A stretch of DNA of 64,000 nucleotides from Clostridia bacterium. Its GTDB lineage: Bacteria > Bacillota > Clostridia > Oscillospirales > CAG-272. Shown here in pieces: positions 1-64,000 of the stretch; the stretch's first letter is position 1; each line of letters starts with the position of its first letter. The notes below the pieces were generated by a model. The model saw only the letters and a list, made by a program, of their open reading frames with translations. It was not told the DNA's origin and made no database searches. The position numbers and the translations under genes were made by a program. The stretch lies in contig JAFSSQ010000089.1 of the NCBI GenBank assembly GCA_017450965.1, forward strand, positions 40,103 through 104,102, in the 5' to 3' direction.

Positions 1-507
1 CGCGGCCGCGACTACATCATCGACGAGATCCTGCTCAAGGCGATCGCGGCGCCGCGTAAGGACGTTTCCGAATACGCGCCCAAGATGCTGACGATGAAGA
101 TCCCGGTCGACAAGATCCGCGAAGTCATCGGCACCGGCGGAAAGGTCATCCAGAAGATCTGCGCCGACACGGGCGCGAAGATCGACCTCGAGGACGACGG
201 CTCCGTCTTCATCTCCGCGGTCAACCGCGACAACGCCTACAAGGCAAAAGAGATCATCGACGCGATCTGCTTCGAGCCGGAGGTCGGCGTGACCTACGTC
301 GGCACTGTGACCCGCATCATCCCGATCGGGGCGTTCGTGGAGATCGCGCCCGGCAAGGAAGGTCTGGTCCACATCTCCAAGCTCCAGCAGCAGCGCACCG
401 AAAAGGTGGAGGACGTGGTTGCCGTGGGCGACCGCGTGCGGACCAAGTTCCTCGGGATCGACGAAAAGGGACGCATCAACCTTTCGATGAAGGACGCAGA
501 TAAGTAA
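1..507 (+). CDS. pnp: polyribonucleotide nucleotidyltransferase (PNPase), C-terminal KH + S1 part; 5' end lies outside the window
   Basis: Frame 1 is open from base 1. The translation contains a KH motif (KIREVIGTGGKVIQKI) and an S1 domain (VGTVTRIIPIGAFVEIAPGKEGLVHISK...DRVRTKFLGIDEKGRINLS) typical of the PNPase C-terminus. Confidence 0.9.
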   Translation, partial: RGRDYIIDEILLKAIAAPRKDVSEYAPKMLTMKIPVDKIREVIGTGGKVIQKICADTGAKIDLEDDGSVFISAVNRDNAYKAKEIIDAICFEPEVGVTYVGTVTRIIPIGAFVEIAPGKEGLVHISKLQQQRTEKVEDVVAVGDRVRTKFLGIDEKGRINLSMKDADK

Positions 508-580
508 GAGACGGCGTATGCCGGAAAAGAGCGGCGTCCGGCAAGAGCCGGATGCCGCTTTTGAGCCTGAGGAGGTCCGT

Positions 581-1753
581 ATGAATCAAAATGATCCGAA
601 CAGCACTCCCCCCGTCCGGCGCAAGCCGGTCCGGAGCGCGGCGGCGCGCGAGAGGAGCAGAACGCTCAAGCTCCTCCTTTTGATCGCGCTCGTTCTGGCG
701 CTTTGGGTCCTGGCGATCGTGGGGATCGTCAACCTTCTGAAAAGGGATCACACCCCGGAGCCGGGTCCCGCCGACGTGACCACCGTCCCGCAGACGGCGG
801 AGGAGACGCTCCCGCCCGAGGATACCGCGCCTTCCACCTCCGCCCCCGACAAAAACGGACTGCTCTTTGAGACGAAGGAGGTCTCCACGTCCGGTATTTA
901 CCGCGGCGAGCTGATCCTTGTCAACCGGGATCACGCCTATCGCTTTGAAGAGAACAGAGAGACGAAGATCATCTCGCTTTATACCTTCTGGCGCAACTGG
1001 CCCGCGTATTCCTACAAGCTCCACGGTTCTGACATTCAGCTCGCGGACTTCATCTGCACGAAAATGAGCGAGATGTTCGACGCGTTCCTTGAGGAGACGG
1101 GGGACAACGGCTACCTGATCACCAGCGGCTGGCGCGACTATGAGGAGCAGGTCGAGACGGTCAAAGAGATGATCGAAAAGTACGGCAGCGAGGAAGAAGC
1201 GATGAAGTACACCGCGCCGCCCGGCTGCAGCGAGCATCATACCGGCATGGCGTTTGACGCCTATATCTATACGGCGGACGGCGCGGTCTACAAACCGGGC
1301 GCCGCCGATATGCCCGCTTTGTATAACTGGATCTACGAAAACGGCGCCCGCTTCGGTTTTATCAAGCGCTACGACGAGGAAAAGAGCGATATAACCGGCT
1401 ATTCGGGCGAGTCCTGGCATTTCCGCTACGTCGGGAAGCCGCACGCCGCCCTGATCGCGGAAAAGAACTTCTGCCTGGAGGAATACATCGACTTCCTCCG
1501 CGCGTACACCTACCGCAACTATCTCGAGTACACCGACCCCGAAGGGGCGAAGTACGCGATCTGGTATGAAAAGGTGGAAAACGAAACGGTCGTCACGCCC
1601 GCCGTGACCGACTCGGCGGGAACGGAGGTAGCGCCGCCCGTTATCGGCGACCGGTTTCCCGATCAGGCGGCCCTCCATCTGCCGCAGGGCGTTCCCTGCG
1701 AGATCTCCGGCGATAACGTCTCCGGCTTTATCGTTACCGTCAAACTCTCCTGA
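581..1753 (+). CDS. membrane-anchored D-alanyl-D-alanine carboxypeptidase, VanY / peptidase M15B family
   Basis: N-terminal TM (LKLLLLIALVLALWVLAIVGIV) followed by M15B motifs SGWRDYEEQ, SEHHTGMAFD and SWHFRYVG. ATG 581 is preferred to ATG 518 because GAGGAGG lies 5 nt upstream. Confidence 0.8.
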   Translation: MNQNDPNSTPPVRRKPVRSAAARERSRTLKLLLLIALVLALWVLAIVGIVNLLKRDHTPEPGPADVTTVPQTAEETLPPEDTAPSTSAPDKNGLLFETKEVSTSGIYRGELILVNRDHAYRFEENRETKIISLYTFWRNWPAYSYKLHGSDIQLADFICTKMSEMFDAFLEETGDNGYLITSGWRDYEEQVETVKEMIEKYGSEEEAMKYTAPPGCSEHHTGMAFDAYIYTADGAVYKPGAADMPALYNWIYENGARFGFIKRYDEEKSDITGYSGESWHFRYVGKPHAALIAEKNFCLEEYIDFLRAYTYRNYLEYTDPEGAKYAIWYEKVENETVVTPAVTDSAGTEVAPPVIGDRFPDQAALHLPQGVPCEISGDNVSGFIVTVKLS

Positions 1754-1758
1754 CAAAA

Positions 1759-1789
1759 GAAAAAACGCCGCCCGCGGGCGGCGTTTTTC
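1759..1789. terminator. bidirectional intrinsic terminator between convergent genes
   Basis: Perfect GC palindrome CGCCGCCCGCGGGCGGCG flanked by an A-run (left) and a T-run (right). Confidence 0.7.
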
Positions 1790-2280
1790 TATTTCTCTCC
1801 GTTCAGCTGCAGCACGAACGAGTCCCGCCCCGGCGCGCACAGATCCCCGCCGATCACGCGGTTCCGGTAGACGATCACGGTGGCGTAGACCTTTTTCTCG
1901 GCGTCGGGATAGTTGGTCACGGCGTAGGTGTAGCGCATCACCTTGCGCCCGGCGTACTTGGAGAGGTCGAGCCCCTGCCGCTTCTGGATCTCGTTATATC
2001 CGGCGAACACCCGGTCGAACTCCGCGGGGATCCGCACCTCTTCCTCCTCCGGCGTCTCGCTCACCGTCCAGCCGAACTGGGAGAGAAAGCGGATCCGGTC
2101 CTCGTTGGTTTTGACCTTGTCGAAGGTCACGGTACTTTCCGCGGCCTCCGCCGCGGACGGGGCCGCCTCCGCTTCCGCCCGCGCCGGAGCGGCGACAAGC
2201 AGGCCGACGAGCAGAGCGGCTCCCAGAAAGATCACCCCGAACAGCTTCAGGGTCGTGGCGCGCAGCGTACAGATGAACAT
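1789..2280 (-). CDS. DUF4830 domain protein with N-terminal signal/anchor
   Basis: Hydrophobic N-terminus, then ...RIRFLSQFGWTVSETPEEEEVRIPAEFDRVFAGYNEIQKRQGLDLSKYAGRKVMRYTY..., which I recognise as DUF4830-like. GC3-rich frame. Confidence 0.7.
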   Translation of the reverse strand: MFICTLRATTLKLFGVIFLGAALLVGLLVAAPARAEAEAAPSAAEAAESTVTFDKVKTNEDRIRFLSQFGWTVSETPEEEEVRIPAEFDRVFAGYNEIQKRQGLDLSKYAGRKVMRYTYAVTNYPDAEKKVYATVIVYRNRVIGGDLCAPGRDSFVLQLNGEK

Positions 2281-2373
2281 AGCATTCCTCTTTGCGGGCG
2301 GTCTTCTCGCCGCCGTTCTCCGTACACTCTATGCGCCCCCGCCGCGGGATATGAAAAAACCGCCGCCCGCCGC

Positions 2374-2409
2374 AAAAAAAGCCGGGGCGGTCGGTAGGAC
2401 CGCCCCGGC
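2374..2409 (-). terminator. intrinsic terminator of the barnase-barstar operon
   Basis: 12-bp stem GCCGGGGCGGTC/GACCGCCCCGGC with a 5-nt loop. On the minus strand it is followed by T7 and lies 15 nt after the barstar stop. Confidence 0.7.
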
Positions 2410-2423
2410 GCGGGAAGGCGCGT

Positions 2424-2687
2424 TCAGCGCGCGCGGAAGGTAAAGCGCGGGTTCTCCCGCGCGGCGTCGTAAAAGCAGGCGAGCAGCTTGCAGCCGTAGG
2501 ACTCGAGGGCGCCGAGCATCGCCGCCGTGCCTTTCAGCTCGACTGTCCCCTCCGCCGCGGAGAGGACGTCGTAGAGCGCGTCGAGATTATCGCCGAAATA
2601 GTCGGGCAGGGAGAGCGCCGCGCGCAGGGCGGCGTAGGCGCTTGCCCGGTCGGTCATGGCTTTGCCGTTTAAGACGGTTTTTTTCAT
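2424..2687 (-). CDS. barstar (ribonuclease inhibitor / immunity protein)
   Basis: MKKTVLNGKAM...LSLPDYFGDNLDALYDVL aligns by eye with B. amyloliquefaciens barstar (KKAVINGEQI...LALPEYYGENLDALWDCL). Its ATG overlaps the upstream TGA (TGATG). Confidence 0.85.
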   Translation of the reverse strand: MKKTVLNGKAMTDRASAYAALRAALSLPDYFGDNLDALYDVLSAAEGTVELKGTAAMLGALESYGCKLLACFYDAARENPRFTFRAR

Positions 2688-3208
2688 CACGGTTCTCCGT
2701 AAAGCAGCGTAAAATTGGCGTAATGGTCGCCCGAGTAGTAGATCAGCCCGTCGTTTGAATAGACGATCCGCTCGCCTCCGCGGTAGCCGCCGGCGTAGCC
2801 GACGTCGCACTCATAATAGGTCCGGCCGGACTTGGCGGGCAGCAGTCCCTCGCGGTTGCCGAAGACGTCTCCGCCGATCGACTTGCCGGGCGCGACCTTG
2901 TCGAGGTTTCCTTCGGAGGAGTCCCAGCCGAGCTTCTGCGCCGCGCTCTTGGTGATAAAGTTCGCGGGCAGCCTGCCGTAGAGGTGGAGGTAAAGCGCAA
3001 CGTCCTCTTTGGAGGTGTAGCTCCCGGCTTCGTCGAGGCTTTTTTCCGTCTCCGGCGCGGCCGTTTCCCGCGCGCCGGTCAGGAGCGCGAGCGTCTCTTC
3101 CGCCGGCGCGTCCGCGCTTCCGCCGAGCCGCGGCAGAAGGACGAGGACCGCGAGGATCGCAAGGACCGTCAGCAGGGTGACGAGCAGCTGTTTTTTGTTC
3201 GTTTTCAT
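2687..3208 (-). CDS. secreted guanyl-specific ribonuclease, barnase family
   Basis: Signal/TM segment (LLVTLLTVLAILAVLVLL) plus a catalytic domain. YLHLYGRLPANFITKSAAQKLGW...VAPGKSIGGDVFGNREGLLPAKSGRTYYECD...RIVYSNDGLIYYSGDHY is nearly collinear with barnase. Confidence 0.85.
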   Translation of the reverse strand: MKTNKKQLLVTLLTVLAILAVLVLLPRLGGSADAPAEETLALLTGARETAAPETEKSLDEAGSYTSKEDVALYLHLYGRLPANFITKSAAQKLGWDSSEGNLDKVAPGKSIGGDVFGNREGLLPAKSGRTYYECDVGYAGGYRGGERIVYSNDGLIYYSGDHYANFTLLYGEP

Positions 3209-3263
3209 ACGGTTTCCCTTGGAGAAGAGGACCGCGGCGGCGCCGCGGTCCTCTTGCACTTTC

Positions 3264-3908
3264 TTATTTGAAGAGACCGAGCAGACCGCCGAGGAGGCCG
3301 CCGTCTTCCTTCTTCTCATCTTTTTTCTTTTTTCCCGTGCCGGAGGCGCTTTCGGCGGAGTCGGAGGATCCGCTGCCGAAGAGCTCGCCGAGGGCGGAGG
3401 AGGCGAGAGAGCCGAGCGCGGACGAGCCGCCGGAGCCGCCGAGTACGCTCCCGAGCAGTCCGGTCAGAGAGGAGGAGGTGGAAGCCGAGGAGGTTTCCTC
3501 CTGCTTTTTGCCGAGCAGGGAAAGGAGCAGCGGCGCGATCATGGAGAGGATCGACGAAACCTTGGAGGAGGAAAGCCCGCTCTTTTCCGCGATCGCCGCG
3601 GTGGTGGCCTTTTCCTTGCCGCCGAGGATATGGGAGACGATCTTTGCGCCGTCGGTGAGATCCGCGCCGTTAAGGAAAGCGGTAACGTTGCTCACGTCGG
3701 CGTTTTTGTGGTCGGAGAGCGCGCCGGCAAGCGAGGCGGCGCCCGCCTCGGTGGAGACGTTCTGCTTCATGCCGGAGATCAGCGCGGGCAGCGCGGCGGT
3801 CACGGCGCTCGTTACCTGGTCCTCTTTGGCGCCGACCTTTTCGCTGATGGCGGAGATCCCGCCGCCGGAGAGCAGGGAAGCGATAGAGGAAAGATCAAGA
3901 TTTGCCAT
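3264..3908 (-). CDS. DUF937 domain protein
   Basis: MANLDLSSIASLLSGGGISAISEKVGAKEDQVTSAVTAALPALISGM is the typical DUF937 N-terminus. The tail is low-complexity, Ser/Gly-rich and ends in a Lys-rich stretch. Confidence 0.7.
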   Translation of the reverse strand: MANLDLSSIASLLSGGGISAISEKVGAKEDQVTSAVTAALPALISGMKQNVSTEAGAASLAGALSDHKNADVSNVTAFLNGADLTDGAKIVSHILGGKEKATTAAIAEKSGLSSSKVSSILSMIAPLLLSLLGKKQEETSSASTSSSLTGLLGSVLGGSGGSSALGSLASSALGELFGSGSSDSAESASGTGKKKKDEKKEDGGLLGGLLGLFK

Positions 3909-3924
3909 ACGATGCGTCCTTTCT

Positions 3925-4746
3925 TCAGTCAATGATCGCTTCTTGCGTTACTTGCACGAGTTCGTCGTTCCCGGTTTTGACCGGTTCCGCCGTCTTTTGT
4001 CCTTCGATCTTCAGATTAGCCAGCTCTTCCTCGGTAAACTCGCTTGCGTGCTTCTTCGCGCAGAAGGCGCAGAGGGAGGTGCGGCCCTCTTCAATCGCTT
4101 CCTTGACCGTTCCCTTGGTAAGAACGGAGGAGTTGGCGAGCGCCTGGCAGTCCTCGTCGAGATGGTACTTGCGGCCGAAGGCGGTCCAGTAGACGTCGGT
4201 CGTGATGAGATGCTCCGCGGAGCCCTTCTCCTCGGCGGAGATGGGGTCGAAGTCGGCGGAGGCCACGCCCGCGATCAGCAGGGCGACGACGGCGACGATC
4301 GTAACGATGATCTTGGACTTTTTATCCAGCTCCTTGTCCTTGAGCAGAAGGATGATCAGCGGCAAAAAGCAGATGACCGCCATGACCACGCCGAGCTCGC
4401 TGACAAGGTAGAAGACGACTTTGTTCTTCTTTGAGGGGGGATTGATGTGGTTCGCCTTTTTCCAGAGCTGCGCCGCGACGACGGCGAGGATGAAATCGAG
4501 AACGATGAAGACGATCAGCGCGGCCGTCTTTTCAAGGCCCATGAACTTGAGCGAGAGAGAGCCGGTCAGGACCAGGATGGCTCCTGCCTCGCAGAGAAGG
4601 GCGAGGACCCAGAGGACGACGGCGCCGATCCGGAAACCGACGGAGCTGCCGCCGGAGGGCTTGGCGGTCTTGATCTCGGGCTGTTTTGCTTTTTCTTCGG
4701 CGGGCTTTTTTTCCGCCTTGGGGGTGCGGACGATCTGTTGTGCCAT
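3925..4746 (-). CDS. polytopic membrane protein with C-terminal Cys/His motif (unknown function)
   Basis: About four hydrophobic helices, then a C-terminal soluble part with YHLDEDC...(30 aa)...CAFCAKK. AGGAGG precedes two candidate ATGs (4752 and 4746). Confidence 0.55.
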   Translation of the reverse strand: MAQQIVRTPKAEKKPAEEKAKQPEIKTAKPSGGSSVGFRIGAVVLWVLALLCEAGAILVLTGSLSLKFMGLEKTAALIVFIVLDFILAVVAAQLWKKANHINPPSKKNKVVFYLVSELGVVMAVICFLPLIILLLKDKELDKKSKIIVTIVAVVALLIAGVASADFDPISAEEKGSAEHLITTDVYWTAFGRKYHLDEDCQALANSSVLTKGTVKEAIEEGRTSLCAFCAKKHASEFTEEELANLKIEGQKTAEPVKTGNDELVQVTQEAIID

Positions 4747-4827
4747 GGTCATTTTCCTCCTGAAAAGATAAGGTGGGGACAGTTTGATTGTATCGGAAAC
4801 GGGGTGTTTTGTCAAGAAAATTGCGGA

Positions 4828-5556
4828 TTATTTTTCTGTTTTGCCGATTCCCGTCAGATCGCGGATCACCTCGCCCGCGAGGATCAGCCCGGCAACGGGC
4901 GGGACGAACGCCGTGCTGCCGGGGACGGGACGGCCGGAGCCCTCCCGCCGTTCCCCGTCCGGGGCGGGGGAGAGGGGCGGCTCGGTCGAGTAAACCACCT
5001 TCAGCCGTTTGATCCCCCGGCGGCGCAGCTCCGCGCGCATCACCCGCGCGAGAGGGCAGACGGAGGTCTTGAAGAGGTCGGCCACTTCAAACCTTGCGGG
5101 ATCGAGCTTGTTGCCCGCGCCCATCGAGGAGATGATCGGCACGCCCGCCTCTTTCGCCCGTAGCGCAAGCTCGATCTTGGCGGAGACGGTGTCGATCGCG
5201 TCGACGATATAGTCGTACTGGGTGAAATCAAAATCGCCCGCCGTTTCGGCGTTATAAAAAACGGGATAGGCGCGGACGGCGCACTCCGGCGAGATCGAGA
5301 GGGCGCGGGCCTTCGCCGCGTCCACCTTGTACTGCCCCAGCGTGTCCCGCAGGGCGATGATCTGCCGGTTGAGGTTGCTCTCGGCGATCCGGTCGCTGTC
5401 GACGAGGTCGAGCGCCCCGACGCCGGAGCGGACGAGCGCCTCGACGGCGTATCCGCCCACGCCCCCGATCCCGAACACGGCGACCCGGGCGGCGCGGAGC
5501 TTTTCCATTCCTTCTTTGCCGAGCAAAAGCTCGGTCCTGGCAAACGCGTTCTCCAT
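4828..5556 (-). CDS. tcdA: tRNA threonylcarbamoyladenosine dehydratase (ThiF/E1-like)
   Basis: VAVFGIGGVGGYAVEALVRSGVGALDLVDSDRIAESNLNRQ Rossmann/E1 motif. Length and C-terminus match the TcdA/CsdL family. Confidence 0.85.
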   Translation of the reverse strand: MENAFARTELLLGKEGMEKLRAARVAVFGIGGVGGYAVEALVRSGVGALDLVDSDRIAESNLNRQIIALRDTLGQYKVDAAKARALSISPECAVRAYPVFYNAETAGDFDFTQYDYIVDAIDTVSAKIELALRAKEAGVPIISSMGAGNKLDPARFEVADLFKTSVCPLARVMRAELRRRGIKRLKVVYSTEPPLSPAPDGERREGSGRPVPGSTAFVPPVAGLILAGEVIRDLTGIGKTEK

Positions 5557-5560
5557 CGCT

Positions 5561-5992
5561 TCACACGGGGCGGTCCGCGCCGTTTGCGCGGCCGTCGAGA
5601 ATATCGCGCAGGGTGATCCCGTCCAGATAGTCGCGGATCACCTTTTCCAGCCCCATCCAGACCGGCAGGGTCCGGCAGTCCGCGCAGCGCGGGCAGCGGT
5701 TTTCCGGCGATTCAAGACAGGCGACGGGGGCAAGGCCGCCCTCCGTCAGCTTGAGCAGCTCTCCGACCGTGTAGGCGGAGGGGTCCATGGTCAGCCGGTA
5801 CCCGCCCGAAACGCCCCGGCCCGCCGTGAGCCATCCCGCGGCGGTGAGGACGGGCACGATCTGCTCCAGATACTTTTTGGAGAGGTTTTGCCGCTCGCCG
5901 ATCTCCTTGAGAGGGACGAACCCCTCGCCCTGGCGCTCCGCCAGATCGAGCATCATCCGCAGAGCGTACCGTCCCTTGGTTGTGATTTTCAT
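5561..5992 (-). CDS. Rrf2 family transcriptional regulator (Cys-containing, probably Fe-S type)
   Basis: MKITTKGRYALRMMLDLA...NLSKKYLEQIV wHTH signature and a Cys cluster CLESPENRCPRCADC. The start was chosen at MKITTKG. Confidence 0.85.
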   Translation of the reverse strand: MKITTKGRYALRMMLDLAERQGEGFVPLKEIGERQNLSKKYLEQIVPVLTAAGWLTAGRGVSGGYRLTMDPSAYTVGELLKLTEGGLAPVACLESPENRCPRCADCRTLPVWMGLEKVIRDYLDGITLRDILDGRANGADRPV

Positions 5993-6040
5993 GGTTTTAC
6001 TCCGGAAATATAGGATTTTGACAAAGATTTGCAAAAGCGG

Positions 6041-6069
6041 TTGAAGAACGGAAAACGGTGTGCTATAAT
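6041..6069 (+). promoter_or_regulatory. sigma-A type promoter for the AEC transporter gene
   Basis: TTGAAG, 17-nt spacer, TGc-TATAAT (extended -10), 30 nt upstream of the ATG at 6099. Confidence 0.6.
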
Positions 6070-6098
6070 CGTCCGGTAAAAACAGGAAGGAGTTTTCC

Positions 6099-7022
6099 AT
6101 GCTGAAGGTTTTTTCCCTGACGGTTTCGCAGGTTATGATGATGTTTACGCTGATGCTGATCGGCTTTTTCCTGCGCAAAAAACGGATCGGCGGGAGCGAT
6201 ATGGGCAAGGCGCTCTCCGCGCTGGAGGTCAACGTGTTCCTGCCCGCCGTGTGCTTCCAGACGTTTTCCGCGCACTTTACCGCAAAGACCGTGGCGGAGA
6301 ACGCCCCGTTTCTTTTTGCCGGGGCCACGGTGGCGGCGGGGATGCTTCTCCTCGCCGTTCCGCTTTCCTGCCTGTTCGCCGAAAAAGGATACCGGCGGAA
6401 CCTTTACCGGTACAGCTTTCTCATCCCGAACATCGGGTATATGGGGTATCCGCTGGTGGAAAACGTATTCGGGGAAACGGCGCTCTTCCGGATGATGATC
6501 TTCGCCCTCCCCTTCAATCTCGTGATCTATACGTACGGGATGTACCTACTCAATCCGGACCGGGAGTGGAGCTTGAAAAAGATCGTCAATCCCATCATGA
6601 TCTCGATCGCCGCCGGGATGGTCTTCGGGCTTTGCGGGCTCCGCTTGCCCGCGTTCCTTGAGAGCGCGGCGAACGCCGCGAAAAACTGTATGTCGCCCGC
6701 CGCGATGATCCTGACCGGCGTGGTGCTGGGCGGCGTTCCGCTGAAGCCGATCTTTACCGAGGGGCGGGCGTACGCGGCGGCCGCGATCCGGGGGCTCGCG
6801 CTCCCCGGCGTCGTGCTCGGCGCGATGCTACTCCTTTCCGTCGACCGGGAGATCATCCTCGTGTCCGTCGCCACCGTCGCCATGCCCTTCGGGCTCAACA
6901 GCGTCGTCTTCCCGGAGGCGTTCGGCGGGGACAGTACCACTGGCGCGCGGCTCTGCTTTATCTCCAATCTGGTCAGTTTGCTGACGATCCCGGCGGTATT
7001 CGCCCTGCTCGGCCGGCTGTAA
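6099..7022 (+). CDS. AEC (auxin efflux carrier) family transporter
   Basis: About 10 hydrophobic segments. The N-terminus MLKVFSLTVSQVMMMFTLMLIGFFLRKKR and overall length are typical of AEC family permeases. Confidence 0.8.
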   Translation: MLKVFSLTVSQVMMMFTLMLIGFFLRKKRIGGSDMGKALSALEVNVFLPAVCFQTFSAHFTAKTVAENAPFLFAGATVAAGMLLLAVPLSCLFAEKGYRRNLYRYSFLIPNIGYMGYPLVENVFGETALFRMMIFALPFNLVIYTYGMYLLNPDREWSLKKIVNPIMISIAAGMVFGLCGLRLPAFLESAANAAKNCMSPAAMILTGVVLGGVPLKPIFTEGRAYAAAAIRGLALPGVVLGAMLLLSVDREIILVSVATVAMPFGLNSVVFPEAFGGDSTTGARLCFISNLVSLLTIPAVFALLGRL

Positions 7023-7035
7023 AGCCGGCGGGGCG

Positions 7036-8442
7036 TCAGGCGTTCCGTTCCCGCTCGGCGAGGGCGCGCCCCATCAGAACGCCCATCACCGAGGACATCA
7101 TCAGCCCCCGCGTCCAGCCGCTCGAGTCGCCGAGGCAGTGCAGCCCCTTGATCTCGGTGTCGAGATCGGCGTTCATCCGGATGCGGTTGGAGTAAAACTT
7201 CAGCTCGGGGGAGTAGAGCAGCGTTTCCACCGCGGCAAAGCCGGGGACGACCGTGTCCATCGCGATAATGAAGTTGATGATATTCGTCATCGCGCGGTAG
7301 GGCATCGCCGCCGTGATATCGCCCGCCACGGCGTCCGGTAGGGTGGGACGGAGGTTGGACTGGGCAAGCTCCTTCGGCCAGGTGCGTTTGCCGTCGAGAA
7401 TATCGCCGAAGCGCTGCACGAGGATGTGGCCGTTGGCGAGCATATTCGTCAGCTCCCCGACCTTCTGCGCGTAAGCGATCGGCTGGTTGAAGGGGGAGTT
7501 GAAATTGTGGGAGCAGAGGATCGCCAGGTTGGTATTGTCGGTCTTCAGCTCCTTATAGGAGTGGCCGTTGACCACGGCGAGGTCGTTATCGTAATTTTCC
7601 TGGCTGACAAAGCCGCCCGGATTCTGGCAGAAGGTCCGGGTTTTGTTTTTATAGGGCTTCGGATAGCCGATCAGCTTCGATTCGTAGAGGACCTTGTTGA
7701 CCGTTTCCATCACCTCGTTGCGCACCTCGACCCGTACGCCGATGTCCACGGTGCCGGGGTCGTGCGCGATCCCGTGCTCGGCGCACAGGTTCTCCAGCCA
7801 CTCGGAGCCGCGCCGCCCCGTCGCCACGACCACGTTGTCGGCGAGGATGTCTTCCTCCCCGTGCGCGCCGCGGATCGTAACGCCGCAGCAGGTCTTGTCG
7901 CGGAGGAGGAGATCGGTGCATTCGGTGCCGAAGAGGATCTCCACGCCGGAGTCGAGCAGCTTATTCTGGATCGCGAGATAGAGATCCCGCGCGCACTCGG
8001 TGCCGAGGTGGCGGATCGGGCAGTCGACGAGATGCAGTCCCGCGCTGATCGCGCGGCGGCGGATCTCCTTTTTTTCGGGGCAGTCTTCCAGCCCCTCGAT
8101 ATGTTCGTCCGCGCCGAACTCCAGATAGATCGAGTCGGCGTAGTCGATCGTTTCCTTTACTTTGTCCCAGCCGACCAGCTGCGGCAGATCGCCGCCTACC
8201 TCGGGGGAGAGGGAGAGCTTGCCGTCGGAAAACGCGCCGGCGCCGGAAAAGCCGGTGGTGATATGGCAGTAGGGCTTGCAGTTCATGCATTTGCCGGTGA
8301 TCTTTTTCGGGCAGCTGCGATCTTCCACGCGCCGCCCCTTTTCCACGATCACGATTTTCTGCCGGCTGCCGCGGCGCAGCATCTCAAGAGCGGTAAAAAT
8401 GCCGGCGGGCCCCGCGCCGACGATCACGGTATCGGTTTTCAT
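7036..8442 (-). CDS. NAD(P)/FAD-dependent oxidoreductase (COG2509-like)
   Basis: The dinucleotide fold VIVGAGPAGIF lies at the N-terminus and GDSSGWTRGLM near the C-terminus. The start at MKTD was chosen for its AAAGGA spacing. Confidence 0.8.
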   Translation of the reverse strand: MKTDTVIVGAGPAGIFTALEMLRRGSRQKIVIVEKGRRVEDRSCPKKITGKCMNCKPYCHITTGFSGAGAFSDGKLSLSPEVGGDLPQLVGWDKVKETIDYADSIYLEFGADEHIEGLEDCPEKKEIRRRAISAGLHLVDCPIRHLGTECARDLYLAIQNKLLDSGVEILFGTECTDLLLRDKTCCGVTIRGAHGEEDILADNVVVATGRRGSEWLENLCAEHGIAHDPGTVDIGVRVEVRNEVMETVNKVLYESKLIGYPKPYKNKTRTFCQNPGGFVSQENYDNDLAVVNGHSYKELKTDNTNLAILCSHNFNSPFNQPIAYAQKVGELTNMLANGHILVQRFGDILDGKRTWPKELAQSNLRPTLPDAVAGDITAAMPYRAMTNIINFIIAMDTVVPGFAAVETLLYSPELKFYSNRIRMNADLDTEIKGLHCLGDSSGWTRGLMMSSVMGVLMGRALAERERNA

Positions 8443-8476
8443 GGCAATCATCCTTTCGCTTTTGACCGTACGGTTT

Positions 8477-8505
8477 ATTTTACCATAACGGGAAAGATAT
8501 TGCAA
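8477..8505 (-). promoter_or_regulatory. sigma-A type promoter for the oxidoreductase gene
   Basis: On the minus strand: TTGCAA, 17-nt spacer, TAAAAT, about 35 nt upstream of the start at 8442. Confidence 0.5.
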
Positions 8506-8542
8506 GGTTTTTCGCCTGCCGCCGTTTCCTGTTTTTTCTCCC

Positions 8543-8571
8543 TTGCAATCGGCGAAAGAGCGTGGTATACT
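8543..8571 (+). promoter_or_regulatory. sigma-A type promoter for dxs
   Basis: TTGCAA, 17-nt spacer, TGg-TATACT (extended -10), 26 nt upstream of the dxs ATG. Confidence 0.6.
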
Positions 8572-8596
8572 GATAAAGATAAGAACGGAGAACAAT

Positions 8597-10474
8597 ATGG
8601 AAGACCAAAAATATCCTCTTTTATCCCGGATCCATTCTCCCGCCGATCTGAAAGCCATGCGGGAGGCGGATATGCCGACGCTGGCCGACGAGATCCGCGC
8701 CTTCCTCATCGAACACGTGACCGAGACGGGCGGCCATCTCGCCTCCAACCTCGGCGTCGTGGAACTCTCGATCGCGCTGCACCGCGTGTTCGACTGCCCG
8801 CACGATCATATCATCTTCGACGTGGGGCATCAAAGCTATATCCACAAGCTGCTCACCGGACGGGGAGAGGCGTTTTCCACCCTCCGTCAGCCGGGCGGTC
8901 TTTCCGGCTTTACCCGCCGGGAGGAGAGCGAGTACGACGCGTTCGGCGCCGGGCACAGCTCCACCTCCGTCAGCGCCGCCGTCGGGTTTGCGGAGGCGGA
9001 CAAGCTCTCCGGGTCGGACGCGTTCAGCGTCGCCGTCGTCGGGGACGGGGCGTTCACCGGCGGGATGATCCACGAGGCGCTCAACAACTGCCGGGGCGAT
9101 CTCAATCTTGTCATCGTCCTCAACGAAAACGAAATGTCCATCGGTCCGAACATCGGGCGCTTTGCCGCCTCGATCGCGCGGATCCGTTCCTCTCCCCGTT
9201 ATCTGCGCACCAAAAGACGCACCCAAAAAGTGCTGAACAGGCTGCCCCTGATCGGACGTCCGCTCTACGCTTTCTTCCGCGGGGTGAAAAAGCGCTTGAA
9301 AAATATGCTCTTTTCCTCCAACTATTTCGAGGAGCTCGGGCTCTTTTATCTCGGTCCCGCCAACGGAAACCACTACCGCACCGTCGAGCGGCTGCTGCGC
9401 GCGGCGAAAAACAAAGGGGAGAGCGTGATCGTCCACCTCAAGACCACAAAAGGAAAGGGCTATCCCGAGGCGGAGGAGCACCCGGAGCGCTTCCACGGCA
9501 TCCCGCCCGCCGGGACCGTCCCCGTGCGCAACTTTTCGGCGGAGATGGGAGAGCGGCTCCTCGCGCTTGCGCGGGAGAACGCCGATCTCTGCGCCGTGAC
9601 CGCTTCGATGACCGATTCGACGGGTCTTTCTCCCTTTGCCCGCGAGCTGCCGGACCGCTTTTTTGACGTCGGTATCGCGGAGGAGCACGCCGCCACCTTC
9701 TGCGCCGGGCTTGCCGCGGCGGGGAAGAGGCCGTTTTTCGCGGTCTATTCCTCCTTTTTGCAGCGTTCCTACGACAGCCTGATCCACGACGTTGCCCTCC
9801 AGCGTCTTCCGGTCACCCTTTGTGTCGACCGGGCGGGACTTGCCGCGGCGGACGGACCGACTCACCACGGGATCTTTGACGTGGCGTTTCTCTCCGGGAT
9901 CCCCCATTTCACCCTTTACGCGCCCGCTTCCTTTGCCTCGCTCGGCGCCGCGCTCTCGGCCGCCGCGCGCGCGGAGGGACCGGTCGCCGTTCGCTACCCC
10001 AACGCGGGGGAGGACCCCGCGATCCTCGCGGCCTTCTTTGCGGAAAAGGGGGAAGCGCTGGGGCCGCGCCGCGCCCTGCCCGGGGATCTTCCGTCCCGCG
10101 CCGTCCTGTTCACCTACGGCAGGATCGCCGCCGAGGCGCTGAAGGCGCAGAGGGAGCTGGAAAAAGAGGGGATCGGGCTTTGCGTGATCCTGCTTGAAAC
10201 GCTGAAACCCTACGAGAGCGCCGCCGACGCGGCGCTGCCGCTTCTGCCGCCGGAAGCCGAGCGCCTGCTCTTTCTCGAAGAGGGCGTTCGCGCGGGCGGC
10301 GCCGGTATGATGTTCTTTGACGCGCTCGCCCGCCGCGCGCCCCAACAGATTGAGGGCAGGAAAACCGAGATCCTTGCGATCGGGGACGCGTTTTCCGCCG
10401 GCGAGCTCGGCCGGCCGCTCTATGAGACGCTCGGCATCTCCGCCGCGGACGTGATCCGCGCGGTCAAACGGTAA
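8597..10474 (+). CDS. dxs: 1-deoxy-D-xylulose-5-phosphate synthase
   Basis: PLLSRIHSPADLK...ETGGHLASNLGVVELSIALHRVFD...IIFDVGHQSYIHKLLTGR and downstream TPP/transketolase-like motifs. The start is at MEDQKY after ACGGAG. Confidence 0.92.
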   Translation: MEDQKYPLLSRIHSPADLKAMREADMPTLADEIRAFLIEHVTETGGHLASNLGVVELSIALHRVFDCPHDHIIFDVGHQSYIHKLLTGRGEAFSTLRQPGGLSGFTRREESEYDAFGAGHSSTSVSAAVGFAEADKLSGSDAFSVAVVGDGAFTGGMIHEALNNCRGDLNLVIVLNENEMSIGPNIGRFAASIARIRSSPRYLRTKRRTQKVLNRLPLIGRPLYAFFRGVKKRLKNMLFSSNYFEELGLFYLGPANGNHYRTVERLLRAAKNKGESVIVHLKTTKGKGYPEAEEHPERFHGIPPAGTVPVRNFSAEMGERLLALARENADLCAVTASMTDSTGLSPFARELPDRFFDVGIAEEHAATFCAGLAAAGKRPFFAVYSSFLQRSYDSLIHDVALQRLPVTLCVDRAGLAAADGPTHHGIFDVAFLSGIPHFTLYAPASFASLGAALSAAARAEGPVAVRYPNAGEDPAILAAFFAEKGEALGPRRALPGDLPSRAVLFTYGRIAAEALKAQRELEKEGIGLCVILLETLKPYESAADAALPLLPPEAERLLFLEEGVRAGGAGMMFFDALARRAPQQIEGRKTEILAIGDAFSAGELGRPLYETLGISAADVIRAVKR

Positions 10475-10501
10475 AAAATCCGGGAGGAAAAGGAGGCCCT
10501 T

Positions 10502-11494
10502 ATGCCGATCCGTAAGATCCATACCGAAAAAAGCCGCGGTCCTTCCTCCCGGGGCGTTTTCCTCGATTCGCTCGACCAGGTCCGGCCGGAGGAGCTTTCT
10601 CCCGCCGCGCCGAAAAAACGGAAGCGGAAGTTCGGCGTGTACGACGCGATGCTGATCGGCTGTCTCGCCGTATTCGCCGTCTGCATCGGACTGCTCGTGC
10701 ACGGCGCCTTTGACACGCAGCGTTCCGCCGATCTCTACGAGCGGCTTGCCGCGGGGCTCTTTGACGAGCCGGAGGCGTCCGGGGAGTCCGATCCCTTCGA
10801 GCCGCTCTCGCCCGGCAGCTCCGCCTCTCTCCTCTACAGCCACAGCGAGCTGCTTGCACGCAAGCTCTCCGGGGAGGAGAGCCGGGTGCCGGAGGTCGCG
10901 GTGCAGAACGTCCTGCTTGCCCGCGTGCAGGCGCGGCTTGCCGAGCTGAAAGCGAAAAACCCGGATATTTACGCCTTTATCCGGATCGAGGACACGAATA
11001 TCAGCTATCCCGTTACCATCACCTACGACAACGATTTTTACCTGCACCACGATCCGGAGAACCGCGGGTATCTCGACCACGGCTCGATCTTTGCGGATTA
11101 CCGGAACGACCGGCGCGGGATCGAGTATAACCGCAACACCGTCCTCTACGGCCACAATATGACGACCGGACGGATGTTCCACGAGCTGATCAAATTCAAT
11201 GACGCGGAGTTTTTCCGCACACACCTGATCTATCTGTATACCCTGAACGGGCTTTACGTCTATCAGCCCTTCGCCTTTTTCCGCACCGTTGCCGACTATA
11301 ACTATTTTCAGATCTATTTTTCGTCCGACGCGGACTTCCTCGCCTTTGCCGAGAGGATGAAGGAAAACTCCCTCTATGAAACGGACGTGACCTTCTCGCC
11401 GGGGGACCGGATCCTGACGCTTTCCACCTGCACCAACGTGACCACCGACGGTCGCTACAGCCTGCAGGCCAAGCTGATCCGGATCGAACGGTGA
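10502..11494 (+). CDS. srtB: class B sortase with long N-terminal cytoplasmic/TM extension
   Basis: TM (MLIGCLAVFAVCIGLLV), then the SrtB core: NPDIYAFIRIEDTNISYPV, NTVLYGHNM and the catalytic TLSTC motif. Confidence 0.85.
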   Translation: MPIRKIHTEKSRGPSSRGVFLDSLDQVRPEELSPAAPKKRKRKFGVYDAMLIGCLAVFAVCIGLLVHGAFDTQRSADLYERLAAGLFDEPEASGESDPFEPLSPGSSASLLYSHSELLARKLSGEESRVPEVAVQNVLLARVQARLAELKAKNPDIYAFIRIEDTNISYPVTITYDNDFYLHHDPENRGYLDHGSIFADYRNDRRGIEYNRNTVLYGHNMTTGRMFHELIKFNDAEFFRTHLIYLYTLNGLYVYQPFAFFRTVADYNYFQIYFSSDADFLAFAERMKENSLYETDVTFSPGDRILTLSTCTNVTTDGRYSLQAKLIRIER

Positions 11495-12297
11495 CGGCGC
11501 TCGTCTGCCCCGTCTGCGGGGAGCCGCTGTCTGCCAGGGAGCGCGCCTTCGTTTGCACCGGGGCGCGGGGACGGATCCACTCCTTTGACAGGGGCGCCGA
11601 CGGCACCGTCAATCTGGCGGGCGGCGGCTACCGGCCGGTCAGCGGCGACCCGCCCGATATGGTCGCCGCCCGCTGCGCGTTTCTGCGCGCGGGGTGGTAC
11701 GCGCCGCTCGCCGAGCGGCTCGCGGAGGCGGCGGACGGTCTCGGCGCCGTCGCGGACGCCGGCTGCGGCGAGGGGTTTTATTCGGTCGCGGCGGCCAGGC
11801 GCTGCGGTTTTCTCTACGGGTTCGACCTCTCGAAAAAGGCGGTCTCGCGGGCGGCGAAGCTCGCGCGCGCCGAGGGGCTGGAGAACACCCTTTTTTCGGT
11901 CGCGTCGGTCTACTCTCTCCCGCTGGCGGACCGCTCCGTCGACGCCGTCTTTTCGGTTTTCGCGCCGGTCGCGGAAGAAGAGTTTTTCCGGGTGCTCCGT
12001 CCGGGCGGGACGCTCTTCATCGCCGCCGCGGGCACGGAGCATCTATACGAGCTGAAGGCGGCGCTCTACGACACGGTGCGCAAAAACGCCCCCCGCGCCG
12101 ATCTTCCCGCCGTCCCGCTGAAAAAAGAAACGCTCACCTTTTCCCGCACTCTCCCGCGCGACGCGCTCCGCTCTCTCTACCGGATGACGCCCTACTCCCG
12201 CCGCTCCTCCCCGGAGAGCGAGGCAAAACTGGCGGCTCTTTCCGAGCTGACCGTTACCTTTTCCTTTGATCTCTATCGCTGCGAGGCAACGAAATGA
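11491..12297 (+). CDS. SAM-dependent methyltransferase, RlmA (23S rRNA G-N1 methyltransferase)-like
   Basis: N-terminal Zn-ribbon CPVCGEPL...FVC, then RCAFLRAGWYAPL and DAGCGEGFYS, collinear with E. coli RlmA. The GTG start overlaps the sortase stop (GTGA). Confidence 0.7.
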   Translation: MTALVCPVCGEPLSARERAFVCTGARGRIHSFDRGADGTVNLAGGGYRPVSGDPPDMVAARCAFLRAGWYAPLAERLAEAADGLGAVADAGCGEGFYSVAAARRCGFLYGFDLSKKAVSRAAKLARAEGLENTLFSVASVYSLPLADRSVDAVFSVFAPVAEEEFFRVLRPGGTLFIAAAGTEHLYELKAALYDTVRKNAPRADLPAVPLKKETLTFSRTLPRDALRSLYRMTPYSRRSSPESEAKLAALSELTVTFSFDLYRCEATK

Positions 12298-13025
12298 AGT
12301 ATTCGATCATTATCCCGATGTATAACGAAAAAAAGATCGTCGAGCAATCGGCGAGGACTCTTTCCGCGTATTGCGAAAAGAACTTTCCCTTCGAATGCGA
12401 GATCCTCTTCGTCGACGACGGCAGTACCGACGGCTGCGGGGAACTCCTCGCCGCCCTCGCGCTGCCCAACGTCCGGCTGCTCGGCTACGGGGAGAACCGC
12501 GGCAAAGGGTACGCCGTGCGTACGGGGATGCTGGCGGCCGAGGGGGCGTTCCGTCTCTTTACCGATACCGACCTCGCCTACGGCACGGAGGTGATCGGGG
12601 AGGCGTTTTCTCTGTGGGAGGCGGATCCCTCCGTCGATCTCGTGATCGGCTCCCGGCGGCTTGCAAAGGACGGCTACGAGGGCTATACCTTCCTCCGCCG
12701 GCTTGCCTCCCGCGCCTATCTCGGGCTTTTGCGCACGCTCGGCGGCTTCCGGTTTTCCGACTCGCAGTCCGGCTTCAAGGGCTTTTCCGCCCGCGCGGCA
12801 AAACGGATCTTCCCGCTTTGCGAGACCGACCGCTTCGCTTTTGATTTCGAGGCGCTGTCTTACGCCGCCCGGATGAAGATGAAGGTAAAGGAGATGCCCA
12901 TCCGGGTCCTCGTGCACGGCGAGTCGAAGGTCCGGCTTGTCGGCGACAGCGTGAAGATGTTCGGCGATATCCTGAAGATCCGCCGACGGGTGAAGAAAAA
13001 AATGAAAGAACGGAACGATGCTTAG
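12294..13025 (+). CDS. family 2 glycosyltransferase, polyprenyl/dolichyl-phosphate hexosyltransferase-like
   Basis: YSIIIPMYNE, FVDDGSTDG, ENRGKGYAV, DTDL and SGFKGF motifs of GT2/DPG-synthase-like enzymes. The start overlaps the upstream stop by 4 nt. Confidence 0.85.
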   Translation: MKYSIIIPMYNEKKIVEQSARTLSAYCEKNFPFECEILFVDDGSTDGCGELLAALALPNVRLLGYGENRGKGYAVRTGMLAAEGAFRLFTDTDLAYGTEVIGEAFSLWEADPSVDLVIGSRRLAKDGYEGYTFLRRLASRAYLGLLRTLGGFRFSDSQSGFKGFSARAAKRIFPLCETDRFAFDFEALSYAARMKMKVKEMPIRVLVHGESKVRLVGDSVKMFGDILKIRRRVKKKMKERNDA

Positions 13026-13545
13026 AATCGCTTTTCGCGCTCTTTCTCCCGGCGAGGACGCCGGCGCCGCGGCGCGCGGGCTGCTCTTGGAGCTCCTCGT
13101 TTCCGCGCTTGGAGAGCGGCGGGGCGGGGAAACGTTCGCCGCCCTTACAAAAGACGAAAACGGCCGTCCCTTTTTAGCGTGGGACGCGCCGTTCGTCAGC
13201 TTTACGCACACAAAGGGGCTGGCCGCCGCCGCGTGGTCGGACTCTCCCGTCGGGATCGACGCGGAGCGCCTCCGGCCCCTCACCGCGCGGGACCGCGCGC
13301 TGCTCCGCCGCTTTTTTGCGGGCGAGCGGGGGAGCGTGTACGCCGCGCGGGATCAAAGCGGCGTCGCCTTTTTCCGCTTTTGGACGCGGCGGGAGGCGGC
13401 GTTCAAGGCCTTCGGCACAAAGCCCTTTTACGAAGAAGATCCCGTTCCCGGCCACAAAACGAAAACGAAAACGGTGGAGGTAAACGGCGATTTCTATCTC
13501 CTCACGGTCGCCTCGGATACCGACCGACTCATTTTTTGCCCCTGA
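13018..13545 (+). CDS. 4'-phosphopantetheinyl transferase superfamily protein (short Sfp-type)
   Basis: ENGRPFL...FSFTHTKGLAAAA, VGIDAE and FWTRREAFKA-like (FWTRREAAFKA) motifs. The start overlaps the GT2 stop by 8 nt. Confidence 0.6.
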   Translation: MLRIAFRALSPGEDAGAAARGLLLELLVSALGERRGGETFAALTKDENGRPFLAWDAPFVSFTHTKGLAAAAWSDSPVGIDAERLRPLTARDRALLRRFFAGERGSVYAARDQSGVAFFRFWTRREAAFKAFGTKPFYEEDPVPGHKTKTKTVEVNGDFYLLTVASDTDRLIFCP

Positions 13546-13671
13546 GATCCGGGAACGTTTTGAAAAACTCAAAAAAGCGAAGGAGAGAGCGCGGAAGTAC
13601 GTCAAGGGAATCACCAACATCGCGACGCTGCGAACCTCAGCAAAGGCCGCTATAACGTCTATTGATTTGAG

Positions 13672-13708
13672 AGATAAAAAAGAGGATCCCCCCGCCTGGC
13701 GGGGGGAT
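13672..13708 (-). terminator. intrinsic terminator after the lipoprotein gene
   Basis: Stem ATCCCCCCGCC/GGCGGGGGGAT. On the minus strand it is followed by CCTCTTTTTTATC. Confidence 0.6.
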
Positions 13709-13723
13709 GCTTCGTTACGGAGT

Positions 13724-14299
13724 TCAGGCGCACCGGATCATCCGGATAAGATCCTTTTCGCAGGTTTGCATCGAGTCGGGATAGCTGATCTTATAGTAGC
13801 TGCTTCCCATCGGAACAAACCGCGAGCGGTTCTCGGAAACGAAGATGGAGCCGTCCGCTTCGGCGGATACGCCGAACTGCCGTTCGATTGCCGCGATAGT
13901 CGCTTCTTTTTCCCTCGGGACCGTGACAAGGACGCCGGAAGAAGGGGAAAAGGAGAGGGTACCGGCGGGAACATAGTAATAGAAAAGGGAAAAAGGATTC
14001 ACTTCGATCTTCAACAAAACAAACGCTTTGTCCGTGATCTGAGGATAACAGTCGACGGCGATCTCGTCAAAGCCGTTGGCCCGGCAGAGCGCCGCTTCGT
14101 CCTTGTCCAGACCGGCGGGATAGTCCCCGATGGTTTTGAAGAGCTGTTCGATCGAGTCGAAATATACCCCGGCGGGATCGACAGCAAGCGCCGCGTCCGC
14201 GCCGCCGTTTTCCTTCTTTGCCTGCCGACAGCCGAAGAGACCCAAAACGAGCAAAAAACTCAAAACAAGTCCTGCTGTTTTCAACTTTTTTCTTTCCAT
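13724..14299 (-). CDS. lipoprotein of unknown function
   Basis: MERKKLKTAGLVLSFLLVLGLFGC carries a lipobox (LFGC). GGAGG lies upstream. I recognise no known domain. Confidence 0.55.
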   Translation of the reverse strand: MERKKLKTAGLVLSFLLVLGLFGCRQAKKENGGADAALAVDPAGVYFDSIEQLFKTIGDYPAGLDKDEAALCRANGFDEIAVDCYPQITDKAFVLLKIEVNPFSLFYYYVPAGTLSFSPSSGVLVTVPREKEATIAAIERQFGVSAEADGSIFVSENRSRFVPMGSSYYKISYPDSMQTCEKDLIRMIRCA

Positions 14300-14420
14300 A
14301 ACGCGTCGCCTCCGCTTTTTCTTTTTACCCCATATACGTTTCAAAAGAGAAAACTCCTGTTTTTTATCAGATTGACGAAAAAAGAGCGGATCGCTCCTCT
14401 CTTTTTCGGTTTGCCGTTTT

Positions 14421-16157
14421 TTAAGCCCGGACGAGGGCGGGGATCGCCGCGCGGCAGGCGGCGAGTTTTTTGTCGAGGGCGGGTTTCGTCTTTGCGGAGA
14501 CGAGCAGATAGACCTTGACCTTCGGCTCGGTGCCGGAGGGGCGGACGAGGATCACGTCCCCGCTCTCCGTTTCGTAGCGCAGCACGTCGGAGGAGGGAAG
14601 ACCGGTCGGGAGGCGCTTTCCGGTGCGCAGGTCGGTCAGCGTTCCGGCGAGGTAATCCCCGACCGAAACGACCTTCGAGCCCGCGATCTCTTCCGGCGGT
14701 TCCCGACGGAGGGAGGCGGTCACGGCCGCCATCTGTTTCGCCGCGTCCGCGCCGGAAAAGTCCAGGTTTTCGGTGTGCTCGGCGTAGTACCCGTAACGCC
14801 GGCAGAGATCCTCCAGCGCGTCGAGGAGCGTCATCTTTTTCTGCCGGTAAAAGGCCGCCATCTCCGCGATCAGCATCGAGGCGCAGACCGCGTCCTTGTC
14901 GCGGGCGTAGGTGCCCTTGAGATAGCCGTAGCTTTCCTCAAAGCCGAGGACATAGGTCCCGTACCCGGCCTTTTCGTGCTTTTTGATGACCTCTCCGATG
15001 AACTTGAAGCCGGTCAGCACGTTGTAGACCTTCACGCCGTTTTGTCTGGCGATCTCGGAGAAAAGCTCGGTGGAGACGATCGTTTTGACGGCGTAGGCGT
15101 CCGTGGGGATCCCGCCCGTCGCCTTCATCGCCGTAAGGATATAATCAAGCAGCAGCGCGCCCATCGCGTTGCCGGAGATGCGGGCAAACGTCCCGTCCTT
15201 GCCGCGGCTCATCACGCCGACGCGGTCGGAGTCCGGATCGGTCGCGATCACGAGATCCGCGCCGACCTTCTCCGCCAGCGCGATCCCGGGGACAAAGACC
15301 TCGGCCAGCTCCGGGTTCGGCTGTTTCACGGAGGGAAAGTCGCCGTCCGGCTTTGCCTGCTCGGGTACGATCTCCACGCTGCCGATCCCCATCTCGCGGA
15401 AGACGCGGGGAACGAGCTTCCAGCCGGCGCCGTGCAGGGGGGAGTAGACGATCTTCAGATCCTTTGCCGCCTCGTCGATCCCGGGAGGGGAGACGCGCTC
15501 GGCGAGGACCTGCTTCAGATAGGCGTTGTCGATCTTTCTGCCGATCAGTTCGATCCGGCCGGAGGCGAGCGCGCGTTTGAAGTTTGCCAGCTTCACGCCG
15601 TCGAAAACGTCGATCTTGGCGATCTCGGCGGCCACGTCGGCGGCGTGGTCGGGCGGGAGCTGGGCGCCGTCTTCCCAGTAGGCCTTGTAGCCGTTGTATT
15701 CCTTTGCGTTGTGGCTTGCGGTGATGTTGACGCCCGCGATGCAGGAGAGATACCGCAGCGCAAAGGAGAGCTCCGGCGTCGGGCGCAGGTCGTCAAAAAG
15801 ATAGACCTTGATGCGGTTGCCGGCAAGGACCCGCGCCGCGATCTCCGCGTATTCGCGCGAATGGTTGCGGGAGTCGTAGGCGATCGCCACGCCCCTTGCC
15901 GAGGCGCGTTTTTTCTTGATCAGCCGCGCCAGTCCCTGCGTCGCCTGGGCGACGGTGTAGCGGTTGAGGCGCGCGGTCCCCGCCGCCATCACGCCGCGCA
16001 GACCCGCGGTCCCGAAGGAAAGGGAACCGGAGAACCGCCCGAGGATCTCCTCGTCGTTTCCCCGGATGCTCTCCAGCTCGGCGCGCGTTTCGGGGTCGAG
16101 TTTTTCAAAAGAGAGCCATCTCTCGTAATTCTGCTTTGCCGTTTCTGTCAGTGCCAT
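14421..16157 (-). CDS. pgcA: phosphoglucomutase / phospho-sugar mutase (alpha-D-phosphohexomutase family)
   Basis: GTAGLRG, the active-site loop TASHNAKEYNGYK, DPDSDR and a C-terminal RPSGTEPK motif. Confidence 0.9.
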   Translation of the reverse strand: MALTETAKQNYERWLSFEKLDPETRAELESIRGNDEEILGRFSGSLSFGTAGLRGVMAAGTARLNRYTVAQATQGLARLIKKKRASARGVAIAYDSRNHSREYAEIAARVLAGNRIKVYLFDDLRPTPELSFALRYLSCIAGVNITASHNAKEYNGYKAYWEDGAQLPPDHAADVAAEIAKIDVFDGVKLANFKRALASGRIELIGRKIDNAYLKQVLAERVSPPGIDEAAKDLKIVYSPLHGAGWKLVPRVFREMGIGSVEIVPEQAKPDGDFPSVKQPNPELAEVFVPGIALAEKVGADLVIATDPDSDRVGVMSRGKDGTFARISGNAMGALLLDYILTAMKATGGIPTDAYAVKTIVSTELFSEIARQNGVKVYNVLTGFKFIGEVIKKHEKAGYGTYVLGFEESYGYLKGTYARDKDAVCASMLIAEMAAFYRQKKMTLLDALEDLCRRYGYYAEHTENLDFSGADAAKQMAAVTASLRREPPEEIAGSKVVSVGDYLAGTLTDLRTGKRLPTGLPSSDVLRYETESGDVILVRPSGTEPKVKVYLLVSAKTKPALDKKLAACRAAIPALVRA

Positions 16158-16171
16158 TGCGTCTCCTTCTC

Positions 16172-16441
16172 TCACACGCCGACCGCGTTGCCGGACAGCG
16201 CCTCGGTCAGCGCGCGCGCCAGCTGGTCGGGGCAGGAGGTGGGGCGCATCCCGCAGCGGATCCCGCCGAGGCGGTCGATCGCCTCGCTTGCCTTCATCCC
16301 GACGACCAGCCGGGAGACGCCCTGCGTGTTGCCGCTGCAGCCGCCGTCAAAGCGGCAGGAGACGATCACACCGTCGTCGTCCACTTCGATCTCGATCGCC
16401 CGGGAGCAGACGCCCTGCGTTTTGTATCGGATTGTTTTCAT
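16172..16441 (-). CDS. TIGR03905 family TSCPD-domain protein
   Basis: 89 aa: GVCSRAIEIEV..., FDGGCSGNTQGVSRL, GIRCG..TSCPDQLA. The start overlaps the htpG stop. Confidence 0.75.
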   Translation of the reverse strand: MKTIRYKTQGVCSRAIEIEVDDDGVIVSCRFDGGCSGNTQGVSRLVVGMKASEAIDRLGGIRCGMRPTSCPDQLARALTEALSGNAVGV

Positions 16442-18354
16442 TTCGTTTCCTCCGGTTCGCTTGCGTTTTCCGGGATCATCGTTAGAAGGCGGTAGCTGTC
16501 CGAGAGAAAGGTCTCCAACTCGTCGGCGGACAGTTTTCTCTGCGAGAGGGCGGCCAGCGCGTAAAGGTGTTTGGCGAGCAGCCGGTCCCGTCCGTTAAAG
16601 GTCTCTTTGGCAAAGAGGGCGGCCGCCGTTTCGTTTGAGAGGTTGAGGGTCAGCGTTTCGGCGGCGGTCGCGGGCATCGCCGCGCCGCTGCCCGCCGCGG
16701 CGTAGAACTTCATCATGTCATCAAAGCGCCGGCTCTCCTCGGGGAGAGAGAGGATCGCGGGCACGTCCGCGCTGCGCAGCGTTTCAGCGGCGAGGGTGAG
16801 CTTTTCGTTGTGCGAGAGCTCCCGGAAGAGCTTTTCCAGCGCTTCGTTCTTGCCGGCGTCTTTTGTTTCATCCGCTTTCAGCGCGCCCGCCGCGTCGGCG
16901 TCGACGCGCAGGAACTTCACCTTTTCGTTTTTCGTTTCAAGGAAGGAGATATACTGCGTGTCGACGAACTTGTCAAAGAGGCAGATCCCGATCCCCCCGT
17001 CGGTGTAAAGACGGACGAACTGCGCCTGCGCGACGGGGTCGGTCGCGTAGTAGACCTTGTTTTCGTTCTTTTCTTTCGCCGCTTCCAGGTATTCCGGGAG
17101 CGTCTTGTACCCGCCGCCGCACATCGGCAGGAGCATCGCGTCCTTGGCGCGGTCGTAGAACTTTTCGTCGCAGATGCAGCTGTATTCGGTGAAAAGGCGG
17201 ATGTCGTTCCAGATCTTCTCGTAGCCCTCGCGGTCGTTTTCCTTCATCGAGACGAGCTTATCCGCCACCTTCTTGACGATGAAAGCGGCGATCTTTTTCA
17301 CGTATCCGTTGCTCTGGAGGTAACTGCGGGAAACGTTGAGCGGCAGTTCGGGGCAGTCGAGCACCCCGCGCAGCATCAGAAGATATTCCGGCACGACCTC
17401 CTTGATATTGTCGGCGACGAAGGTCTGGTTGTAGTAGAGCTTGATCTGCCCCTCGACGTTTTCAAAGTCGTTTTCCTTGCGGGGGAAGAAGAGGATCCCC
17501 TTGAAGTTGAGCGGGTAGTCCGCGCTGATATGGACGGTGAGCAGGGGCTCCCGCCAGTCGCCGAACACCTTGCGGTAGAAGGCGGTATACTCCTCCTTCG
17601 TGCACTCGGATGCCGGTTTGAGCCAGAGGGGCGCGGTGTCGTTGACCGGCTTCGACTCCGCCGGTTTTTCGTCCTTCTCCTCCCCTTCCGGCTCCTCGCC
17701 GCAGGAGAGGTAGATCGGCTCCGGCATGAAGGAGCAGTATTTGTCCAGGACCTCGCGCAGCCGCGCCTCGTTTGCAAATTCCTCTCCCTCCTCGTTCAGG
17801 TGCAAAACGACGGTGGTGCCGCGTTCGGTCTGCCGTTCGTCCGGCCCGATCTCGTACTGCCCCGCCGCGTCGCAGGAGAAGCGCACGGCAGGCGCGCCGG
17901 TAAAGGATTTCGTATACACGTCCACCGCGTCGGCGACCATAAAGGCGCTGTAAAACCCGAGTCCGAAGTGCCCGATGATCCCGCTGCCGGCGCCCTCTCC
18001 CTCGCCCTCGTACTTTTTGATAAAGTCGAGCGCGCCGGAGAGCGCGATGCTGCAGAGGTACTTCTGCACCTCCTCCTCGGTCATACCGATCCCGTTGTCG
18101 GAGACGGTCAGGGTCTTCGCGTCCTTATCGAGCGCCACCTCGACCTTCAGCGCGTCGGTATCCGCCTCGGTCTCGCCGAGGGAGACGAGGCGCCGCAGCT
18201 TCGTTTCCGCGTCGATCGCGTTGGAGACAATCTCCCGCAAAAAGATCTCCTTATCGGAATAGAGCCATTTTTTGATCACGGGGAAGATATGCTCGGCTTC
18301 GACCGAGATCCCGCCCCGGCGGGCGCCGTTTTCCTGTTTTTCCTGTTCAGACAA
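16438..18354 (-). CDS. htpG: molecular chaperone HtpG (Hsp90)
   Basis: KEIFLREIVSNAIDA, DNGIGMT and IGHFGLGFYSAFMVA GHKL motifs. 638 aa. Confidence 0.92.
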   Translation of the reverse strand: MSEQEKQENGARRGGISVEAEHIFPVIKKWLYSDKEIFLREIVSNAIDAETKLRRLVSLGETEADTDALKVEVALDKDAKTLTVSDNGIGMTEEEVQKYLCSIALSGALDFIKKYEGEGEGAGSGIIGHFGLGFYSAFMVADAVDVYTKSFTGAPAVRFSCDAAGQYEIGPDERQTERGTTVVLHLNEEGEEFANEARLREVLDKYCSFMPEPIYLSCGEEPEGEEKDEKPAESKPVNDTAPLWLKPASECTKEEYTAFYRKVFGDWREPLLTVHISADYPLNFKGILFFPRKENDFENVEGQIKLYYNQTFVADNIKEVVPEYLLMLRGVLDCPELPLNVSRSYLQSNGYVKKIAAFIVKKVADKLVSMKENDREGYEKIWNDIRLFTEYSCICDEKFYDRAKDAMLLPMCGGGYKTLPEYLEAAKEKNENKVYYATDPVAQAQFVRLYTDGGIGICLFDKFVDTQYISFLETKNEKVKFLRVDADAAGALKADETKDAGKNEALEKLFRELSHNEKLTLAAETLRSADVPAILSLPEESRRFDDMMKFYAAAGSGAAMPATAAETLTLNLSNETAAALFAKETFNGRDRLLAKHLYALAALSQRKLSADELETFLSDSYRLLTMIPENASEPEETK

Positions 18355-18400
18355 TGAAAAAACCTTCTTTCCTTACATGAAATGATCTATACAAGTCGCC

Positions 18401-19405
18401 TTATCGGCCGCTGTATCGGATTTTGCCCCATTTGCCGCCGACCTTGACCCACGCCTCGCCGTTCGGGGCGAAGGTGCGCGCTTCCTCAAAGTCGAAGGGG
18501 AAGAGGGGCGTGCCGTCCTTGAGGATGAAGCCGGCTTTGCCGTCCGCCGTTTTCACGGCGGCGACTCCGTTGCGGTAGCTGCCGGCGTAGAGGTTGGTCT
18601 CGTGCGTCACGGTGCCGCCGTTTTGGTCATAGTAGCACCATTCGCCGTTTTCTTCGGCGGCGGCCAGCCCGTCGGAATATCCGCGTGCGCAGGTCAGAGT
18701 GGGGGAGGTAACGGCCTTTCCTTCTACAAGGAGAAGGAAGGTGGGCGTTTGCCCCTCGATCTCGCGCGAAAGGTCAAGGCAGGGGAGAGCGCCGGTAAAA
18801 TAGGAAATATCCTTGGCGGTGAGATAGCGGACGCCGTCCGGCTCCGTCACGGCGACCGAGCCGCGGCTCGTATCGTAAAAGATCCGGGAGAGACCGCCGT
18901 GCCCTCTCACCGTCACGGCCTGGAGATCCTTGTCGTAATAGACGTGGTCGCGGTCAACGAAGGACCGGCAGGCGCCGCACCAGCTGATCTCCTTTTCCGC
19001 GGGGACGGCGACGCTGCCGTCCGCGGCGAGCAGACCGTAGCGTCCCTCGGCGTCCCGGTAGTAGGCATAGGAAAGGATCGCGGGATCCGCGTCCTGATCG
19101 GCGACGTTGAAGTAGGGGAACCCGTCGAAGAAGATCGCCTCAAAAACGGGGATCACGTCGGGATAGTCGTAGACCGGCTCCACGATGAAGACGTATTCCT
19201 TCGGAGAAGAGACGGGCGCGGTCTCCGCCGGCGCCGTTTCCGGCGCGCTTTCCGCCGGGAGCGTTTCCGCCGGGAGGGAAACGGTCGCTTCCGCGGTCTC
19301 CGGGTCTCCGGTAAGCGGCGGCAGGGGCGGACTTTCCGGCGTGCAGGCGACAAGCGCCGCGGTCAGCGCCAGAAGCGCGAGCAGAACACAAACGGTTTTT
19401 TTCAC
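18401..19405 (-). CDS. lipoprotein with WG/KWG-type repeats
   Basis: Lipobox LVAC, a Pro/Glu/Thr/Ala linker, then repeated G+YG/WG beta-propeller-like units (EGRYGLLAADGSV, GKAGFILKDGTPLFPF, GGKWGKI). Confidence 0.6.
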   Translation of the reverse strand: MKKTVCVLLALLALTAALVACTPESPPLPPLTGDPETAEATVSLPAETLPAESAPETAPAETAPVSSPKEYVFIVEPVYDYPDVIPVFEAIFFDGFPYFNVADQDADPAILSYAYYRDAEGRYGLLAADGSVAVPAEKEISWCGACRSFVDRDHVYYDKDLQAVTVRGHGGLSRIFYDTSRGSVAVTEPDGVRYLTAKDISYFTGALPCLDLSREIEGQTPTFLLLVEGKAVTSPTLTCARGYSDGLAAAEENGEWCYYDQNGGTVTHETNLYAGSYRNGVAAVKTADGKAGFILKDGTPLFPFDFEEARTFAPNGEAWVKVGGKWGKIRYSGR

Positions 19406-19498
19406 GGTTTCCTCCTTTCGGCGGGCGCGTTCGGATCGTCTTATCTATTATATACGGATAGAAAGAAGATTTCAACCTTTTTTTGTGAACGAGTCTCC

Positions 19499-19528
19499 TT
19501 GACACGCCGTCTTTTTGCGTGCTATACT
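19499..19528 (+). promoter_or_regulatory. sigma-A type promoter driving the THF riboswitch-folT-folC unit
   Basis: TTGACA, 18-nt spacer, TGc-TATACT, about 20 nt upstream of the riboswitch P1. Confidence 0.65.
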
Positions 19529-19548
19529 GATTGTACCGGCGCTGCCGG

Positions 19549-19658
19549 AACAGAGTAGGAAGATACGTGCTGACCGGAAGGTCTGAGTGCCGCGGGGACG
19601 GGGAGTTGTCCCGCGGACGAACGCGCAAGCGGCAGTGTGTCTTCCGCATCCCGCTGTT
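19549..19658 (+). promoter_or_regulatory. THF (tetrahydrofolate) riboswitch (Rfam RF01831-like)
   Basis: AACAGAGUAGGAAGAUACGUGC...CCGCGGGGAC-loop-GUCCCGCGGACGAACGCGC...GUGUCUUCCGCAUCCCGCUGUU. The conserved AGAGUAG, GACGAA and GCAUCC(C)GCU blocks and the P1/P2/P3 pairings match the E. siraeum THF aptamer as I remember it. It sits directly upstream of folT. Confidence 0.8.
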
Positions 19659-19718
19659 GCATTCGCAGTCCTTTTCCTCTGCCGATGTGATGACGGGTCA
19701 TGAAGCGGAGGTATTTTT

Positions 19719-20246
19719 ATGCGCAAAAAACCTTTTCTCGCTCAAATGATCCGGACCGCCATGCTGATCGCGCTCGCGGTCGTTCTGGATCGTTTCGTCC
19801 CGGTGGTGTTCACCGAGGCCGTCAAGATCACCCTGACCTTTGTCCCCGTCGTGATCGCCGCCGTTCTCTACGGCCCGGCGGGCGGCGCCGCGGTCTGGGG
19901 CTTTTCCGATCTGCTCGGGGCGATCCTCTTCCCCCGGGGGCCGTATTTCCCCGGCTTCACGGCCACGGCGGCGCTCAAGGGCGTGATCTTCGGGCTCGCC
20001 CTCAGCGGGAAGAAACCGAAGTTCTTTCCCCACGTTCTCCTTTCCGCCCTTCTGACCAACCTTGCGATCGGGCTCGCGCTCGACACGCTCTGGATCGCCG
20101 TTCTGTACGGAAGAGAGACCTATTGGGGGTATTTTGTTACCCGGATCCCGCAGTTCGTTGCGCTCACCGCGCTGCAGCTTTGCCTGATCCCGCTCCTCAC
20201 GCGGCTCTGTGAGAGACTGAAAAAACAGGACGGGACAAACCGATGA
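19719..20246 (+). CDS. folT: folate-family ECF transporter S component
   Basis: 175 aa with 5-6 TM. LIALAVVLDRF...ITLTFVPVVIAAVLYGP is typical of FolT. It lies downstream of a THF riboswitch and is translationally coupled to folC. Confidence 0.85.
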   Translation: MRKKPFLAQMIRTAMLIALAVVLDRFVPVVFTEAVKITLTFVPVVIAAVLYGPAGGAAVWGFSDLLGAILFPRGPYFPGFTATAALKGVIFGLALSGKKPKFFPHVLLSALLTNLAIGLALDTLWIAVLYGRETYWGYFVTRIPQFVALTALQLCLIPLLTRLCERLKKQDGTNR

Positions 20247-21532
20247 TGACCTACGAAGAAGCCCTCTCCTATATCGGCCGGGTCGCTTCCCTCGGCAGCC
20301 GCCCGGGGCTTTCCCGGATCCGGGAGCTTTGCCGCCTGCTCGGCGATCCGCAGGACTCTCTCCGCTTCATCCACGTGGCGGGGACCAACGGCAAGGGATC
20401 CTTCTGCGCGATCCTCTCCTCCGTTCTCACGGCGGCGGGTTACCGCGTCGGGCGGTATACCTCGCCTTACGTCCTCCGCTTCAACGAGCGGATCGCGATC
20501 GGGAACCGCCCGATCGGGGACAAGACCCTCGCTCGCCTCACGGAGAGGGTCAAACGCGCGGCGGACAGGATGGCGGATCCCCCTACCGAGTTTGAGATCG
20601 TGACCGCGATCGGCTTTTGCTATTTCAAGGAAAAAAAGTGCGACCCCGTCGTGCTGGAGGTCGGACTTGGCGGCCGGCTCGACGCGACCAACGTCATCGA
20701 GACCCCCCTTCTCTCGGTCGTAACGGGTATTTCCCTCGATCACACCGCCATCCTCGGGGATACCGAGGAAAAGATCGCCGCCGAAAAGGCGGGCATCTTC
20801 CGGCCGGGCGTTCCCGTCCTCTCGGGCTGCGCGCGGGGGACGCCCGCCGCCGCCGTCATCGCAAAAAAAGCGGCCGAGAAGGGCTGCCCCCTCGTTTACG
20901 CCCGCGAAGGATCCCTTTCCGTCAAGCGCGCCGTCCTCGGGGAGACGGTCTTTGATTACGGGGAGAGAAAGGACCTTTTGATCCGTCTCTCCGCTCTCTA
21001 TCAGCCTCAAAACGCCGCCGCCGTGCTCGACGCGCTCCCCCTTCTCGCGGAGAGGGGTTTTCCCGTCGGAGAGGAGGCGCTGCGCCGGGGACTCCGGCGC
21101 GCAAAATGGCCCGCCCGTTTCGAGCGGCTCGCCGCCCGTCCGACCGTCGTCTTCGACGGCTCGCACAACCCGGAGGGGATCGCCGCGCTCTGCGAGAGCG
21201 TACGGCATTATTTTCCCGGCGCGCGGCCGGTGCTGCTCACCGGCGTGATGCGCGATAAGGATCACGCCGCGATGGCGCGTCTCCTCTCTCCCCTCGCGGA
21301 GGAGGCGTTCACCTTCCCGCCGCAGAATCCCCGCGCGCTCGATCCCGCCGTTCTCGCCCGCGAATACGAGGAAAACGGCGTTCCCGCGCACGCCTTTCCG
21401 GCGTCCGCTCCGGCGCTTTCCGCCGCGCTGACTTCCGCGAAAGAAAAAAAACGTCCCCTTCTCATCTGCGGCTCGCTTTACTCCTACGCCGAGCTGCGCC
21501 CCCTGTTCGGGAAAGGGAAGAGAAAAGGATAA
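20243..21532 (+). CDS. folC: bifunctional folylpolyglutamate synthase / dihydrofolate synthase
   Basis: P-loop HVAGTNGKGS, EVGLGGRLDATN and DGSHNPEG Mur-ligase-family motifs. Confidence 0.9.
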   Translation: MMTYEEALSYIGRVASLGSRPGLSRIRELCRLLGDPQDSLRFIHVAGTNGKGSFCAILSSVLTAAGYRVGRYTSPYVLRFNERIAIGNRPIGDKTLARLTERVKRAADRMADPPTEFEIVTAIGFCYFKEKKCDPVVLEVGLGGRLDATNVIETPLLSVVTGISLDHTAILGDTEEKIAAEKAGIFRPGVPVLSGCARGTPAAAVIAKKAAEKGCPLVYAREGSLSVKRAVLGETVFDYGERKDLLIRLSALYQPQNAAAVLDALPLLAERGFPVGEEALRRGLRRAKWPARFERLAARPTVVFDGSHNPEGIAALCESVRHYFPGARPVLLTGVMRDKDHAAMARLLSPLAEEAFTFPPQNPRALDPAVLAREYEENGVPAHAFPASAPALSAALTSAKEKKRPLLICGSLYSYAELRPLFGKGKRKG

Positions 21533-21595
21533 GACGGAAAGCGCCGGTCGTTTTTTCCCTTTTCGCGCATATACTGCCTTGAAAGGCGGTGCGCG

Positions 21596-22117
21596 ATGAA
21601 AAAAAGAAAAAAAGAACCGGCGGGAGCACCGCCGGAGGAGATCCGGGTGGAGAAAAAGCGTCTTTTGCGCGTTTTTCCCTTCCCGGGCGGGGAGACGGGC
21701 GCGGAGGCGCTCGCCCTGATCCCGACCGTCTCGGGCGCGCGGGGCGGGGCGGCGATCGGCGCGTTCTATCTTGCGCTCGCGGAGCGCTTTTTCCGGGAGG
21801 CGGAGGAGCTTCTTTTCCCCGCGGCGCGGCTCGCCTGCGAGCAAAGCCGCCTTTCTCCGCGCGAGCGCTTTTCCCGTCCCGCCGCGCGGCTGGAGGTCTC
21901 GCTGCGGGAAAAGCGGACGGTCCGCGGACACCCGGCGCTGGTCTTTTCCGTCGAATACGCGCTCTTCGTGCGCGGTCGGGCAGAGAAAAGCGAAACGTCC
22001 TGCGACCTCTGGCTTGCCGACCGCGGGATCCTCGCCCGCGGCGAAAAACCAAAAATGCGCGAAAAAACCGCAAAAAAAGACAAGAAAATCCGCCGCGAAA
22101 GATTGCAGAAAAAGTAA
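21596..22117 (+). CDS. hypothetical basic protein
   Basis: The frame is GC3-rich and Lys/Arg-rich at both ends. I recognise no domain. The coding call rests on codon bias only. Confidence 0.4.
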   Translation: MKKRKKEPAGAPPEEIRVEKKRLLRVFPFPGGETGAEALALIPTVSGARGGAAIGAFYLALAERFFREAEELLFPAARLACEQSRLSPRERFSRPAARLEVSLREKRTVRGHPALVFSVEYALFVRGRAEKSETSCDLWLADRGILARGEKPKMREKTAKKDKKIRRERLQKK

Positions 22118-22131
22118 CGGCGTGCTATAAT
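22103..22131 (+). promoter_or_regulatory. sigma-A type promoter of the V-ATPase operon
   Basis: TTGCAG, 17-nt spacer, TGc-TATAAT, inside the 3' end of the preceding ORF. Confidence 0.6.
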
Positions 22132-22202
22132 AAATCAAATAGGCCTTACGAGGCAAGAGCTTTTGTTTGAAACGATCATCGATCGGCAAGGAAGGAGAAC
22201 CC

Positions 22203-22523
22203 GTGATCAGCGAAGCAGTCAAAACGATCCGAGAGGCCGAAGAAAAGGCCGCGGACAAGATCGCCGCGTCGAAAGCGGAAATCGCGGCGCTTCTCGCCGC
22301 CGCGCACGCGGAGGGAAAAGACCTGTGCGCCAAAGCGGAGGAAGAGGCGGAAACGATCCGTGCCGACGCGCGGAAAGCCGCGCGTGAAAAAGCGGAGCAA
22401 AACATCCGCGAGGCGGAGGAAAACGCCCGCGCGGAAGCAAAGGAGCTCCTCGCCGCCGCGGCGGGACGGAAAGAAGACGCCGTCCGCCTGATCTGCGAAG
22501 GAGTGCGCGCGCAATGGCAATAA
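22203..22523 (+). CDS. V/A-type ATPase peripheral-stalk subunit (G-type; NtpF-like)
   Basis: Short Ala/Glu/Lys coiled coil and first gene of the ntp operon. GTG 22203 sits behind GGAAGGAGAA; the track ORF starts at 22167. Confidence 0.6.
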   Translation: MISEAVKTIREAEEKAADKIAASKAEIAALLAAAHAEGKDLCAKAEEEAETIRADARKAAREKAEQNIREAEENARAEAKELLAAAAGRKEDAVRLICEGVRAQWQ

Positions 22524-24469
22524 GCAAAATGAAACGGCTGTCCGCGTTCTGCCTGCGGGAGGACACGGACCGTCTGATCAAAAAACTGATGCGGCTGCGA
22601 TGCGTTTCTCTGGAACGCGCCGAAGAAAACCGCGCGGAGGAGAGAGGGCTGACCCTTTCTCCGCCCGACGAGCGGCGCGCCGCTCTGGAGAGCGACGTGG
22701 CCGCCACGACGCAGGCGCTGGAGCTGCTCCACCCGTATTCCAAAGCAAAAAAATCGCTCTTTTCCCCTCCGATCCGCGCGGATCTCGGAGAGTTTGAACG
22801 ATCCGGCCGGGCGGACAAAGCGAAGGAAACGGTCCGCGCAGCCGGGGAGATCCGCCGCAGACTGGCGGAGATCGGAGCGGAACGCGCCCGCACCGAGGGC
22901 GATCTTGCTCTCTGCCGCGCGTGGAAGGCGTACGATATGCCGCTTTCCTTTACCGCCACCCGCCTTGCCGAGGTGTTTACCGGCAGCTTTCCCGCCGGCA
23001 CGCAGCTCCCCCTGATCTCGGGCGAGCTCTCCGCTCACAGCGCGATGCTGGAGGAGATCGGCGCCGACAGCACGGCCCTCTACGTTGCGGTCCTCTGCCA
23101 TCAGGATGCGGACGACGAGGTCTCCCGCATCCTCTCCGCGCACGGGTTTCTGCGCGCGGCGTTCCGGGAGATGAAGGATACGCCGGCAGAGGAGGGGGAG
23201 CGCGCGCAGCGCCGTCTCGACTCTCTCGCCGAAGAGGAAAGGACGCTCAAGGACCGTCTCGCTCTCCTCGCGGAGGATATCGCCGATACGGAGATCCTCT
23301 CCGATCTGCAAAAGACCTCGCTTGCCGCGCTCGACGCGGCCGGAGGCCTCGCGGGAACGGAACGTACCGATCTGCTCTCCGGCTGGGTGCCGGAAAAGAA
23401 CGCCGAAAGGGCGGAGGCCGTGCTCAAACTCTACGGCTGCGCCTATGAACTCACCGACCCGACGGAGGAGGACGAGCCTCCCGTCCTGCTCGAAAACAAG
23501 AGCTTTTTCTCCAATTTCGAGTGGGTGATGGGGATGTATTCCTACCCCCTTTACGGCAGCTACGATCCAAGCGCGGTCATGGGGATCTTTTATATCCTCA
23601 TCTTCGGGCTGATGTTCGCCGACGCGGGATACGGCTTCGTCCTCTCCCTTGTCTGCCTGCTCGCCGTCAAGCTCCTGCCGCTCGGGGAGACGATGAAGCG
23701 TTTCCTCGCCATGTTCGGCTGGTGCGGCCTCTCCTGTATGGTATGGGGCGTTTTGCTCGGGTCTTATTTCGGAGATTTCCCGCTGCAGCTGATGAACAAT
23801 ATGCTCGGGATCCGGGCGCCGGAGAGTCTCGCGCTCATGCTTGACCCGCTGCAGAACCCGATGGGCTTTCTCCTGCTTTCCCTCGGCGTCGGCGCCGTCC
23901 ATCTGATCGCCGGTATGGCGGTGCGCGGTTATATGATGATCCGGCGCGGCCACACGCTGGACGCGATCTTTGATATCGGCAGTCCGTGGCTCCTCTTTGC
24001 GGGGATCGGACTCTTTGCCGCGGGCGTTTCCTTCGGCAAATGGGTGCTGATCGCCGGCGTCGCCGCGATGGTCCTGACGCAGGGAAGAAACGAAAAGAAC
24101 GTCCTGATGAAACTCGTCAAGGGACTCGGCAGTCTCTACGGACTGATCAACTACGCGTCCGATCTGCTTTCCTACTCGCGGATCATGGCGCTCGGGCTTG
24201 CTTCCGCCGTCGTCGGCCAGGTCGTCAACATCCTTGCCACCATCGGCGGGCCGAGCGTGATGGGCTTTATCGTGATGATCCTCGTGTTCCTCTTCGGACA
24301 TCTGCTTAACCTGGCGATCAACCTGCTCGGCACCTTCGTCCACACGAGCCGGTTGCAGTACATCGAGTTTTTCGGCAAGTTTTTCGAGGACGGGGGCGAA
24401 CCGTTCTCTCCGCTCACGGTTTCAAGCGAGTATGCGGAGGAGCCGCCGGAGACGGCGGCCGACCGCTGA
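22514..24469 (+). CDS. ntpI: V-type ATPase subunit I (a-type membrane subunit)
   Basis: About 300-aa cytoplasmic coiled-coil N-half plus a polytopic C-half ending ...HTSRLQYIEFFGKFFEDGG. Confidence 0.9.
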   Translation: MAISKMKRLSAFCLREDTDRLIKKLMRLRCVSLERAEENRAEERGLTLSPPDERRAALESDVAATTQALELLHPYSKAKKSLFSPPIRADLGEFERSGRADKAKETVRAAGEIRRRLAEIGAERARTEGDLALCRAWKAYDMPLSFTATRLAEVFTGSFPAGTQLPLISGELSAHSAMLEEIGADSTALYVAVLCHQDADDEVSRILSAHGFLRAAFREMKDTPAEEGERAQRRLDSLAEEERTLKDRLALLAEDIADTEILSDLQKTSLAALDAAGGLAGTERTDLLSGWVPEKNAERAEAVLKLYGCAYELTDPTEEDEPPVLLENKSFFSNFEWVMGMYSYPLYGSYDPSAVMGIFYILIFGLMFADAGYGFVLSLVCLLAVKLLPLGETMKRFLAMFGWCGLSCMVWGVLLGSYFGDFPLQLMNNMLGIRAPESLALMLDPLQNPMGFLLLSLGVGAVHLIAGMAVRGYMMIRRGHTLDAIFDIGSPWLLFAGIGLFAAGVSFGKWVLIAGVAAMVLTQGRNEKNVLMKLVKGLGSLYGLINYASDLLSYSRIMALGLASAVVGQVVNILATIGGPSVMGFIVMILVFLFGHLLNLAINLLGTFVHTSRLQYIEFFGKFFEDGGEPFSPLTVSSEYAEEPPETAADR

Positions 24470-24512
24470 CGCGATAAGAACAAGATAGAATAAAATAAGG
24501 AGAAAAAGAATT

Positions 24513-25013
24513 ATGACCTTCGTTGAACTGCTTTCCCACGTGTTTTCCGGCAACAACCTCGCCTTTCTCGGCGCGGCGCTCGCCACGATCCTGCCCGGCC
24601 TCGGCAGCGCCAAAGGCGTTTCCCTCGTCGGCGAGGCGTCCTCCGGCCTTCTGACCGAAAACCCCTCGATGTTCGGTAAAGCTCTGCTTCTGCAGGCGCT
24701 CCCCGGCACACAGGGCATTTACGGACTGATCACGGCGTTTCTGATCATCTTCAAGACCGGCGCGCTCAGCGCCGCTCCGATGCACCTTGACCTCGGCCAG
24801 GGCGGGTATCTGCTCGCGGCGGCGCTGCCGATCGCGTTCGTCGGATACTTTTCCGCCATCCGTCAGGCGCGGGTCGCCGCTTCCGGCATCAACCTGATCG
24901 CCAAGCGCCCCGACCAGGTCGGTAAAGCGATCACCTCCTCCGCTCTCGTGGAGACCTACGCGATCTTCGCCGTCCTGATCTCTCTCCTGCTCGTCCTCTT
25001 CTTCAAAGCGTAA
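24513..25013 (+). CDS. ntpK: V-type ATPase proteolipid subunit K (4-TM, duplicated c)
   Basis: Collinear with Enterococcus hirae NtpK: GLGSAKGV, LLQALPGTQGIYG, SAIRQARVAASG, LVETYAIF. Confidence 0.9.
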   Translation: MTFVELLSHVFSGNNLAFLGAALATILPGLGSAKGVSLVGEASSGLLTENPSMFGKALLLQALPGTQGIYGLITAFLIIFKTGALSAAPMHLDLGQGGYLLAAALPIAFVGYFSAIRQARVAASGINLIAKRPDQVGKAITSSALVETYAIFAVLISLLLVLFFKA

Positions 25014-25041
25014 ATCCCGCCGATCCCGAAAGGATAACCAC

Positions 25042-25722
25042 ATGAACGGTGTTGAAACCATAACCGCGAGGATCCTCGAGGAAGCGGAGTCCGCCGCCCT
25101 TTCCGCAAAAGAGGAAGGAAAGCGGCAGGTCGCCGATATCCTCGACAGCTACCGGAGCCGCGCGGACTTCCTTCTCGCCGCCGCGCGCGACGACGCGGGA
25201 AAAGAAGAAAAAGCGGCCGAGCTGCGGAGCGCCTCCGGCGCCTCCATGGCGCGCCGCCGGATCCTCCTCGAGGCAAAGGCCGAGGCGGTCGCCTCCTGCT
25301 ACGAGGCGGCGGCGGAATATTTCCGCTCCCTGCCCGCCGGAGAGTACCGGAGCTTCCTTTTCTCGCTGCTTTATCACGCGCTCAAACAGAAAGAAGAAAA
25401 CGACGCGTACCTTCGCCGCGCTTACGGCGAGGAGGAGGTCCCCTCCTGCGACGCCTACGTCGTCGTCCTCTCAGGGGAGGACGGCAAAAAGGTCGGCGCC
25501 TCCTTCCTCTCCGATTTTGCCGCGGAGTACGCCGGACGGCTGCCGGAGGAAACGCTGAAAAAGCTCCGGCTGTCCGATCGCCCGGAAAAAACGGAGGGAG
25601 GGCTGATCCTGCGGTGCGGGGAGATCGAGACCAACTGCACCCTGCCCGTCCTCCTCGCAAGCGAACGGGAAAAGAGCGAAGCGCGCGTCAGCGACCTCCT
25701 CTTTTCCGATACGAAGGAGTAA
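25042..25722 (+). CDS. ntpE: V-type ATPase subunit E
   Basis: N-terminal long helix (ILEEAESAALSAKEEGKRQVADIL...) plus a globular C-terminus. The operon position matches ntpE. Confidence 0.8.
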   Translation: MNGVETITARILEEAESAALSAKEEGKRQVADILDSYRSRADFLLAAARDDAGKEEKAAELRSASGASMARRRILLEAKAEAVASCYEAAAEYFRSLPAGEYRSFLFSLLYHALKQKEENDAYLRRAYGEEEVPSCDAYVVVLSGEDGKKVGASFLSDFAAEYAGRLPEETLKKLRLSDRPEKTEGGLILRCGEIETNCTLPVLLASEREKSEARVSDLLFSDTKE

Positions 25723-25724
25723 TC

Positions 25725-26726
25725 ATGCCGATCGCGGATACCGAATTTCTCTACGCAAGCGCGCTGCTGCGCGCCAAGGAGGGACAGGGGATCGCGCGGG
25801 AGCGCTTCGAGCGGATGGCGGACGCGCAGTCTCTCGAGGAGATCTGCCGGCTGCTCGGCGAATGCGGGGTCGTTCCCGTAACGGACGGGGAGGGCGGACG
25901 CTTCGATCTCGACCGCACGCTCGCCGCCGTCTGGCAGGACGCCGCCGCGCTCGTGCGCCGTCTTTCCCCCGTGGAGGGGTTGTTCGATTATCTCCTCTAT
26001 CCCTACGACGCAAACGATCTCAAGGCCTGCCTGAAAACGGCCGCCGCCGGAGAGGGAGAACCCGAGGGAATGTTCTTTTCCTGCGGGACGGTCCCCCCGG
26101 CGGACGTCCGGAACGCGGTCAAGACAAAAGACTTTTCCGCCTTTCCGCCCGCGATGAAAAAAGCGGCGGAGACGGCGGCGGAGGACTTCGCCCGGACGGG
26201 AGACCCGCAGAGCGTGGATATCCCCATCGACCGCGCCTGCTTTGCCGATATGCTCGCCTCTACCGAGCGGGAGCCGTTTCTGCATTCTCTGATCCGCCTG
26301 CGGATCGACCTTTACCATATCCGCTGCACCGCCCGCACGATCCGGATGGGGGAGGCGCTTCCCGCGCCGGAAGCCTATCTCAAGCGGTTTTTCGTTCCCG
26401 GAGGGAATATCCCGACCGAAGAACTGGCGCAGGCCTGCGGCGGGGGACTGCCCGCTTTGGCGGAGGTCCTCTCCCGGCACGGCGAGCGCGCGCTCGCCGC
26501 GGCGGTGGAAAACGGAACGCCCGAGACGCTCGAGCGAGCCTGCGACGACCGTCTGACCGCCGAACTGAAAAAGACGAAGTACCAGCCCTTCGGCGCCGCC
26601 GTCCTCGCGGCGTACGCGGGCGCGGCGGAAACGGCCGCCAAGAATATCCGGATCGTCTGTACGATGAAGGCCTCCGGCCTTCCCGCCGACCTGATCCGGG
26701 AAAGATTGAGGGACTGTTATGTATAG
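25725..26726 (+). CDS. ntpC: V-type ATPase subunit C (d-type)
   Basis: MPIADTEFLYASALLRAKEG... 333 aa. Start at ATG 25725 after GAAGGAG. Position and length match ntpC. Confidence 0.85.
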   Translation: MPIADTEFLYASALLRAKEGQGIARERFERMADAQSLEEICRLLGECGVVPVTDGEGGRFDLDRTLAAVWQDAAALVRRLSPVEGLFDYLLYPYDANDLKACLKTAAAGEGEPEGMFFSCGTVPPADVRNAVKTKDFSAFPPAMKKAAETAAEDFARTGDPQSVDIPIDRACFADMLASTEREPFLHSLIRLRIDLYHIRCTARTIRMGEALPAPEAYLKRFFVPGGNIPTEELAQACGGGLPALAEVLSRHGERALAAAVENGTPETLERACDDRLTAELKKTKYQPFGAAVLAAYAGAAETAAKNIRIVCTMKASGLPADLIRERLRDCYV

Positions 26727-27033
26727 GATAGGCGCCGTCGGGGATCGGGACAGCGTGCTCGGATTCCTCGCTCTCGGGTTTGAGGTCGCGGAGGTCCGCG
26801 ACGGAGAGGAAGCGGCGGGCGCCGTCCATATGCTGGCGGCAAACGGCTGCGCCGTGATCTTCATTACCGAAAAATACGCCGAGGCGGCCCGCGACGCGAT
26901 CGAGGCCTACAAGTCCAAGGCGATCCCCGCCGTGATCACCGTACCGGGTGCGGGCGGCAGTCAGGGCGTCGGGATGGCGGCGCTGAAGAGCGCCGTGGAG
27001 CGCGCCGTCGGCGCGGATATCCTCTTCAAGTAA
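26719..27033 (+). CDS. ntpG: V-type ATPase subunit F
   Basis: MYRIGAVGDRDSVLGFLALGFEV...VIFITEKYA...PAVITVPG, typical of the 104-aa F subunit. Confidence 0.85.
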   Translation: MYRIGAVGDRDSVLGFLALGFEVAEVRDGEEAAGAVHMLAANGCAVIFITEKYAEAARDAIEAYKSKAIPAVITVPGAGGSQGVGMAALKSAVERAVGADILFK

Positions 27034-27084
27034 GTCCGAATATCCACAAGAAAGGAAACGCACGCTCCGCGTGTGTGCAAAACA

Positions 27085-28851
27085 ATGGTTGAAGGAAGAA
27101 TCGTCAAAGTTTCCGGGCCGCTGGTCATCGCGGAAGGGATGCGGCAGGCCAATATGTTCGACGTGGTCCGCGTCGGCGAAAAAAAGCTGATCGGCGAGAT
27201 CATCGAGATGCACGGGGACCGCGCCTCCGTCCAGGTCTACGAGGAGACCGCCGGGATCGGGCGCGGGGACGCCGTCGTTTCCACCGGCGCGCCCCTCTCG
27301 GTCGAGCTCGGACCCGGGATGATCCGGAACATCTACGACGGGATCCAGCGTCCGCTCGGCACCCTCTTTGAAAAATACGGCACCAACCTCCTGCGCGGCG
27401 TCGACGAGCCGGCCCTCTCCCGCGAGACGGTTTGGCATTTCGAGGCGTCCGCGGCGGAAGGGGACGAAGTTACCGGCGGGGACGTTCTCGGCACCGTCCG
27501 GGAAACGGAGCTCGTTTTGCATAAGATCATGGTCCCCCCGAACGTGAAGGGAAAGATCAAACGCATCGCTTCCGGCGACTACCGGGTCGACGACGCGGTC
27601 TGCGTCCTGACGGACGGCGCGGGGAAGGAGCGGGAGATCACCCTCTGCCAGAAATGGCCGGTCCGTATCGCCCGTCCGTACGCGGAAAAGCTTCCGCCCG
27701 CCGAGCCGATGATCACCGGTCAACGCGTGATCGACGCGCTCTTCCCGATCGCAAAGGGAGGTACGGCGTGCGTTCCCGGCCCGTTCGGAAGCGGGAAGAC
27801 GGTCGTCCAGCACCAGCTCGCCAAGTTTTCCGACGTGGATATCGTGATCTATATCGGCTGCGGCGAGCGCGGCAACGAGATGACCGACGTGCTGCGCGAG
27901 TTCCCCGAGTTGAAGGATCCGCGCTCCGGCGAGTCGCTGATGAAGCGCACGGTCCTGATCGCCAACACCTCGGATATGCCGGTCGCGGCGCGCGAGGCCT
28001 CGATCTACACCGGCATCACGATCGCGGAATACTTCCGCGATATGGGCTATTCGGTCGCCGTGATCGCGGACTCCACCTCCCGCTGGGCGGAGGCGCTGCG
28101 CGAGATGTCCGGGCGTCTGGAGGAGATGCCGGGCGAGGAGGGCTATCCCGCCTATCTCACCTCCCGTCTCGCTCAGTTCTACGAGCGCTCCGGCAAGGTC
28201 GTCTGCCTCGGGCAGGACCGCCGCGGCGGCACGCTGTCCGCCATCGGCGCCGTCTCGCCGCAGGGCGGCGATATTTCCGAGCCCGTTACGCAGGCAACGC
28301 TGCGTATCGTCAAGGTCTTCTGGGGCCTGGAGGCGGGACTCGCCTACCGGCGCCACTTCCCGGCGATCAACTGGCTCAATTCCTATTCGCTTTACAAGGA
28401 CCGGCTCGACCCCTGGTTCGGGGAAAACGTTTCCCGCGACTGGATGAAGAACGTCGGCCGTCTGATGACGATCCTGCAGACCGAAAGCGAGCTCGACGAG
28501 ATCGTCAAGCTCGTCGGCGTGGACGCCCTTTCCGCTTCCGACCGGCTGACGCTGGAGGTCGCCCGCTCGGTGCGCGAGGACTTCTTGCAGCAGAACGCCT
28601 TTGAGGACGGAGACAGCTACACCTCGCTCCCCAAGCAGTTTGCGCTGATGTCGCTTATCCTCTCCTTCTACGACAAGGCGAAGGAGGCGATCGGCAAGGG
28701 CGCGGACGTGGAAAAGGTCGCCGTTCTCCCGGTCCGCGAAAAGATCGGACGCGCCAAGTCGACCCCCGAGGAGGCGTACCGCGAAGCGTACGCCGCGATC
28801 GACGGAGAGATCGACGCCGAGCTTGCCGCCCTGACGGAAGGAGACAGATAA
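27085..28851 (+). CDS. ntpA: V-type ATPase catalytic subunit A
   Basis: [14 protein letters not shown] aligns with the E. hirae NtpA N-terminus (MQIGKIIKVSGPLV). Walker [10 protein letters not shown] is present. Confidence 0.95.
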
Positions 28852-30258
28852 ATGGTACGCGAATTCAAGACGATCGAAGAAGTAGCCGGCCCGCTGATGC
28901 TGGTCAAGCAGGTGGACGGCGTCAAATACGACGAGCTGGGGGAGATCGAACTTCCCGACGGCTCGGTCCGCCGCTGCCGCGTGCTGGAGATCAACGGCTC
29001 GAACGTCCTCGTTCAGCTCTTTGAGAACTCCGCCGGGATGAACCTCGCGGAGAGTAAGGTCCGCTTTGTCGGCCACGGCGTGGAGCTGCCCGTGTCCCGC
29101 GATATGCTGGGGCGCGTGTTCTCCGGTATGGGCGAACCGATCGACGGCGGACCCCGCCTGATCCCCGAAAAAACGCTTGATATCAACGGTACGCCGATCA
29201 ATCCGGCGGCGCGCAACTATCCCTCGGAGTTCATCCAGACGGGGGTCTCCACGATCGACGGACTCAACACCCTCGTCCGCGGGCAGAAGCTGCCGATCTT
29301 CTCCGGCTCCGGTCTGCCGCACGCCAACCTCGCGGCGCAGATCGCCCGGCAGGCGAAGGTCCGCGGCACGGACAGCCCGTTCGCCGTCGTTTTCGCGGCG
29401 ATCGGGATCACCTTTGAGGAAGCGGATTTCTTCATCTCCGATTTCCGCCGCACCGGCGCGATCGACCGCACCGTCCTCTTTATCAACCTCGCCTCGGACG
29501 CCGCCATCGAGCGCATTTCCGCGCCCCGTATGGCGCTGACCGCGGCGGAGTATCTCGCCTTTGACTGCGGGATGCACGTCCTCGTCATCATGACGGATAT
29601 CACCAACTACGCGGAGGCGCTCCGCGAGGTCTCCGCCGCCCGTAAGGAAGTCCCCGGGCGCCGCGGCTATCCCGGCTACCTCTATACCGACCTTGCCACG
29701 ATGTACGAGCGCGCCGGCCGGAAGGTCGGCTGCGAGGGCTCGATCACGATGATCCCGATCCTCTCGATGCCCGAGGACGACAAAACGCACCCGATCCCCG
29801 ATCTGACCGGGTATATCACCGAGGGGCAGATCATCCTCTCCCGCGAGATCTACCGCAAGGGCTATCTGCCGCCGGTGGACGTTCTCCCCTCCCTTTCCCG
29901 TCTCAAGGACAAGGGGATCGGAGCAGGGAAGACCCGCGAGGATCACGCCGGGACGATGAACCAGCTCTTCTCCTCCTACGCCCGCGGCAAGGAGGCAAAG
30001 GAGCTGATGGTCGTGCTCGGAGAGGCGGCGCTGACGCCGGTCGACCGGCTCTACGCCAAGTTTGCCGATGAATTTGAAAAGCGCTACGTCAACCAGGGCT
30101 TTACCGAGGACCGGAGCATCGAAGAGACGCTCGATCTCGGCTGGCAGCTGCTCTCCATCCTGCCGAAGAGCGAGATGAAGCGCATCAAGCCGGAGATTTT
30201 GGAGCGGTACTGGCCGAAGAAGGAAGAAGAGACCGGCAGCGGCTCGGTCGGAGCGTAA
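28852..30258 (+). CDS. ntpB: V-type ATPase subunit B
   Basis: [18 protein letters not shown] aligns with the NtpB N-terminus. ...[15 protein letters not shown]... is present. Confidence 0.95.
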
Positions 30259-30261
30259 GCG

Positions 30262-30900
30262 ATGGCGATGGCACACGTCAACCCGACCCGCATGGAGCTG
30301 AAAAAGCTCAAGGGCCGGCTCACCACGGCGCGCCGGGGGCACAAGCTGCTCAAGGACAAGCGCGACGAACTGATGCGGCGTTTTCTCCTCGCCGTGCGGG
30401 AAAACAAGGAACTGCGCGAACGGGTCGAAACGGAGCTGGACGCGATCAACCGCTCCTTTTCCGCCGCCGCCGCGACCACCGATCCCCGTTTTCTGCGGGA
30501 GGCGCTGGCGATCCCGAAAAAACGCGCGGAGCTGAAGGTTTCCTACGCGAACACGATGTCGGTTACCGTGCCCGTCTTTCAGGCGGACATTCTCTCGACC
30601 GGAGCGGAGGGGGAGCCGGGCTACGGCCTCGCCTTTACCTCCGGGGAGCTCGACGAGGCGGTCGCCGCGCTCTCGCGGCTGCTGCCCGATCTGATCCTGC
30701 TTGCCGAGCGGGAGAAGACGGCGCTTCTCCTCGCCGAGGAGATCGAGCGTACCCGCCGCCGCGTCAACGCGCTGGAGTATATCATGATCCCGCAGTACGA
30801 AACGGAGATCAAACGGATCTCGATGAAGCTCGACGAAAACGAGCGCGGCAATACCACGCGGCTGATGAAGCTGAAGGATCTGATCCTCGTCGACCGCTGA
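30262..30900 (+). CDS. ntpD: V-type ATPase subunit D
   Basis: VNPTRMELKKLKGRLTTARRGHKLLKDKRDELMRRF matches the NtpD N-terminus. Confidence 0.9.
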   Translation: MAMAHVNPTRMELKKLKGRLTTARRGHKLLKDKRDELMRRFLLAVRENKELRERVETELDAINRSFSAAAATTDPRFLREALAIPKKRAELKVSYANTMSVTVPVFQADILSTGAEGEPGYGLAFTSGELDEAVAALSRLLPDLILLAEREKTALLLAEEIERTRRRVNALEYIMIPQYETEIKRISMKLDENERGNTTRLMKLKDLILVDR

Positions 30901-30911
30901 AAACGAAAAAA

Positions 30912-30950
30912 CGCGGGGAAAACCGTTCGGTTTTCCCCGCGCCTTTTTTC
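30912..30950. terminator. bidirectional intrinsic terminator (V-ATPase operon / SGNH lipoprotein gene)
   Basis: 14-bp stem CGCGGGGAAAACCG/CGGTTTTCCCCGCG, with an A-run upstream and T-runs downstream. Confidence 0.75.
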
Positions 30951-30955
30951 TTTTT

Positions 30956-33148
30956 TCAGGATACCTCGGGAGAGAAGACGACGTTGCGGTACCGGGTCCC
31001 GATCACGTCCGAGCAAAGCCCGACGTACCGGCCGTCCAGCGCGTAGTCAAGCGGGGAAACGGAGAAGAGCTTGCCGTCCACGGAGAGGGTCACGTTGTTT
31101 TTCTCCGGATTCCAGACGATCTTGTAGTGGTATTCCCGTCCTACCGCGAGTTTCGTCTTGGATTTGTTCGTGTCCTCCCAGTGGAAGGTCGATTTTGCGG
31201 CGCCCGGCTCGCGGTGCTTGCTGTAACCGGTGCAGGTCCCCCACGGGCAGCGGCCGAAGACGTAGAAGGTCCCGGTGGAGTGGTCTACCGTCAGGCTTTC
31301 CGCCCCGAAGAGAACGCCCGTCGCCGCTTTATAGCGGTAATAATTCGTGTCCAGGGAGTCATATACGACCGTCATATCGAACTCGACCGTCCCGCCGTCA
31401 AAGAGGATCCCGTCGAACATCAGGGGCGCGGCCGGCGTGTTGCAGACGTAGGTCGTGTTCCCGCTTGCGTCCGTTTCGACGGTCCACGCCGCGCTGTCCC
31501 CGAGCGGGAAGACGTAGCGTCCGTCCCCGTCCGTCTCTTCAAAGGAGACGCGGGCAAACTTCGCGTCCTGCCCCGCGGCGTAAAAGCCGAAGCGGTCTCC
31601 GGTAAGAGGCGCGGCGTCGCGGGCGGAGAGGCAGACGGCGCCGTCGCACAGGCACTCGATCAGCCCGTCGGCAAAGCGCACCTGCATCGCGTAAGGAGCC
31701 TCTCCCTTCAGCGCGTTGCCGGCGGCGAGGAGGGCGCCGTTCTTTTCCAGCTTTGGGACGCCGTTTTCCAGAGAGAAGAGGTAGGCGGAGGAGCCGGTCT
31801 CGTCGGCGGCGAAGAGGATCCCGGTTTTTTCCGAGGGGGTAACGGACGCGCCGACCGCCCCTTTGGCGACCCGGTCGCCGCTTTTCAGCATCCGGGAGCC
31901 GGCGGCGGAGGAGAGAAAGCCGTCGTCCGTCCGGAAGGAGCCGGAGAGCACGTCGAAGCCCTCGGCGCCCTCCCGCGGGCCGAAGGTTTTGGCGGCGGCG
32001 AGGACCCGGTCCCGCACCTCGGTATAGTACGTTTCCTTCAGGTGGTAGGAGTCGCGGAAGCGGGATTTGTCAAAAGCGCCGTTTTTGTCCAGCGCCACGT
32101 CGTAAAGATCGGCGATCGCCAGATCGTTCTGCTCGGCGGCCAGCGCCTTGTAGCGGGCGTTGAGTTCGTTTACCTTGTCGGTGTATTCCAGCCGCGTCGG
32201 CTGCAAAAACTCGGTCAGCAGGACGATCTTCACCTCCGGCAGCCGCCCGCGGATCTCCTCCAGGATCGAGAAGGTCCGCTCCGTGATCTTGGCGGCGGAG
32301 GCGGATGCGTAGTCGTTGGAGCCGATCATCACGATCATGTATTTCGGCTCGTAGGAACAGAGCTCGTCGATCATCGTCATCCAGTAGACGGTGCCGGACC
32401 CGCCGACGCCGAAGTTCTGCACCGAGCCGAGGGAGGCGAGATGCGACTTGCTCTGACTCCAGAGTTGCATGTGGGAGTGCCCCCAGATCAGGACGTCCGC
32501 TTTCAGCGGTTCCGTCACGTTTTTCTTTAAGGAAAACCCGGCGAGCTTGGCTCCGGCAACGGTCGTCCGGAAGCCGATCCCCGTGCCGGAGAGCGGCTCC
32601 GGGTCCCGGAAGCAGACGTAGCAGTTGTTGTTGAGATAGCAGTAAAAGAGGTCGTCTTTCGCCGTGATGCGGAGGCTGCGGGAGTCGGTGCCGTTATACC
32701 CGGCGGAAACGGCCATCGCGCTGACGACCGTCTCCTTGCCGTTCTCCACGCGGGAGAGGAAGACCTGTTTAGAGTCGTTGATCCCGAAAAAATAGTAAGA
32801 CCGGAGATCGTCGGAGACGCGGAAGATGACCCCGGTCTTCGAGACGGTCCCGGGCGTCAGCGTTCCCGTCGCCGTCCCGTCGGTAAACGGACGGGTGTAA
32901 AGGGCCAGAGAATTCGCCTTTTCGGAGGTAACGCCCGTCGCGCTGGTCGCGCACGCGCCCGTGACGACGGTAAAGCCCGCCTCCGGCTCCGGCGGCTCCG
33001 TTTCGGCGGCGGTCTCCGGCTCGGTCTCAGGGGCCGTTTCCGGGGCGGGTGCAGAAGAAAGCTCCTCCGTGACGTTCGGGGGTCCCGCCGCGCAGGCGGA
33101 GAGGAGGAGCAGGGAAGAAAGGAGCAGAAAAGAAATCAGACGTTTCAT
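30956..33148 (-). CDS. large lipoprotein with central SGNH/GDSL-type hydrolase domain flanked by beta-sandwich (LamG/DUF1080-like, tentative) domains
   Basis: Lipobox LLSAC. SGNH blocks: VLIWGHSHMQLW (block I, Ser in GHS), MIGSNDY (block III) and RDSYHL (block V). The flanking-domain assignment is a by-eye guess. Confidence 0.65.
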   Translation of the reverse strand: MKRLISFLLLSSLLLLSACAAGPPNVTEELSSAPAPETAPETEPETAAETEPPEPEAGFTVVTGACATSATGVTSEKANSLALYTRPFTDGTATGTLTPGTVSKTGVIFRVSDDLRSYYFFGINDSKQVFLSRVENGKETVVSAMAVSAGYNGTDSRSLRITAKDDLFYCYLNNNCYVCFRDPEPLSGTGIGFRTTVAGAKLAGFSLKKNVTEPLKADVLIWGHSHMQLWSQSKSHLASLGSVQNFGVGGSGTVYWMTMIDELCSYEPKYMIVMIGSNDYASASAAKITERTFSILEEIRGRLPEVKIVLLTEFLQPTRLEYTDKVNELNARYKALAAEQNDLAIADLYDVALDKNGAFDKSRFRDSYHLKETYYTEVRDRVLAAAKTFGPREGAEGFDVLSGSFRTDDGFLSSAAGSRMLKSGDRVAKGAVGASVTPSEKTGILFAADETGSSAYLFSLENGVPKLEKNGALLAAGNALKGEAPYAMQVRFADGLIECLCDGAVCLSARDAAPLTGDRFGFYAAGQDAKFARVSFEETDGDGRYVFPLGDSAAWTVETDASGNTTYVCNTPAAPLMFDGILFDGGTVEFDMTVVYDSLDTNYYRYKAATGVLFGAESLTVDHSTGTFYVFGRCPWGTCTGYSKHREPGAAKSTFHWEDTNKSKTKLAVGREYHYKIVWNPEKNNVTLSVDGKLFSVSPLDYALDGRYVGLCSDVIGTRYRNVVFSPEVS

Positions 33149-33154
33149 CGCTTT

Positions 33155-33679
33155 TCACTTTCTCAGGAATTTCAGCACCCGCGGGCGGAATCGCGCGGCG
33201 TAGAGCCGCAGAAAGAGAGAGAGCGCCCGGTCGTAGAGGAAAAAGGCGGCGGCGGCGAGCAGCGCGAAGGCGGTAAGCCAGAGCGCGGCGTTTTCCGGCA
33301 GCTCCGCTGCAAAAACGAAGAGAGAGAGCGCCCCGTAGAGGAGGAGCGCCGCGGCGCAGACGCCGCATTTCAGCAGAACGCGCGGGAGGCGCGGCTGTTT
33401 TTCCGCGATCCGCTTGAAAAAGGGGTAAGCGCCGAAAAAGCAAAGAAAGGAGAGCGCCGCGCCCTTGGCGGGCGCGAGGATGAGGGCGAGGACCCCGGCG
33501 GAGAGAAAACAGCCGAGCGCGGGGGGAGCGCCGAACTCGGCGAGTAAGAGCAGGACCGGCAGCGCGGCGAGAGCGGCGACGGCGAAGGTCAGCGTGTCGA
33601 TGAGGGATCCGAGGATCAGAAAAACGGCGGAAAGAGCGGCCAGCACCGCGCAAAGCGCGAGCAGTTTCGTTTTTTTCAT
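33155..33679 (-). CDS. small polytopic membrane protein (unknown function)
   Basis: 174 aa with about 5 hydrophobic helices. The start lies 1 nt after the J-protein stop, and the stop lies 6 nt before the next start. Confidence 0.55.
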   Translation of the reverse strand: MKKTKLLALCAVLAALSAVFLILGSLIDTLTFAVAALAALPVLLLLAEFGAPPALGCFLSAGVLALILAPAKGAALSFLCFFGAYPFFKRIAEKQPRLPRVLLKCGVCAAALLLYGALSLFVFAAELPENAALWLTAFALLAAAAFFLYDRALSLFLRLYAARFRPRVLKFLRK

Positions 33680-33680
33680 A

Positions 33681-34304
33681 TCAGCAGCAGCGGATCAGAT
33701 CCCCGCCCATGCACTCGCAGCAGCAGTCGGCGCAGAGCAGGGTGTTGCAGATGGTGCAGAAGTCGGCGCCGTCGCTTGCGCGGCGGTAGCTCTGTCCGGC
33801 GCCCTCCCCGTAGGAGTAGGCGCCGGCCCCGCCGAACGCCCCGTTGTTCATCATCTGTTTGGCCCGGCGGTATTCCGGATTATCCGGGTCCATGCAGCAG
33901 GCCGTGTCAAAGTATTTCGCGGCGTCGGACGCCCAGCCGCGGCGCAGATAGAGCACGCCCATCAGGTAGTTCCATTCCGCGTTCCGGTTTGCGGCGGGAA
34001 CGGAGGCGAGGAACAGCTCCGCCTCGGCAAAGCGTCCCTCGTTGATCTTCCGGCGCGCCTCCGCAAAGGAGGAGGCGCCCTGATAGCTCCCCGAGGAGGA
34101 CGAGGAGGAGCCGCCGGCGCGTTCCTTCTGGATCGCGTCGTACGCCTCGTTCACTTCCTTCATCTTTTCCCCGGCGAGGTCGGCGAGATCGCTGTCGGTG
34201 TAATTGTCGGGGTGGTATTTCTTCGCGAGCGCGTAGTATTTCTTTTTGATCTCCGCGTCGCTCGCGGAGCGGTCTACGCCGAGTACTTTGTAAGGGTCGT
34301 TCAT
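33681..34304 (-). CDS. J-domain protein with TPR-like middle and Cys-rich C-terminal tail
   Basis: J domain [30 protein letters not shown] (HPD motif). C-terminus [25 protein letters not shown]. Confidence 0.85.
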
Positions 34305-35183
34305 TTATTCCTCCGTCTTGCCGGAGCGTTTTTCGTCCGTCAGTATCGTTTGCGCCGTGCGGAGCATCCCCTCGCCGACGACGTTGGAGAGGATACGCCC
34401 GATCCCGGCGATGCCGGAAAAGTCGATCAGAGCGAGCGCGCGTTCGATCGCGGCAAGCTCGTACCGGATCCCGTCGAAGATCCCCTCTTTATCCTCCTCG
34501 GTCAGCGTGCCGCGGCCGAAGAGGGCGGCGTAGGGATTGTAGCGCCCCGCCTTCCGGTCGGCGAGGAAGTCGTCCGCCGCGTCTGCCGCGTAGACGAACT
34601 TTCCCGTGTGGAAGCCGATCTCCCGCGCAAGCCGCTCCTCGGCGCTCCCCGTTGGCAGTCCGTAGGAAAACACCTCGGCGGTCAGCTCGCCGGAGAGGGA
34701 AGCGGGCAGGTCGAAGGAGGCGGGTCGCTCCCGCTCGGTCTCGGCGAGCTTGGCGAGGATCGCGGCGCAGCGCTGTTCCAGCTCCGGCAGATCCGCCCGC
34801 TTTTTGTGGCGGGAGGCGAGCGGGAGAAAAAGGGAGGCGCGCAGCTTTTTTACGCCCCGTTCGTCCGCTTTGTCGTCCTGCAGTTTTCCGTGGATCAGAA
34901 CGGCGCTGGCCCGCGCCGCGTAGTCGATCTGCGGGGTGGAGAAGACCGCCTGCCGGCGCTTGAAGGGGTGGAGAAGGCAGAAGATCTTTTTCACTTCAAA
35001 CGGATCTTTTGTCAGCGCGGTGCGTACGAAAAAGAGGAAAACCGAGTCCCACGTCAGCCCGGCGCAGGAGGCGCAGCCGTTGCACCGGCCCATCGCGCGG
35101 CAGACGCCGCAGTAGCCGGCGCGGTACAGTTCGTATTCCCGCAGGGTGAGCTCCGGCGGAAACGCTTTCACATATCCAAACAT
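34305..35183 (-). CDS. DUF5685 family protein (Cys-cluster protein of unknown function)
   Basis: The N-terminus MFGYVKAFPPELTLREYELYRAGYCGVCRAMG... is what I recall for DUF5685. The stop abuts the J-protein start. Confidence 0.65.
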   Translation of the reverse strand: MFGYVKAFPPELTLREYELYRAGYCGVCRAMGRCNGCASCAGLTWDSVFLFFVRTALTKDPFEVKKIFCLLHPFKRRQAVFSTPQIDYAARASAVLIHGKLQDDKADERGVKKLRASLFLPLASRHKKRADLPELEQRCAAILAKLAETERERPASFDLPASLSGELTAEVFSYGLPTGSAEERLAREIGFHTGKFVYAADAADDFLADRKAGRYNPYAALFGRGTLTEEDKEGIFDGIRYELAAIERALALIDFSGIAGIGRILSNVVGEGMLRTAQTILTDEKRSGKTEE

Positions 35184-35189
35184 ACTGCT

Positions 35190-35219
35190 ATTATATAACG
35201 GCGTTTTCCCGTTTTACAA
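35190..35219 (-). promoter_or_regulatory. sigma-A type promoter placed for a leaderless DUF5685 transcript
   Basis: Minus strand: TTGTAA, 18-nt spacer, TATAAT, then only AGCAGT before the ATG at 35183. No Shine-Dalgarno is present. Confidence 0.5.
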
Positions 35220-35246
35220 GGTGTTTTTTGTAAACAATCTGCGACG

Positions 35247-38200
35247 TTACGCCTCGGTCAGCCTCTCCCGGAGGGAAAAGGCGCGTCCGAGCGCGGTGGA
35301 GTAGATCAGGGCGTCCGCGACCGGTTTGCCGTAGATGCGGCGCAGGGCGGCGGCGTAGCAGGAGAGCTGCCAGGCGTACCGCTCGGAAAAGAGCGAGAGA
35401 GCTTCCTCCTCGCTTATACCGGCGGGAAGACGGTCGGTCTTGTAGTCAAAGAGGATCACGTCCTCCCCCTCGAGGAAAAAGCCGTCGATCACCCCCTGCA
35501 CGGCGAGCTCGCGCCCGCCGAGCGAGGTTTTCAGCGCGGGGTCGGTCGTCAGCATTCGCGCGGGGAGAAAACAGTTGAAGCGGAACTCCCGGCGCAGGTC
35601 CCGGCCCGCTTTGAGTCTTGCGTAGAACGGCGAGGCAAAGAAAGCGTCTAACTCCCCGACGCGCAGAGCGCCGAGTTGCCGCTCGGTGAGGAAACCGTCG
35701 GCAAAAAGGCGTTTTCCCTCCTCCGCGGCGCCGGTGTTTTCGGCGCGTTCAAACCGGCAGAACTGCAAAAACTGGTGGGTCGCCGTGCCCGCTTCCGCCG
35801 CGCCGACCTTCTTTTCTCCCAAGAGGAAGGCGGGCGCGTCCTCAAAGGCGAGCGCCGTTTGGTCGGGGCGCAGGACGGGGTCGCTTCCCTCGGGGTCGGG
35901 GAGAAGGGGAGAGGCCTCGTCGAGAACGGACGGGGAAAGCTCGGAGACCGAGAGCTTCGCGGGGATCCGGGTCAGAAACGCGTCGGGGTAGGAAAAGGCG
36001 AGGCGATTTATCAGTTTTTCTTCAAGCCCGGCGTCCGGGATCCGGACGGGGGCGGGGGCTTCTGCGGCCGGGCGGAGCGTTTCCTCCGCCTCCTCCCCGG
36101 ACCCGACGAGGATCCGGGCAAGGTCAGGGCAGGCGAGCGCCGCCGTTACGGCGTAAAGGATCCTGCTCTCAAAGAGCCCGGGGCAGGGAATGGGAGCGAA
36201 AAAGCGCTCCGTTTTCGCCTTCTCGCGGATCTTCTCCGTCGTCGGGGCGGAGAGGCAGAGACGCTCCCTCGCGCGGGTCAGCGCCACGTAGAGAAGGCGT
36301 TTTTCCTCCTCCGAGCTCTGGCGTTTCTGCGCAAAGGAGAGCGCCTGGCGCAGCGGGTTTTCGATCTTCAGAAAACCGCGGACGTCCGGTACGGCGGTCG
36401 CGGCGCCGGCGGAAAGAGAGTAGGAAAAGACGGAAGACTCTTTCGGATCGGGGTCTTTGCCGCATCCGATCAGGAAAACGGCGGGAAACTCCAGTCCCTT
36501 TGAGCCGTGGATCGTCATCAGGCGGACGCTGTTTTCGTCGGGGAGGGAGAGCGCGCGGGAGAGGCCGCTTGCTTTTTCCCGCTCCAGATATTCGGTAAAA
36601 CCGCCGAGCCCCTTGCCCGCGTCGGCGGGATAGGAGCAGGCCAGCCGGTAGAGCGCGCCGAGATCGGCGCTGACCGCGGCGGGCGGCGCGTCCGAGGCGG
36701 CGGCCAGCGCCGCGCGCGTCCCGGAGTCGAAGAAGAGCGAACGCACCAAGTCGCTTGTGGGCGTGCGGCGGGCGCGCTCGCGCAGGGCGTTGACCGTGTC
36801 GGCGGCGCGTTTCGCCTTTTCGCCGAGCGGGCTTTCCTCCCCGCTTCGGGCGCACAGCTTTTCCCAAAGGGTGGGACGCTTTGTCTGCGAGAGGCGGAAA
36901 AACTCGTCCGCCGAAAAGGAAAAGAGCGGGGAGAGCAGGACCGACGCCAGCGGGATGTCCCGCAGCGGGTTGTCGACCGCCTCAAGAAGGGAAACGGCGA
37001 GGGAAACGTGCGGACTTTCAAACAGGTCCTTCGGTTTTTGCGTCGTGTAGGGGAGAGCGCGGGCGTCCAGCTCCCGCGTCAGGGCGGCGGCCTGAATATC
37101 CCGCCGGAAGAGCACGGCAACGTCCCCGCAGGTAAAGGGGGAGCCGTCCGCCTTTTTTTCCTCCCGGACGAGGCGCTCGATCTCATCGCAGACGGCGCGC
37201 GCCTCCTCTTGCCGCCGCTGTTTTTCGTTTTTCGGAGGATCGGCGTCGGGGCGCAGGAGGACGGTAACGGGCGCGGCGCTCCCGCGCTCCGGCACGCCCG
37301 CGGCGCCGCCGAAGACCAGCTCGTCTTCTTTGGTGTAGAGGAAGGAACCGCCGGCAAAAAGCGGCGCGACGGCGGCGTTCGCAAAGTCGAGGATCGTCTC
37401 GCTGCTGCGGAAGTTTTCCGCCATAAAGACGGAGGAGATCCCCCGCCCGGGGTCCGCCGCCTCGCGGCGCAGCGAGTCGAGGATCGAGGGATCCGAGCCG
37501 CGGAAGGCGTAGATCGACTGCTTCACGTCCCCGACGATAAAGCGGTTTTGGCGGGAGAGGGCGTCAAAGATCTTTTTCTGCATCGGGTTGACGTCCTGGT
37601 ATTCGTCGATGTAGATCCGGTCGTAGCACGCCGCGATCGAGCGCGCCGTGTCGCTGAGCGTGCCGTCCTCGCGGTAGAGGATGCGCAAAACGTAATGGGA
37701 GACGTCGGAAAAGTCGCAGATCCCCTTCTCCCGCTTCGCTTTTTCCATCCGCGCTTCCACGGCAGAGAGGAAGTCCGCGAGCGCGCGCAGAAGCGCCGTT
37801 CCGCGGCGGATCGTCTCCCGCGCCTCCTCCCCGGTCTGCGCAAAGTACCGGAGCCCGATCTTTTTGATCGCGTCGCGGTATCCGTCGATAAAGGTCTTGA
37901 AAAGCGCGCGCAGCTCCGGGTCAAAGCCCTTGCGCTTTGACCCGAGGGGAACGGCGGCGCGGGAGCGCAGCGCCGCCGCCGCCGTCGCGTAGCTTTCCGA
38001 CAGGGCGCTTTCAAAGGTCGTAAGGAACGCCGCCTCCGCCTCGGCGGCCGGGCGGTAGGGGTGGTCTTTTTCCATCGTTTCCAGCGCGCGCTCGAAGCGC
38101 GCGCGCCAGAGACGGCAGTCCGAGGCGAGCGCGTCGGAGAGGACCCGGCCCGCCTCCGTTTGAAAGAGCTCGCCGTCCGCCGCCTCCGCCTCTTCGGCAA

Positions 38201-38786
38201 AGCGGGTCAGACGGGAGCACCCCTCCGGCAGGGTGCGCAGCGCGGTGTAAAGAGAGCGCATCGCGGGCAGGAACCGTCCTTCTCCGCGGAAATCGGCAAA
38301 GACGCCGACCAGCGCGATAAAATCGGCGTCGTTTTTCTCAAAACGGAGCGCCTCCTCGGAGAGCAGCGTTTCGTCGAGGAGGGGGTCCGTTTCCGCGCTG
38401 TCGGTCAGGCGCAGGGAGGCGGGCAGTCCGATCCGGTCCTTCTCCGAGCGCAAGAGGTCCTGATAAAAGCTGTCGATGGTGGAGATGGAGGCGGAGGGGA
38501 GCAGGAGAAGCTGCCGCGCGAGATGCTCGTTATCCGGGTCCGCCTCCAGCCGTTTTTCCAGCTCGGCGCGCAGGCGGCTCTTTAACTGCGCCGCCGCCGC
38601 GCGGGTAAAGGTCACGGCCAGCACGCGGGAGACGGTGCCGGGATGCTCGCCGTCCGTGAGATAGCGGAGGATGTTTTCCGTCAGAACGGCGGTCTTGCCG
38701 GAGCCGGCCGCGGCGCAGACCACGGTATCGCCCGAGGCGCCGATCGCCCGCTTCTGCGCGGGGGTCCAGATCCTTTCCTCAGTCAT
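35247..38786 (-). CDS. addA: ATP-dependent helicase/nuclease AddA
   Basis: UvrD-type motifs (AAAGSGKT, VDEYQDVN) and a C-terminal RecB-type nuclease region (GVIDGFF...DYKTD). 1179 aa. Confidence 0.92.
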   Translation of the reverse strand: MTEERIWTPAQKRAIGASGDTVVCAAAGSGKTAVLTENILRYLTDGEHPGTVSRVLAVTFTRAAAAQLKSRLRAELEKRLEADPDNEHLARQLLLLPSASISTIDSFYQDLLRSEKDRIGLPASLRLTDSAETDPLLDETLLSEEALRFEKNDADFIALVGVFADFRGEGRFLPAMRSLYTALRTLPEGCSRLTRFAEEAEAADGELFQTEAGRVLSDALASDCRLWRARFERALETMEKDHPYRPAAEAEAAFLTTFESALSESYATAAAALRSRAAVPLGSKRKGFDPELRALFKTFIDGYRDAIKKIGLRYFAQTGEEARETIRRGTALLRALADFLSAVEARMEKAKREKGICDFSDVSHYVLRILYREDGTLSDTARSIAACYDRIYIDEYQDVNPMQKKIFDALSRQNRFIVGDVKQSIYAFRGSDPSILDSLRREAADPGRGISSVFMAENFRSSETILDFANAAVAPLFAGGSFLYTKEDELVFGGAAGVPERGSAAPVTVLLRPDADPPKNEKQRRQEEARAVCDEIERLVREEKKADGSPFTCGDVAVLFRRDIQAAALTRELDARALPYTTQKPKDLFESPHVSLAVSLLEAVDNPLRDIPLASVLLSPLFSFSADEFFRLSQTKRPTLWEKLCARSGEESPLGEKAKRAADTVNALRERARRTPTSDLVRSLFFDSGTRAALAAASDAPPAAVSADLGALYRLACSYPADAGKGLGGFTEYLEREKASGLSRALSLPDENSVRLMTIHGSKGLEFPAVFLIGCGKDPDPKESSVFSYSLSAGAATAVPDVRGFLKIENPLRQALSFAQKRQSSEEEKRLLYVALTRARERLCLSAPTTEKIREKAKTERFFAPIPCPGLFESRILYAVTAALACPDLARILVGSGEEAEETLRPAAEAPAPVRIPDAGLEEKLINRLAFSYPDAFLTRIPAKLSVSELSPSVLDEASPLLPDPEGSDPVLRPDQTALAFEDAPAFLLGEKKVGAAEAGTATHQFLQFCRFERAENTGAAEEGKRLFADGFLTERQLGALRVGELDAFFASPFYARLKAGRDLRREFRFNCFLPARMLTTDPALKTSLGGRELAVQGVIDGFFLEGEDVILFDYKTDRLPAGISEEEALSLFSERYAWQLSCYAAALRRIYGKPVADALIYSTALGRAFSLRERLTEA

Positions 38787-41700
38787 GGCTTTCCTCCTCT
38801 CTGTCCGTTTTTTCTTCGGTTTTGCTCTGCTCCCGCTCTGTGAGCGGGAGGCGGCAGACCGGGCCGTAGGGGCAGAAATCGCACTCCGGGCCCTCCGGTC
38901 CGTCGGAGGCCGCGCGTACGTCGCCGGTCAGCAGATTTTCCGCCATATCGGTGATCTTTCCCCATACCGCGTGCCGCAGCTCATCCAGCTCGGGGGCGGA
39001 GAGGGTCAACCGTTTCCGGTTCTTCGGATCCGACCGTTTTCCTTTTCGTTCTTCTTCGGAAAAGAGGGAGAAAAAGGCGGGATCCAGCGCCTGCTGCACC
39101 GTTTCTTCCGCGAGGACGACGCCGTAGAGCGCCACCTCCTCCCGCTCGATCGTCTCGTACTCGTCGTCGCTCGGCGCGCACGCCGCCTTCTTTTCCGGCG
39201 GTTTAGCGATGCAGTAGAGCATCCCGGCGGGCAGGACTTTCCCGCCCTCCGATTTCCCGGCGCGGCAAAACAGGTCGGCGTTCTTTTCGTCGCAGAGCGC
39301 AAAGAGATAGAGGGGAAGCTGGAGGGAGCGCCCCCGGTCGAGGGCGGAAAGGGTAAAGGTCTTCTGCCCGGTCTTGTAGTCGATCACCCGGACGTAGACG
39401 TTGCCCGCGCCGTCGGCAAGGACGTCCGCGCGGTCGACCGTTCCGGAGAGGATCGCCCGCCTGCCCCCGGAGAGGGGGAGAACGGCGGGGGAGGGACTCT
39501 CTCCGTCCCCGCCGAAGCGGATCTCCGTCCCGAAGGTGGTAAAAGCCGACGCGGAAAGCTCCCGCGCAAGCTGCCGCGCGACCGGCGCCACCCCCTCGGT
39601 GAGACGGGTAAACTTCATTTTCAGCAGCGGATCGTCCCGCCGCTCGGGCGGGCAGAGCCGCTCAAACTGCTCCTGCCCGAGCCGGCGCACCTCGTCGGAG
39701 ATCTCCGCCTCGCGGACTTTTCCCTCGGAGAGCGACGGGACCAGCTTTTCAAGCACGGCGTGGACGTAGGTCCCCGCGTGGTTGGCGCCGAGGTCCGGCC
39801 GGGCGTCTTCCTTGACCTTGGAGAGATAGCGCAAGAGATAAGAAAAATGGCAGTTTGCGTAGCTTTCCAGCTGCGACTGGGAGAGCGTGAGATCGCGCGC
39901 AAAGCACGCCTCCCGCGTAGAAGGAGCGAGCACGGCGTCCGGCGTTTTCTCCGGCTCGGGCACCGGGGCGCCCGTTTTTTTCAGAGCGGCGCGCACGGCG
40001 GCCGCCTCCGGCGCGCCGTCCCCGGCCAGGAGAAGATAGTTTTCCGCGGAGCGCCGGTCGGAGAGGAAGGCGGCGGAGGCGGGGTCGTAGACGAGATACC
40101 GCACCGCCGGGAAGAGACGTTTCGTCCGGAGGAAGGAGGCGGCTTCCCGCTCGGCGCTTCCGTCCCTGGAAACGGTGAGATGGCAGACCATCGTCACGCT
40201 CTCCGAGGCGAGGGAGAGCGCCCGGGAGAAAAAGTAGAACTCCCGCGCGGTCAGGATCGCCGCGTCCCGCGTCAGCTCGATGCCGGCGTCGGCGAGCAGG
40301 CGTTTTTCCCGCTCGGAGAAAAAACCTTTGACCGAGACGGCGGCGGGGAACTCTCCCTCCCGCACGCCGAGCAGGTAAACGTGCCGGACCCCGGACGCGC
40401 GGAGGGTATCGGCGGAGCCGACGGTCACGGCGTCGGAGGAGGTCGGGATGGCGGAAAGGTCGGAGTCGGAGAGCAGCAGCCGCATCAGATCGGAAAAACC
40501 GCGCGCGTCGACCGTTTCCTCTCCCGCCGCCCGTACCGCGGTATCAAGGGCGGAGAGCAGCGCGTTCCACACGCCCGCTTCCTCGTTTGCCGCCCGCGTT
40601 TCGCCGGCGGCGCGCAGACGGGCGGCCTCAGCCTCCATTTTTTCCCGGACCCCGGCGGAGGAAAGCAGGGCAAACGCCGCTTCCGCCGCCTCTTTTACCG
40701 TCAGGTTTTCCCGGCGGAGGGCGGCGTCGAAGGGCGCGAGGAGGGAAAAGAGACAGTCGCGCACCCCGTTGATCCGGGCGAGCGTTTCGGCGGCGTAGGG
40801 ATCGCGTCCGTCTCCCTCGAAGCCGTTGACGCTCATCGTAAAGGGAACGCCGGACAAGAGATCGCGCCGCGTGAGGGACCAGGTCTTCGCGTAGCGGAGA
40901 TAGAGATCGCAGTCGTCGTCGGAGAGCGGGAGGCACCCGGATTTGAGAAGGGCCTTCACGTCCTCAGGACGGAAACCCCGCGCCGCGCAGGCGCAGGCGG
41001 AGAGGAAAAAGCGGACGGCGGGGCGGTCATCGAGCTTGCTGCCGTGAGCGAAAAAGGCGGGGATCCCGTGCTCCCGCAGCGCCGGCTCCAGGATCGATTC
41101 CCAGGCGTCAAGCGAGCGGACCACCACCGCAAAATCGGCGTAGCGGCACCCATCCTCGCGGATGCGCCGCGCGAGATCCGCGGCGAGGAACTCCGCCTCC
41201 GCCAGCTCGTCTCCGGCGCGCACGAGGCGCAGCGCCTCCCCCGGATCGTCCGGGGAGGCCGCCTCCCGCCCCGCGTTCCAGAGCGAGGAGGAGAGCCGCC
41301 GCAGGACGGGATTATCCGTCCGGCGGTTTTCCCCGAGCGTTTCGACGAGGACGGGAACGGAGAGCCGCTCGGCGATCGCCTCCAGCCGCGCCGCCGTGTC
41401 GCGGATCTCGGCAAGCCAGATCCCGCCGCCCCGCGGAGAGCCGCCGAGGGTAACGGTCACCGAGTCGGCCTGGGCGAGAAGCCGTTCGATGATCGCGTAT
41501 TCCTGCCCGGTAAAGCTGGTAAAGCCGTCGAGATAGATCTCGCAGCCGCAAAAAAAATCGTGGGTTTTCAGAACGGAGATCAGGATATCCCCGTCGTGCC
41601 CGGGGTCCCCGCCGGCCTCCTCCATCAGCGCGGTATAGGCCGCGAGGATCAGCGCGTATTCCTCCAAAAGGGAGGAGAGCCGCCCGTCGCCGGAGAGGGA

Positions 41701-42117
41701 GCGCGCGGCGGCGGAGAGCTTGTCCGGGGAGACGGCGGAGTCGATGAACTCCCCCACCACCCCAAGCCGTTCCTTGACGCGCTCGGGACTGGTCTTGTCG
41801 GGGAGGGAAAGGTTTTGCAATACTCTCCACATCACCGCCCGTTTCAGGTTCTTTCCGGCGTGCGTGCGGGCAACGCCCCCCACCGAGCGGAACACCGCGT
41901 TTGCAAGGCGGGAAAAATTATCCACTTCCACGAAAAGCGGCGCGTGCGGAGGCAGGGAGGAGAGGATCCGCCCCTCGGCGGAGACGGTCTCCTGCTCGGG
42001 ACAGATAAAGTAGATACGTTTTTCCTTGCCGGGCGCGGCGGAAAGCGCCGCCCGCGCGCGGGCGATGCAGGCCTCCGTTTTGCCGCTGCCGGGCAGACCG
42101 CAGAGCAAAGTCAGCAT
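38779..42117 (-). CDS. addB: ATP-dependent helicase/nuclease AddB
   Basis: MLTLLCGLPGSGKTE P-loop, a C-terminal nuclease (VIDYKTG) and Fe-S cysteines (CDFCPYGPVC). It overlaps the addA start by 8 nt. Confidence 0.9.
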   Translation of the reverse strand: MLTLLCGLPGSGKTEACIARARAALSAAPGKEKRIYFICPEQETVSAEGRILSSLPPHAPLFVEVDNFSRLANAVFRSVGGVARTHAGKNLKRAVMWRVLQNLSLPDKTSPERVKERLGVVGEFIDSAVSPDKLSAAARSLSGDGRLSSLLEEYALILAAYTALMEEAGGDPGHDGDILISVLKTHDFFCGCEIYLDGFTSFTGQEYAIIERLLAQADSVTVTLGGSPRGGGIWLAEIRDTAARLEAIAERLSVPVLVETLGENRRTDNPVLRRLSSSLWNAGREAASPDDPGEALRLVRAGDELAEAEFLAADLARRIREDGCRYADFAVVVRSLDAWESILEPALREHGIPAFFAHGSKLDDRPAVRFFLSACACAARGFRPEDVKALLKSGCLPLSDDDCDLYLRYAKTWSLTRRDLLSGVPFTMSVNGFEGDGRDPYAAETLARINGVRDCLFSLLAPFDAALRRENLTVKEAAEAAFALLSSAGVREKMEAEAARLRAAGETRAANEEAGVWNALLSALDTAVRAAGEETVDARGFSDLMRLLLSDSDLSAIPTSSDAVTVGSADTLRASGVRHVYLLGVREGEFPAAVSVKGFFSEREKRLLADAGIELTRDAAILTAREFYFFSRALSLASESVTMVCHLTVSRDGSAEREAASFLRTKRLFPAVRYLVYDPASAAFLSDRRSAENYLLLAGDGAPEAAAVRAALKKTGAPVPEPEKTPDAVLAPSTREACFARDLTLSQSQLESYANCHFSYLLRYLSKVKEDARPDLGANHAGTYVHAVLEKLVPSLSEGKVREAEISDEVRRLGQEQFERLCPPERRDDPLLKMKFTRLTEGVAPVARQLARELSASAFTTFGTEIRFGGDGESPSPAVLPLSGGRRAILSGTVDRADVLADGAGNVYVRVIDYKTGQKTFTLSALDRGRSLQLPLYLFALCDEKNADLFCRAGKSEGGKVLPAGMLYCIAKPPEKKAACAPSDDEYETIEREEVALYGVVLAEETVQQALDPAFFSLFSEEERKGKRSDPKNRKRLTLSAPELDELRHAVWGKITDMAENLLTGDVRAASDGPEGPECDFCPYGPVCRLPLTEREQSKTEEKTDREEESHD

Positions 42118-43001
42118 GGCGTTTCCTCCTTTGTACACTCGTCCGGACCGTACAGGATCTCCAGATTGCGCAGTACCGTTTCCCGTTTCCGCCAGGCAAA
42201 GGCGCGGCGGGCGAACGCCTCGTCGTCCAGCGCCGCGAGGGTGTTATAGTCGAGCCGCTCGATCCGGTCCTGCCGGAAATACCCGATCGGCGTCTCCAGC
42301 GTGCCGCGCGCCGCGGCGTTTTTCGTCACGGGGCAGACCTTCTGGCAGACGTCGCACCCCCACACGCTGCCGAGGCGGCGGAGGCGTTCTTTTTCCTTTT
42401 CGGTGAGCGCGCCCTTTTTCTGCGTCAGGGCGGAGAGACAGACGAAGGTTTCCCCGTCAAAGTACCCGGGGCAGGCGCGCCGGCAGGCGCCGCAGTGCAG
42501 GCAGAGCGCCGGCGCCGTCCGCCCGGGCAGCTCCCATTCTTCCGGGGAGAGGTCGCTTGCCGCCTCGCCGAGGAAGACGAAGGAGGAGTAGTCCTCTGTC
42601 AGAAAGAGATGGTTGTCCCCCGGGGAACCGAGTCCCGCCCGCTCGGCGGCGAGCGTCTCGCGGAAGGGGGACTTATCGGCGAAAAAGGCGAAGTTCGCCC
42701 GCGGCCAGATCTCCCGCAAAACCGGCTCCAGACGGGAAAAGAGTCCGGCATAGTAGGCGTGGTAGTCCGGCACCGCCGCGTAGGCGGAAAAGTTCTCCGG
42801 GTACCCGGCAAAGTAGGGAACGCAGATCACGAGAAGCGAGCGCACGCGAAAGCCCCCCTCGGGCGCCGCGTCGTCGCCGTCAAGGCAGAGACGGGCGCGG
42901 CGCAGCCGCTCCGGCGAGGAGAGGAGGTCGGGCGTCATCGGGGCGACCCCCCACAGGGAGAGACGCTCTTTTTCGAAAAAAGCGGAAAGTTGTTGTTTCA
43001 T
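42111..43001 (-). CDS. epoxyqueuosine reductase QueG-like 4Fe-4S protein (DUF1730 type)
   Basis: CLHCGACRRACP and CDVCQKVCP ferredoxin motifs after a DUF1730-like N-half. It is shorter than B. subtilis QueG. The stop overlaps the addB start. Confidence 0.65.
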   Translation of the reverse strand: MKQQLSAFFEKERLSLWGVAPMTPDLLSSPERLRRARLCLDGDDAAPEGGFRVRSLLVICVPYFAGYPENFSAYAAVPDYHAYYAGLFSRLEPVLREIWPRANFAFFADKSPFRETLAAERAGLGSPGDNHLFLTEDYSSFVFLGEAASDLSPEEWELPGRTAPALCLHCGACRRACPGYFDGETFVCLSALTQKKGALTEKEKERLRRLGSVWGCDVCQKVCPVTKNAAARGTLETPIGYFRQDRIERLDYNTLAALDDEAFARRAFAWRKRETVLRNLEILYGPDECTKEETPC

Positions 43002-43084
43002 ATTCCTATTTTATCAAAGCCGGCGCGAAAAAGCAACCGCAAACGAAGGGGATGGGACAAAAAAAGGACGCGTCCCGCAAAGAA

Positions 43085-43113
43085 TTGACAAACGGACCGC
43101 TCTGTGCTAAAAT
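43085..43113 (+). promoter_or_regulatory. sigma-A type promoter for the topoisomerase B-subunit gene
   Basis: TTGACA, 17-nt spacer, TGc-TAAAAT. Confidence 0.65.
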
Positions 43114-43143
43114 AATACGGAAAACCATCCGGAAGGGACGAAT

Positions 43144-45147
43144 ATGGAAGAAGCGAAAAAAACGAAGGTCGTATATAACGATACGAGTATCGAAAAACTG
43201 GAAGGACCCGACCGGGTCCGGAAACGCCCGGCCGTTATTTTCGGTACGGAGGGGCTGGAGGGCTGCGAGCACGCGGTCTTCGAGATCCTCTCCAACTCCG
43301 TCGACGAGGCGCGCGCCGGCTACGGTAAGAAAATCACCGTCACGGTGTTCGCCGACAAGTCGATCGAGGTGGACGATAACGGGCGCGGCGTGCCGCTCGG
43401 TTATAATGAAAAACAGCAGGACTGGAACTGGCATCTCGTTTTCTGCGAGCTCTACGCCGGCGGCAAGTATAACAACAAGGACAAGGACAGCCCCTACAAG
43501 TACCCCCTCGGCACCAACGGTCTCGGCGCGTGCGCGACCCAGTACGCGTCGGAATATATGCGCGTCCGCTCCTACGACGGCGCCTTTGTGCGGGAGATGA
43601 ACTTCAAAAAGGGCTTTCCCGTCGGGGAGCTTACCGAGCGGGAGCTGGAAAAAAAGGAACGCCGCACCGGCACCGTCATCCGCTGGAAGCCGGATATCGA
43701 GGTCTTCACCGACATCAACATCCCGGTTGAATACTTTGCGGATATGCTCCACCGCCAGTCGGTCGTAAACGCCGGGCTGCGCTTTATTCTGCGGGTGGAG
43801 AAGGAAAAGGGCGGCTTTGAGGAGACGGAATACGTCTATGAGAACGGCATCACCGATTACGTCGGGGAGCTGGCGGGCGACCGCGCGCTGACCGCCACCG
43901 CCTTTTTCCGGACCGAGATGCGCGGCCGCGACCGCGAGGATATGGAGGACTACGACGTTCTCGCGGAGATCGCCTTCTGTTTGACGAACGGCGTCAGCGC
44001 GATCGAGTATTACCACAACTCAAGCCCCCTCGATCACGGCGGAGCGACCGAACGCGCCGCCCGCGCCGCCTTTACCTCCGCGCTCGACAAGGCGCTCAAA
44101 AACGCCGGCAAATACAACAAAAACGAGCAGAAGGTCACCTATTCGGATATCGAGGAGTCGCTCGTTCTCGTGATCAACAGCTTCTCCTCCGACGCGTCGT
44201 ACGAAAACCAGACCAAAAAGGCCGTGAACAACCCCTTCATCCAGAAGGCGGTCACCGAATATCTCGCCCGGCAGCTGGAGATCTACTTCCTTGAAAACCG
44301 CACCGACGCCGAGCTTTTCATGAAGAACGTGCTCCTCAACAAACGCAGCCGCGAGGAGGCGGAAAAGAGCCGCGTCGACTTCAAAAAGACGCTCGGCAAA
44401 CGCAGCGACGACGCCGCAAACCGGGTGGAAAAGTTCGTTTCCTGCCGCTCGAAGGACAAAAACGTCCGGGAGCTTTATATCGTGGAGGGCGACTCCGCCA
44501 TGAGCTCCTGTAAGCTCGGGCGGGACGCCGAGTTCCAGGCGATCATCCCCGTGCGCGGCAAAACGCTCAACTGCCTCAAGGTCGGCTACGACCGCATCCT
44601 CAAAAGCGAGATCATCGTCGATCTTTTGCGCGTGATCGGCTGCGGCGCCGAGATCAAAGGCAAAACGAAGGAGACGAAGGACGGCTTCCGCCCGGAGGAT
44701 CTCGCGTGGTCGAAGATCATCATCTGCACCGACGCGGACGAGGACGGCTTCCAGATCCGCACGCTGCTGCTCACGATGTTCTACCGGCTGCTGCCCACGC
44801 TGATCAAGGAGGGCAAGCTCTTTATCGCGGAGTCCCCGCTCTTTGAGATCACCGCGAAGGATAAGACCTTCTTCGCCTATACCGAGGAGGAGAAGGACAA
44901 GATCCTCGCCGGGCTCGGCAAGCAGAAGGCGACGGTCCAGCGCTCCAAAGGTCTCGGCGAAAACGAGCCGGAGATGATGTGGGAGACGACGATGAACCCC
45001 GCCACGCGCCGCCTGGTGGCGATCACCCCGGCGGACGCGAAGGAGACGGACGAGATCTTCGAGCTTCTGCTCGGCGACAACCTCGCCGGCCGCAAAAAGT
45101 ATATCGCCGACTACGGCAAGTTCTATATCAAGGACGCGGATATCTGA
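43144..45147 (+). CDS. type IIA DNA topoisomerase, ATPase (B) subunit, GyrB/ParE paralog
   Basis: GHKL ATPase (EILSNSVDEA, DDNGRGVP, GTNGLGA), a transducer domain and a Toprim domain (ELYIVEGDSA, IICTDADEDG). 667 aa. No A subunit follows. Confidence 0.85.
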   Translation: MEEAKKTKVVYNDTSIEKLEGPDRVRKRPAVIFGTEGLEGCEHAVFEILSNSVDEARAGYGKKITVTVFADKSIEVDDNGRGVPLGYNEKQQDWNWHLVFCELYAGGKYNNKDKDSPYKYPLGTNGLGACATQYASEYMRVRSYDGAFVREMNFKKGFPVGELTERELEKKERRTGTVIRWKPDIEVFTDINIPVEYFADMLHRQSVVNAGLRFILRVEKEKGGFEETEYVYENGITDYVGELAGDRALTATAFFRTEMRGRDREDMEDYDVLAEIAFCLTNGVSAIEYYHNSSPLDHGGATERAARAAFTSALDKALKNAGKYNKNEQKVTYSDIEESLVLVINSFSSDASYENQTKKAVNNPFIQKAVTEYLARQLEIYFLENRTDAELFMKNVLLNKRSREEAEKSRVDFKKTLGKRSDDAANRVEKFVSCRSKDKNVRELYIVEGDSAMSSCKLGRDAEFQAIIPVRGKTLNCLKVGYDRILKSEIIVDLLRVIGCGAEIKGKTKETKDGFRPEDLAWSKIIICTDADEDGFQIRTLLLTMFYRLLPTLIKEGKLFIAESPLFEITAKDKTFFAYTEEEKDKILAGLGKQKATVQRSKGLGENEPEMMWETTMNPATRRLVAITPADAKETDEIFELLLGDNLAGRKKYIADYGKFYIKDADI

Positions 45148-45170
45148 CGCGTCGCAGTGGAAAAAATGAG

Positions 45171-45210
45171 AAAAGCCCTTTTGCTGTGCGCAGAAGGGCT
45201 TTTTCGTTTC
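45171..45210 (+). terminator. probable intrinsic terminator after the topoisomerase gene
   Basis: AAAAGCCCTT / AAGGGCTTTT stem with a 13-nt loop, followed by TCGTTTC. Confidence 0.5.
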
Positions 45211-45261
45211 AAAAACCGATCGCGGCGGCCCCGCCGGCGCGAAAAAAAGAAAGGAGCTTTT

Positions 45262-46104
45262 ATGGAGCCGATCAAAAAACCACCTGCCCTCGCCCGCTTT
45301 GAGAGGGCCCTTTATCTGCGGGAAAAAAGCAAAAACACCCGGGAAAAGTATGTGCGGGACGCCGGAGCGTTCCTTGCCTTTCTGCGCGGCGGAGAGATCA
45401 CGAAAGACAAGGTCATCGCCTTCAAAAACGCGCTGACGGGACGGGGATACGCCGTCCGCAGCGTCAACTCGATGCTGGCTGGCGTTAACGCTTTTCTTTC
45501 TTTTATCGGGCTGGAGGATTGTCGGGTACGGACCGTTCGCGCGCAGACGCCGCTCTACTGCCGGGAGGAGAAGGAGCTGACGCGCGAGGAATACCGGCGG
45601 CTCGTTCAAACGGCGCGGAAAAGAGATAATCTCCGTCTTGCCCTGCTTCTTGAAACACTCTGCGGCACCGGGATCCGGGTCAGCGAGCTTCCTTTTATCA
45701 CCGCGGAGGCAGCGCGGGCGGGCGAGGCGGCCGTTCTATGCAAAGGGAAAAGCCGGAACGTGTTTCTTGTGCGCGCCCTGCGCGGAAAACTGCTTGCCTA
45801 CGCGCGGGAGCAGGGGATCCGGTCGGGACCTCTCTTTCTCACTCGCAGCGGCAGACCGATGGACCGGATCGCCGTCTGGCGGGAGATGAAAGCCCTCTGC
45901 CGCGAGGCTGACGTTTCCCCCTCCAAGGTATTCCCCCACAATCTTCGCCACCTGTTCGCCCGCGTTTTTTATGCGCTGGAAAAGGATCTTGCCAAGCTCG
46001 CCGACGTTCTCGGGCACAGCAGCGTCAACACGACGAGGCTCTATATCATCTCGACCGGCGAGGAGCATCGCCGCCGGATGGAACGGATGCGGCTGATCCT
46101 GTAA
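45262..46104 (+). CDS. site-specific tyrosine recombinase (XerC/D-like, 280 aa)
   Basis: N-terminal SAM-like core-binding domain. Catalytic signature: TGIRVSEL (Arg), HNLRHLFA (His-x-x-Arg), LGHSSVNTTRLY (His, Tyr). ATG 45262 follows AAAGGAG. Confidence 0.85.
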   Translation: MEPIKKPPALARFERALYLREKSKNTREKYVRDAGAFLAFLRGGEITKDKVIAFKNALTGRGYAVRSVNSMLAGVNAFLSFIGLEDCRVRTVRAQTPLYCREEKELTREEYRRLVQTARKRDNLRLALLLETLCGTGIRVSELPFITAEAARAGEAAVLCKGKSRNVFLVRALRGKLLAYAREQGIRSGPLFLTRSGRPMDRIAVWREMKALCREADVSPSKVFPHNLRHLFARVFYALEKDLAKLADVLGHSSVNTTRLYIISTGEEHRRRMERMRLIL

Positions 46105-46126
46105 AAAAAAGACCGCCGAGGCGGTC
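46103..46126 (-). terminator. leftward-facing intrinsic terminator between the recombinase stop and the left inverted repeat
   Basis: GACCGCC..GGCGGTC stem. On the minus strand it is followed by T8. On the plus strand there is no U-tract. Confidence 0.5.
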
Positions 46127-46128
46127 TG

Positions 46129-46153
46129 AACAACAGAATCGGTATTACGTTGC
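46129..46153. repeat. left inverted repeat (IRL) of the putative invertible element
   Basis: AACAACAGAATCGGTATTACGTTGC matches the reverse complement of 46372..46396 at 23/25 positions. It has internal dyad arms around a CGGT centre. Confidence 0.9.
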
Positions 46154-46307
46154 TTTTCCAAATCTTCTTCGCAAAACGATCCTCGCAGAAAACGGAAAAA
46201 GACAGCAAAAAACAAAGCCTTGGGCAGATCGTTGAAACAAGACCGGCAAAAGGCTCTTCTTTTTTGCACTTACGCGCAAGTTTTCTCGCTATACTCTGGG
46301 TTCCGAC

Positions 46308-46336
46308 TTGACTTTTTATCGTTTTTATGCTATAAA
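46308..46336 (+). promoter_or_regulatory. near-consensus sigma-A promoter inside the IR-bounded segment, currently pointing at the GT-C-like gene
   Basis: TTGACT, 17-nt spacer, TGc-TATAAA. Confidence 0.65.
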
Positions 46337-46371
46337 AAGGACATCGTAGGAGAAGGTTATTCTTCTCTCAC

Positions 46372-46396
46372 GCAACATAATACCGATTATGTTGTT
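46372..46396. repeat. right inverted repeat (IRR) of the putative invertible element
   Basis: GCAACATAATACCGATTATGTTGTT has perfect 9-bp dyad arms CAACATAAT/ATTATGTTG around an ACCG centre, which is inverted relative to IRL. Confidence 0.9.
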
Positions 46397-46427
46397 TACA
46401 AAATCATTGATAGGAGTAAGCGGCGTT

Positions 46428-48320
46428 GTGAAAAATGAGATGACAGCAAAGATTAAATCGATTTTATTCTTTGCTTTTTATTTTCTGTCAGCCTGTTCGT
46501 GTTTTACTTTAATATGCCTGTTTAAGCCATTACGGGTAAAAGTGTTTTTCTTTATAACAGCAATCGTGATTTGTGCTTATTGCTTCATAAAAAAGAAAGA
46601 ATTACTAATCAAAAAAAGAACAAAAAATATAACTGCGATGGCTTTGTGTATAGAAAGCGTTTGTTTTTTTGATTTTTATTATAATGCGATACATGTTCGC
46701 GAGCGAATCGTTTCAATCATTTCAAAAACGATCCCGATATCGTGGCTTGAAAAACTCCTAAACGAAAACATTGTATATGTTTTTATAGGAATTGCATTAT
46801 GTTCAATGGGTTTTTTGTTTGTAAAAACAGTTTCGCCGTACTTCTTAAGAGTGATCGGGAGTGTTCTGCGTATCCTGAAAAAACACAAAACCTCTTTTTT
46901 GATTCTTTTATCCGTATGCATCCTTTCTTTTGTCGCGGTCATACGAGCAAATTATTATTATACTGATGATTTAGGAAGAACTGTTTACGGGTACGGAATA
47001 ACAGGAACTTTTAGCAGGTATTTAGCAAATATACTATCGGAAGTTTTTCACGGAAACTCCTGGCTTGCGGATGTTTCACCGTTACCGCAGATCATTGCTT
47101 TAGTTATCATATCCATAGCTGCAATACTGCTTTTGCATATTATCAGTGAGACAATTCATAAACAACCAACAAAATGGAGTTTTATCGCTTTAATACCGGT
47201 TTGTTTATCCCCCTATTTTTTGAGTTGTCTGTCTTATAAATACGATGCGCCGTATATGGCGTTATCCGTTCTTGTATCGATATTACCTTTGGTTTTCATG
47301 GAATCCGGCCTTGCTTTTTATTCCGTTACCGTGTTTATCAGCATGCTGGCGATGTGTGCGACGTATCAGGTTTCATCAGGCGTTTTCCCTATGCTTGTGG
47401 CGATGATCATGCTGTTAATGTGGATACAAAAAGCGGAACATAAAAAGATTTTCCGTTTGTTATTGAGTTCAGCAATATCTTATTCATCGGCATTGATTGT
47501 GTTCAGACTGGTGATCATGACTCCGATCAGTGAAGATAATTATGTGGACGCGGGAGTATCGATCAGCAATTTGTTTCCCAATATAAAGATATATTTCAAT
47601 CTTTTGAATAATGACTTGCCGACCATTTGGAAAGCGCTGTTTTCTGTGTGTTTTGTATTCTTAGTTATCATAATAGTTGCTATAACACATCAGAAAAAAG
47701 TATTGAGCATTTTAACAGCGATTTTTGTCAGTATCTGTTCGTTCCTTTTATCGTTTGGCGTATATATCGTATTTAACAAACCGTTGTTCTCGACAAGAGC
47801 TTTTTATGGCGTCGGTGTTTTCCTTTCCATTATCTGTTGTGTTATCTTCCTTGAAAACAGATTCAACATAGCCAAACTTCCCGTTGTTTGCTTAAGTTGG
47901 TTTTTTGTTGTATATTGTTTTATCTACGGCAACGCTTTAAATATCCAAAAAGAGTATATAGACTTTAGGACAGAACAAATCATAAACGATTGCAATAATC
48001 TGGATTTACTAAAAAAAGACAACACAACAAAGCTGCAGACAATAGGTACCGCGGGCTATCAGCGGGCGGTAAAAAACATGATAGAAGAGTATCCGCTGTT
48101 AGAAAGACAAATACCTGTATTGCTGTCAGCGTCAGAATGGTCTTGGGGAACATTTCAATTCAGGGAGTATTACGGATTGAATATAGAGATTGCAGATATC
48201 GGTGAACTGCAATTAAAGAAAGCCGCTTTGCTGAAAGAGACATATTATTATTCCATATACCAAGCGGACGATGTTATCGTAATAGAATTAAAGGACGTTG
48301 AAAAAACAGTTTCCAAATAG
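46428..48320 (+). CDS. AT-rich polytopic membrane protein, GtrII / GT-C-like glycosyltransferase candidate
   Basis: The track ORF is 46389..48320. GTG 46428 is preferred (AGGAG 10 nt upstream, and ATG 46389 lies inside IRR); ATG 46440 is also possible. Many hydrophobic helices, a first-loop motif YYYTDDLGRTVYGYG, and a soluble C-terminal domain of roughly 130 aa. Confidence 0.65.
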   Translation: MKNEMTAKIKSILFFAFYFLSACSCFTLICLFKPLRVKVFFFITAIVICAYCFIKKKELLIKKRTKNITAMALCIESVCFFDFYYNAIHVRERIVSIISKTIPISWLEKLLNENIVYVFIGIALCSMGFLFVKTVSPYFLRVIGSVLRILKKHKTSFLILLSVCILSFVAVIRANYYYTDDLGRTVYGYGITGTFSRYLANILSEVFHGNSWLADVSPLPQIIALVIISIAAILLLHIISETIHKQPTKWSFIALIPVCLSPYFLSCLSYKYDAPYMALSVLVSILPLVFMESGLAFYSVTVFISMLAMCATYQVSSGVFPMLVAMIMLLMWIQKAEHKKIFRLLLSSAISYSSALIVFRLVIMTPISEDNYVDAGVSISNLFPNIKIYFNLLNNDLPTIWKALFSVCFVFLVIIIVAITHQKKVLSILTAIFVSICSFLLSFGVYIVFNKPLFSTRAFYGVGVFLSIICCVIFLENRFNIAKLPVVCLSWFFVVYCFIYGNALNIQKEYIDFRTEQIINDCNNLDLLKKDNTTKLQTIGTAGYQRAVKNMIEEYPLLERQIPVLLSASEWSWGTFQFREYYGLNIEIADIGELQLKKAALLKETYYYSIYQADDVIVIELKDVEKTVSK

Positions 48321-48390
48321 TTTTTACCAGCTAAGCTTTTTGAAGCGTTTGTTGTTAAGGAGAAAGTAAAAAAACAAGAACTTTTCATGG

Positions 48391-48426
48391 GAATTCCACC
48401 CTGCTGCTTAGCGGGTGGAATTTTTC
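48391..48426 (+). terminator. intrinsic terminator after the GT-C-like gene
   Basis: GAATTCCACCC / GGGTGGAATT stem, 10-nt loop, T-run. Confidence 0.7.
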
Positions 48427-48717
48427 CTGCGGGAGAGTGACAAGAGTCTGTCGGCGTCACAAGTATTTGTTTGTCATATTTGTTGTTGTAAAATCGGGTT
48501 GCTGTGCTATTACCGGAATCAGATCACCGTGCGGAATGAATTGTCTCAAGCGCTTTTTCTCCTGGGCGGCGGGGCGTGTGGGAAGAAAAACGCTCCCATC
48601 GGCGCGGACGCGGAAAACGAGAAACAAGCAAAAAAGGTGATTGGCTCGAAAAACGCGCGGTTTTAGTATGAAAAATATTGATTCTTTATCTTTTATTTGG
48701 TAAACGCTTGGCCTTTC

Positions 48718-48746
48718 TTGCTTTTTCTTTTTGGGTGTGTTATGCT
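48718..48746 (+). promoter_or_regulatory. candidate promoter for the tandem surface-protein genes
   Basis: TTGCTT, 17-nt spacer, TGt-TATGCT, 35 nt upstream of ATG 48781. Confidence 0.45.
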
Positions 48747-48780
48747 GAAATTGCAAAAAAATCAAGGAAAGGAATTTGCC

Positions 48781-50163
48781 ATGAAAAAAACGGTTTCTCT
48801 TTTGATCAGCGTTTTTCTCCTTGTTACCTCCTGTACCGTCTTCGCCGTTCCCGCGGCGGCGGACGAAGCGGTCGTCTACGTGAAAGACGGCGGGACCGGC
48901 GACGGCTCGTCCGTGTCTTCTCCGCTCGGCAGCTTTGACGCCGCGCTCAAAGCGCTCGCCTCCACCGGCGGCACCGTGAAGGTGGTCGACGCCGTTACTC
49001 CGGTCGGCAACACCGAGGCGAAAGCCGAGATCACGGGCTTTTACTACGCGGAGCCCGCGCACGGGCAGCGGATCACCGTTACCTCCGCCGACCCCGCAAA
49101 CAAAGCGCAGATCATTTTTTCCACCGAGTGCCAGTGGTACGCGCTCTCCGGTCCGACCGCCTTTGAAAACCTGAAGATGGTCAACGATACCGAGTCGTTT
49201 GCGCGGATCCTGGCGCGCGGCAACCATCTTATGATGGGCGAAGGGCTGGAGATGTATTTCGGCGAGACCCTGCAAACCACCTACGACGTTTTCGACAGCA
49301 CGATGAAGGGCTTTACGGTGATCGGGATCACCAACGTCGGCGCGGAATACGAAGGAATGGCCGAAGCGGACACGAAGATCACGATCAAGTCCGGCGTCTA
49401 CTTCCTCGTTCAGGCGTACAGCCGCAAGCTTACTGACTCACTTGTCCATACGGGGAACTGCTATATGGAGTTCCTCGGCAGTTTTGCCGTCCGGCAGATG
49501 GGCTTCGCTTCTCAGGGCTCGGCCTGCACCGTTCAGGGCGAAGCGTATATCTACTGGGCGTCCAAGGTGCACAGCTGGCGGATCTTCCCCGGTTACGACG
49601 TAACGACGACCGAGCCCTTTACCGCCAATCTCTTCCTCGACGCAAACGCCGACTTCCTGAACGAAGGGGATATGCCGCAGACGTTCGTCGGACCGGCGAA
49701 GGTCAAAACGGTCAATATCTGGTATAATCCCGCAAGCAGCACGGCGAAGGAGCTCGCCGAGTGGACGGAGACCGGCTATAGGATCACGCAGGCGGACGGC
49801 GCCGTGAACCTCGACACGCTCGACCGGTACGCCGGCCCCGCTTACCGCATCAGCACGGAGAGCGTTGTGGAGCCGGTGACGCCGGAGACGCAGCCCCCCG
49901 AGACGAAGGCTCCGGAAACGAAAGCGCCCGAAACGAAAGCGCCCGATACGAAAGCCCCTGAAACCGAAGCGCCCGGCACGGGGGCGCCGGTCAGTACCGG
50001 GACGCCCGGTACGGGAGCGGCCGGCACCGGGACGACCGGCACCGCTCCGACGGAAGCGCCCGGCGAACAGAACGGCGTGCCCGTCTACGTCTGGATCATC
50101 ATCGGCGCCGTGGTCGTTTGCGGCGTCGTGATCGGCGTGATCCTTGCCAAAAAGAAGAAATAA
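48781..50163 (+). CDS. secreted beta-helix-like surface protein, paralog 1 (PETKA-repeat stalk, C-terminal TM anchor)
   Basis: Signal peptide MKKTVSLLISVFLLVTSCTVFAVPAAA. VYVKDGGTGDGSS.SSPLGS.DAAL resembles right-handed beta-helix N-termini. Pro/Glu/Thr/Lys/Ala repeats. Tail VYVWIIIGAVVVCGVVIGVILAKKKK. Confidence 0.75.
   Translation: MKKTVSLLISVFLLVTSCTVFAVPAAADEAVVYVKDGGTGDGSSVSSPLGSFDAALKALASTGGTVKVVDAVTPVGNTEAKAEITGFYYAEPAHGQRITVTSADPANKAQIIFSTECQWYALSGPTAFENLKMVNDTESFARILARGNHLMMGEGLEMYFGETLQTTYDVFDSTMKGFTVIGITNVGAEYEGMAEADTKITIKSGVYFLVQAYSRKLTDSLVHTGNCYMEFLGSFAVRQMGFASQGSACTVQGEAYIYWASKVHSWRIFPGYDVTTTEPFTANLFLDANADFLNEGDMPQTFVGPAKVKTVNIWYNPASSTAKELAEWTETGYRITQADGAVNLDTLDRYAGPAYRISTESVVEPVTPETQPPETKAPETKAPETKAPDTKAPETEAPGTGAPVSTGTPGTGAAGTGTTGTAPTEAPGEQNGVPVYVWIIIGAVVVCGVVIGVILAKKKK
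49882..49986 (+). repeat. in-frame tandem repeat, about 7 x 15 nt (P-E-T-K-A units)
   Basis: ccggaaacgaaagcg / cccgaaacgaaagcg / cccgatacgaaagcc ... read directly from the sequence. Confidence 0.85.
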
Positions 50164-50222
50164 ACCGGCTGCGCAAAGGATAGAACGTTTATTCAATCAA
50201 GGATTCTGAAAGGAGAATCAAA

Positions 50223-51512
50223 ATGAAACGCTTGCTCTCTCTTTTGATCTGCGTCTTTGTTCTGCTTTCCTCCTGCCTCCTGTTTTCCTTCGCCGCGGCG
50301 GCGGAGGAAGCGGTCGTCTACGTGAAGGACGGCGGGACCGGCGACGGCTCCTCCGCCTCCTCGCCCCTCGGCACGCTCGACGCCGCGCTCCAGGCGATCG
50401 CCTCGACCGGCGGCACCGTAAAGGTGGTCGAAGCCGTCACGCTCGCCGGCAACACCGCGGCGACCGCCGAGGTGGATACCTACTACGCGGAACCGGCTCA
50501 CACCCGGCGGATCACGATCACCTCCGCCGATCCCGCGAACAAAGCGAAGCTCATTTTCCCCGCCGCCTGCCAGTGGTACGCGCTCTCCGGCCCGACCGTT
50601 TTTGAAGAGATCGGTCTGGTCGACAACGCGGAAACCTTCGTCCGGATTCTCGGGCGCGGCCACCACGTGACGATGGGCGAAGGGCTGGAGATGTATTTCG
50701 GCGAGACTCTCCAGACCCCTTCCGACGTAAGCGCGGGCTCGATGAAGGGCTTTACGGTGATCGGGATCACCAACGTCGGCGCGGAATACGACGGATATCT
50801 GGCGTCCGACACGAAGATCACGGTCAAATCCGGCGTCTATTACCTGATCCAGGCGTATACCCGCAACTTTACCGCCGCCGGCGATCTGACCGGGAACGCC
50901 TACGTGGAGATCCTCGGCGACATCGCCGTCCGGCAGATCGGCCTTGCTTCTCTGAAAAAAGGACACACCTGCTCCGGGCAGGCGTACCTCTACTGGGCGG
51001 CGCAAGTCATCGCTTATTGGGTTTTCCCCGGCTATGATTCGGCGGCTGAGCCGTTCACCGCAAACTTCTTCCTTGCCGACGGCGCGGATTTCCGCAAAGA
51101 CACGGATCCCACGGCAACGCAGAAACTCGTCGGCGCCGGTAAAGTCAAAACGCTCAATATCTGGCACGATACCAGCGCCTCCGCGACCGCGCTCGCCGAT
51201 CATTTCAAGAGCACCTATAGCATCACCCAGGCGGACGGCAGCGTAAATCAGGCCGCCCTCGCCGACTATAACGGACCGGCGTACCGGATCCCGGCGGATC
51301 CGGCTCCGCTGGAAAATACCGGCACCGGGACGGACACCGGAACGGGTACAAGTACAGGAACGGGCACGGATACGGGTACCGGTACAGAGACAGGGACAGG
51401 GACAGGTACCGGGACCGCCCCGAACACCGGAGACGGTTTTCTCTGCGCGGCTGCCGCGGCCGTTCTTGCGCTTGCCGGCGCCCTCGTCTTCCGCAAAAAA
51501 GCGAGAGGATAA
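50223..51512 (+). CDS. secreted beta-helix-like surface protein, paralog 2 (Gly-Thr repeat stalk, sortase-type sorting signal)
   Basis: The N-terminal ~330 aa are highly similar to paralog 1. (GT)n stalk. C-terminus APNTGDG + FLCAAAAAVLALAGALVF + RKKARG. Confidence 0.75.
   Translation: MKRLLSLLICVFVLLSSCLLFSFAAAAEEAVVYVKDGGTGDGSSASSPLGTLDAALQAIASTGGTVKVVEAVTLAGNTAATAEVDTYYAEPAHTRRITITSADPANKAKLIFPAACQWYALSGPTVFEEIGLVDNAETFVRILGRGHHVTMGEGLEMYFGETLQTPSDVSAGSMKGFTVIGITNVGAEYDGYLASDTKITVKSGVYYLIQAYTRNFTAAGDLTGNAYVEILGDIAVRQIGLASLKKGHTCSGQAYLYWAAQVIAYWVFPGYDSAAEPFTANFFLADGADFRKDTDPTATQKLVGAGKVKTLNIWHDTSASATALADHFKSTYSITQADGSVNQAALADYNGPAYRIPADPAPLENTGTGTDTGTGTSTGTGTDTGTGTETGTGTGTGTAPNTGDGFLCAAAAAVLALAGALVFRKKARG
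51318..51416 (+). repeat. in-frame 6-nt microsatellite-like repeat encoding a 33-aa T-G-(T/D/S/E) stalk
   Basis: accggcaccgggacggacaccggaacgggtaca...gggacaggtaccgggacc encodes TGTGTDTGTGTSTGTGTDTGTGTETGTGTGTGT. Confidence 0.85.
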
Positions 51513-51560
51513 CCTCTCCCCGGCGGGGCCTTTCCGACCCGCGCGAAAGGCCGGATAACG

Positions 51561-51607
51561 GATCCCGGCTGAAACGGAAAACCCGTTTCAGCCGGGATCT
51601 TTTTTTG
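51561..51607 (+). terminator. strong intrinsic terminator after paralog 2
   Basis: 17-bp perfect stem GATCCCGGCTGAAACGG / CCGTTTCAGCCGGGATC, AAAA(C) loop, T7. Confidence 0.85.
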
Positions 51608-51784
51608 CGGCGACGGGACGTTTTTGCCGATTTGGCTGGAGAGAATTGTTTCGCGTTTTGCTTTCAGACTTTTAACAGTGAAGTTCAGCGTTTCGCCGCT
51701 CACGCCCGCGGGCGCTTCACGAGGCGCAGCCTCACTTCACGCGCGAAGCGCGCTTCCCGTTCCGCGTCAGCGGAACACTTAGTT

Positions 51785-51827
51785 GAAAGAAACCGCTTTT
51801 GTCGGGCGGACAAAAGCGGTTTCTTTC
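51785..51827 (-). terminator. 19-bp perfect hairpin immediately 3' of tRNA-Lys
   Basis: GAAAGAAACCGCTTTTGTC - GGGCG - GACAAAAGCGGTTTCTTTC, 1 nt from the tRNA CCA end. The U-rich 3' arm makes it a probable terminator. Confidence 0.6.
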
Positions 51828-51828
51828 A

Positions 51829-51904
51829 TGGTGCTCCTGCGGAGAATCGAACTCCGGACACCTTGATTAAAAGTCAAGTGCTCTACCAGCTGAGCTACAG
51901 GGGC
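51829..51904 (-). tRNA. tRNA-Lys (anticodon UUU), CCA encoded
   Basis: Hand-folded cloverleaf: GCCCCTG-TA-GCTC-AGCTGGTA-GAGC-A-CTTGA-CTTTTAA-TCAAG-GTGTC-CGGAG-TTCGATT-CTCCG-CAGGAGC-A-CCA. 76 nt with one C3-A70 mismatch. Confidence 0.9.
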
Positions 51905-51994
51905 GCTTCAAACGCTTATATAGCATAGCACACGGGGGCGGTTTTGTCAACAGTTTTTTCGCGTTTTGCCCCATCTTTTCCTTTCGCCTCCCTC

Positions 51995-52023
51995 TTGCGC
52001 TTTTTCACGGAGCGTGCTATACT
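51995..52023 (+). promoter_or_regulatory. candidate promoter for gtrA
   Basis: TTGCGC, 17-nt spacer, TGc-TATACT. Confidence 0.5.
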
Positions 52024-52060
52024 GGACGGGAACTTGTATTTTTCACTAAAAGGAGCTGCT

Positions 52061-52522
52061 ATGGATCCGCAACACAATAGGAAAAAGACCGGAAGAGAAC
52101 TCCTGCGCACGATCAAGTACGCGCTTGTCGCCGCTTCCGCGGGGGTCATTCAGATCGGGACCTTTACCCTCTTAAACGAACTTCTCCATTGGGACTACTG
52201 GGTCAGTTATCTGATCGCGCTGGTGCTGAGCGTTCTCTGGAACTTCACCCTCAACCGCCGCTATACCTTCCAGAGCGCCTCCGACGTGAAGAAGGCGATG
52301 CTGCTCGTCTTCCTTTACTATCTCGTTTTCACGCCGCTGAGCACGTGGCTGGAGGATTTCTTAGCCGATACCTGCGGCTGGAACGAGTACCTTGTCACGG
52401 GGAGCAATATGCTGATCAATTTCGTCACGGAGTTTCTCTATCCGCGGTTTTTCGTTTTCCGCGATACGCTGGATACCACCGACCTCGCCGAAAAGAAGCG
52501 CCGCGCCGACCGGGCCTCCTGA
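52061..52522 (+). CDS. gtrA: GtrA family membrane protein (polyprenyl-phosphate-sugar flippase-like)
   Basis: 4 TM. KYALVAASAGVIQIGTFTLL and WNFTLNRRYTF signatures. ATG 52061 follows AAAGGAG. Confidence 0.85.
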   Translation: MDPQHNRKKTGRELLRTIKYALVAASAGVIQIGTFTLLNELLHWDYWVSYLIALVLSVLWNFTLNRRYTFQSASDVKKAMLLVFLYYLVFTPLSTWLEDFLADTCGWNEYLVTGSNMLINFVTEFLYPRFFVFRDTLDTTDLAEKKRRADRAS

Positions 52523-52544
52523 CGCCCCGGATAAAAAGAAAGGA

Positions 52545-52586
52545 GCCCTCGCCGCCGGCGGCCGGCGGCGGGGGCTTTCTTTGTTT
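52545..52586 (+). terminator. intrinsic terminator after gtrA
   Basis: GC-rich stem GCCCTCGCCGCCGG / CCGGCGGCGGGGGC (1 mismatch) followed by TTTCTTTGTTT. Confidence 0.65.
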
Positions 52587-52675
52587 GCCGCCCGCGGGAG
52601 AAAAAACGCGCCGCAAGCGGTCGTTCCCCCGTTTTCCCGTTTGGCGGATTTTGCCGCCGCGCCGCGATTTTTCTA

Positions 52676-52704
52676 TTGAAATCATCGCTTCCGTCGTATA
52701 TAAT
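52676..52704 (+). promoter_or_regulatory. sigma-A type promoter of the two-component operon
   Basis: TTGAAA, 17-nt spacer, TATAAT. Confidence 0.65.
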
Positions 52705-52757
52705 AAAAAAGCAAACCGAAAAAGACAACGCTCAAAGGAAAAGAGGCGAAAACCGTC

Positions 52758-54017
52758 GTGACGTTTACCGTTCGCGTCCTGACCTCGGTCGCATCCCCGC
52801 TCTTGCTTCTGATCGGGCTTTCTTATACCATTCTGACGGATACGTATATCCGGAGATTTCATAAGCGGATTATGTTTCTCGTGATCGCGCTGGTCGTAAC
52901 GATGATCGCAAGCGACGTTCTCGACTATTACTTTTCCCACGTCCGTCCGCTTCCGATCGGCCGGCGCCTCAACAGTACCTACGGCTACGGCATGCTGCCG
53001 GTCCTGATCGTTTTATCCTATTATCTGGTCGGAGACCGCAGGAAGTTTCTGCCGGCGTGGTGCCTGGCGGGCGTCAACGCGGCGGTCTATTTCGTTTCGC
53101 TCTTTACGGGGATCGCGTTTTCGATCGGACCCAATAAAGCCTTCAAGCGGGGGCCGCTCGGCTATACCTGCCATATCATCTCCGCCCTTTTGCTGATCAA
53201 CTTTCTGATCCTGACGCTCCGCGAATACGCGCGGCGCAAAAAGGTGTTTTCCGTTATCCCGGTCTTTTGCGCGGCGATCGTCGCGGGCGCCGTGCTGCTC
53301 GATATGTTTATGCCGGGGAACGACCAGCTGCTCGTTTCCTGTCTGACGATCGCAACCGTGATCTGCTGCATCATGTTTTATTCCTGGTTCCATCTCCAGT
53401 TCGTCAACGTGTACCAGGAAAACGTGATGGCGGAGCAGCGGATCAAGATCATGGTCTCCCAGATACAGCCGCACTTCCTTTTCAACACGATCGCCACCTT
53501 CCGGGCGCTCTGCCGGCGCGATCCCGAGAAGGCGGCGACGGTGGCGGAAAAGTTCGGGCAGTATCTGCGCCAGAATCTGGACTCTCTCAATACGCCGGAT
53601 CTGATCCCGATCCGGCGCGAGCTTGACCACACGCGGATCTACGCCGATATCGAGATGGTCCGCTTTGAAAACGTGCGCGTCGAATACGAGATCGAAGACG
53701 CGGCGTTCTCCCTGCCCGCGCTGACGATCCAGCCGATCGTGGAAAACGCGATCCGCCACGGCGTGCGCGGCAAAAAAGAGGGGCGCGTTCTCGTCAGCAC
53801 CCGATTCTCCGGCGGGCGCCACGTCATAACCGTTTGGGATAACGGGGTCGGCTTCGATCCCGCCAAAGCGGCCAAACCAAGCGAAAGCCATATCGGGATT
53901 GCCAACGTCCGCGAGCGGATCGAAAAGCTCTGCGGCGGGACGATGACGATCGAGAGCGTGTTAAACGGGGGGACGACGGTTACCATCTCCATCCCCGAAA
54001 CGGAGGAAAAGGGATGA
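52758..54017 (+). CDS. sensor histidine kinase, LytS/YehU-type (PF06580 His_kinase + HATPase_c), polytopic N-terminus
   Basis: 5-6 TM N-half, QIQPHFLFNT H-box, ENAIRHG (N-box), DNGVGF, GIGIANVRERI. The GTG start is uncertain. Confidence 0.85.
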   Translation: MTFTVRVLTSVASPLLLLIGLSYTILTDTYIRRFHKRIMFLVIALVVTMIASDVLDYYFSHVRPLPIGRRLNSTYGYGMLPVLIVLSYYLVGDRRKFLPAWCLAGVNAAVYFVSLFTGIAFSIGPNKAFKRGPLGYTCHIISALLLINFLILTLREYARRKKVFSVIPVFCAAIVAGAVLLDMFMPGNDQLLVSCLTIATVICCIMFYSWFHLQFVNVYQENVMAEQRIKIMVSQIQPHFLFNTIATFRALCRRDPEKAATVAEKFGQYLRQNLDSLNTPDLIPIRRELDHTRIYADIEMVRFENVRVEYEIEDAAFSLPALTIQPIVENAIRHGVRGKKEGRVLVSTRFSGGRHVITVWDNGVGFDPAKAAKPSESHIGIANVRERIEKLCGGTMTIESVLNGGTTVTISIPETEEKG

Positions 54018-54811
54018 GGATCGTTTGTGTCGACGACGAGCGGCTCCTTTTGGACGAGCTGACGGCGATGTGTATGGAGCTGCCCGGGGTCGAGGAGGCG
54101 AAGGGCTTTCTCTCCCCAGCGGAAGCGCTCGCCTGGCTGAAAGACCATCGCGCCGATCTCGCCCTGTTGGATATCGATATGCCGGAAATGAACGGTCTGG
54201 AGCTTGCCGCCGGGATCAAGGCGGACTCTCCCGATACCGCCGTCATCTTTATCACCGGCTATTCCGAGTACGCGCTGGACGCCTTTTCGGTGCGGGCGTC
54301 GGGATATCTGCTCAAGCCCGTTACCAAAGAGGCGCTGGCCTCCAATATCGCGTACGTGTTTTCCGACCGGCGCCCTCCCGTCCCCGAACGGAAGGTAAGC
54401 GTGACGACCTTCGGGACCTTCGAGGTTTACGCCGGCGGGCGGCAGGTCAAGTTCCGGATGGCAAAGTGCAAGGAGATCCTTGCGTACCTCGTCGACCGGC
54501 AGGGAGGAAGCGTGACCCGCCCGGAGCTTTCTTCCGTTTTGTGGGAGGACCGGCCGTACGACCGCAAACAGCAAAAGCAGCTGGACGTTTATATCCGCTC
54601 CCTGCGGGAGACCCTCGCCGAATACGGGATCCCGCAGATCCTTGAGATGCAGCGCGGGACCCTGCGGATCCTGCCGGAGGAGTTCGATTGCGACGTGTAC
54701 CGCTTCTTTTCCGGCGATCCGGACGCCGTAAACGCCTACCGCGGGGCGTATATGAGCGCCTACTCCTGGGCGAGCATCACCGAGGGAAAAATGTTTTGGA
54801 AGCGCGGCTGA
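54014..54811 (+). CDS. response regulator: REC domain fused to an OmpR/SARP-type winged-helix DNA-binding domain
   Basis: REC (VDDERLL, LLDIDMPEMNG, ITGYSEYA...GYLLKP), then FGTFEVYAGGRQVKFRMAKCKEILAYLV...LSSVLWEDRP...LDVYIRSLRETL...DCDVYRF (SARP-like). Overlaps the kinase stop by 4 nt. Confidence 0.8.
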   Translation: MRIVCVDDERLLLDELTAMCMELPGVEEAKGFLSPAEALAWLKDHRADLALLDIDMPEMNGLELAAGIKADSPDTAVIFITGYSEYALDAFSVRASGYLLKPVTKEALASNIAYVFSDRRPPVPERKVSVTTFGTFEVYAGGRQVKFRMAKCKEILAYLVDRQGGSVTRPELSSVLWEDRPYDRKQQKQLDVYIRSLRETLAEYGIPQILEMQRGTLRILPEEFDCDVYRFFSGDPDAVNAYRGAYMSAYSWASITEGKMFWKRG

Positions 54812-54827
54812 GAGCAGCGCGGCCCGC

Positions 54828-54875
54828 AAAAAACGCCGTTTTCTTCAAAATATAGAAGAAAACGGCGTTTTTTAT
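54828..54875 (+). terminator. strong intrinsic terminator after the two-component operon
   Basis: 19-bp perfect stem AAAAAACGCCGTTTTCTTC / GAAGAAAACGGCGTTTTTT, 8-nt loop, T-run. Confidence 0.85.
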
Positions 54876-54891
54876 TGGACATTTATTGGAC
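54871..54891 (+). promoter_or_regulatory. two direct repeats TTTATTGGAC with 11-bp phasing (candidate response-regulator binding site)
   Basis: TTTATTGGAC a TTTATTGGAC. The 3' repeat ends 9 nt before the -10 hexamer, and no -35 hexamer is recognisable at the canonical spacing. Confidence 0.55.
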
Positions 54892-54897
54892 GCCGCG

Positions 54898-54906
54898 TGC
54901 TATCAT
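54898..54906 (+). promoter_or_regulatory. extended -10 element of the giant surface-protein gene
   Basis: TGc-TATCAT has the same GTGCTAT... context as six other promoters called in this window. It lies 69 nt upstream of ATG 54975. Confidence 0.5.
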
Positions 54907-54974
54907 AAAACAAATATGGGGTGTTATATTTATTCACTTTTGATACAGCGAAAGCCGATACCAAGGAGAGAAAT

Positions 54975-57900
54975 ATGAAAAAACAATTCAAACCGTTCAG
55001 TTTTCTGACGGCGCTGATCCTGTTGATCGTTCTCGTATTGGTTCCGACGGGAACGTTTGCGGGGGCAAGCTTTGTAAAGGGCGTTTTTGCAAGCTCCGCG
55101 GGCGGAAATGCGCTGTGGGAAGGGGAAGGCACCGAGGCGGAGCCGTACCTCATCCAATCGGCGGAGGACTGGGACGCGCTCAGCGAGTATACCAACGGCG
55201 GCGGAACGGACTATGCCGGCAAGTATTTTTTGCTGACGGAGGATATTTCCGTTTCGACCATGGTCGGCTTCCGGGACCAGAGCTCGGCGGATATCCCGTT
55301 CACCGGGACCTTTGACGGCGGCGGCCATACCCTGAACGTTTCCATCCGGTATAGCGGCGCGATGGCGGCTCCGTTCGGCTCCGTTTGTAACGCCGTGATC
55401 AAAAACCTCAACGTAACGGGTACGGTAAACGGCGGCATACATTCCTCCGGCCTTGTCGGCGGCGGCAACAAAGGCGCCGTCCCGGGCAGCACGCTCGAGA
55501 TCTGCAACGTCCGGTCGAGCGTGGCGGTCAACGGCTACAACAACTCGGCCGTTTCGCACCTCGGCGGTATCGTGGGCCATTCGCTCAGCGCCCGGATCAC
55601 GATGGACAACGTCGTCTTCGCCGGCAGTCTCAACGGCAGCATGGCGCAGGGCGGTTTTGTCGGCTGGGGCGGCGGCGCCGGCGATCACCTTTCGATCTGC
55701 GTGTTCAGCAACTGCCTGTTCGCCGGAACGGTCAAATCCGGCAATACCTTCCACCCGGTCGGTTACGCCTACGGCAACAACGGCAGGGCAACGCTGACCA
55801 ATTTCTACACCACCAAAGACAAAAACAACACCTCCAACGCGTTTGATTACCAGGGCACCTCTTACACCGTGCTGAGCGGGCTTGCCGCGAAGGTGACGGA
55901 CGGCGGCGCGATCCGGTACTATGATAACTTCGCTTCCGCGGCGAGCGCTCAAAACTGGAAGCAGGGAAGCACCCTGACGCTGCTTGGCGACGTTTCGATC
56001 TCAAGCACCCTGAACGTACCCGCGGGCGAGTATACGCTTGACTTGAACGGTTACGGCATACGCAGGACCGGCAGCGGCTGTGTGATCAGAGTGAACGAAC
56101 AGTCGACGCTGAATCTCAAAGACAGCAACCCTTCGGTCGAACACAGGTATTCGGTCTCCAATCCCGCCGCGAACGGCGCGGGCGTTGCGACTGTCAACGA
56201 TGCGCTGACAAGCGGCTATCAGACCTTTACCGGCGGCTATATTACCGGCGGCTATATTACCGGCGGGTATAATTACGGCGCGGGCATCAACGTGGAAGGA
56301 AACGGCGCCGCTCTCAATATGTACGGCGGAACGATCATCGGCAACCGTCTTACGGCGGGATCTACCGGCGGCGGCGGCGTTTGTCTGCAGGATTGGACCG
56401 GAACCGGCGGCTTCCATATGTACGGCGGTTCGATCATCGGCAACACCTCCAATTACGGCGGCGGCGTTTACGTCAGATGCGGTACGATGGTCATGGTTGA
56501 CGGCGAGATCAGCCGTAACGTTGCGAACAACAATATCGGCGGCGGACTGCTCGCATTCGGCGCATCTTCCGCCTTTATCATGGAAGGCGGCGTGATCAAC
56601 GGAAACTATGCGCAGCACGGCGGCGCGATCGAAGCGTCCGGCGGGGCTGCCGTCTCGATCTCGGGCGGCGTTATAACCAACAATACCGCGTCCGGTAAGG
56701 GCGGCGCGTTGACAAACCAGAGAACGGACGGAGATACCAGCCCCGCCGTATTCAACATCTCCGGCGCGCCCGTCTTTTCGGGGAACACCGCCGGCGGACA
56801 GTCAAGTGACGCTTATTTGTGCAATACCGCGGTACTGAACGTGACCGGCGAGCTGACGAACACAACGCCTTTCCTTGTGAAGAGATCAAGCGGTACCGGC
56901 GCGTTCACCTCCGGCTGGAACGACAAGATGGGAGACGCCGATCCGTCCGACTACTTCAAAAGCGAAAACGGCAGTTATCAGGTTTTCCTGAATCCCACCG
57001 GCGAAGCGGAGATCGGCACGCCTCCCGTGGCATGTATCATCAGCGGAGAAACCGCGGCGTATTACACCTCGATTTCCGCCGCGGCGAGCAGTACGAACTG
57101 GACGGCGGGCAGCACGCTGAAACTGCTCGACGACGTTACCGCAACCGCCGTGATCACCGCGCCCTCCGGCGCGCATACCCTCGACCTCAACGGGCATACG
57201 ATCACGAGGACCGGCGCTACCGGCGCAGATAATTCCGGTCTTGTAATCACGGTGAACGACGGGGCAAACCTGACGGTCACCGGCCCCGGCAAGATCACCG
57301 GCGGCAGCGGTTTCCACGGCGGCGGTATTCACGTTGAAGGGACCGGCTCCCTTGTCCTTGATCACTGCGAGATCAGCGGAAACACCGGACATTACGGCGG
57401 CGGTCTGTATCTGAAAGGCGGCACCATAACCCTGAAAAACGGGACGGTCGTCAAGGATAATTTGGGCACGGACGGTTATGGCGGCCCCGGTATTTATGCG
57501 GAGAGCGGCGGAACGCTGATCCTGGAAGACTGTACGTTTACCGGGAACAGAATGAACAGCGGTATGCAATGCGCAGTATTCCTCTGCGGAAACGCCAAAG
57601 TTCAGGTGAGCGGAGCTCCCGTGATCTATGACAATACATACAACGGCGAGCAAAAGAATCTGCTTTTTTTCCAGGCGAACGACCAGCAGAGCAGGGTCTT
57701 AGTCACGGGTACGCTGACCGACGGCGCGAAAATCGGCGTCAGACAGACGAACGACAATTTCGGTGCTTTCTCGATCGGCTGGAAGGATAAAATGGGCGAC
57801 GCCGATCCTGCCGAGTATTTTATCAGCGACAACAGCGGTTACATCGTCTGTGTAACTGCAGAAGGAGAAGCATTGCTCCGCTATCCCGACGTACCCAGCG

Positions 57901-59906
57901 TCAGCGCGTCCGGCGTGACGTGCGACTACGACGGAAAGGGCCACGCGATCTCCGTTACCGCGCCAGACGGCGCAACGGTGACGTACGGTACGCAGGAGGG
58001 CGACTTCTCGCTGACGTCGAGCCCGGCCTTTACCGATGCCGGCGTCCATACCGTCTACTATCAGGTATCCAAAACCAATTATACCCCCGTGACCGGCTCC
58101 GCCACGGTAAAGATCGATCCGATCAGCGCGACGGTCACGATCACCGGTCATACCGAAACGGCTGACTACGACGGCAAGGAACATTCGGCTGCCGGCTACG
58201 ACGCCGAGACGAGCGCCGCCCTGTTTGACGTGACGAAGGACTTTTCCTTCAGCGGCGCGGCGGAAGCGAAGCGGACAGACGCGGGCAAGACCGAGATGGG
58301 TCTGGCGCCGGAGCAGTTCGCGAGTGTCAACGCAAACTTCGCCGAGGTGACCTTCGTCGTCACCGACGGATCCGTTACCGTTCTGACCGTCGACGCGGCG
58401 ATCACGGCCGCGCCCCGGACGGGCAGCCCGATCTATAACGGCTCCGAACTGCCGCTTCTGATCGCCGGTACGGCGGAAGGCGGGACCTTCTCCTACGCTC
58501 TGGGCGCCGACGCGCAGAACGCGCCGGACGCGGCAAGCTACCAAACGGCGATCCCGACCGCAAAGGATCTCGGACGCTACTTCGTCTGGTACCGCGTGGA
58601 CGCTGATCATAACCACAACGGTCTCCCGCCCGTCTGCCTGCAGGTCGTTCTGGCGGAAGAGGGCTGGAAGACGCTGAACGGTACGCTTTATCAAAGCGAC
58701 GGCGTCACGCCGGTTGCCGGCGCCGCCGTGACCCTCACGCAGGGCGATCGGACGGTGGACGCCGCCAGGACCGACGCGGCGGGCGGCTATCAGTTCATCG
58801 TTCCGGCCGGCGTCTACAACGTCGTCGCCTCGAACGGCGCAAGCACCGAAACGACCCTTGTAAAGATCTACGAGGATCAGGACCGGACGCTTACCTTCTC
58901 CGCCGGGAGCGCGATAGCCGAGCTCAAGGTCAACGCCGACGGGGACAAACACTTCGGCGTGACGGTCGACGGACTGACAGACGAAGCGCTCGCCGTCCGC
59001 GCGGCGGCAGAGGCGGCGGACAAGACCGTTTCCGTTCTGATGACCGTGGAAGCAAAGACGGAAGAGACGGCGCAGAACGCCGCTCTGATCAACGCGCTGG
59101 CCGGAGAGAGCCAGAACCTCATCTTCTTCGATACCAAAGTCGAAAAAACGGTGGATTCCGTTACGACCGTCCTTCAAACGACCTCGAACGTCCTGGAGCT
59201 TGCCGTTCCTTACGATAAGACGGGCAAGCGCGGCGTGACCGTCTACGCTTCCGACGGAAGCGGCGTGCAGACGCTGCGGGAAAGCGACGGCGGGGAAGAA
59301 GGAACCTTCCGCATCGACAAGGAAAACGGACTGATCTACGTTTATTCCAACCGCTTCTCGACCTTTGCGATCGGCTATACCCCCTATTACCGGGTGGAAA
59401 GTACCGCGTCGCTCGGCTCCTTTGCGGGAACGGCGAACGTGGTGATCCGCAGCGCGGACGGCTCGCAGGTCTTCGAGCTGCAGAACGTCGCGCCGGACCG
59501 TATCAGCTTTGACGATATCCCGAAAGGGAAGTACACCATGACGATCACCTGGGAAGACGGCGCGGAGAACACCCTGACCGTGCCGCTGACGATCCGGGGT
59601 AAGGCCGCGGCGTCCGCCGATACGGCAAACGCCGGCGCCGAAGCGCTTGCGGCGGCGAAGGAAAACGGCGCGGTCCTTGCGGCTCTCCGCCGCAGCGACG
59701 CGGACCGCCGCTCCGGGATCCTCACTCTTGCCGCCGTTCTCACGGCGGACCGGGCGGGCAGCCCGGACGCCGGCGCCGCCGGCAGCGGCGTTTCCGCTTT
59801 CAGCGTTTCTCCCTTTGGGACCCTTGTCGGCCCGATCCCGCAGGCGGATCCGGGCGCGGCCCTTCTCCGGCTGCAAAAGTTAAAGCGCGTGGCGATGAGG
59901 ATTTAA
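54975..59906 (+). CDS. giant secreted surface protein (1643 aa): GLUG-motif region, two beta-helix (PbH1/Pmp-like) modules, Ig-like/MBG-like domains, CarboxypepD_reg-like domain
   Basis: Signal peptide MKKQFKPFSFLTALILLIVLVLVPTGTFA. GLUG-type motifs: SGLVGGG, LGGIVGHS, GGFVGWGGG. Gly-rich beta-helix rungs: GGGVY, GGAIEASGG, GGGIHVEG, GGGLYLKGG. Also YDGKGH...YTPVTGSATVKIDP and AGGYQFIVPAGVYNVVASNG. No LPXTG or TM at the C-terminus. Confidence 0.8.
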   Translation: MKKQFKPFSFLTALILLIVLVLVPTGTFAGASFVKGVFASSAGGNALWEGEGTEAEPYLIQSAEDWDALSEYTNGGGTDYAGKYFLLTEDISVSTMVGFRDQSSADIPFTGTFDGGGHTLNVSIRYSGAMAAPFGSVCNAVIKNLNVTGTVNGGIHSSGLVGGGNKGAVPGSTLEICNVRSSVAVNGYNNSAVSHLGGIVGHSLSARITMDNVVFAGSLNGSMAQGGFVGWGGGAGDHLSICVFSNCLFAGTVKSGNTFHPVGYAYGNNGRATLTNFYTTKDKNNTSNAFDYQGTSYTVLSGLAAKVTDGGAIRYYDNFASAASAQNWKQGSTLTLLGDVSISSTLNVPAGEYTLDLNGYGIRRTGSGCVIRVNEQSTLNLKDSNPSVEHRYSVSNPAANGAGVATVNDALTSGYQTFTGGYITGGYITGGYNYGAGINVEGNGAALNMYGGTIIGNRLTAGSTGGGGVCLQDWTGTGGFHMYGGSIIGNTSNYGGGVYVRCGTMVMVDGEISRNVANNNIGGGLLAFGASSAFIMEGGVINGNYAQHGGAIEASGGAAVSISGGVITNNTASGKGGALTNQRTDGDTSPAVFNISGAPVFSGNTAGGQSSDAYLCNTAVLNVTGELTNTTPFLVKRSSGTGAFTSGWNDKMGDADPSDYFKSENGSYQVFLNPTGEAEIGTPPVACIISGETAAYYTSISAAASSTNWTAGSTLKLLDDVTATAVITAPSGAHTLDLNGHTITRTGATGADNSGLVITVNDGANLTVTGPGKITGGSGFHGGGIHVEGTGSLVLDHCEISGNTGHYGGGLYLKGGTITLKNGTVVKDNLGTDGYGGPGIYAESGGTLILEDCTFTGNRMNSGMQCAVFLCGNAKVQVSGAPVIYDNTYNGEQKNLLFFQANDQQSRVLVTGTLTDGAKIGVRQTNDNFGAFSIGWKDKMGDADPAEYFISDNSGYIVCVTAEGEALLRYPDVPSVSASGVTCDYDGKGHAISVTAPDGATVTYGTQEGDFSLTSSPAFTDAGVHTVYYQVSKTNYTPVTGSATVKIDPISATVTITGHTETADYDGKEHSAAGYDAETSAALFDVTKDFSFSGAAEAKRTDAGKTEMGLAPEQFASVNANFAEVTFVVTDGSVTVLTVDAAITAAPRTGSPIYNGSELPLLIAGTAEGGTFSYALGADAQNAPDAASYQTAIPTAKDLGRYFVWYRVDADHNHNGLPPVCLQVVLAEEGWKTLNGTLYQSDGVTPVAGAAVTLTQGDRTVDAARTDAAGGYQFIVPAGVYNVVASNGASTETTLVKIYEDQDRTLTFSAGSAIAELKVNADGDKHFGVTVDGLTDEALAVRAAAEAADKTVSVLMTVEAKTEETAQNAALINALAGESQNLIFFDTKVEKTVDSVTTVLQTTSNVLELAVPYDKTGKRGVTVYASDGSGVQTLRESDGGEEGTFRIDKENGLIYVYSNRFSTFAIGYTPYYRVESTASLGSFAGTANVVIRSADGSQVFELQNVAPDRISFDDIPKGKYTMTITWEDGAENTLTVPLTIRGKAAASADTANAGAEALAAAKENGAVLAALRRSDADRRSGILTLAAVLTADRAGSPDAGAAGSGVSAFSVSPFGTLVGPIPQADPGAALLRLQKLKRVAMRI

Positions 59907-60013
59907 GCGTTTCGGGCGCAGAGAAGAGCCCCGCAACAGACCGCCGCGGCGGCGTGATCAAACCGAAATACAATACCGAACCGGTATCGTCTATTTTTAA
60001 GGAGGAAAAAACA

Positions 60014-61006
60014 ATGAGTCAGGCAAAGATCAGCAAAAAAGATATGGAGAAACTGCAAAAGACCAGCAAGGCCCCCAAAACCGAAAAACCGAAAATCAAA
60101 ACCGGCACTCTCGTCTTCCGCATCGTGCTGGCGATCGCCGCGGTCGCGTACGTGGCGGCGCTGGCGTTCGGCGGTTCCTTCCTCTCAAAGGATATCGTGG
60201 ACAGTCTGAACCCCTTCTCCGGGATAGAAAACCCCAACGCCCTCTTCCGCGCGATCGGCCTTATTATTCTGGTGCTCTGCGCCGGCACGATCATCCGTTT
60301 CTTCATTGATAAAGAAGCCGCCAAACGGGTGGCGCAGAAGAAGAGCGGCGTTGCGCTGATCGAACTTTTCGGCAACCTGGTCAAATACGCCACCTATCTT
60401 GTGGTGCTCTTTCTCGTTCTCGGCGCCTGCGGCGTCAATACCTCGGAGATCCTCGCCGGTCTCGGCATTCTGACCCTGATCCTCGGTCTCGGCGTGACCT
60501 CCCTGATCGAAGATATCGTCGCCGGTATCTTCATCATCGCGGAGCATCTCTTTGACGTCGGAGACGTCATCGTGGTAGACGGGTTCCGCGGTACGGTTCT
60601 CTCGATCGGCATCCGTTCGACCAAAATCGCCGACGTCGGCAACGACGTGATGACCGTCCGCAACTCCTCGATCGGTTCTCTCGTCAACCTGACCGACCGG
60701 CAGTCCGCCGCGGCGGTCACCATCCCGCTGGCGCCGCACGAGTCCATCGAGCGTGTGGAGAAGCTTGTCCACAGCACGGATATGACCTATATGAATGAAA
60801 AATATCCCCGTCTGATCGGCGCTCCGCTCTATCTCGGCATCTGCGAGATCACCAAAAAGGGCGTGCAGAACCTCCTGATCGTCGGCGGCTGCAAGGAAGA
60901 AGACAAATACGAGATCGAGCGCGCGCTCTTCCTTGAGTACAAACTTCTCTTTGAAAAGAACGGGATCCAGCTCGGCTACACCGGCCCTGACGACGAAGAC
61001 GATTGA
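60014..61006 (+). CDS. mechanosensitive ion channel (MscS family)
   Basis: Three TM helices, then the MscS beta-domain GDVIVVDGFRGTVLSIGIRSTKI. ATG 60014 follows AAGGAGG. Confidence 0.85.
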   Translation: MSQAKISKKDMEKLQKTSKAPKTEKPKIKTGTLVFRIVLAIAAVAYVAALAFGGSFLSKDIVDSLNPFSGIENPNALFRAIGLIILVLCAGTIIRFFIDKEAAKRVAQKKSGVALIELFGNLVKYATYLVVLFLVLGACGVNTSEILAGLGILTLILGLGVTSLIEDIVAGIFIIAEHLFDVGDVIVVDGFRGTVLSIGIRSTKIADVGNDVMTVRNSSIGSLVNLTDRQSAAAVTIPLAPHESIERVEKLVHSTDMTYMNEKYPRLIGAPLYLGICEITKKGVQNLLIVGGCKEEDKYEIERALFLEYKLLFEKNGIQLGYTGPDDEDD

Positions 61007-61025
61007 TTAGAGTGGAGGCAACGCC

Positions 61026-61784
61026 ATGAAAACGAAAGGATTCGGAGCGCGGTCTCCGCGGAACGTTTCCGCGGGGGGAAAACGGCCTCTCGGCGATCCG
61101 TATAACAAGGCGTTAAAAGGCGATCCGTTTAACAGGGCGTTCAAAAAGGAAGAGAGTCCGGGCGCCGAATACGCGATGAGCGGCATGGACGCCTATCATC
61201 ACTACGACGCGCAAAAGGATCTGACGCGCGAGCAGGAAAACAAGTCCCAAAAGCAGCAGACCGTAAAGAAGCAGGACGCCTCCCGCCTCCAAAAGGTGAT
61301 GCAGCAGGTGGTGGGCCTGGTCGCCGGTTCCGTGATAGTCGTAACGGGCTATCAGGCGGCGGCGGAGCAAAAGCCGGCGCCCCAGACCCCCGGTGTCGTG
61401 GAAACGGGAGAAACGGATCCGGGCGGCATTTCCGATCCGGCGGGGCTTTTTGCAAGCTTTGCGTGGAACGAAGACCTCACCGCCGTGACCGTGACCCTCT
61501 CGGACAGCGAGGGCAGGACCGTCAAAGAACTGCCCGCCGCGGTCGCCGTGACAAGGGAAGAGGCAAGCTGCGGCAAGGAAGGGACCGTGACCTATACCGC
61601 GACCGCCGAGGACGGCGGGAGCGTGTATTCGGATTCCCGGTCGGAGACTCTGCCGGCGCTCAGCCACGCCTTTGACGAGGGCAAAACGGTCGTCCTGGAG
61701 GACGGCGAGACCGCGATGGTCTTTGAATGTACGCAATGCCACGAGCAGTTTACCGTCAAGACGTCGATGACGGAAAACGATTAA
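61026..61784 (+). CDS. single-pass membrane protein of unknown function
   Basis: N-terminal duplicated peptide GDPYNKALKGDPFNRAFKK, central TM VVGLVAGSVIVVTGY, and an extracytoplasmic domain ending FECTQCHEQF. No family recognised. Confidence 0.5.
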   Translation: MKTKGFGARSPRNVSAGGKRPLGDPYNKALKGDPFNRAFKKEESPGAEYAMSGMDAYHHYDAQKDLTREQENKSQKQQTVKKQDASRLQKVMQQVVGLVAGSVIVVTGYQAAAEQKPAPQTPGVVETGETDPGGISDPAGLFASFAWNEDLTAVTVTLSDSEGRTVKELPAAVAVTREEASCGKEGTVTYTATAEDGGSVYSDSRSETLPALSHAFDEGKTVVLEDGETAMVFECTQCHEQFTVKTSMTEND

Positions 61785-61861
61785 AAGACGAAACGATCTT
61801 CAAAGAAGGGAGATATAATATAACCCCCGCTTTCGGACAGGTTTTATTATACGCGAGAACA

Positions 61862-62911
61862 GTGAATCATACCCCGGCGTTTATTATGCCCGTAAAAATC
61901 AAAGGAAACGAACCGGAGCTTCGCCATTTTCGGCTGTCGGTCGAATCGATCAAAAACCAGACGGACCCGGACTGGATCCTGATCATGGTAGACGATTTTT
62001 CCAACGACGAAAAGGTGTCCGAAGCGCTTGAATCGGTCAAAAACGAGTTAAAAGAGAAAGCGCATATCATCCGCCTGGACAAGAACGTCGGCGCCGGCAT
62101 GGCGCGGAACGTCGGTATACGGTACGCGGACGGGATCGGCGCGCCGTTCGTCGTCTTCAACGATTCGGACGATATCTCTCACCCCAGAAGACTGGAGCTC
62201 GTCAGAAAAAAGTTCGAAAACGAAGACACGAACGTCGTCTACCTCAGCTTTGACGTGATCGATGAAAACGACCGGGTCGTTTCGGAGGACGAGATCTGTC
62301 TTTCGGTCCGGGAGATCATCCTCGGGCATCACAAAGACGTGATCGAGGGGGAAGACGCCTGGATCGGGATCTCCACGAAGAAAAACTATACCAACCTGAC
62401 CTCGTGCACGGCGGTCCGGACCTCCCTCGCGGTCCAAGAGCCGTTTCCTATGGCTTCGGTCTCGGAGGATTCCCACACCTGGCTCCGGTACGCCGCGCAC
62501 CCCGGCAAATTTGCGTTTATTGACGAGATCATCAACCATTACCGGATCTGCTCCGCGGTCGAAAGCCGTTCGAGAGGACAAAACCTGGATTTCTATCTGA
62601 AAAAAGCCGCCGTCGATACCGACGGGTTCGAAAAGGCGATGGCGATCTCCCGCTCGTTCGGCAGGATAAAGCCGGGGGAGGAAAACCCGATCCGGGTCGC
62701 CTTTTACGTCAGGGAGGCGCTCAGTATGCTCTACGGAGATTCCGACGCCTGCGCCGGGGAGCTGCTCGGTTCCGCTGTCAAGATATCAAAGGAAAGCGCC
62801 CTGCGGCAGATCGATCTCCTGGATTGCAAACCGGAATACAAGGATCGTATGAAGACGCTGGTCGCGCAGTTAAAAAGCGAGTCGCGTAAGAAGACGGGAT
62901 TGGACGGATAA
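61862..62911 (+). CDS. family 2 glycosyltransferase with C-terminal extension
   Basis: PAFIMPVKIKGNE, MVDDFSNDE, NVGAGMARN and NDSDDISHP GT2 motifs. The start is uncertain: GTG 61862 or ATG 61886, with the track ORF starting at 61727. Confidence 0.7.
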   Translation: MNHTPAFIMPVKIKGNEPELRHFRLSVESIKNQTDPDWILIMVDDFSNDEKVSEALESVKNELKEKAHIIRLDKNVGAGMARNVGIRYADGIGAPFVVFNDSDDISHPRRLELVRKKFENEDTNVVYLSFDVIDENDRVVSEDEICLSVREIILGHHKDVIEGEDAWIGISTKKNYTNLTSCTAVRTSLAVQEPFPMASVSEDSHTWLRYAAHPGKFAFIDEIINHYRICSAVESRSRGQNLDFYLKKAAVDTDGFEKAMAISRSFGRIKPGEENPIRVAFYVREALSMLYGDSDACAGELLGSAVKISKESALRQIDLLDCKPEYKDRMKTLVAQLKSESRKKTGLDG

Positions 62912-62913
62912 CG

Positions 62914-63798
62914 GTGTTTTATATCAGATCATTGAGCGAGTTTTGCGCCAGCAATGAAATCGACGACGCAAAGCGCAACGCCGGTCTTACTACGCCGGAC
63001 GGAATAGATCGCTTTGACAACATCAGTTACGGTGATCACAAGAGACATATACTGGATGTTTACCGTCCCAAAAACGCCGCGGGCAAGCTGCCGGTGATCG
63101 TCAGCATCCACGGCGGCGGCTGGGTCTACGGCAATAAAGAGATCATGCAGTTTTACTGTATGAGTCTTGCCGAAAAGGGATTTGCGGTCGTCAATTTCAG
63201 TTACAGACTTGCCCCGGAGTTTAAGCATCCGACGCCGCTTGAGGATACGAACAAGGTCGTTTTCTGGCTGTTTGAAAACGCCGATACGTACGGATTGGAT
63301 ACCGGCAGCGTGTTTCTCGTCGGCGACAGCTGCGGAGCCAATCTTGCGGGGCTTTACTCTTGCCTGTGCGTCGACCCGTCGTACGCCGACCGGATGTCGA
63401 TCCGGCCGCCGGAAGGATTTGCGCCGAAAGCGGTAGCGCTGAACAGCGGGCTTTACCGCCTGGTGCGCGGAGAAGAGGATTTGCTTGATTCCCTTGCGGA
63501 GGCATATTTTCCTGACGGCGGTACAGACGAGGAATACGCCGAAATCGATCTCGGCAAAACGGTTACCGCAGACTTTCCGCCTTGCTTTATGATGACGGCG
63601 CCGGGAGATTTTCTGACCGGTCAGGCAAAGCCGTTTTATGAACGGCTTTTGTCGCTCGGCGTAAGGGCGGAATATCACAGTTACGGGAGCGACGAAAATC
63701 CGCTCCATCACGTTTTTCATATCAATATCAAGCTTCCCGAGGCCAGGGAATGCAACCGTGACGAGTGTTCGTTTTTCTTAAATCAGATCAAAGGTTGA
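62914..63798 (+). CDS. alpha/beta hydrolase (esterase/lipase, HSL-like)
   Basis: HGGGW oxyanion motif, GDSCGAN nucleophile elbow, C-terminal His (PLHHVFH). GTG start. Confidence 0.8.
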   Translation: MFYIRSLSEFCASNEIDDAKRNAGLTTPDGIDRFDNISYGDHKRHILDVYRPKNAAGKLPVIVSIHGGGWVYGNKEIMQFYCMSLAEKGFAVVNFSYRLAPEFKHPTPLEDTNKVVFWLFENADTYGLDTGSVFLVGDSCGANLAGLYSCLCVDPSYADRMSIRPPEGFAPKAVALNSGLYRLVRGEEDLLDSLAEAYFPDGGTDEEYAEIDLGKTVTADFPPCFMMTAPGDFLTGQAKPFYERLLSLGVRAEYHSYGSDENPLHHVFHINIKLPEARECNRDECSFFLNQIKG

Positions 63799-63803
63799 CG
63801 GCT

Positions 63804-64000
63804 ATGACGCAAAAGGAAAGAATGATCAAAGGCCTGGTGTACGACACCTGCGACCCGGAAATCATGGAACTGCCGCGCCCGCTCAAAGACAAAATGTGGG
63901 CGTTCAATCAGCTTACCGTCTTTGAAGACGATAAAAAGCAAGCGTATATGAAAGAGGTTTTTGCCGAGTGCGGCGAGGGCTGCTGCGTCGAGCTTCCGTT
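63804..64000 (+). CDS. sugar O-acetyltransferase (maltose/galactoside acetyltransferase family), N-terminal fragment; 3' end lies outside the window
   Basis: MTQKERMIKGLVYDTCDPEIM...WAFNQL is a Mac-domain N-terminus. The frame stays open to the window edge and is not in the ORF track. Confidence 0.7.
   Translation, partial: MTQKERMIKGLVYDTCDPEIMELPRPLKDKMWAFNQLTVFEDDKKQAYMKEVFAECGEGCCVELP

Follow-up and report, generated by a model that had tools for sequence, protein, structure and literature searches.

The phage-type gtrABC clusters that glucosylate the O-antigen are phase-variable in Salmonella via Dam/OxyR. In C. difficile, RecV-dependent switches act at cwpV, a flagellar locus and cmrRST, and the RecV-independent Cdi7 adjoins the recombinase CDR20291_3416 (PMC5903667, PMC2784873). 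A 2025 PhaseFinderDC inverton catalogue of the hCom2 community includes inverton group 139, which is found in 17 strains and of which 32 of 33 members are in Clostridia (PMC11892184). Tyrosine recombinases ('invertase group 35') adjoin nearly every inverton of the group, read-level orientation changes occur over passages, and in Clostridium sp. D5 and Intestinimonas butyriciproducens the inverted repeats (IRs) measure 13-25 nt and the interiors 206-228 bp (PMC11892184).

Here we describe a locus in a 64,000-nt stretch of a Clostridia metagenome-assembled genome (GCA_017450965.1, JAFSSQ010000089.1:40103-104102; hereafter the window, from whose first letter all positions are counted). With a probability of roughly 0.8, we read it as a phase-variation switch in which a neighbouring recombinase flips a 218-bp promoter segment ahead of a glycosyltransferase gene. 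An initial annotation of the same DNA had proposed an ON/OFF switch for a surface glycan-modifying enzyme, captured in the ON orientation, and this proposal is supported by the anatomy of the locus, by 64 related loci and by the occurrence of both orientations among relatives. The mechanism of such a switch can be read directly from the sequence of an uncultured Clostridia genome.

Recombinase, promoter segment and cargo gene

The presumed invertase is a tyrosine recombinase encoded at 45262..46104 (plus strand). Its 280-aa, Xer-like product combines an N-terminal SAM-like domain (PF02899) with a catalytic domain (PF00589, Phage_integrase, 8e-22), and its closest solved structures are XerA (4a8e, 7e-22) and XerD (1a0p). 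The ORF is full length, and the catalytic residues R139, K163, H226, R229, H252 and Y261 all lie on invariant columns of the family; the 120 top-ranking homologues share 55-66% identity with it, and most have a length of 281 aa. A ribosome binding site (AAGGAG) is found 7 nt ahead of the ATG, while a generic promoter scan recognised no promoter for the recombinase gene itself. The stop codon is separated by 24 nt from the left recombination site, and the domain match and intact catalytic residues uphold the earlier identification of a tyrosine recombinase just before that site. We infer that this recombinase is the invertase of the segment.

The resemblance to Xer proteins is one of two points that speak for a reading without any switch, in which the repeats would be a chromosomal dif served by Xer, would mark a MITE or the remains of an IS, or would serve as att sites for an element that the adjacent gene had integrated. 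We consider this highly improbable. Against the NCBIfam models the recombinase scores 114.9 bits for XerA (cut-off 220), 111.9 for XerD (329.6), 101.3 for XerC (335) and 54 for XerS (267); at ~112-115 bits for the best models against cut-offs of 220-335, it does not look like the dif-resolving Xer that the initial annotation had named as a possible objection.

The left and right recombination sites, IRL (46129..46153) and IRR (46372..46396), are the two 25-nt reverse-complementary sequences recognised earlier. They are complementary at 23 of 25 positions (92%) with 218 nt between them, and with up to 3 mismatches allowed, neither arm has any further match in the window; the chance expectation was a mean of 0.00 in 100 dinucleotide-preserving shuffles. 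Each site contains an 18-bp core, ACAGAAT-CGGT-ATTACGT at 46133-46150 and ACATAAT-ACCG-ATTATGT at 46375-46392. The two cores are inverted and 224 bp apart, and the first begins 28 nt past the recombinase stop. Asymmetric crossover centres are present as described, CGGT at 46140-46143 on the left and ACCG at 46382-46385 on the right, and the centre TCGGTA is identical in both sites. The 9-bp dyad arms attributed to each site are perfect on the right (CAACATAAT/ATTATGTTG) but match at only 7 of 9 positions on the left (CAACAGAAT/ATTACGTTG). Likewise, IRR is a perfect match to the family consensus ACATAAT-N4-ATTATGT, whereas IRL departs from it at G 46136 and C 46148, both in the arms and neither in the centre; these departures could weaken binding.

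Further copies of the site were found neither in the window nor in 631 kb of related loci, which argues against the readings without a switch, as does the geometry: excision is impossible between sites in inverted orientation, and there is no gene in the 218 bp between them. The possibility of a MITE or a leftover IS was rejected, as there are only two arms in 64 kb and the flanking bases, GGTCTG and TACAAA, form no target-site duplication, in keeping with the earlier observation.

The invertible segment itself (46154..46371), now in the ON orientation, has a GC content of 40-41% compared to 58-60% immediately upstream, and the drop falls at IRL. The predicted promoter (46308..46336, plus strand) was found as announced and points at the cargo gene: TTGACT at 46308-46313 is followed by a 17-nt spacer and TATAAA at 46331-46336, with TGc before the -10 box forming an extended -10, and transcription is expected to start near 46343. 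It is the best promoter in the segment by position weight matrix (14.7 bits versus 6.5 on the other strand), and the generic scan misses it because that scan requires a T at the last -10 position. The promoter lies 38 nt from the core-site edge, where the family range is 36-50 nt.

Two hairpins are placed where they could terminate transcription, and we assign them this function provisionally. T1 (46102..46127, minus strand) resembles an intrinsic terminator, with a hairpin at 46110-46127 followed by U8; it folds with a dG of -13.4 kcal/mol (z -3.4), and the U-run exists on the minus strand only. Across the family, an A-run precedes the hairpin in 31/31 perfect-stem hairpins at this position and a T-run follows it in 0. 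T2 (46205..46267) lies inside the segment, on the upstream side of its promoter; this long A-tract/stem/T-tract hairpin has the appearance of a terminator or insulator acting in both directions (dG -24.3, z -2.9 on the minus strand; -19.4, z -1.8 on the plus strand). The T2 region was tested by per-locus folding against shuffles. In the family, segment sequence upstream of the promoter forms more stable structures than its shuffled versions (mean z -2.3, negative in 53/58) and carries a recurrent AAGCCTTTTC...GAAAAGGCTT hairpin, whereas the whole promoter-upstream part of the window segment, on the plus strand, is no more stable than shuffles (z +0.7) and makes a weaker case than the family. 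RNAalifold returned no consensus for the T2 hairpin, the MAFFT alignment shifting register between loci.

The cargo gene (46428..48320, plus strand) encodes a GtrC/GtrII-type polytopic (GT-C-like) glycosyltransferase of 630 aa, with matches to PF14264 (5e-37) and PHROG 4829, 'GtrC-like O-antigen conversion translocase' (2e-59). It is indeed the AT-rich GtrII-like ORF of the initial annotation, with a GC of 36% and a GC3 of 0.39 among neighbours of ~60% GC and 0.6-0.9 GC3. The annotated overlap of the right site with a first ATG (46389) is real, but the true start is likely the GTG at 46428, which follows the Shine-Dalgarno sequence AGGAG (46413-46417) also pointed out earlier, because the NCBI-sourced product is 630 aa long and the ATG of homologues aligns there. 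We read the glycosyltransferase gene as horizontally acquired, and the target of its product would be a cell-envelope glycan.

Downstream of the cargo gene, a terminator-like hairpin with a T-run (48400..48425, plus strand) follows, so that the cargo gene probably forms a unit by itself; GC content is back to 62%, that of the genome, from 48781. A GtrA-like gene (52061-52522) lies 3.7 kb downstream of the transferase and a GT2 gene (61727-62911), for which no second one was found in the window, 13.4 kb downstream, both in native-GC DNA, and with the terminator-like site in between, gtrA and gtrB are not in one operon with the transferase. The stretch also contains a tRNA-Lys gene 3.5 kb past the cargo, with genes of native GC between them.

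Related loci and the orientation of the segment

At least 600 recombinase matches were obtained in species-representative genomes, and the best 80 loci, with recombinase identities of 53-65%, were examined. A core site lies within ~100 nt of the recombinase stop in 77 of these 80 loci, and in 64 an inverted pair of ACATAA-N6-TTATGT cores, 187-346 bp apart, follows the stop, the first core usually at 20-60 nt (0-90 nt overall). The centres are the same in both sites of a locus in 65/65 cases (64 loci and the window), compared to a mean of 2.1 matches when site pairing was permuted; loci had been admitted on condition that their centres matched over 4 nt, although this excluded no complete locus and only two truncated contigs. 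In all, 44 distinct centres were found, of which none is palindromic. The arms are kept in the 64 related loci and the window, while the centres vary, are asymmetric and match within a locus, a pattern that substantiates the earlier claim of tyrosine-recombinase core sites.

The family promoter, TTGaca-17-TGnTATAAT, fires outward from 36-50 nt inside one segment end, and a co-directional ORF begins just past IRR in 62 of 65 loci; the cargo genes are very diverse across the family, one member of which is in Subdoligranulum variabile (L098). The window shares the ~281-aa Xer-like recombinase with at least ~53% identity and intact catalytic residues, and it has the inverted cores, the matching asymmetric centre, the extended -10 promoter and the minus-strand terminator. 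We conclude that the window locus is a member of a widespread switch family in gut Clostridia, probably one already present in a catalogue. Some genomes harbor two paralogues that differ in centre and are each accompanied by a separate pair of sites (L013/L059, L018/L056), which again argues against the readings without a switch; the tRNA-Lys gene could be cited for these, but the genes from the cargo to the tRNA are of native GC.

Inversion, which the initial annotation had deduced from the opposite centres, agrees with the finding that the segment exists in both orientations among relatives. The promoter points at the cargo in 16 cases (the window and 15 loci), at the recombinase in 44, and is ambiguous in 5, and in 86/86 pairs the ON/OFF calls made from the promoter match the relative orientation deduced from homology. 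Between L079 and L081, the collinear flanks are 97% identical, while the 297-nt interiors are 96.6% identical only as the reverse complement. One metagenome contig (L078) ends by repeating its left flank, from IRR on, as a perfect reverse complement; therefore, its sample contained both junctions. Of the 80 contigs, 11 come to an end within 300 nt past the recombinase stop, compared to 3 within 300 nt ahead of its start. The recombinase P0057 is found on 83 contigs and all 10 of its listed places are OFF, a count in which places with the same neighbours are collapsed, hiding orientation variants.

As for the window, its exact recombinase protein occurs on two public contigs; these are practically the same sequence, with 1 mismatch in 12.8 kb, and both are ON. 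Exact-pattern searches of JGI metagenome contigs, a collection from which the organism is absent, gave 0 matches to the observed junction and to the predicted inverted left junction. That ON is the sole orientation seen on public contigs would also fit a fossil or locked switch, which no longer flips, through weakened left arms or poor recombinase expression, and leaves the glycosyltransferase with a constitutive promoter. The two arm mismatches of IRL to the family consensus point the same way, and close homologues of the cargo stand behind decayed switches: L095 and L096 retain both sites and only the last ~15 recombinase codons, and L092-L094 the right site and promoter only. Switches of the Clostridia family can therefore become locked. 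For the window, we nevertheless consider a locked switch improbable, as the recombinase ORF is complete and lacks none of the catalytic residues, the two sites share one crossover centre, T1 and T2 are still in place, and the same kinds of left-arm variant, ACAGAAT and ACGTAAT, are present in intact-looking switches (L013 and L064, and L045 and L046). By our reading as an active switch, this copy presumably flips in its own population.

In such an active switch, the Xer-like recombinase would bind the ACATAAT/ATTATGT arms of the two 18-bp cores and exchange strands across the identical asymmetric centre CGGT/ACCG, and because the sites are inverted, the 218-bp segment would invert. In the ON state, the TTGACT-17-TGcTATAAA promoter would transcribe across the right site into the GtrC/GtrII-type gene, whose product is predicted to decorate a glycan of the cell envelope with a sugar. 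In the OFF state, the promoter would fire towards the recombinase gene and minus-strand T1 would stop the leftward transcripts, while T2, upstream of the promoter in the segment, would block read-through from the recombinase gene and leave the cargo silent. Phase-variable surface glycosylation alters how phages and the host immune system perceive a gut bacterium.

Possible capture of cargo at the left site

The diversity of the cargo, with very different genes behind the same recombinase, would be explained if the recombinase and its core site also mediated site-specific replacement of segment and cargo at the left site, somewhat in the manner of an integron attI; this is compatible with a switch. 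Several boundaries are suggestive. P0057 contigs, from one species and with identical recombinases, show 0 mismatches over 3.9 kb through IRL, past which the interiors are 77% identical and the cargo is unrelated. The GC of the window falls from 58-60% to 40% at IRL, and the leader from IRR to the start accompanies the GtrII gene in genomes whose GC contents range from 28 to 62%. However, no directly repeated second site bounds the cargo in the window, nor within 3-4 kb in 90 loci, and in the P0057 species the boundaries on the right lie within coding sequence common to the contigs, as from ordinary homologous recombination. The window interior resembles that of L095, the closest cargo relative, no more than shuffled background, and allelic replacement at any hypervariable locus also gives sharp boundaries. 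We therefore regard capture as a tentative and rather unlikely addition to the switch. If it were true, gut Clostridia could put almost any acquired gene under phase-variable control, be it for surface proteins, SPFH proteins, regulators or, in the present case, a glycosyltransferase whose gene is low in GC within a genome of 62% GC, and the variable centre would serve as a private address preventing recombination between paralogous switches in one genome.

The switch itself has a recurrent anatomy in hundreds of Clostridia species, consisting of an 18-bp core, whose arms are conserved and whose centre is free to vary but matches itself within a locus, a promoter with a fixed location and two putative insulating terminators. 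This anatomy could allow switches to be annotated without reads, and ON/OFF calls to be made from an assembly, and it provides Clostridia engineering with inversion switches that are compact and mutually orthogonal.

Comparison with described switches

The gtrABC clusters share with this locus a GtrC/GtrII-type serotype-converting transferase with ON/OFF expression, but they switch by methylation, whereas DNA inversion is proposed here, with a lone transferase gene behind the switch. As the host is a Clostridia metagenome-assembled genome, the acceptor is something other than an O-antigen. Xer/dif has the same protein architecture and a core of two dyad arms round a short central region; it differs in having one dif at the terminus rather than two inverted sites beside a gene, and here the centres vary between loci, some genomes have paralogues and the Xer scores are below cut-off.

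In the E. coli fim system, as here, a tyrosine recombinase directly upstream reads towards a promoter-bearing invertible element of ~300 bp for a surface structure, and the 3' end of the recombinase is coupled to the switch. FimB and FimE, however, are proteins of ~200 aa from another subfamily (the window recombinase scores 20.7 and 16 bits against PRK09870 and PRK09871 of NCBIfam, with cut-offs of 221 and 222), fimS has 9-bp IRs rather than 18-bp dyad cores with a variable centre, and the host is E. coli rather than Gram-positive-type Clostridia.

The C. difficile switches are closer in host, being from class Clostridia as well, and they likewise combine a tyrosine recombinase with segments of 150-230 bp upstream of surface or signalling genes; Cdi7 also has a neighbouring recombinase. 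RecV differs in that it works in trans, at several sites that are unlinked and whose IRs are unrelated, whereas here each recombinase has an adjacent site pair of its own, and cwpV is controlled by a terminator and not by promoter orientation. Finally, inverton group 139 agrees with the window family in taxon, recombinase adjacency and dimensions (PMC11892184). The catalogue describes neither site anatomy nor terminators, contains no cargo analysis and has no GtrII example (PMC11892184). The window family is probably inverton group 139, matched by taxon, adjacency and dimensions and not by motif.

A recombinase gene, an inverted repeat and a promoter

The gene at 45262-46104, recognized as a tyrosine recombinase gene in the initial annotation and found to be the sole one of the window, encodes a 280-aa protein with a PF00589 match (8e-22), an N-terminal SAM-like domain and every catalytic residue on a family-invariant column. 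Its nearest solved structures are XerA (4a8e) and XerD. The protein falls far below all NCBIfam cut-offs for XerA/C/D/S and for the FimB/FimE invertases, and the XerA/C/D/S scores rule out a dif-resolving Xer, an identity that the annotation had named as fatal to its interpretation. Directly upstream (43144-45147, plus strand) lies a gene for a GyrB/ParE-like type IIA topoisomerase B subunit, which scores 448-476 bits against NCBIfam gyrB/parE cut-offs of 740-882 and is therefore a divergent paralogue. Further upstream, 38671-42249 holds two overlapping opposite-strand ORFs, each longer than 1100 aa; the public gene call on an identical contig is a 1050-aa minus-strand product with no Pfam match.

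Sequence reading and a repeat finder agree on two 25-nt arms, the left site (46129-46153, AACAACAGAATCGGTATTACGTTGC) and the right site (46372-46396, GCAACATAATACCGATTATGTTGTT), which are complementary at 23/25 positions, lie 218 nt apart and carry the proposed centres, CGGT on the left and ACCG on the right. The 9-bp dyad arms described for both sites are perfect in the right site, while the left site matches at just 7/9 positions. When both strands of the 64-kb window were searched for the arms at up to three mismatches, just these two places were found (mean 0.00 in 100 dinucleotide-preserving shuffles), and with no additional copies in the window a MITE, the other alternative raised beforehand, is ruled out. 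The predicted promoter is present as TTGACT (46308-46313), a 17-nt spacer and TATAAA (46331-46336), and is of the extended -10 type, with TG two bases 5' of the -10 element; in a position-weight scan it scores 14.7 bits, and the opposite strand reaches 6.5 at best. The segment edge coincides with a GC step, from 58% in the 24 nt before the left site to 40% from the left site on.

Core sites and segment orientation at related loci

Databases contain more than 8000 relatives of the window recombinase; the best of these share 55-66% identity with it, and most have a length of 281 aa. A scan of species-representative genomes returned at least 600 matches, and the best 80 loci, from Oscillospiraceae, Acutalibacteraceae, Lachnospiraceae and other Clostridia, were analysed. 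Among these best 80 of at least 600, 77 have a core of the form ACATAA-N6-TTATGT no more than about 100 nt from the stop codon of the recombinase gene, and 64 possess an inverted pair of cores, 187-346 bp apart, with nearly invariant arms and the inner-side extension TGTTGYA. Across these 64 loci and the window, the six-base centre occurs in 44 versions, none of them palindromic, and is the same at both sites of a locus in 65/65 cases, compared with a mean of 2.1 matches after random re-pairing of sites; a 4-nt centre match served as an inclusion filter, its sole exclusions being two truncated contigs. Conserved arms around a centre that varies freely and matches between partner sites look like a tyrosine-recombinase core site. 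Paralogous switches within the same genome differ in their centres (L013 versus L059; L018 versus L056).

In nearly every segment among the best 80 loci, one end is followed at 36-50 nt by a strong promoter of the form TTGaca-17-TGnTATAAT. This promoter faces the cargo, the gene directly downstream of the right site, in 15 related loci and the window (ON), faces the recombinase in 44 (OFF) and is ambiguous in five. For segments that could be aligned between loci, 29/92 pairs were in opposite orientation, and relative orientation judged by homology agreed with the promoter-based ON/OFF calls in 86/86 pairs. L079 and L081, loci from two Acutalibacteraceae genomes, have 97% identical left flanks and collinear right flanks, while their 297-nt interiors share 34% identity when compared directly and 96.6% once one of them is reverse-complemented. 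At L078, a contig assembled with MEGAHIT (k=141), the terminal 135 nt are an exact reverse complement of the contig's own recombinase 3' end, T1 (a putative terminator hairpin between stop codon and left site) and left site; this stretch begins exactly at the right site, so the sample must have contained both junctions. Of the 80 contigs, 11 break no more than 300 nt past the recombinase stop, several of them at the left site, and only three do so in the 300 nt before its start. The matching centres, the inverted L079/L081 interiors and the orientation agreement together support the invertible promoter originally suggested.

L054, L069, L071, L072, L079, L081 and L098 (e.g. L079:1188-1520) each have a third core site whose centre matches the other two, 30-63 nt from one end; the L079/L081 inversion uses the outermost pair. 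Such loci could undergo two nested inversions and so adopt more than two states. On Pusillibacter faecalis MM59 pMM59_01 (L097:3800-4119), a ~50% identical recombinase retains the architecture with another repeat (TCCTATAGACAAAAACAACATTTCGT), whose two inverted 26-nt arms enclose 268 bp and precede the gene of an S-layer-homology protein, indicating that the design reaches beyond the ACATAAT family.

Cargo genes behind intact-looking and decayed switches

A co-directional ORF starts right after the right site in 62/65 cases (the 64 loci and the window). Its functions are very diverse, including SPFH/Band 7 (seven loci), BspA-type LRR (four), TetR (four) and collagen-repeat (three) proteins and, in one or two loci each, VWA, fn3, camelysin, GGDEF, histidine kinase and others; among these loci GtrII is cargo in the window only. 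Ten contigs examined with an identical recombinase protein, P0057 (L082-L091), from a Ruminococcus-like species, have no mismatches over 3.9 kb, left site included (boundary at locus position ~3875-3892); identity then drops to ~77% across the segment, and the cargos, which comprise a 259-aa protein, PDDEXK_4 and cohesin/dockerin proteins, are unrelated. The one recombinase protein serves the centres TCGGCA, ACGGTA and ACGGCA. An additional role of the recombinase and core site in cargo capture, compatible with either a switch or a relic, seems unlikely: a distal, directly repeated core site bounding the cargo was sought in the window and within 3-4 kb at 90 loci and none was found, and the right-hand cargo boundaries in the P0057 species fall within shared coding sequence.

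The window cargo was correctly recognized as GtrII-like, with matches to PF14264 (5e-37) and PHROG 4829 (2e-59) that make it a GtrII/GtrC-type transferase. The NCBI-sourced product of 630 aa fits a start at GTG 46428, which is preceded by AGGAG and lines up with the ATG of homologues. At 36% GC and a GC3 of 0.39, far below the surrounding genome (~60% and 0.6-0.9), the gene is a horizontal acquisition. Its closest homologues (63-73% identical), from genomes of 28-37% GC, sit behind decayed switches (L092-L096) that retain both sites, the promoter and only the recombinase's last ~15 codons (L095:955-1245, L096:100-393), or the right site and promoter only (L093:3727-4000, likewise L094; L092:1545-1790), and that, judged by sequence, look locked ON. 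All of them have kept the leader between right site and start codon. The transferase lineage has therefore been associated with a switch of this type for a long time, and members of the ACATAAT family can become locked. That the window element is itself a locked relic we consider quite improbable: ON is the sole orientation found for it among public contigs carrying its recombinase, and its left site has two arm substitutions, but both substitutions also occur in intact-looking switches elsewhere. We favour an active phase switch, with the window copy presumably still flipping, at a probability of roughly 80%; the chance of any explanation besides these two is negligible.

Two genes in native-GC DNA, a GtrA-like flippase-family gene (52061-52522, plus strand) and the sole GT2 glycosyltransferase gene found in the window (61727-62911, plus strand), are possible partners supplying lipid-linked sugar to the switched GtrC-like enzyme. 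A tRNA-Lys (UUU) gene (51829-51904, minus strand) lies 3.5 kb past the cargo and does not look like an island boundary, since the intervening genes have native GC. Three large ORFs (460, 429 and 1661 aa) at 48781-51512 and 54921-59906 (plus strand) have no Pfam match, the first containing a 15-nt tandem repeat (49897-49975, 5.3 copies). A THF (tetrahydrofolate) riboswitch at 19549-19658 (plus strand) scores 73.5 bits, well over the Rfam gathering score.

Putative terminators and comparison with known invertons

The hairpin at 46110-46127 is followed by eight U on the minus strand only and so would terminate leftward transcription rather than the recombinase mRNA. A strict scan identified T1 as a GC-rich hairpin in 31 loci, with a preceding A-run in 31/31 and a trailing T-run in 0/31, an asymmetry that points to a terminator for transcripts leaving the segment. 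T2, a putative terminator common to many loci, is a long hairpin within the segment, upstream of the promoter (A-tract, AAGCCTTTTC...GAAAAGGCTT, T-tract); its region folds with a mean z of -2.3 relative to dinucleotide shuffles, negative in 53/58 loci, and the window copy (46205-46267) stands out on the minus strand (z -2.9), less so on the plus. In the ON state, transcription from the internal promoter would start near 46343 and cross the right site into the cargo; in the OFF state, the promoter would read leftward into T1, with transcripts ending at about 46102-46109, while T2 would stop transcripts running on from the recombinase gene.

Promoter inversion by tyrosine recombinases has classical examples in fim of E. 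coli, the Tsr recombinases of Bacteroides and RecV of C. difficile. Besides PMC11892184, no work joining invertons, Clostridia and tyrosine recombinases was found in the literature searched. In C. difficile, Cdi7, a RecV-independent inversion of ~230 bp beside the recombinase CDR20291_3416 (PMC5903667), is a further candidate counterpart. PMC11892184 describes inverton group 139, whose 33 members (32 of them clostridial) occur in 17 strains and have an IR motif termed "previously unpublished"; a tyrosine recombinase of "invertase group 35" adjoins nearly every one, and orientation ratios changed across culture passages. By the published coordinates, which include 1750639-1750893 in Intestinimonas butyriciproducens DSM 26588 and 3525576-3525832 in Clostridium sp. 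D5, IR lengths are 13-25 nt and interior lengths 206-228 bp, sizes like those of the window's switch. Judged by taxon, adjacency and dimensions, group 139 is probably the same family. The anatomy reported here, with its self-matching variable centre, fixed promoter position, paired terminators and cargo turnover from the left site, goes beyond the published description found, and is an incremental advance on it.

Follow-up and report, generated by a model that had tools for sequence, protein, structure and literature searches.

Organization of the locus

The window, by which we mean the whole 64,000-nt stretch of DNA that was analysed, carries a two-component operon followed on the same strand by the gene of a giant secreted protein. 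The features on which the analysis draws are listed here, with promoter positions counted from the predicted transcription start.

52676..52704, + strand: sigma-70-type promoter of the kinase-regulator operon, TTGAAA-17-TATAAT, with 11/12 consensus matches
52758..54017, + strand: sensor histidine kinase, 419 aa, with Pfam PF06580 His_kinase (E = 3e-19) and HATPase_c
54014..54811, + strand: response regulator, 265 aa, with Pfam Response_reg and Trans_reg_C; the first 4 nt of the gene overlap the end of the kinase gene
54828..54873, + strand: intrinsic terminator of the two-component operon, with a 19-bp stem, an 8-nt loop and a U-tract
54871..54881, + strand: distal copy of the 11-bp unit, TTTATTGGACA, spanning roughly -42 to -32 from the predicted start; kept in orthologues
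54882..54892, + strand: proximal copy of the 11-bp unit, TTTATTGGACg, spanning roughly -31 to -21 from the predicted start; its 11th base, G here, is A in genome G002, the nearest relative that has the locus
54893..54900, + strand: 8-bp spacer CCGCGTGC between the repeat box and the -10; carries the extended -10 TG at 54898-54899
54901..54906, + strand: -10 hexamer TATCAT, unchanged in G002
54912..54914, + strand: predicted transcription start, about 7 nt past the -10, placed by promoter geometry alone
54963..54969, + strand: ribosome-binding site AAGGAGA, 5 nt before the ATG
54975..59906, + strand: predicted target gene; its product is a secreted giant protein of 1643 aa that has a signal peptide at the N terminus and modules of Gly-rich repeats

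About six transmembrane segments are present in the kinase, which lacks a large external domain and whose H-box reads QIQPHFLFNT. The regulator is laid out as a receiver domain, a SARP-like winged helix and then a three-helix stub. Searches of the giant protein against Pfam and NCBIfam returned no significant family. At 57–64%, the GC content of the locus equals the genome average, and composition thus lends no support to recent horizontal transfer of the locus.

The terminator hairpin starts 17 nt past the regulator stop codon, and the 89-nt segment that contains it (54812–54900) folds with a dG of -42.4 kcal/mol (z = -6.6). The stem is unchanged in G002, and the variation there lies in the loop. 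The terminator was not listed by a simple scan, probably since pairing between its A-tract and T-tract lengthens the stem. A search of the intergenic region and the 5'UTR for riboswitches or small RNAs found no Rfam family at threshold, and the matches that were returned covered the hairpin alone. The promoter of the kinase-regulator operon (52676–52704) lacks the repeat box described below. Since this promoter does have a -35 element, the organism uses such elements, and the absence of one ahead of the giant gene is meaningful.

A phased direct repeat lies in place of a -35 element

The sequence TTTATTGGAC occurs twice ahead of the giant gene, at 54871–54880 and 54882–54891, with A54881 between the copies and hence a period of 11. 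Downstream of the proximal copy the sequence reads GCCGCG-TGc-TATCAT, in which the TG lies at 54898–54899 and the hexamer at 54901–54906. Direct reading of the sequence thus bears out the initial annotation, which had described this duplication with a 1-nt separation at the same positions. The annotation had also put 9 nt between the proximal copy and the extended -10; this distance is right for the -10 hexamer, whereas the extended -10 (TGcTATCAT) begins 6 nt from the copy. Its further claim, that no -35 hexamer stands at 17-nt spacing, held: the word there is GACATT, which shares 0 of 6 positions with TTGACA, and a sigma-70 scan of 54500–55300 found no -35/-10 pair.

The sole -35-like word is TGGACA (54876–54881, 5/6 matches), which lies within the distal repeat; its 19-nt spacer rules it out as a genuine -35. 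An alternative -10, TGtTATATT (54922–54930), was also rejected, being broken in G002 and off the register of the ensemble of sites described below. The region therefore has a recognisable -10, no -35 at 16–18 nt and a predicted activator site over the -35 position. The TTT of the distal repeat doubles as the end of the terminator U-tract, an overlap that had gone unrecorded in the earlier reading of the sequence.

Occurrence of the box in this genome and its nearest relative

Nowhere else in the 2.07-Mb genome (59.7% GC) does the double repeat occur, even when 3 mismatches are allowed. A genome-wide search for further TTTATTGGAC-N1-TTTATTGGAC sites, which the initial annotation had proposed, was run and returned no second site. 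The predicted regulon in this genome is consequently this single promoter. One extra single copy of TTTATTGGAC, on contig C73, lies in an AT-rich stretch 3' of an RBS-ATG that by eye is apparently coding, and it looks like chance.

A sceptical reading is that the box is a functionless tandem duplication, produced by chance or slippage beside the T-tract of the terminator. Taken by itself this genome gives such a reading some room, as exact repeats of at least 10 nt at an offset of 11 occur 12 times against about 2.6 expected (1–5 in Markov simulations), and the window shows no enrichment of the single 10-mer when one mismatch is allowed. As these one-genome statistics are modest, the significance of the box rests on its conservation rather than on its single occurrence. 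Conservation in G002, whose regulator is 97% identical and which keeps both the repeats and the -10, says little because the whole region is about 96% identical. Where the two genomes differ, they do so in the terminator loop, at 54892, and within or beyond 54925–54930.

The box is conserved in orthologous loci with unalignable flanks

Homologues of the regulator at 60–77% identity are abundant in metagenomes, where several of them bear the JGI label 'two-component SAPR family response regulator'. Six metagenomic orthologous loci, with regulators 62–70% identical to the present one, were located on contigs. All six keep the gene order kinase, regulator, giant secreted protein (1257–3565 aa), and one of them (L030) has a 210-aa acetyltransferase gene between the box and the giant gene. 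In each of the six a hairpin terminator comes immediately past the regulator's stop codon and is fused to TTTnTTGGAC-A-TTTnTTGGAC, with a single mismatch in L029. As the terminator, spacer and 5'UTR sequences of these orthologues are otherwise unalignable, retention of the box constitutes a classical phylogenetic footprint, and its invariance in such surroundings speaks against a duplication of no function. A TAnnnT hexamer follows at 9 nt in four of the six loci, mostly with a preceding TGn; in the remaining pair, L024 and L028, the most likely -10 stands 6 nt past the box or its placement is ambiguous. By eye, a hairpin like that at 54828–54873 accompanies 6 of 8 other box contexts from the regulator's own clade, and in own-clade loci mosaic homologues of the giant protein are encoded downstream of the box.

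One metagenomic locus (L026) carries a second box and a degenerate third phased copy upstream, ahead of the kinase gene, which suggests autoregulation in that locus. The corresponding position in the present genome holds a plain sigma-70 promoter.

When 400 genomes of the same family were searched by pattern alone, with up to 2 mismatches allowed, five matches were obtained besides this genome and G002, and a reversed-pattern control gave three. Among the five, only the site in G358 has intact TTGGAC cores; it reads TTTGTTGGAC-A-TTTGTTGGAC followed at 9 nt by TATAGT, and is flanked by a PF06580 kinase on one side and, on the other, by an operon with a DUF3592-like membrane protein and, at its end, a regulator that shares 53% identity with the present one. 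The other four (G201, G239, G270 and G092) have 2 mismatches each, symmetric in two cases, and were attributed to chance, as these genomes lack the regulator and the contexts are not promoter-like. Across 60 relatives, the regulator was found at 47% identity or more in G002 only; G002 bears the box, and none of the other relatives searched does.

The box stands in a rigid register with the -10 across Clostridia

An exact scan with TTTNTTGGACATTTNTTGGAC across one genome per prokaryotic species returned at least 119 loci, against about 4 expected by chance on our own estimate. About 105 of the loci listed come from rumen and gut Clostridia, namely Lachnospiraceae (including cultured Butyrivibrio strains), Ruminococcaceae and Oscillospiraceae, while the 14 listed matches from other phyla look like chance or iteron arrays. 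Cultured strains that carry the G variant of the box include Butyrivibrio sp. LC3010 and WCD3002 and Lachnospiraceae bacterium XBB2008, C6A11 and LC2019. A position matrix was built from 125 distinct sites, and the positions outside the searched pattern were assessed. Position 22 is A in 81% of the sites, and the repeat unit is thus an 11-mer. Positions 28–29 favour TG (T 59%, G 53%), with T and G present together in 54 of 112 Clostridia sites, and positions 31–36 approach TATAAT (T 88%, A 85%, T 62%, A 66%, A 62%, T 86%). TAnnnT at the exact 9-nt gap is found in 98 of the 112 Clostridia sites and in 0 of the 14 others. At 92 of the Clostridia sites an ORF in the same orientation, 90 aa or longer and preceded by a Shine-Dalgarno sequence, follows within 250 nt, its start usually at 45–120 nt.

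From these non-random positions and the fixed 9-nt spacing of TAnnnT, we conclude on sequence grounds that the box is a promoter element in rigid register with the -10. With a box and a fixed downstream -10 in the genomes of at least 119 species, a meaningless duplication is scarcely credible, and the comparative data have effectively refuted it.

The regulator combines a receiver domain with a SARP-like output domain

The regulator had been credited with a DNA-binding domain of the SARP and OmpR/PhoB type, and the profile and fold searches agree: Trans_reg_C scored 32.6–34 bits against the Pfam cut-off of 26.2, Response_reg was matched at E = 1.8e-22, and the model of the C-terminal domain came nearest to AfsR and EmbR. 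Against NCBIfam the regulator matched no equivalog at cut-off. Among 60 regulator homologues, D53 and T81 of the receiver domain never vary, and K101 is kept in at least 90%.

The full-length model (pLDDT 89) found its fold matches in PrrA, DrrB, DrrD and PhoP of the OmpR/PhoB family. When the C-terminal 140 residues were modelled alone (pLDDT 92.4, pTM 0.87), the best Foldseek matches were to AfsR in a transcription activation complex (8hvr, E = 1e-6; also 8k60), and EmbR (2fez, 2ff4) aligned with a TM of 0.80 and an rmsd of 2.7–2.9 A over about 160 columns. The effector domains of PhoB, OmpR, ArlR and PrrA aligned over only about 85 columns, with a TM of about 0.5 and E values of at least 4e-3 for PhoB, ArlR and PrrA. 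PhoB-type domains thus span about 85 of the 140 C-terminal residues, and the roughly 45 residues beyond the winged helix form a helical stub. The longer match to SARPs than to PhoB is due to three short helices past the wing (residues 227–264), which overlie the first part of the BTA domain in EmbR and AfsR. Pfam BTAD was not detected in the regulator even at E <= 5, and a complete BTA domain is absent. In a sequence-only PDB search of the C-terminal domain ArlR, PhoB and EmbR were all weak matches, and only the fold search split SARP from PhoB.

The receiver domain gave its top scores with the BtsR and LytR models. This kinship is in keeping with the LytS-type kinase. A LytTR output domain was probably exchanged for a SARP-like one.

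Occurrence of the box follows the regulator family

A homologue of the regulator or the kinase lies within the 8-kb locus at 42 of the 119 matches listed. Response_reg is the commonest Pfam family among the first downstream genes (12/92), and DUF3592 accounts for another 5; in the DUF3592 loci that were checked, the regulator gene comes next. The other 77 of the 119 listed loci have no regulator gene within 8 kb. This could mean that the box is read by something else, either a different transcription factor or an alternative sigma factor that takes TTGGAC as a -35-like element, and the agreement of TGGACA with TTGACA at five of six positions would suit the latter. We regard a reader of this sort as very unlikely. 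Among 25 Clostridia genomes whose box locus lacked the regulator, 24 encode it elsewhere, 23 of them at 47% identity or more, whereas none of 10 non-Clostridia genomes with a box match has a homologue; co-occurrence of the box with this regulator subfamily is therefore nearly perfect at the level of the genome. The distances of the TGGACA words from the -10, 19 and 8 nt, fit no sigma spacing, and a tandem 11-bp repeat points instead to a head-to-tail dimer. Furthermore, 4 of 10 loci of distant paralogues (33–44% identity) have different 11-bp-phased boxes of their own (TGTGGCAC, TTTGTAACG, TTTACACG), which lie immediately 3' of the regulator gene with TAnnnT 6–10 nt beyond.

The two repeat copies almost always agree at position 4 (GG in 99 sites, AA in 8, mixed in 5), and the base found there follows the regulator: A or T accompanies regulators at least 60% identical to the present one and G accompanies those at 49–60%, with two exceptions. 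The recognition helix QKQLDV-IR-LR is invariant, as is the TTGGAC core, and the two regulator groups are divided by Y193 versus I/V and by K185 versus S. This co-variation is suggestive, although it is confounded with phylogeny.

Proposed mode of action

We propose that 54871–54892 is a 22-bp operator of the upstream response regulator (54014–54811) in an activator-type promoter, a reading that we hold with considerable confidence; binding and activation are themselves deduced from the sequence. The multi-pass membrane kinase (52758–54017) would phosphorylate the regulator at D53, and operator occupancy may depend on this step. Two regulator protomers would then sit side by side and head to tail, one on each repeat and on one face of the DNA, covering about -42 to -21, the usual place of the -35 element. 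From this site the regulator would bring RNA polymerase to the extended -10 TGcTATCAT, 8 bp downstream, or hold it in place there, in the manner of SARP and PhoB activators, and the message made from a start near 54913 would encode the 1643-aa secreted surface protein. Read-through from the kinase-regulator operon into the giant-gene promoter would be blocked by the strong terminator, which is fused to the distal repeat and whose presence implies that the giant gene depends on the promoter at the box.

Some observations run counter to this proposal. The site is unique in the genome, and hence no in-genome regulon supports it. SARPs activate through contacts with RNA polymerase and sigma region 4, and in AfsR the BTA domain supplies the polymerase contacts; the present regulator lacks a full BTA domain. 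In Firmicutes an extended -10 can function without a -35, and the giant-gene promoter might for this reason be active alone.

The last point opens the way to the main rival of the activator reading, in which the neighbouring regulator is a repressor that occludes RNA polymerase at -42 to -21 on a self-sufficient extended -10 promoter. The TG at -15/-14, which is found here and in about half of the sites, and the near-consensus -10 make activity without a -35 plausible. Some OmpR-type regulators of Clostridia do act negatively, an example being CD1688 of C. difficile (PMC9380558), which is not known to be related to the present regulator. Repression nevertheless seems improbable to us. A box and -10 locked together to the single base (98/112) is expected of contacts with RNA polymerase and not of simple occlusion, and the geometry and fold fit SARP activators; the register and the SARP match thus both argue against it. 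In addition, the box often stands ahead of the regulator's own gene, which suits positive feedback, and the -35 is missing throughout the set of sites, yet the constitutive-looking promoter of this organism has one.

Comparison with known systems

The direct repeats of SARP targets have a periodicity of 11 bp (or 22 bp). According to the published rule for SARPs, a 22-bp box such as the afs box consists of two 11-bp direct repeats over the -35, and the 3' repeat lies 8 bp from the -10 (PMC10936776). The SARP-type geometry that the initial annotation had invoked equals this rule when the repeat unit is counted as 11 bp, for the two units make up a 22-bp box that ends 8 bp from the -10. The locus shares with the systems of AfsR, ActII-ORF4, DnrI, RedD and M. 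tuberculosis EmbR the 2 x 11-bp box over the -35 position, 8 bp from the -10, and with AfsR (8hvr, 8k60) and EmbR (2fez, 2ff4) the modelled DNA-binding domain, including the three helices past the wing. It differs from them in several respects. The present regulator has an N-terminal receiver and a partner histidine kinase, whereas SARPs are stand-alone proteins or are governed by Ser/Thr kinases; its BTA domain is cut to about three helices, and it has no NOD or TPR domains. Its hosts are Clostridia, not Actinobacteria, and its predicted targets are surface proteins and other functions rather than antibiotic clusters. SARP sites have a TCGAG-type heptamer core, unlike the TTGGACA core found here.

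In the pho box of PhoB, a case of class II-like activation, tandem direct repeats one helical turn apart substitute for the -35 just upstream of the -10. The present system resembles that of PhoB in its two-component regulator, which joins a receiver to a winged helix, and in having tandem repeats in the -35 place, but the PhoB output domain lacks the extra helical stub past the wing. OmpR/PhoB systems usually pair with a HisKA kinase, in contrast to the PF06580 (LytS/YesM) and HATPase_c kinase found here. In its PF06580 multi-pass membrane kinase and in a receiver nearest to BtsR and LytR, the system is like BtsS/BtsR and LytS/LytR; unlike in LytS/LytTR systems, the output domain is a SARP-like winged helix and not LytTR.

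The combination of receiver and SARP domains is that of the catalogued 'SAPR family response regulator', and the COG database lists a receiver + SARP architecture. Our literature searches found no operator, regulon or mechanism for any receiver-SARP regulator and no characterised member from Clostridia, and a search with the motif string returned only eukaryotic primer matches. The kind of mechanism is thus known from PhoB and SARPs and the architecture has been catalogued, while the regulator family itself has apparently never been characterised.

Implications for a family of clostridial regulators

On balance we lean towards a wider reading, in which this promoter is one of a large family and SARP-type activation operates outside Actinobacteria under two-component control. 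Its agents would be regulators composed of a receiver, a SARP-type winged helix and a BTA stub, paired with LytS-type multi-pass kinases. One subfamily would use an almost invariant 22-bp operator, (TTTGTTGGACA)x2, set 8 bp from the -10 and present in no fewer than 100 species, which record titles place in Oscillospiraceae, Ruminococcaceae and Lachnospiraceae. This operator may act as a portable switch before giant surface proteins, type IV secretion genes, STAS signalling modules and glycosidases, sometimes beside mobile-element genes, and sister subfamilies would use the TGTGGCAC and TTTGTAACG cores in the same register.

If this is true, a very common regulator family of rumen and gut Clostridia would gain a testable wiring diagram, with the kinase, the regulator, the 22-bp operator and the target genes all evident directly from sequence. 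SARP-style replacement of the -35 would then reach from the actinobacterial antibiotic regulators to two-component signalling in Firmicutes, and a minimal BTA stub would suffice for it. The operator could serve to predict regulons in metagenome-assembled genomes, covering giant adhesin-like proteins, type IV secretion genes and glycosidases, and could be a compact inducible promoter part for anaerobes. For the present genome the prediction is that the 1643-aa surface protein would be made only upon stimulation of the membrane kinase.

Architecture of the two-component operon

The response regulator adjoining the box, two 11-bp-phased direct repeats proposed as its operator, has a receiver domain that scores highest in NCBIfam against BtsR and LytR (LytTR-type) and not against OmpR/PhoB-type regulators, in agreement with the PF06580 domain of the neighbouring kinase. 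Because the receiver matches these LytTR-type proteins, its sequence suggests that the regulator arose with a swap of its output domain. As a hairpin terminator precedes the consensus promoter of the kinase operon, lying about 100 nt upstream of it, the two-component operon is predicted to be an insulated unit.

Features of the two-component operon
Window 52542-52578: hairpin terminator, very GC-rich, 17-bp stem, 3' of a GtrA-like gene
Window 54014-54370: receiver domain with the NCBIfam matches

Phased repeats among paralogues, orthologues and unrelated loci

Regulator paralogues at 33-44% identity (loci L005, L006, L012 and L013) each carry an 11-bp-phased direct repeat of their own just 3' of the regulator gene, with TAnnnT 6-10 nt further downstream; examples are TTTGTGGCAC/TCTGTGGCAC, TTTGTCACGCA/TTTGTAACGCG and TTTGTAACACT/TTTGTAACGCG. 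The phased-repeat architecture is predicted to be family-wide and its cores subfamily-specific. The genome containing the window (GCA_017450965.1) has further exact 11-bp-phased repeats, namely GTTCACAAAAA x2, GTTCATTTTTC x2 (followed by GTGCATTTTT), TTTTTGTTCGA x2 and, at two loci, AACTGAAAAAA x2, some of which could serve other winged-helix regulators as operators.

Other exact 11-bp-phased repeats in the genome
Contig C42, 8643
Contig C58, 477
Contig C86, 24279
Contig C31, 10391
Contig C45, 10596

The number and arrangement of boxes also vary. In the orthologous metagenomic locus L026 a second box, TATTGGAC-A-TTTATTGGAC, has a degenerate third copy in phase ahead of it (TATATTGG) and is followed by 9 nt and TAGGAT. 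Since this box stands upstream of the kinase gene, its position suggests autoregulation at this locus.

Second box region
L026:2495-2560

Three to four perfect phased copies of the repeat occur in L042 and L115, and divergent box pairs were found across six loci (L049, L054, L082, L097, L101 and L144), 90-360 bp apart save for one pair about 1.4 kb apart.

In four Acetatifactor and Roseburia MAG loci (L055, L057, L078 and L128) a TTTGTTGGAC x2 box is embedded in about 150 nt of conserved non-coding sequence that includes …tgttggacttcgagatgaaaa…TTTGTTGGACATTTGTTGGACttttggtatctttgttgtacc…. TAnnnT was not found at the 9-nt gap in any of the four; an ORF lies 388 nt downstream in L128, whereas a search of the other three showed none close by on the downstream side. 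Such an element could reflect another use of the box or belong to a mobile element. Four matches outside Clostridia (L033, L053, L070 and L134, among them Nitrososphaera, Parcubacteria and Prevotellaceae records) fall within TTGGACA-like or tgtccaa-like iteron arrays without a -10, which are unrelated repeats matching the pattern by chance.

Possible mobility of the cassette and possible diversification of the giant protein

In the metagenomic loci L028, L029 and L031 the kinase-regulator-giant-protein cassette adjoins a gene encoding TnpV, DUF6809 or the coupling protein of type IV secretion (T4SS-DNA_transf/TraG), and these neighbours hint that in several metagenomic orthologues it is carried on conjugative or mobile elements. 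GC content gave no sign of recent transfer of the locus in the window.

Between our genome and G002, the closest relative with the locus, identity is about 96-100% across the kinase, the regulator, the promoter and the opening ~190 nt of the giant gene, which encode the signal peptide; past the signal-peptide region, identity of the giant protein is down to about 53-55% over the first ~380 aa.

Region compared with G002 (L003/L107)
Window 54975-55400

In L028 the N-terminal module of the giant protein is 75% identical to that of our genome, despite a regulator just 68% identical. This module, together with the fall in identity after the signal peptide, suggests that the regulated surface protein undergoes module swapping or rapid diversification behind a conserved switch.
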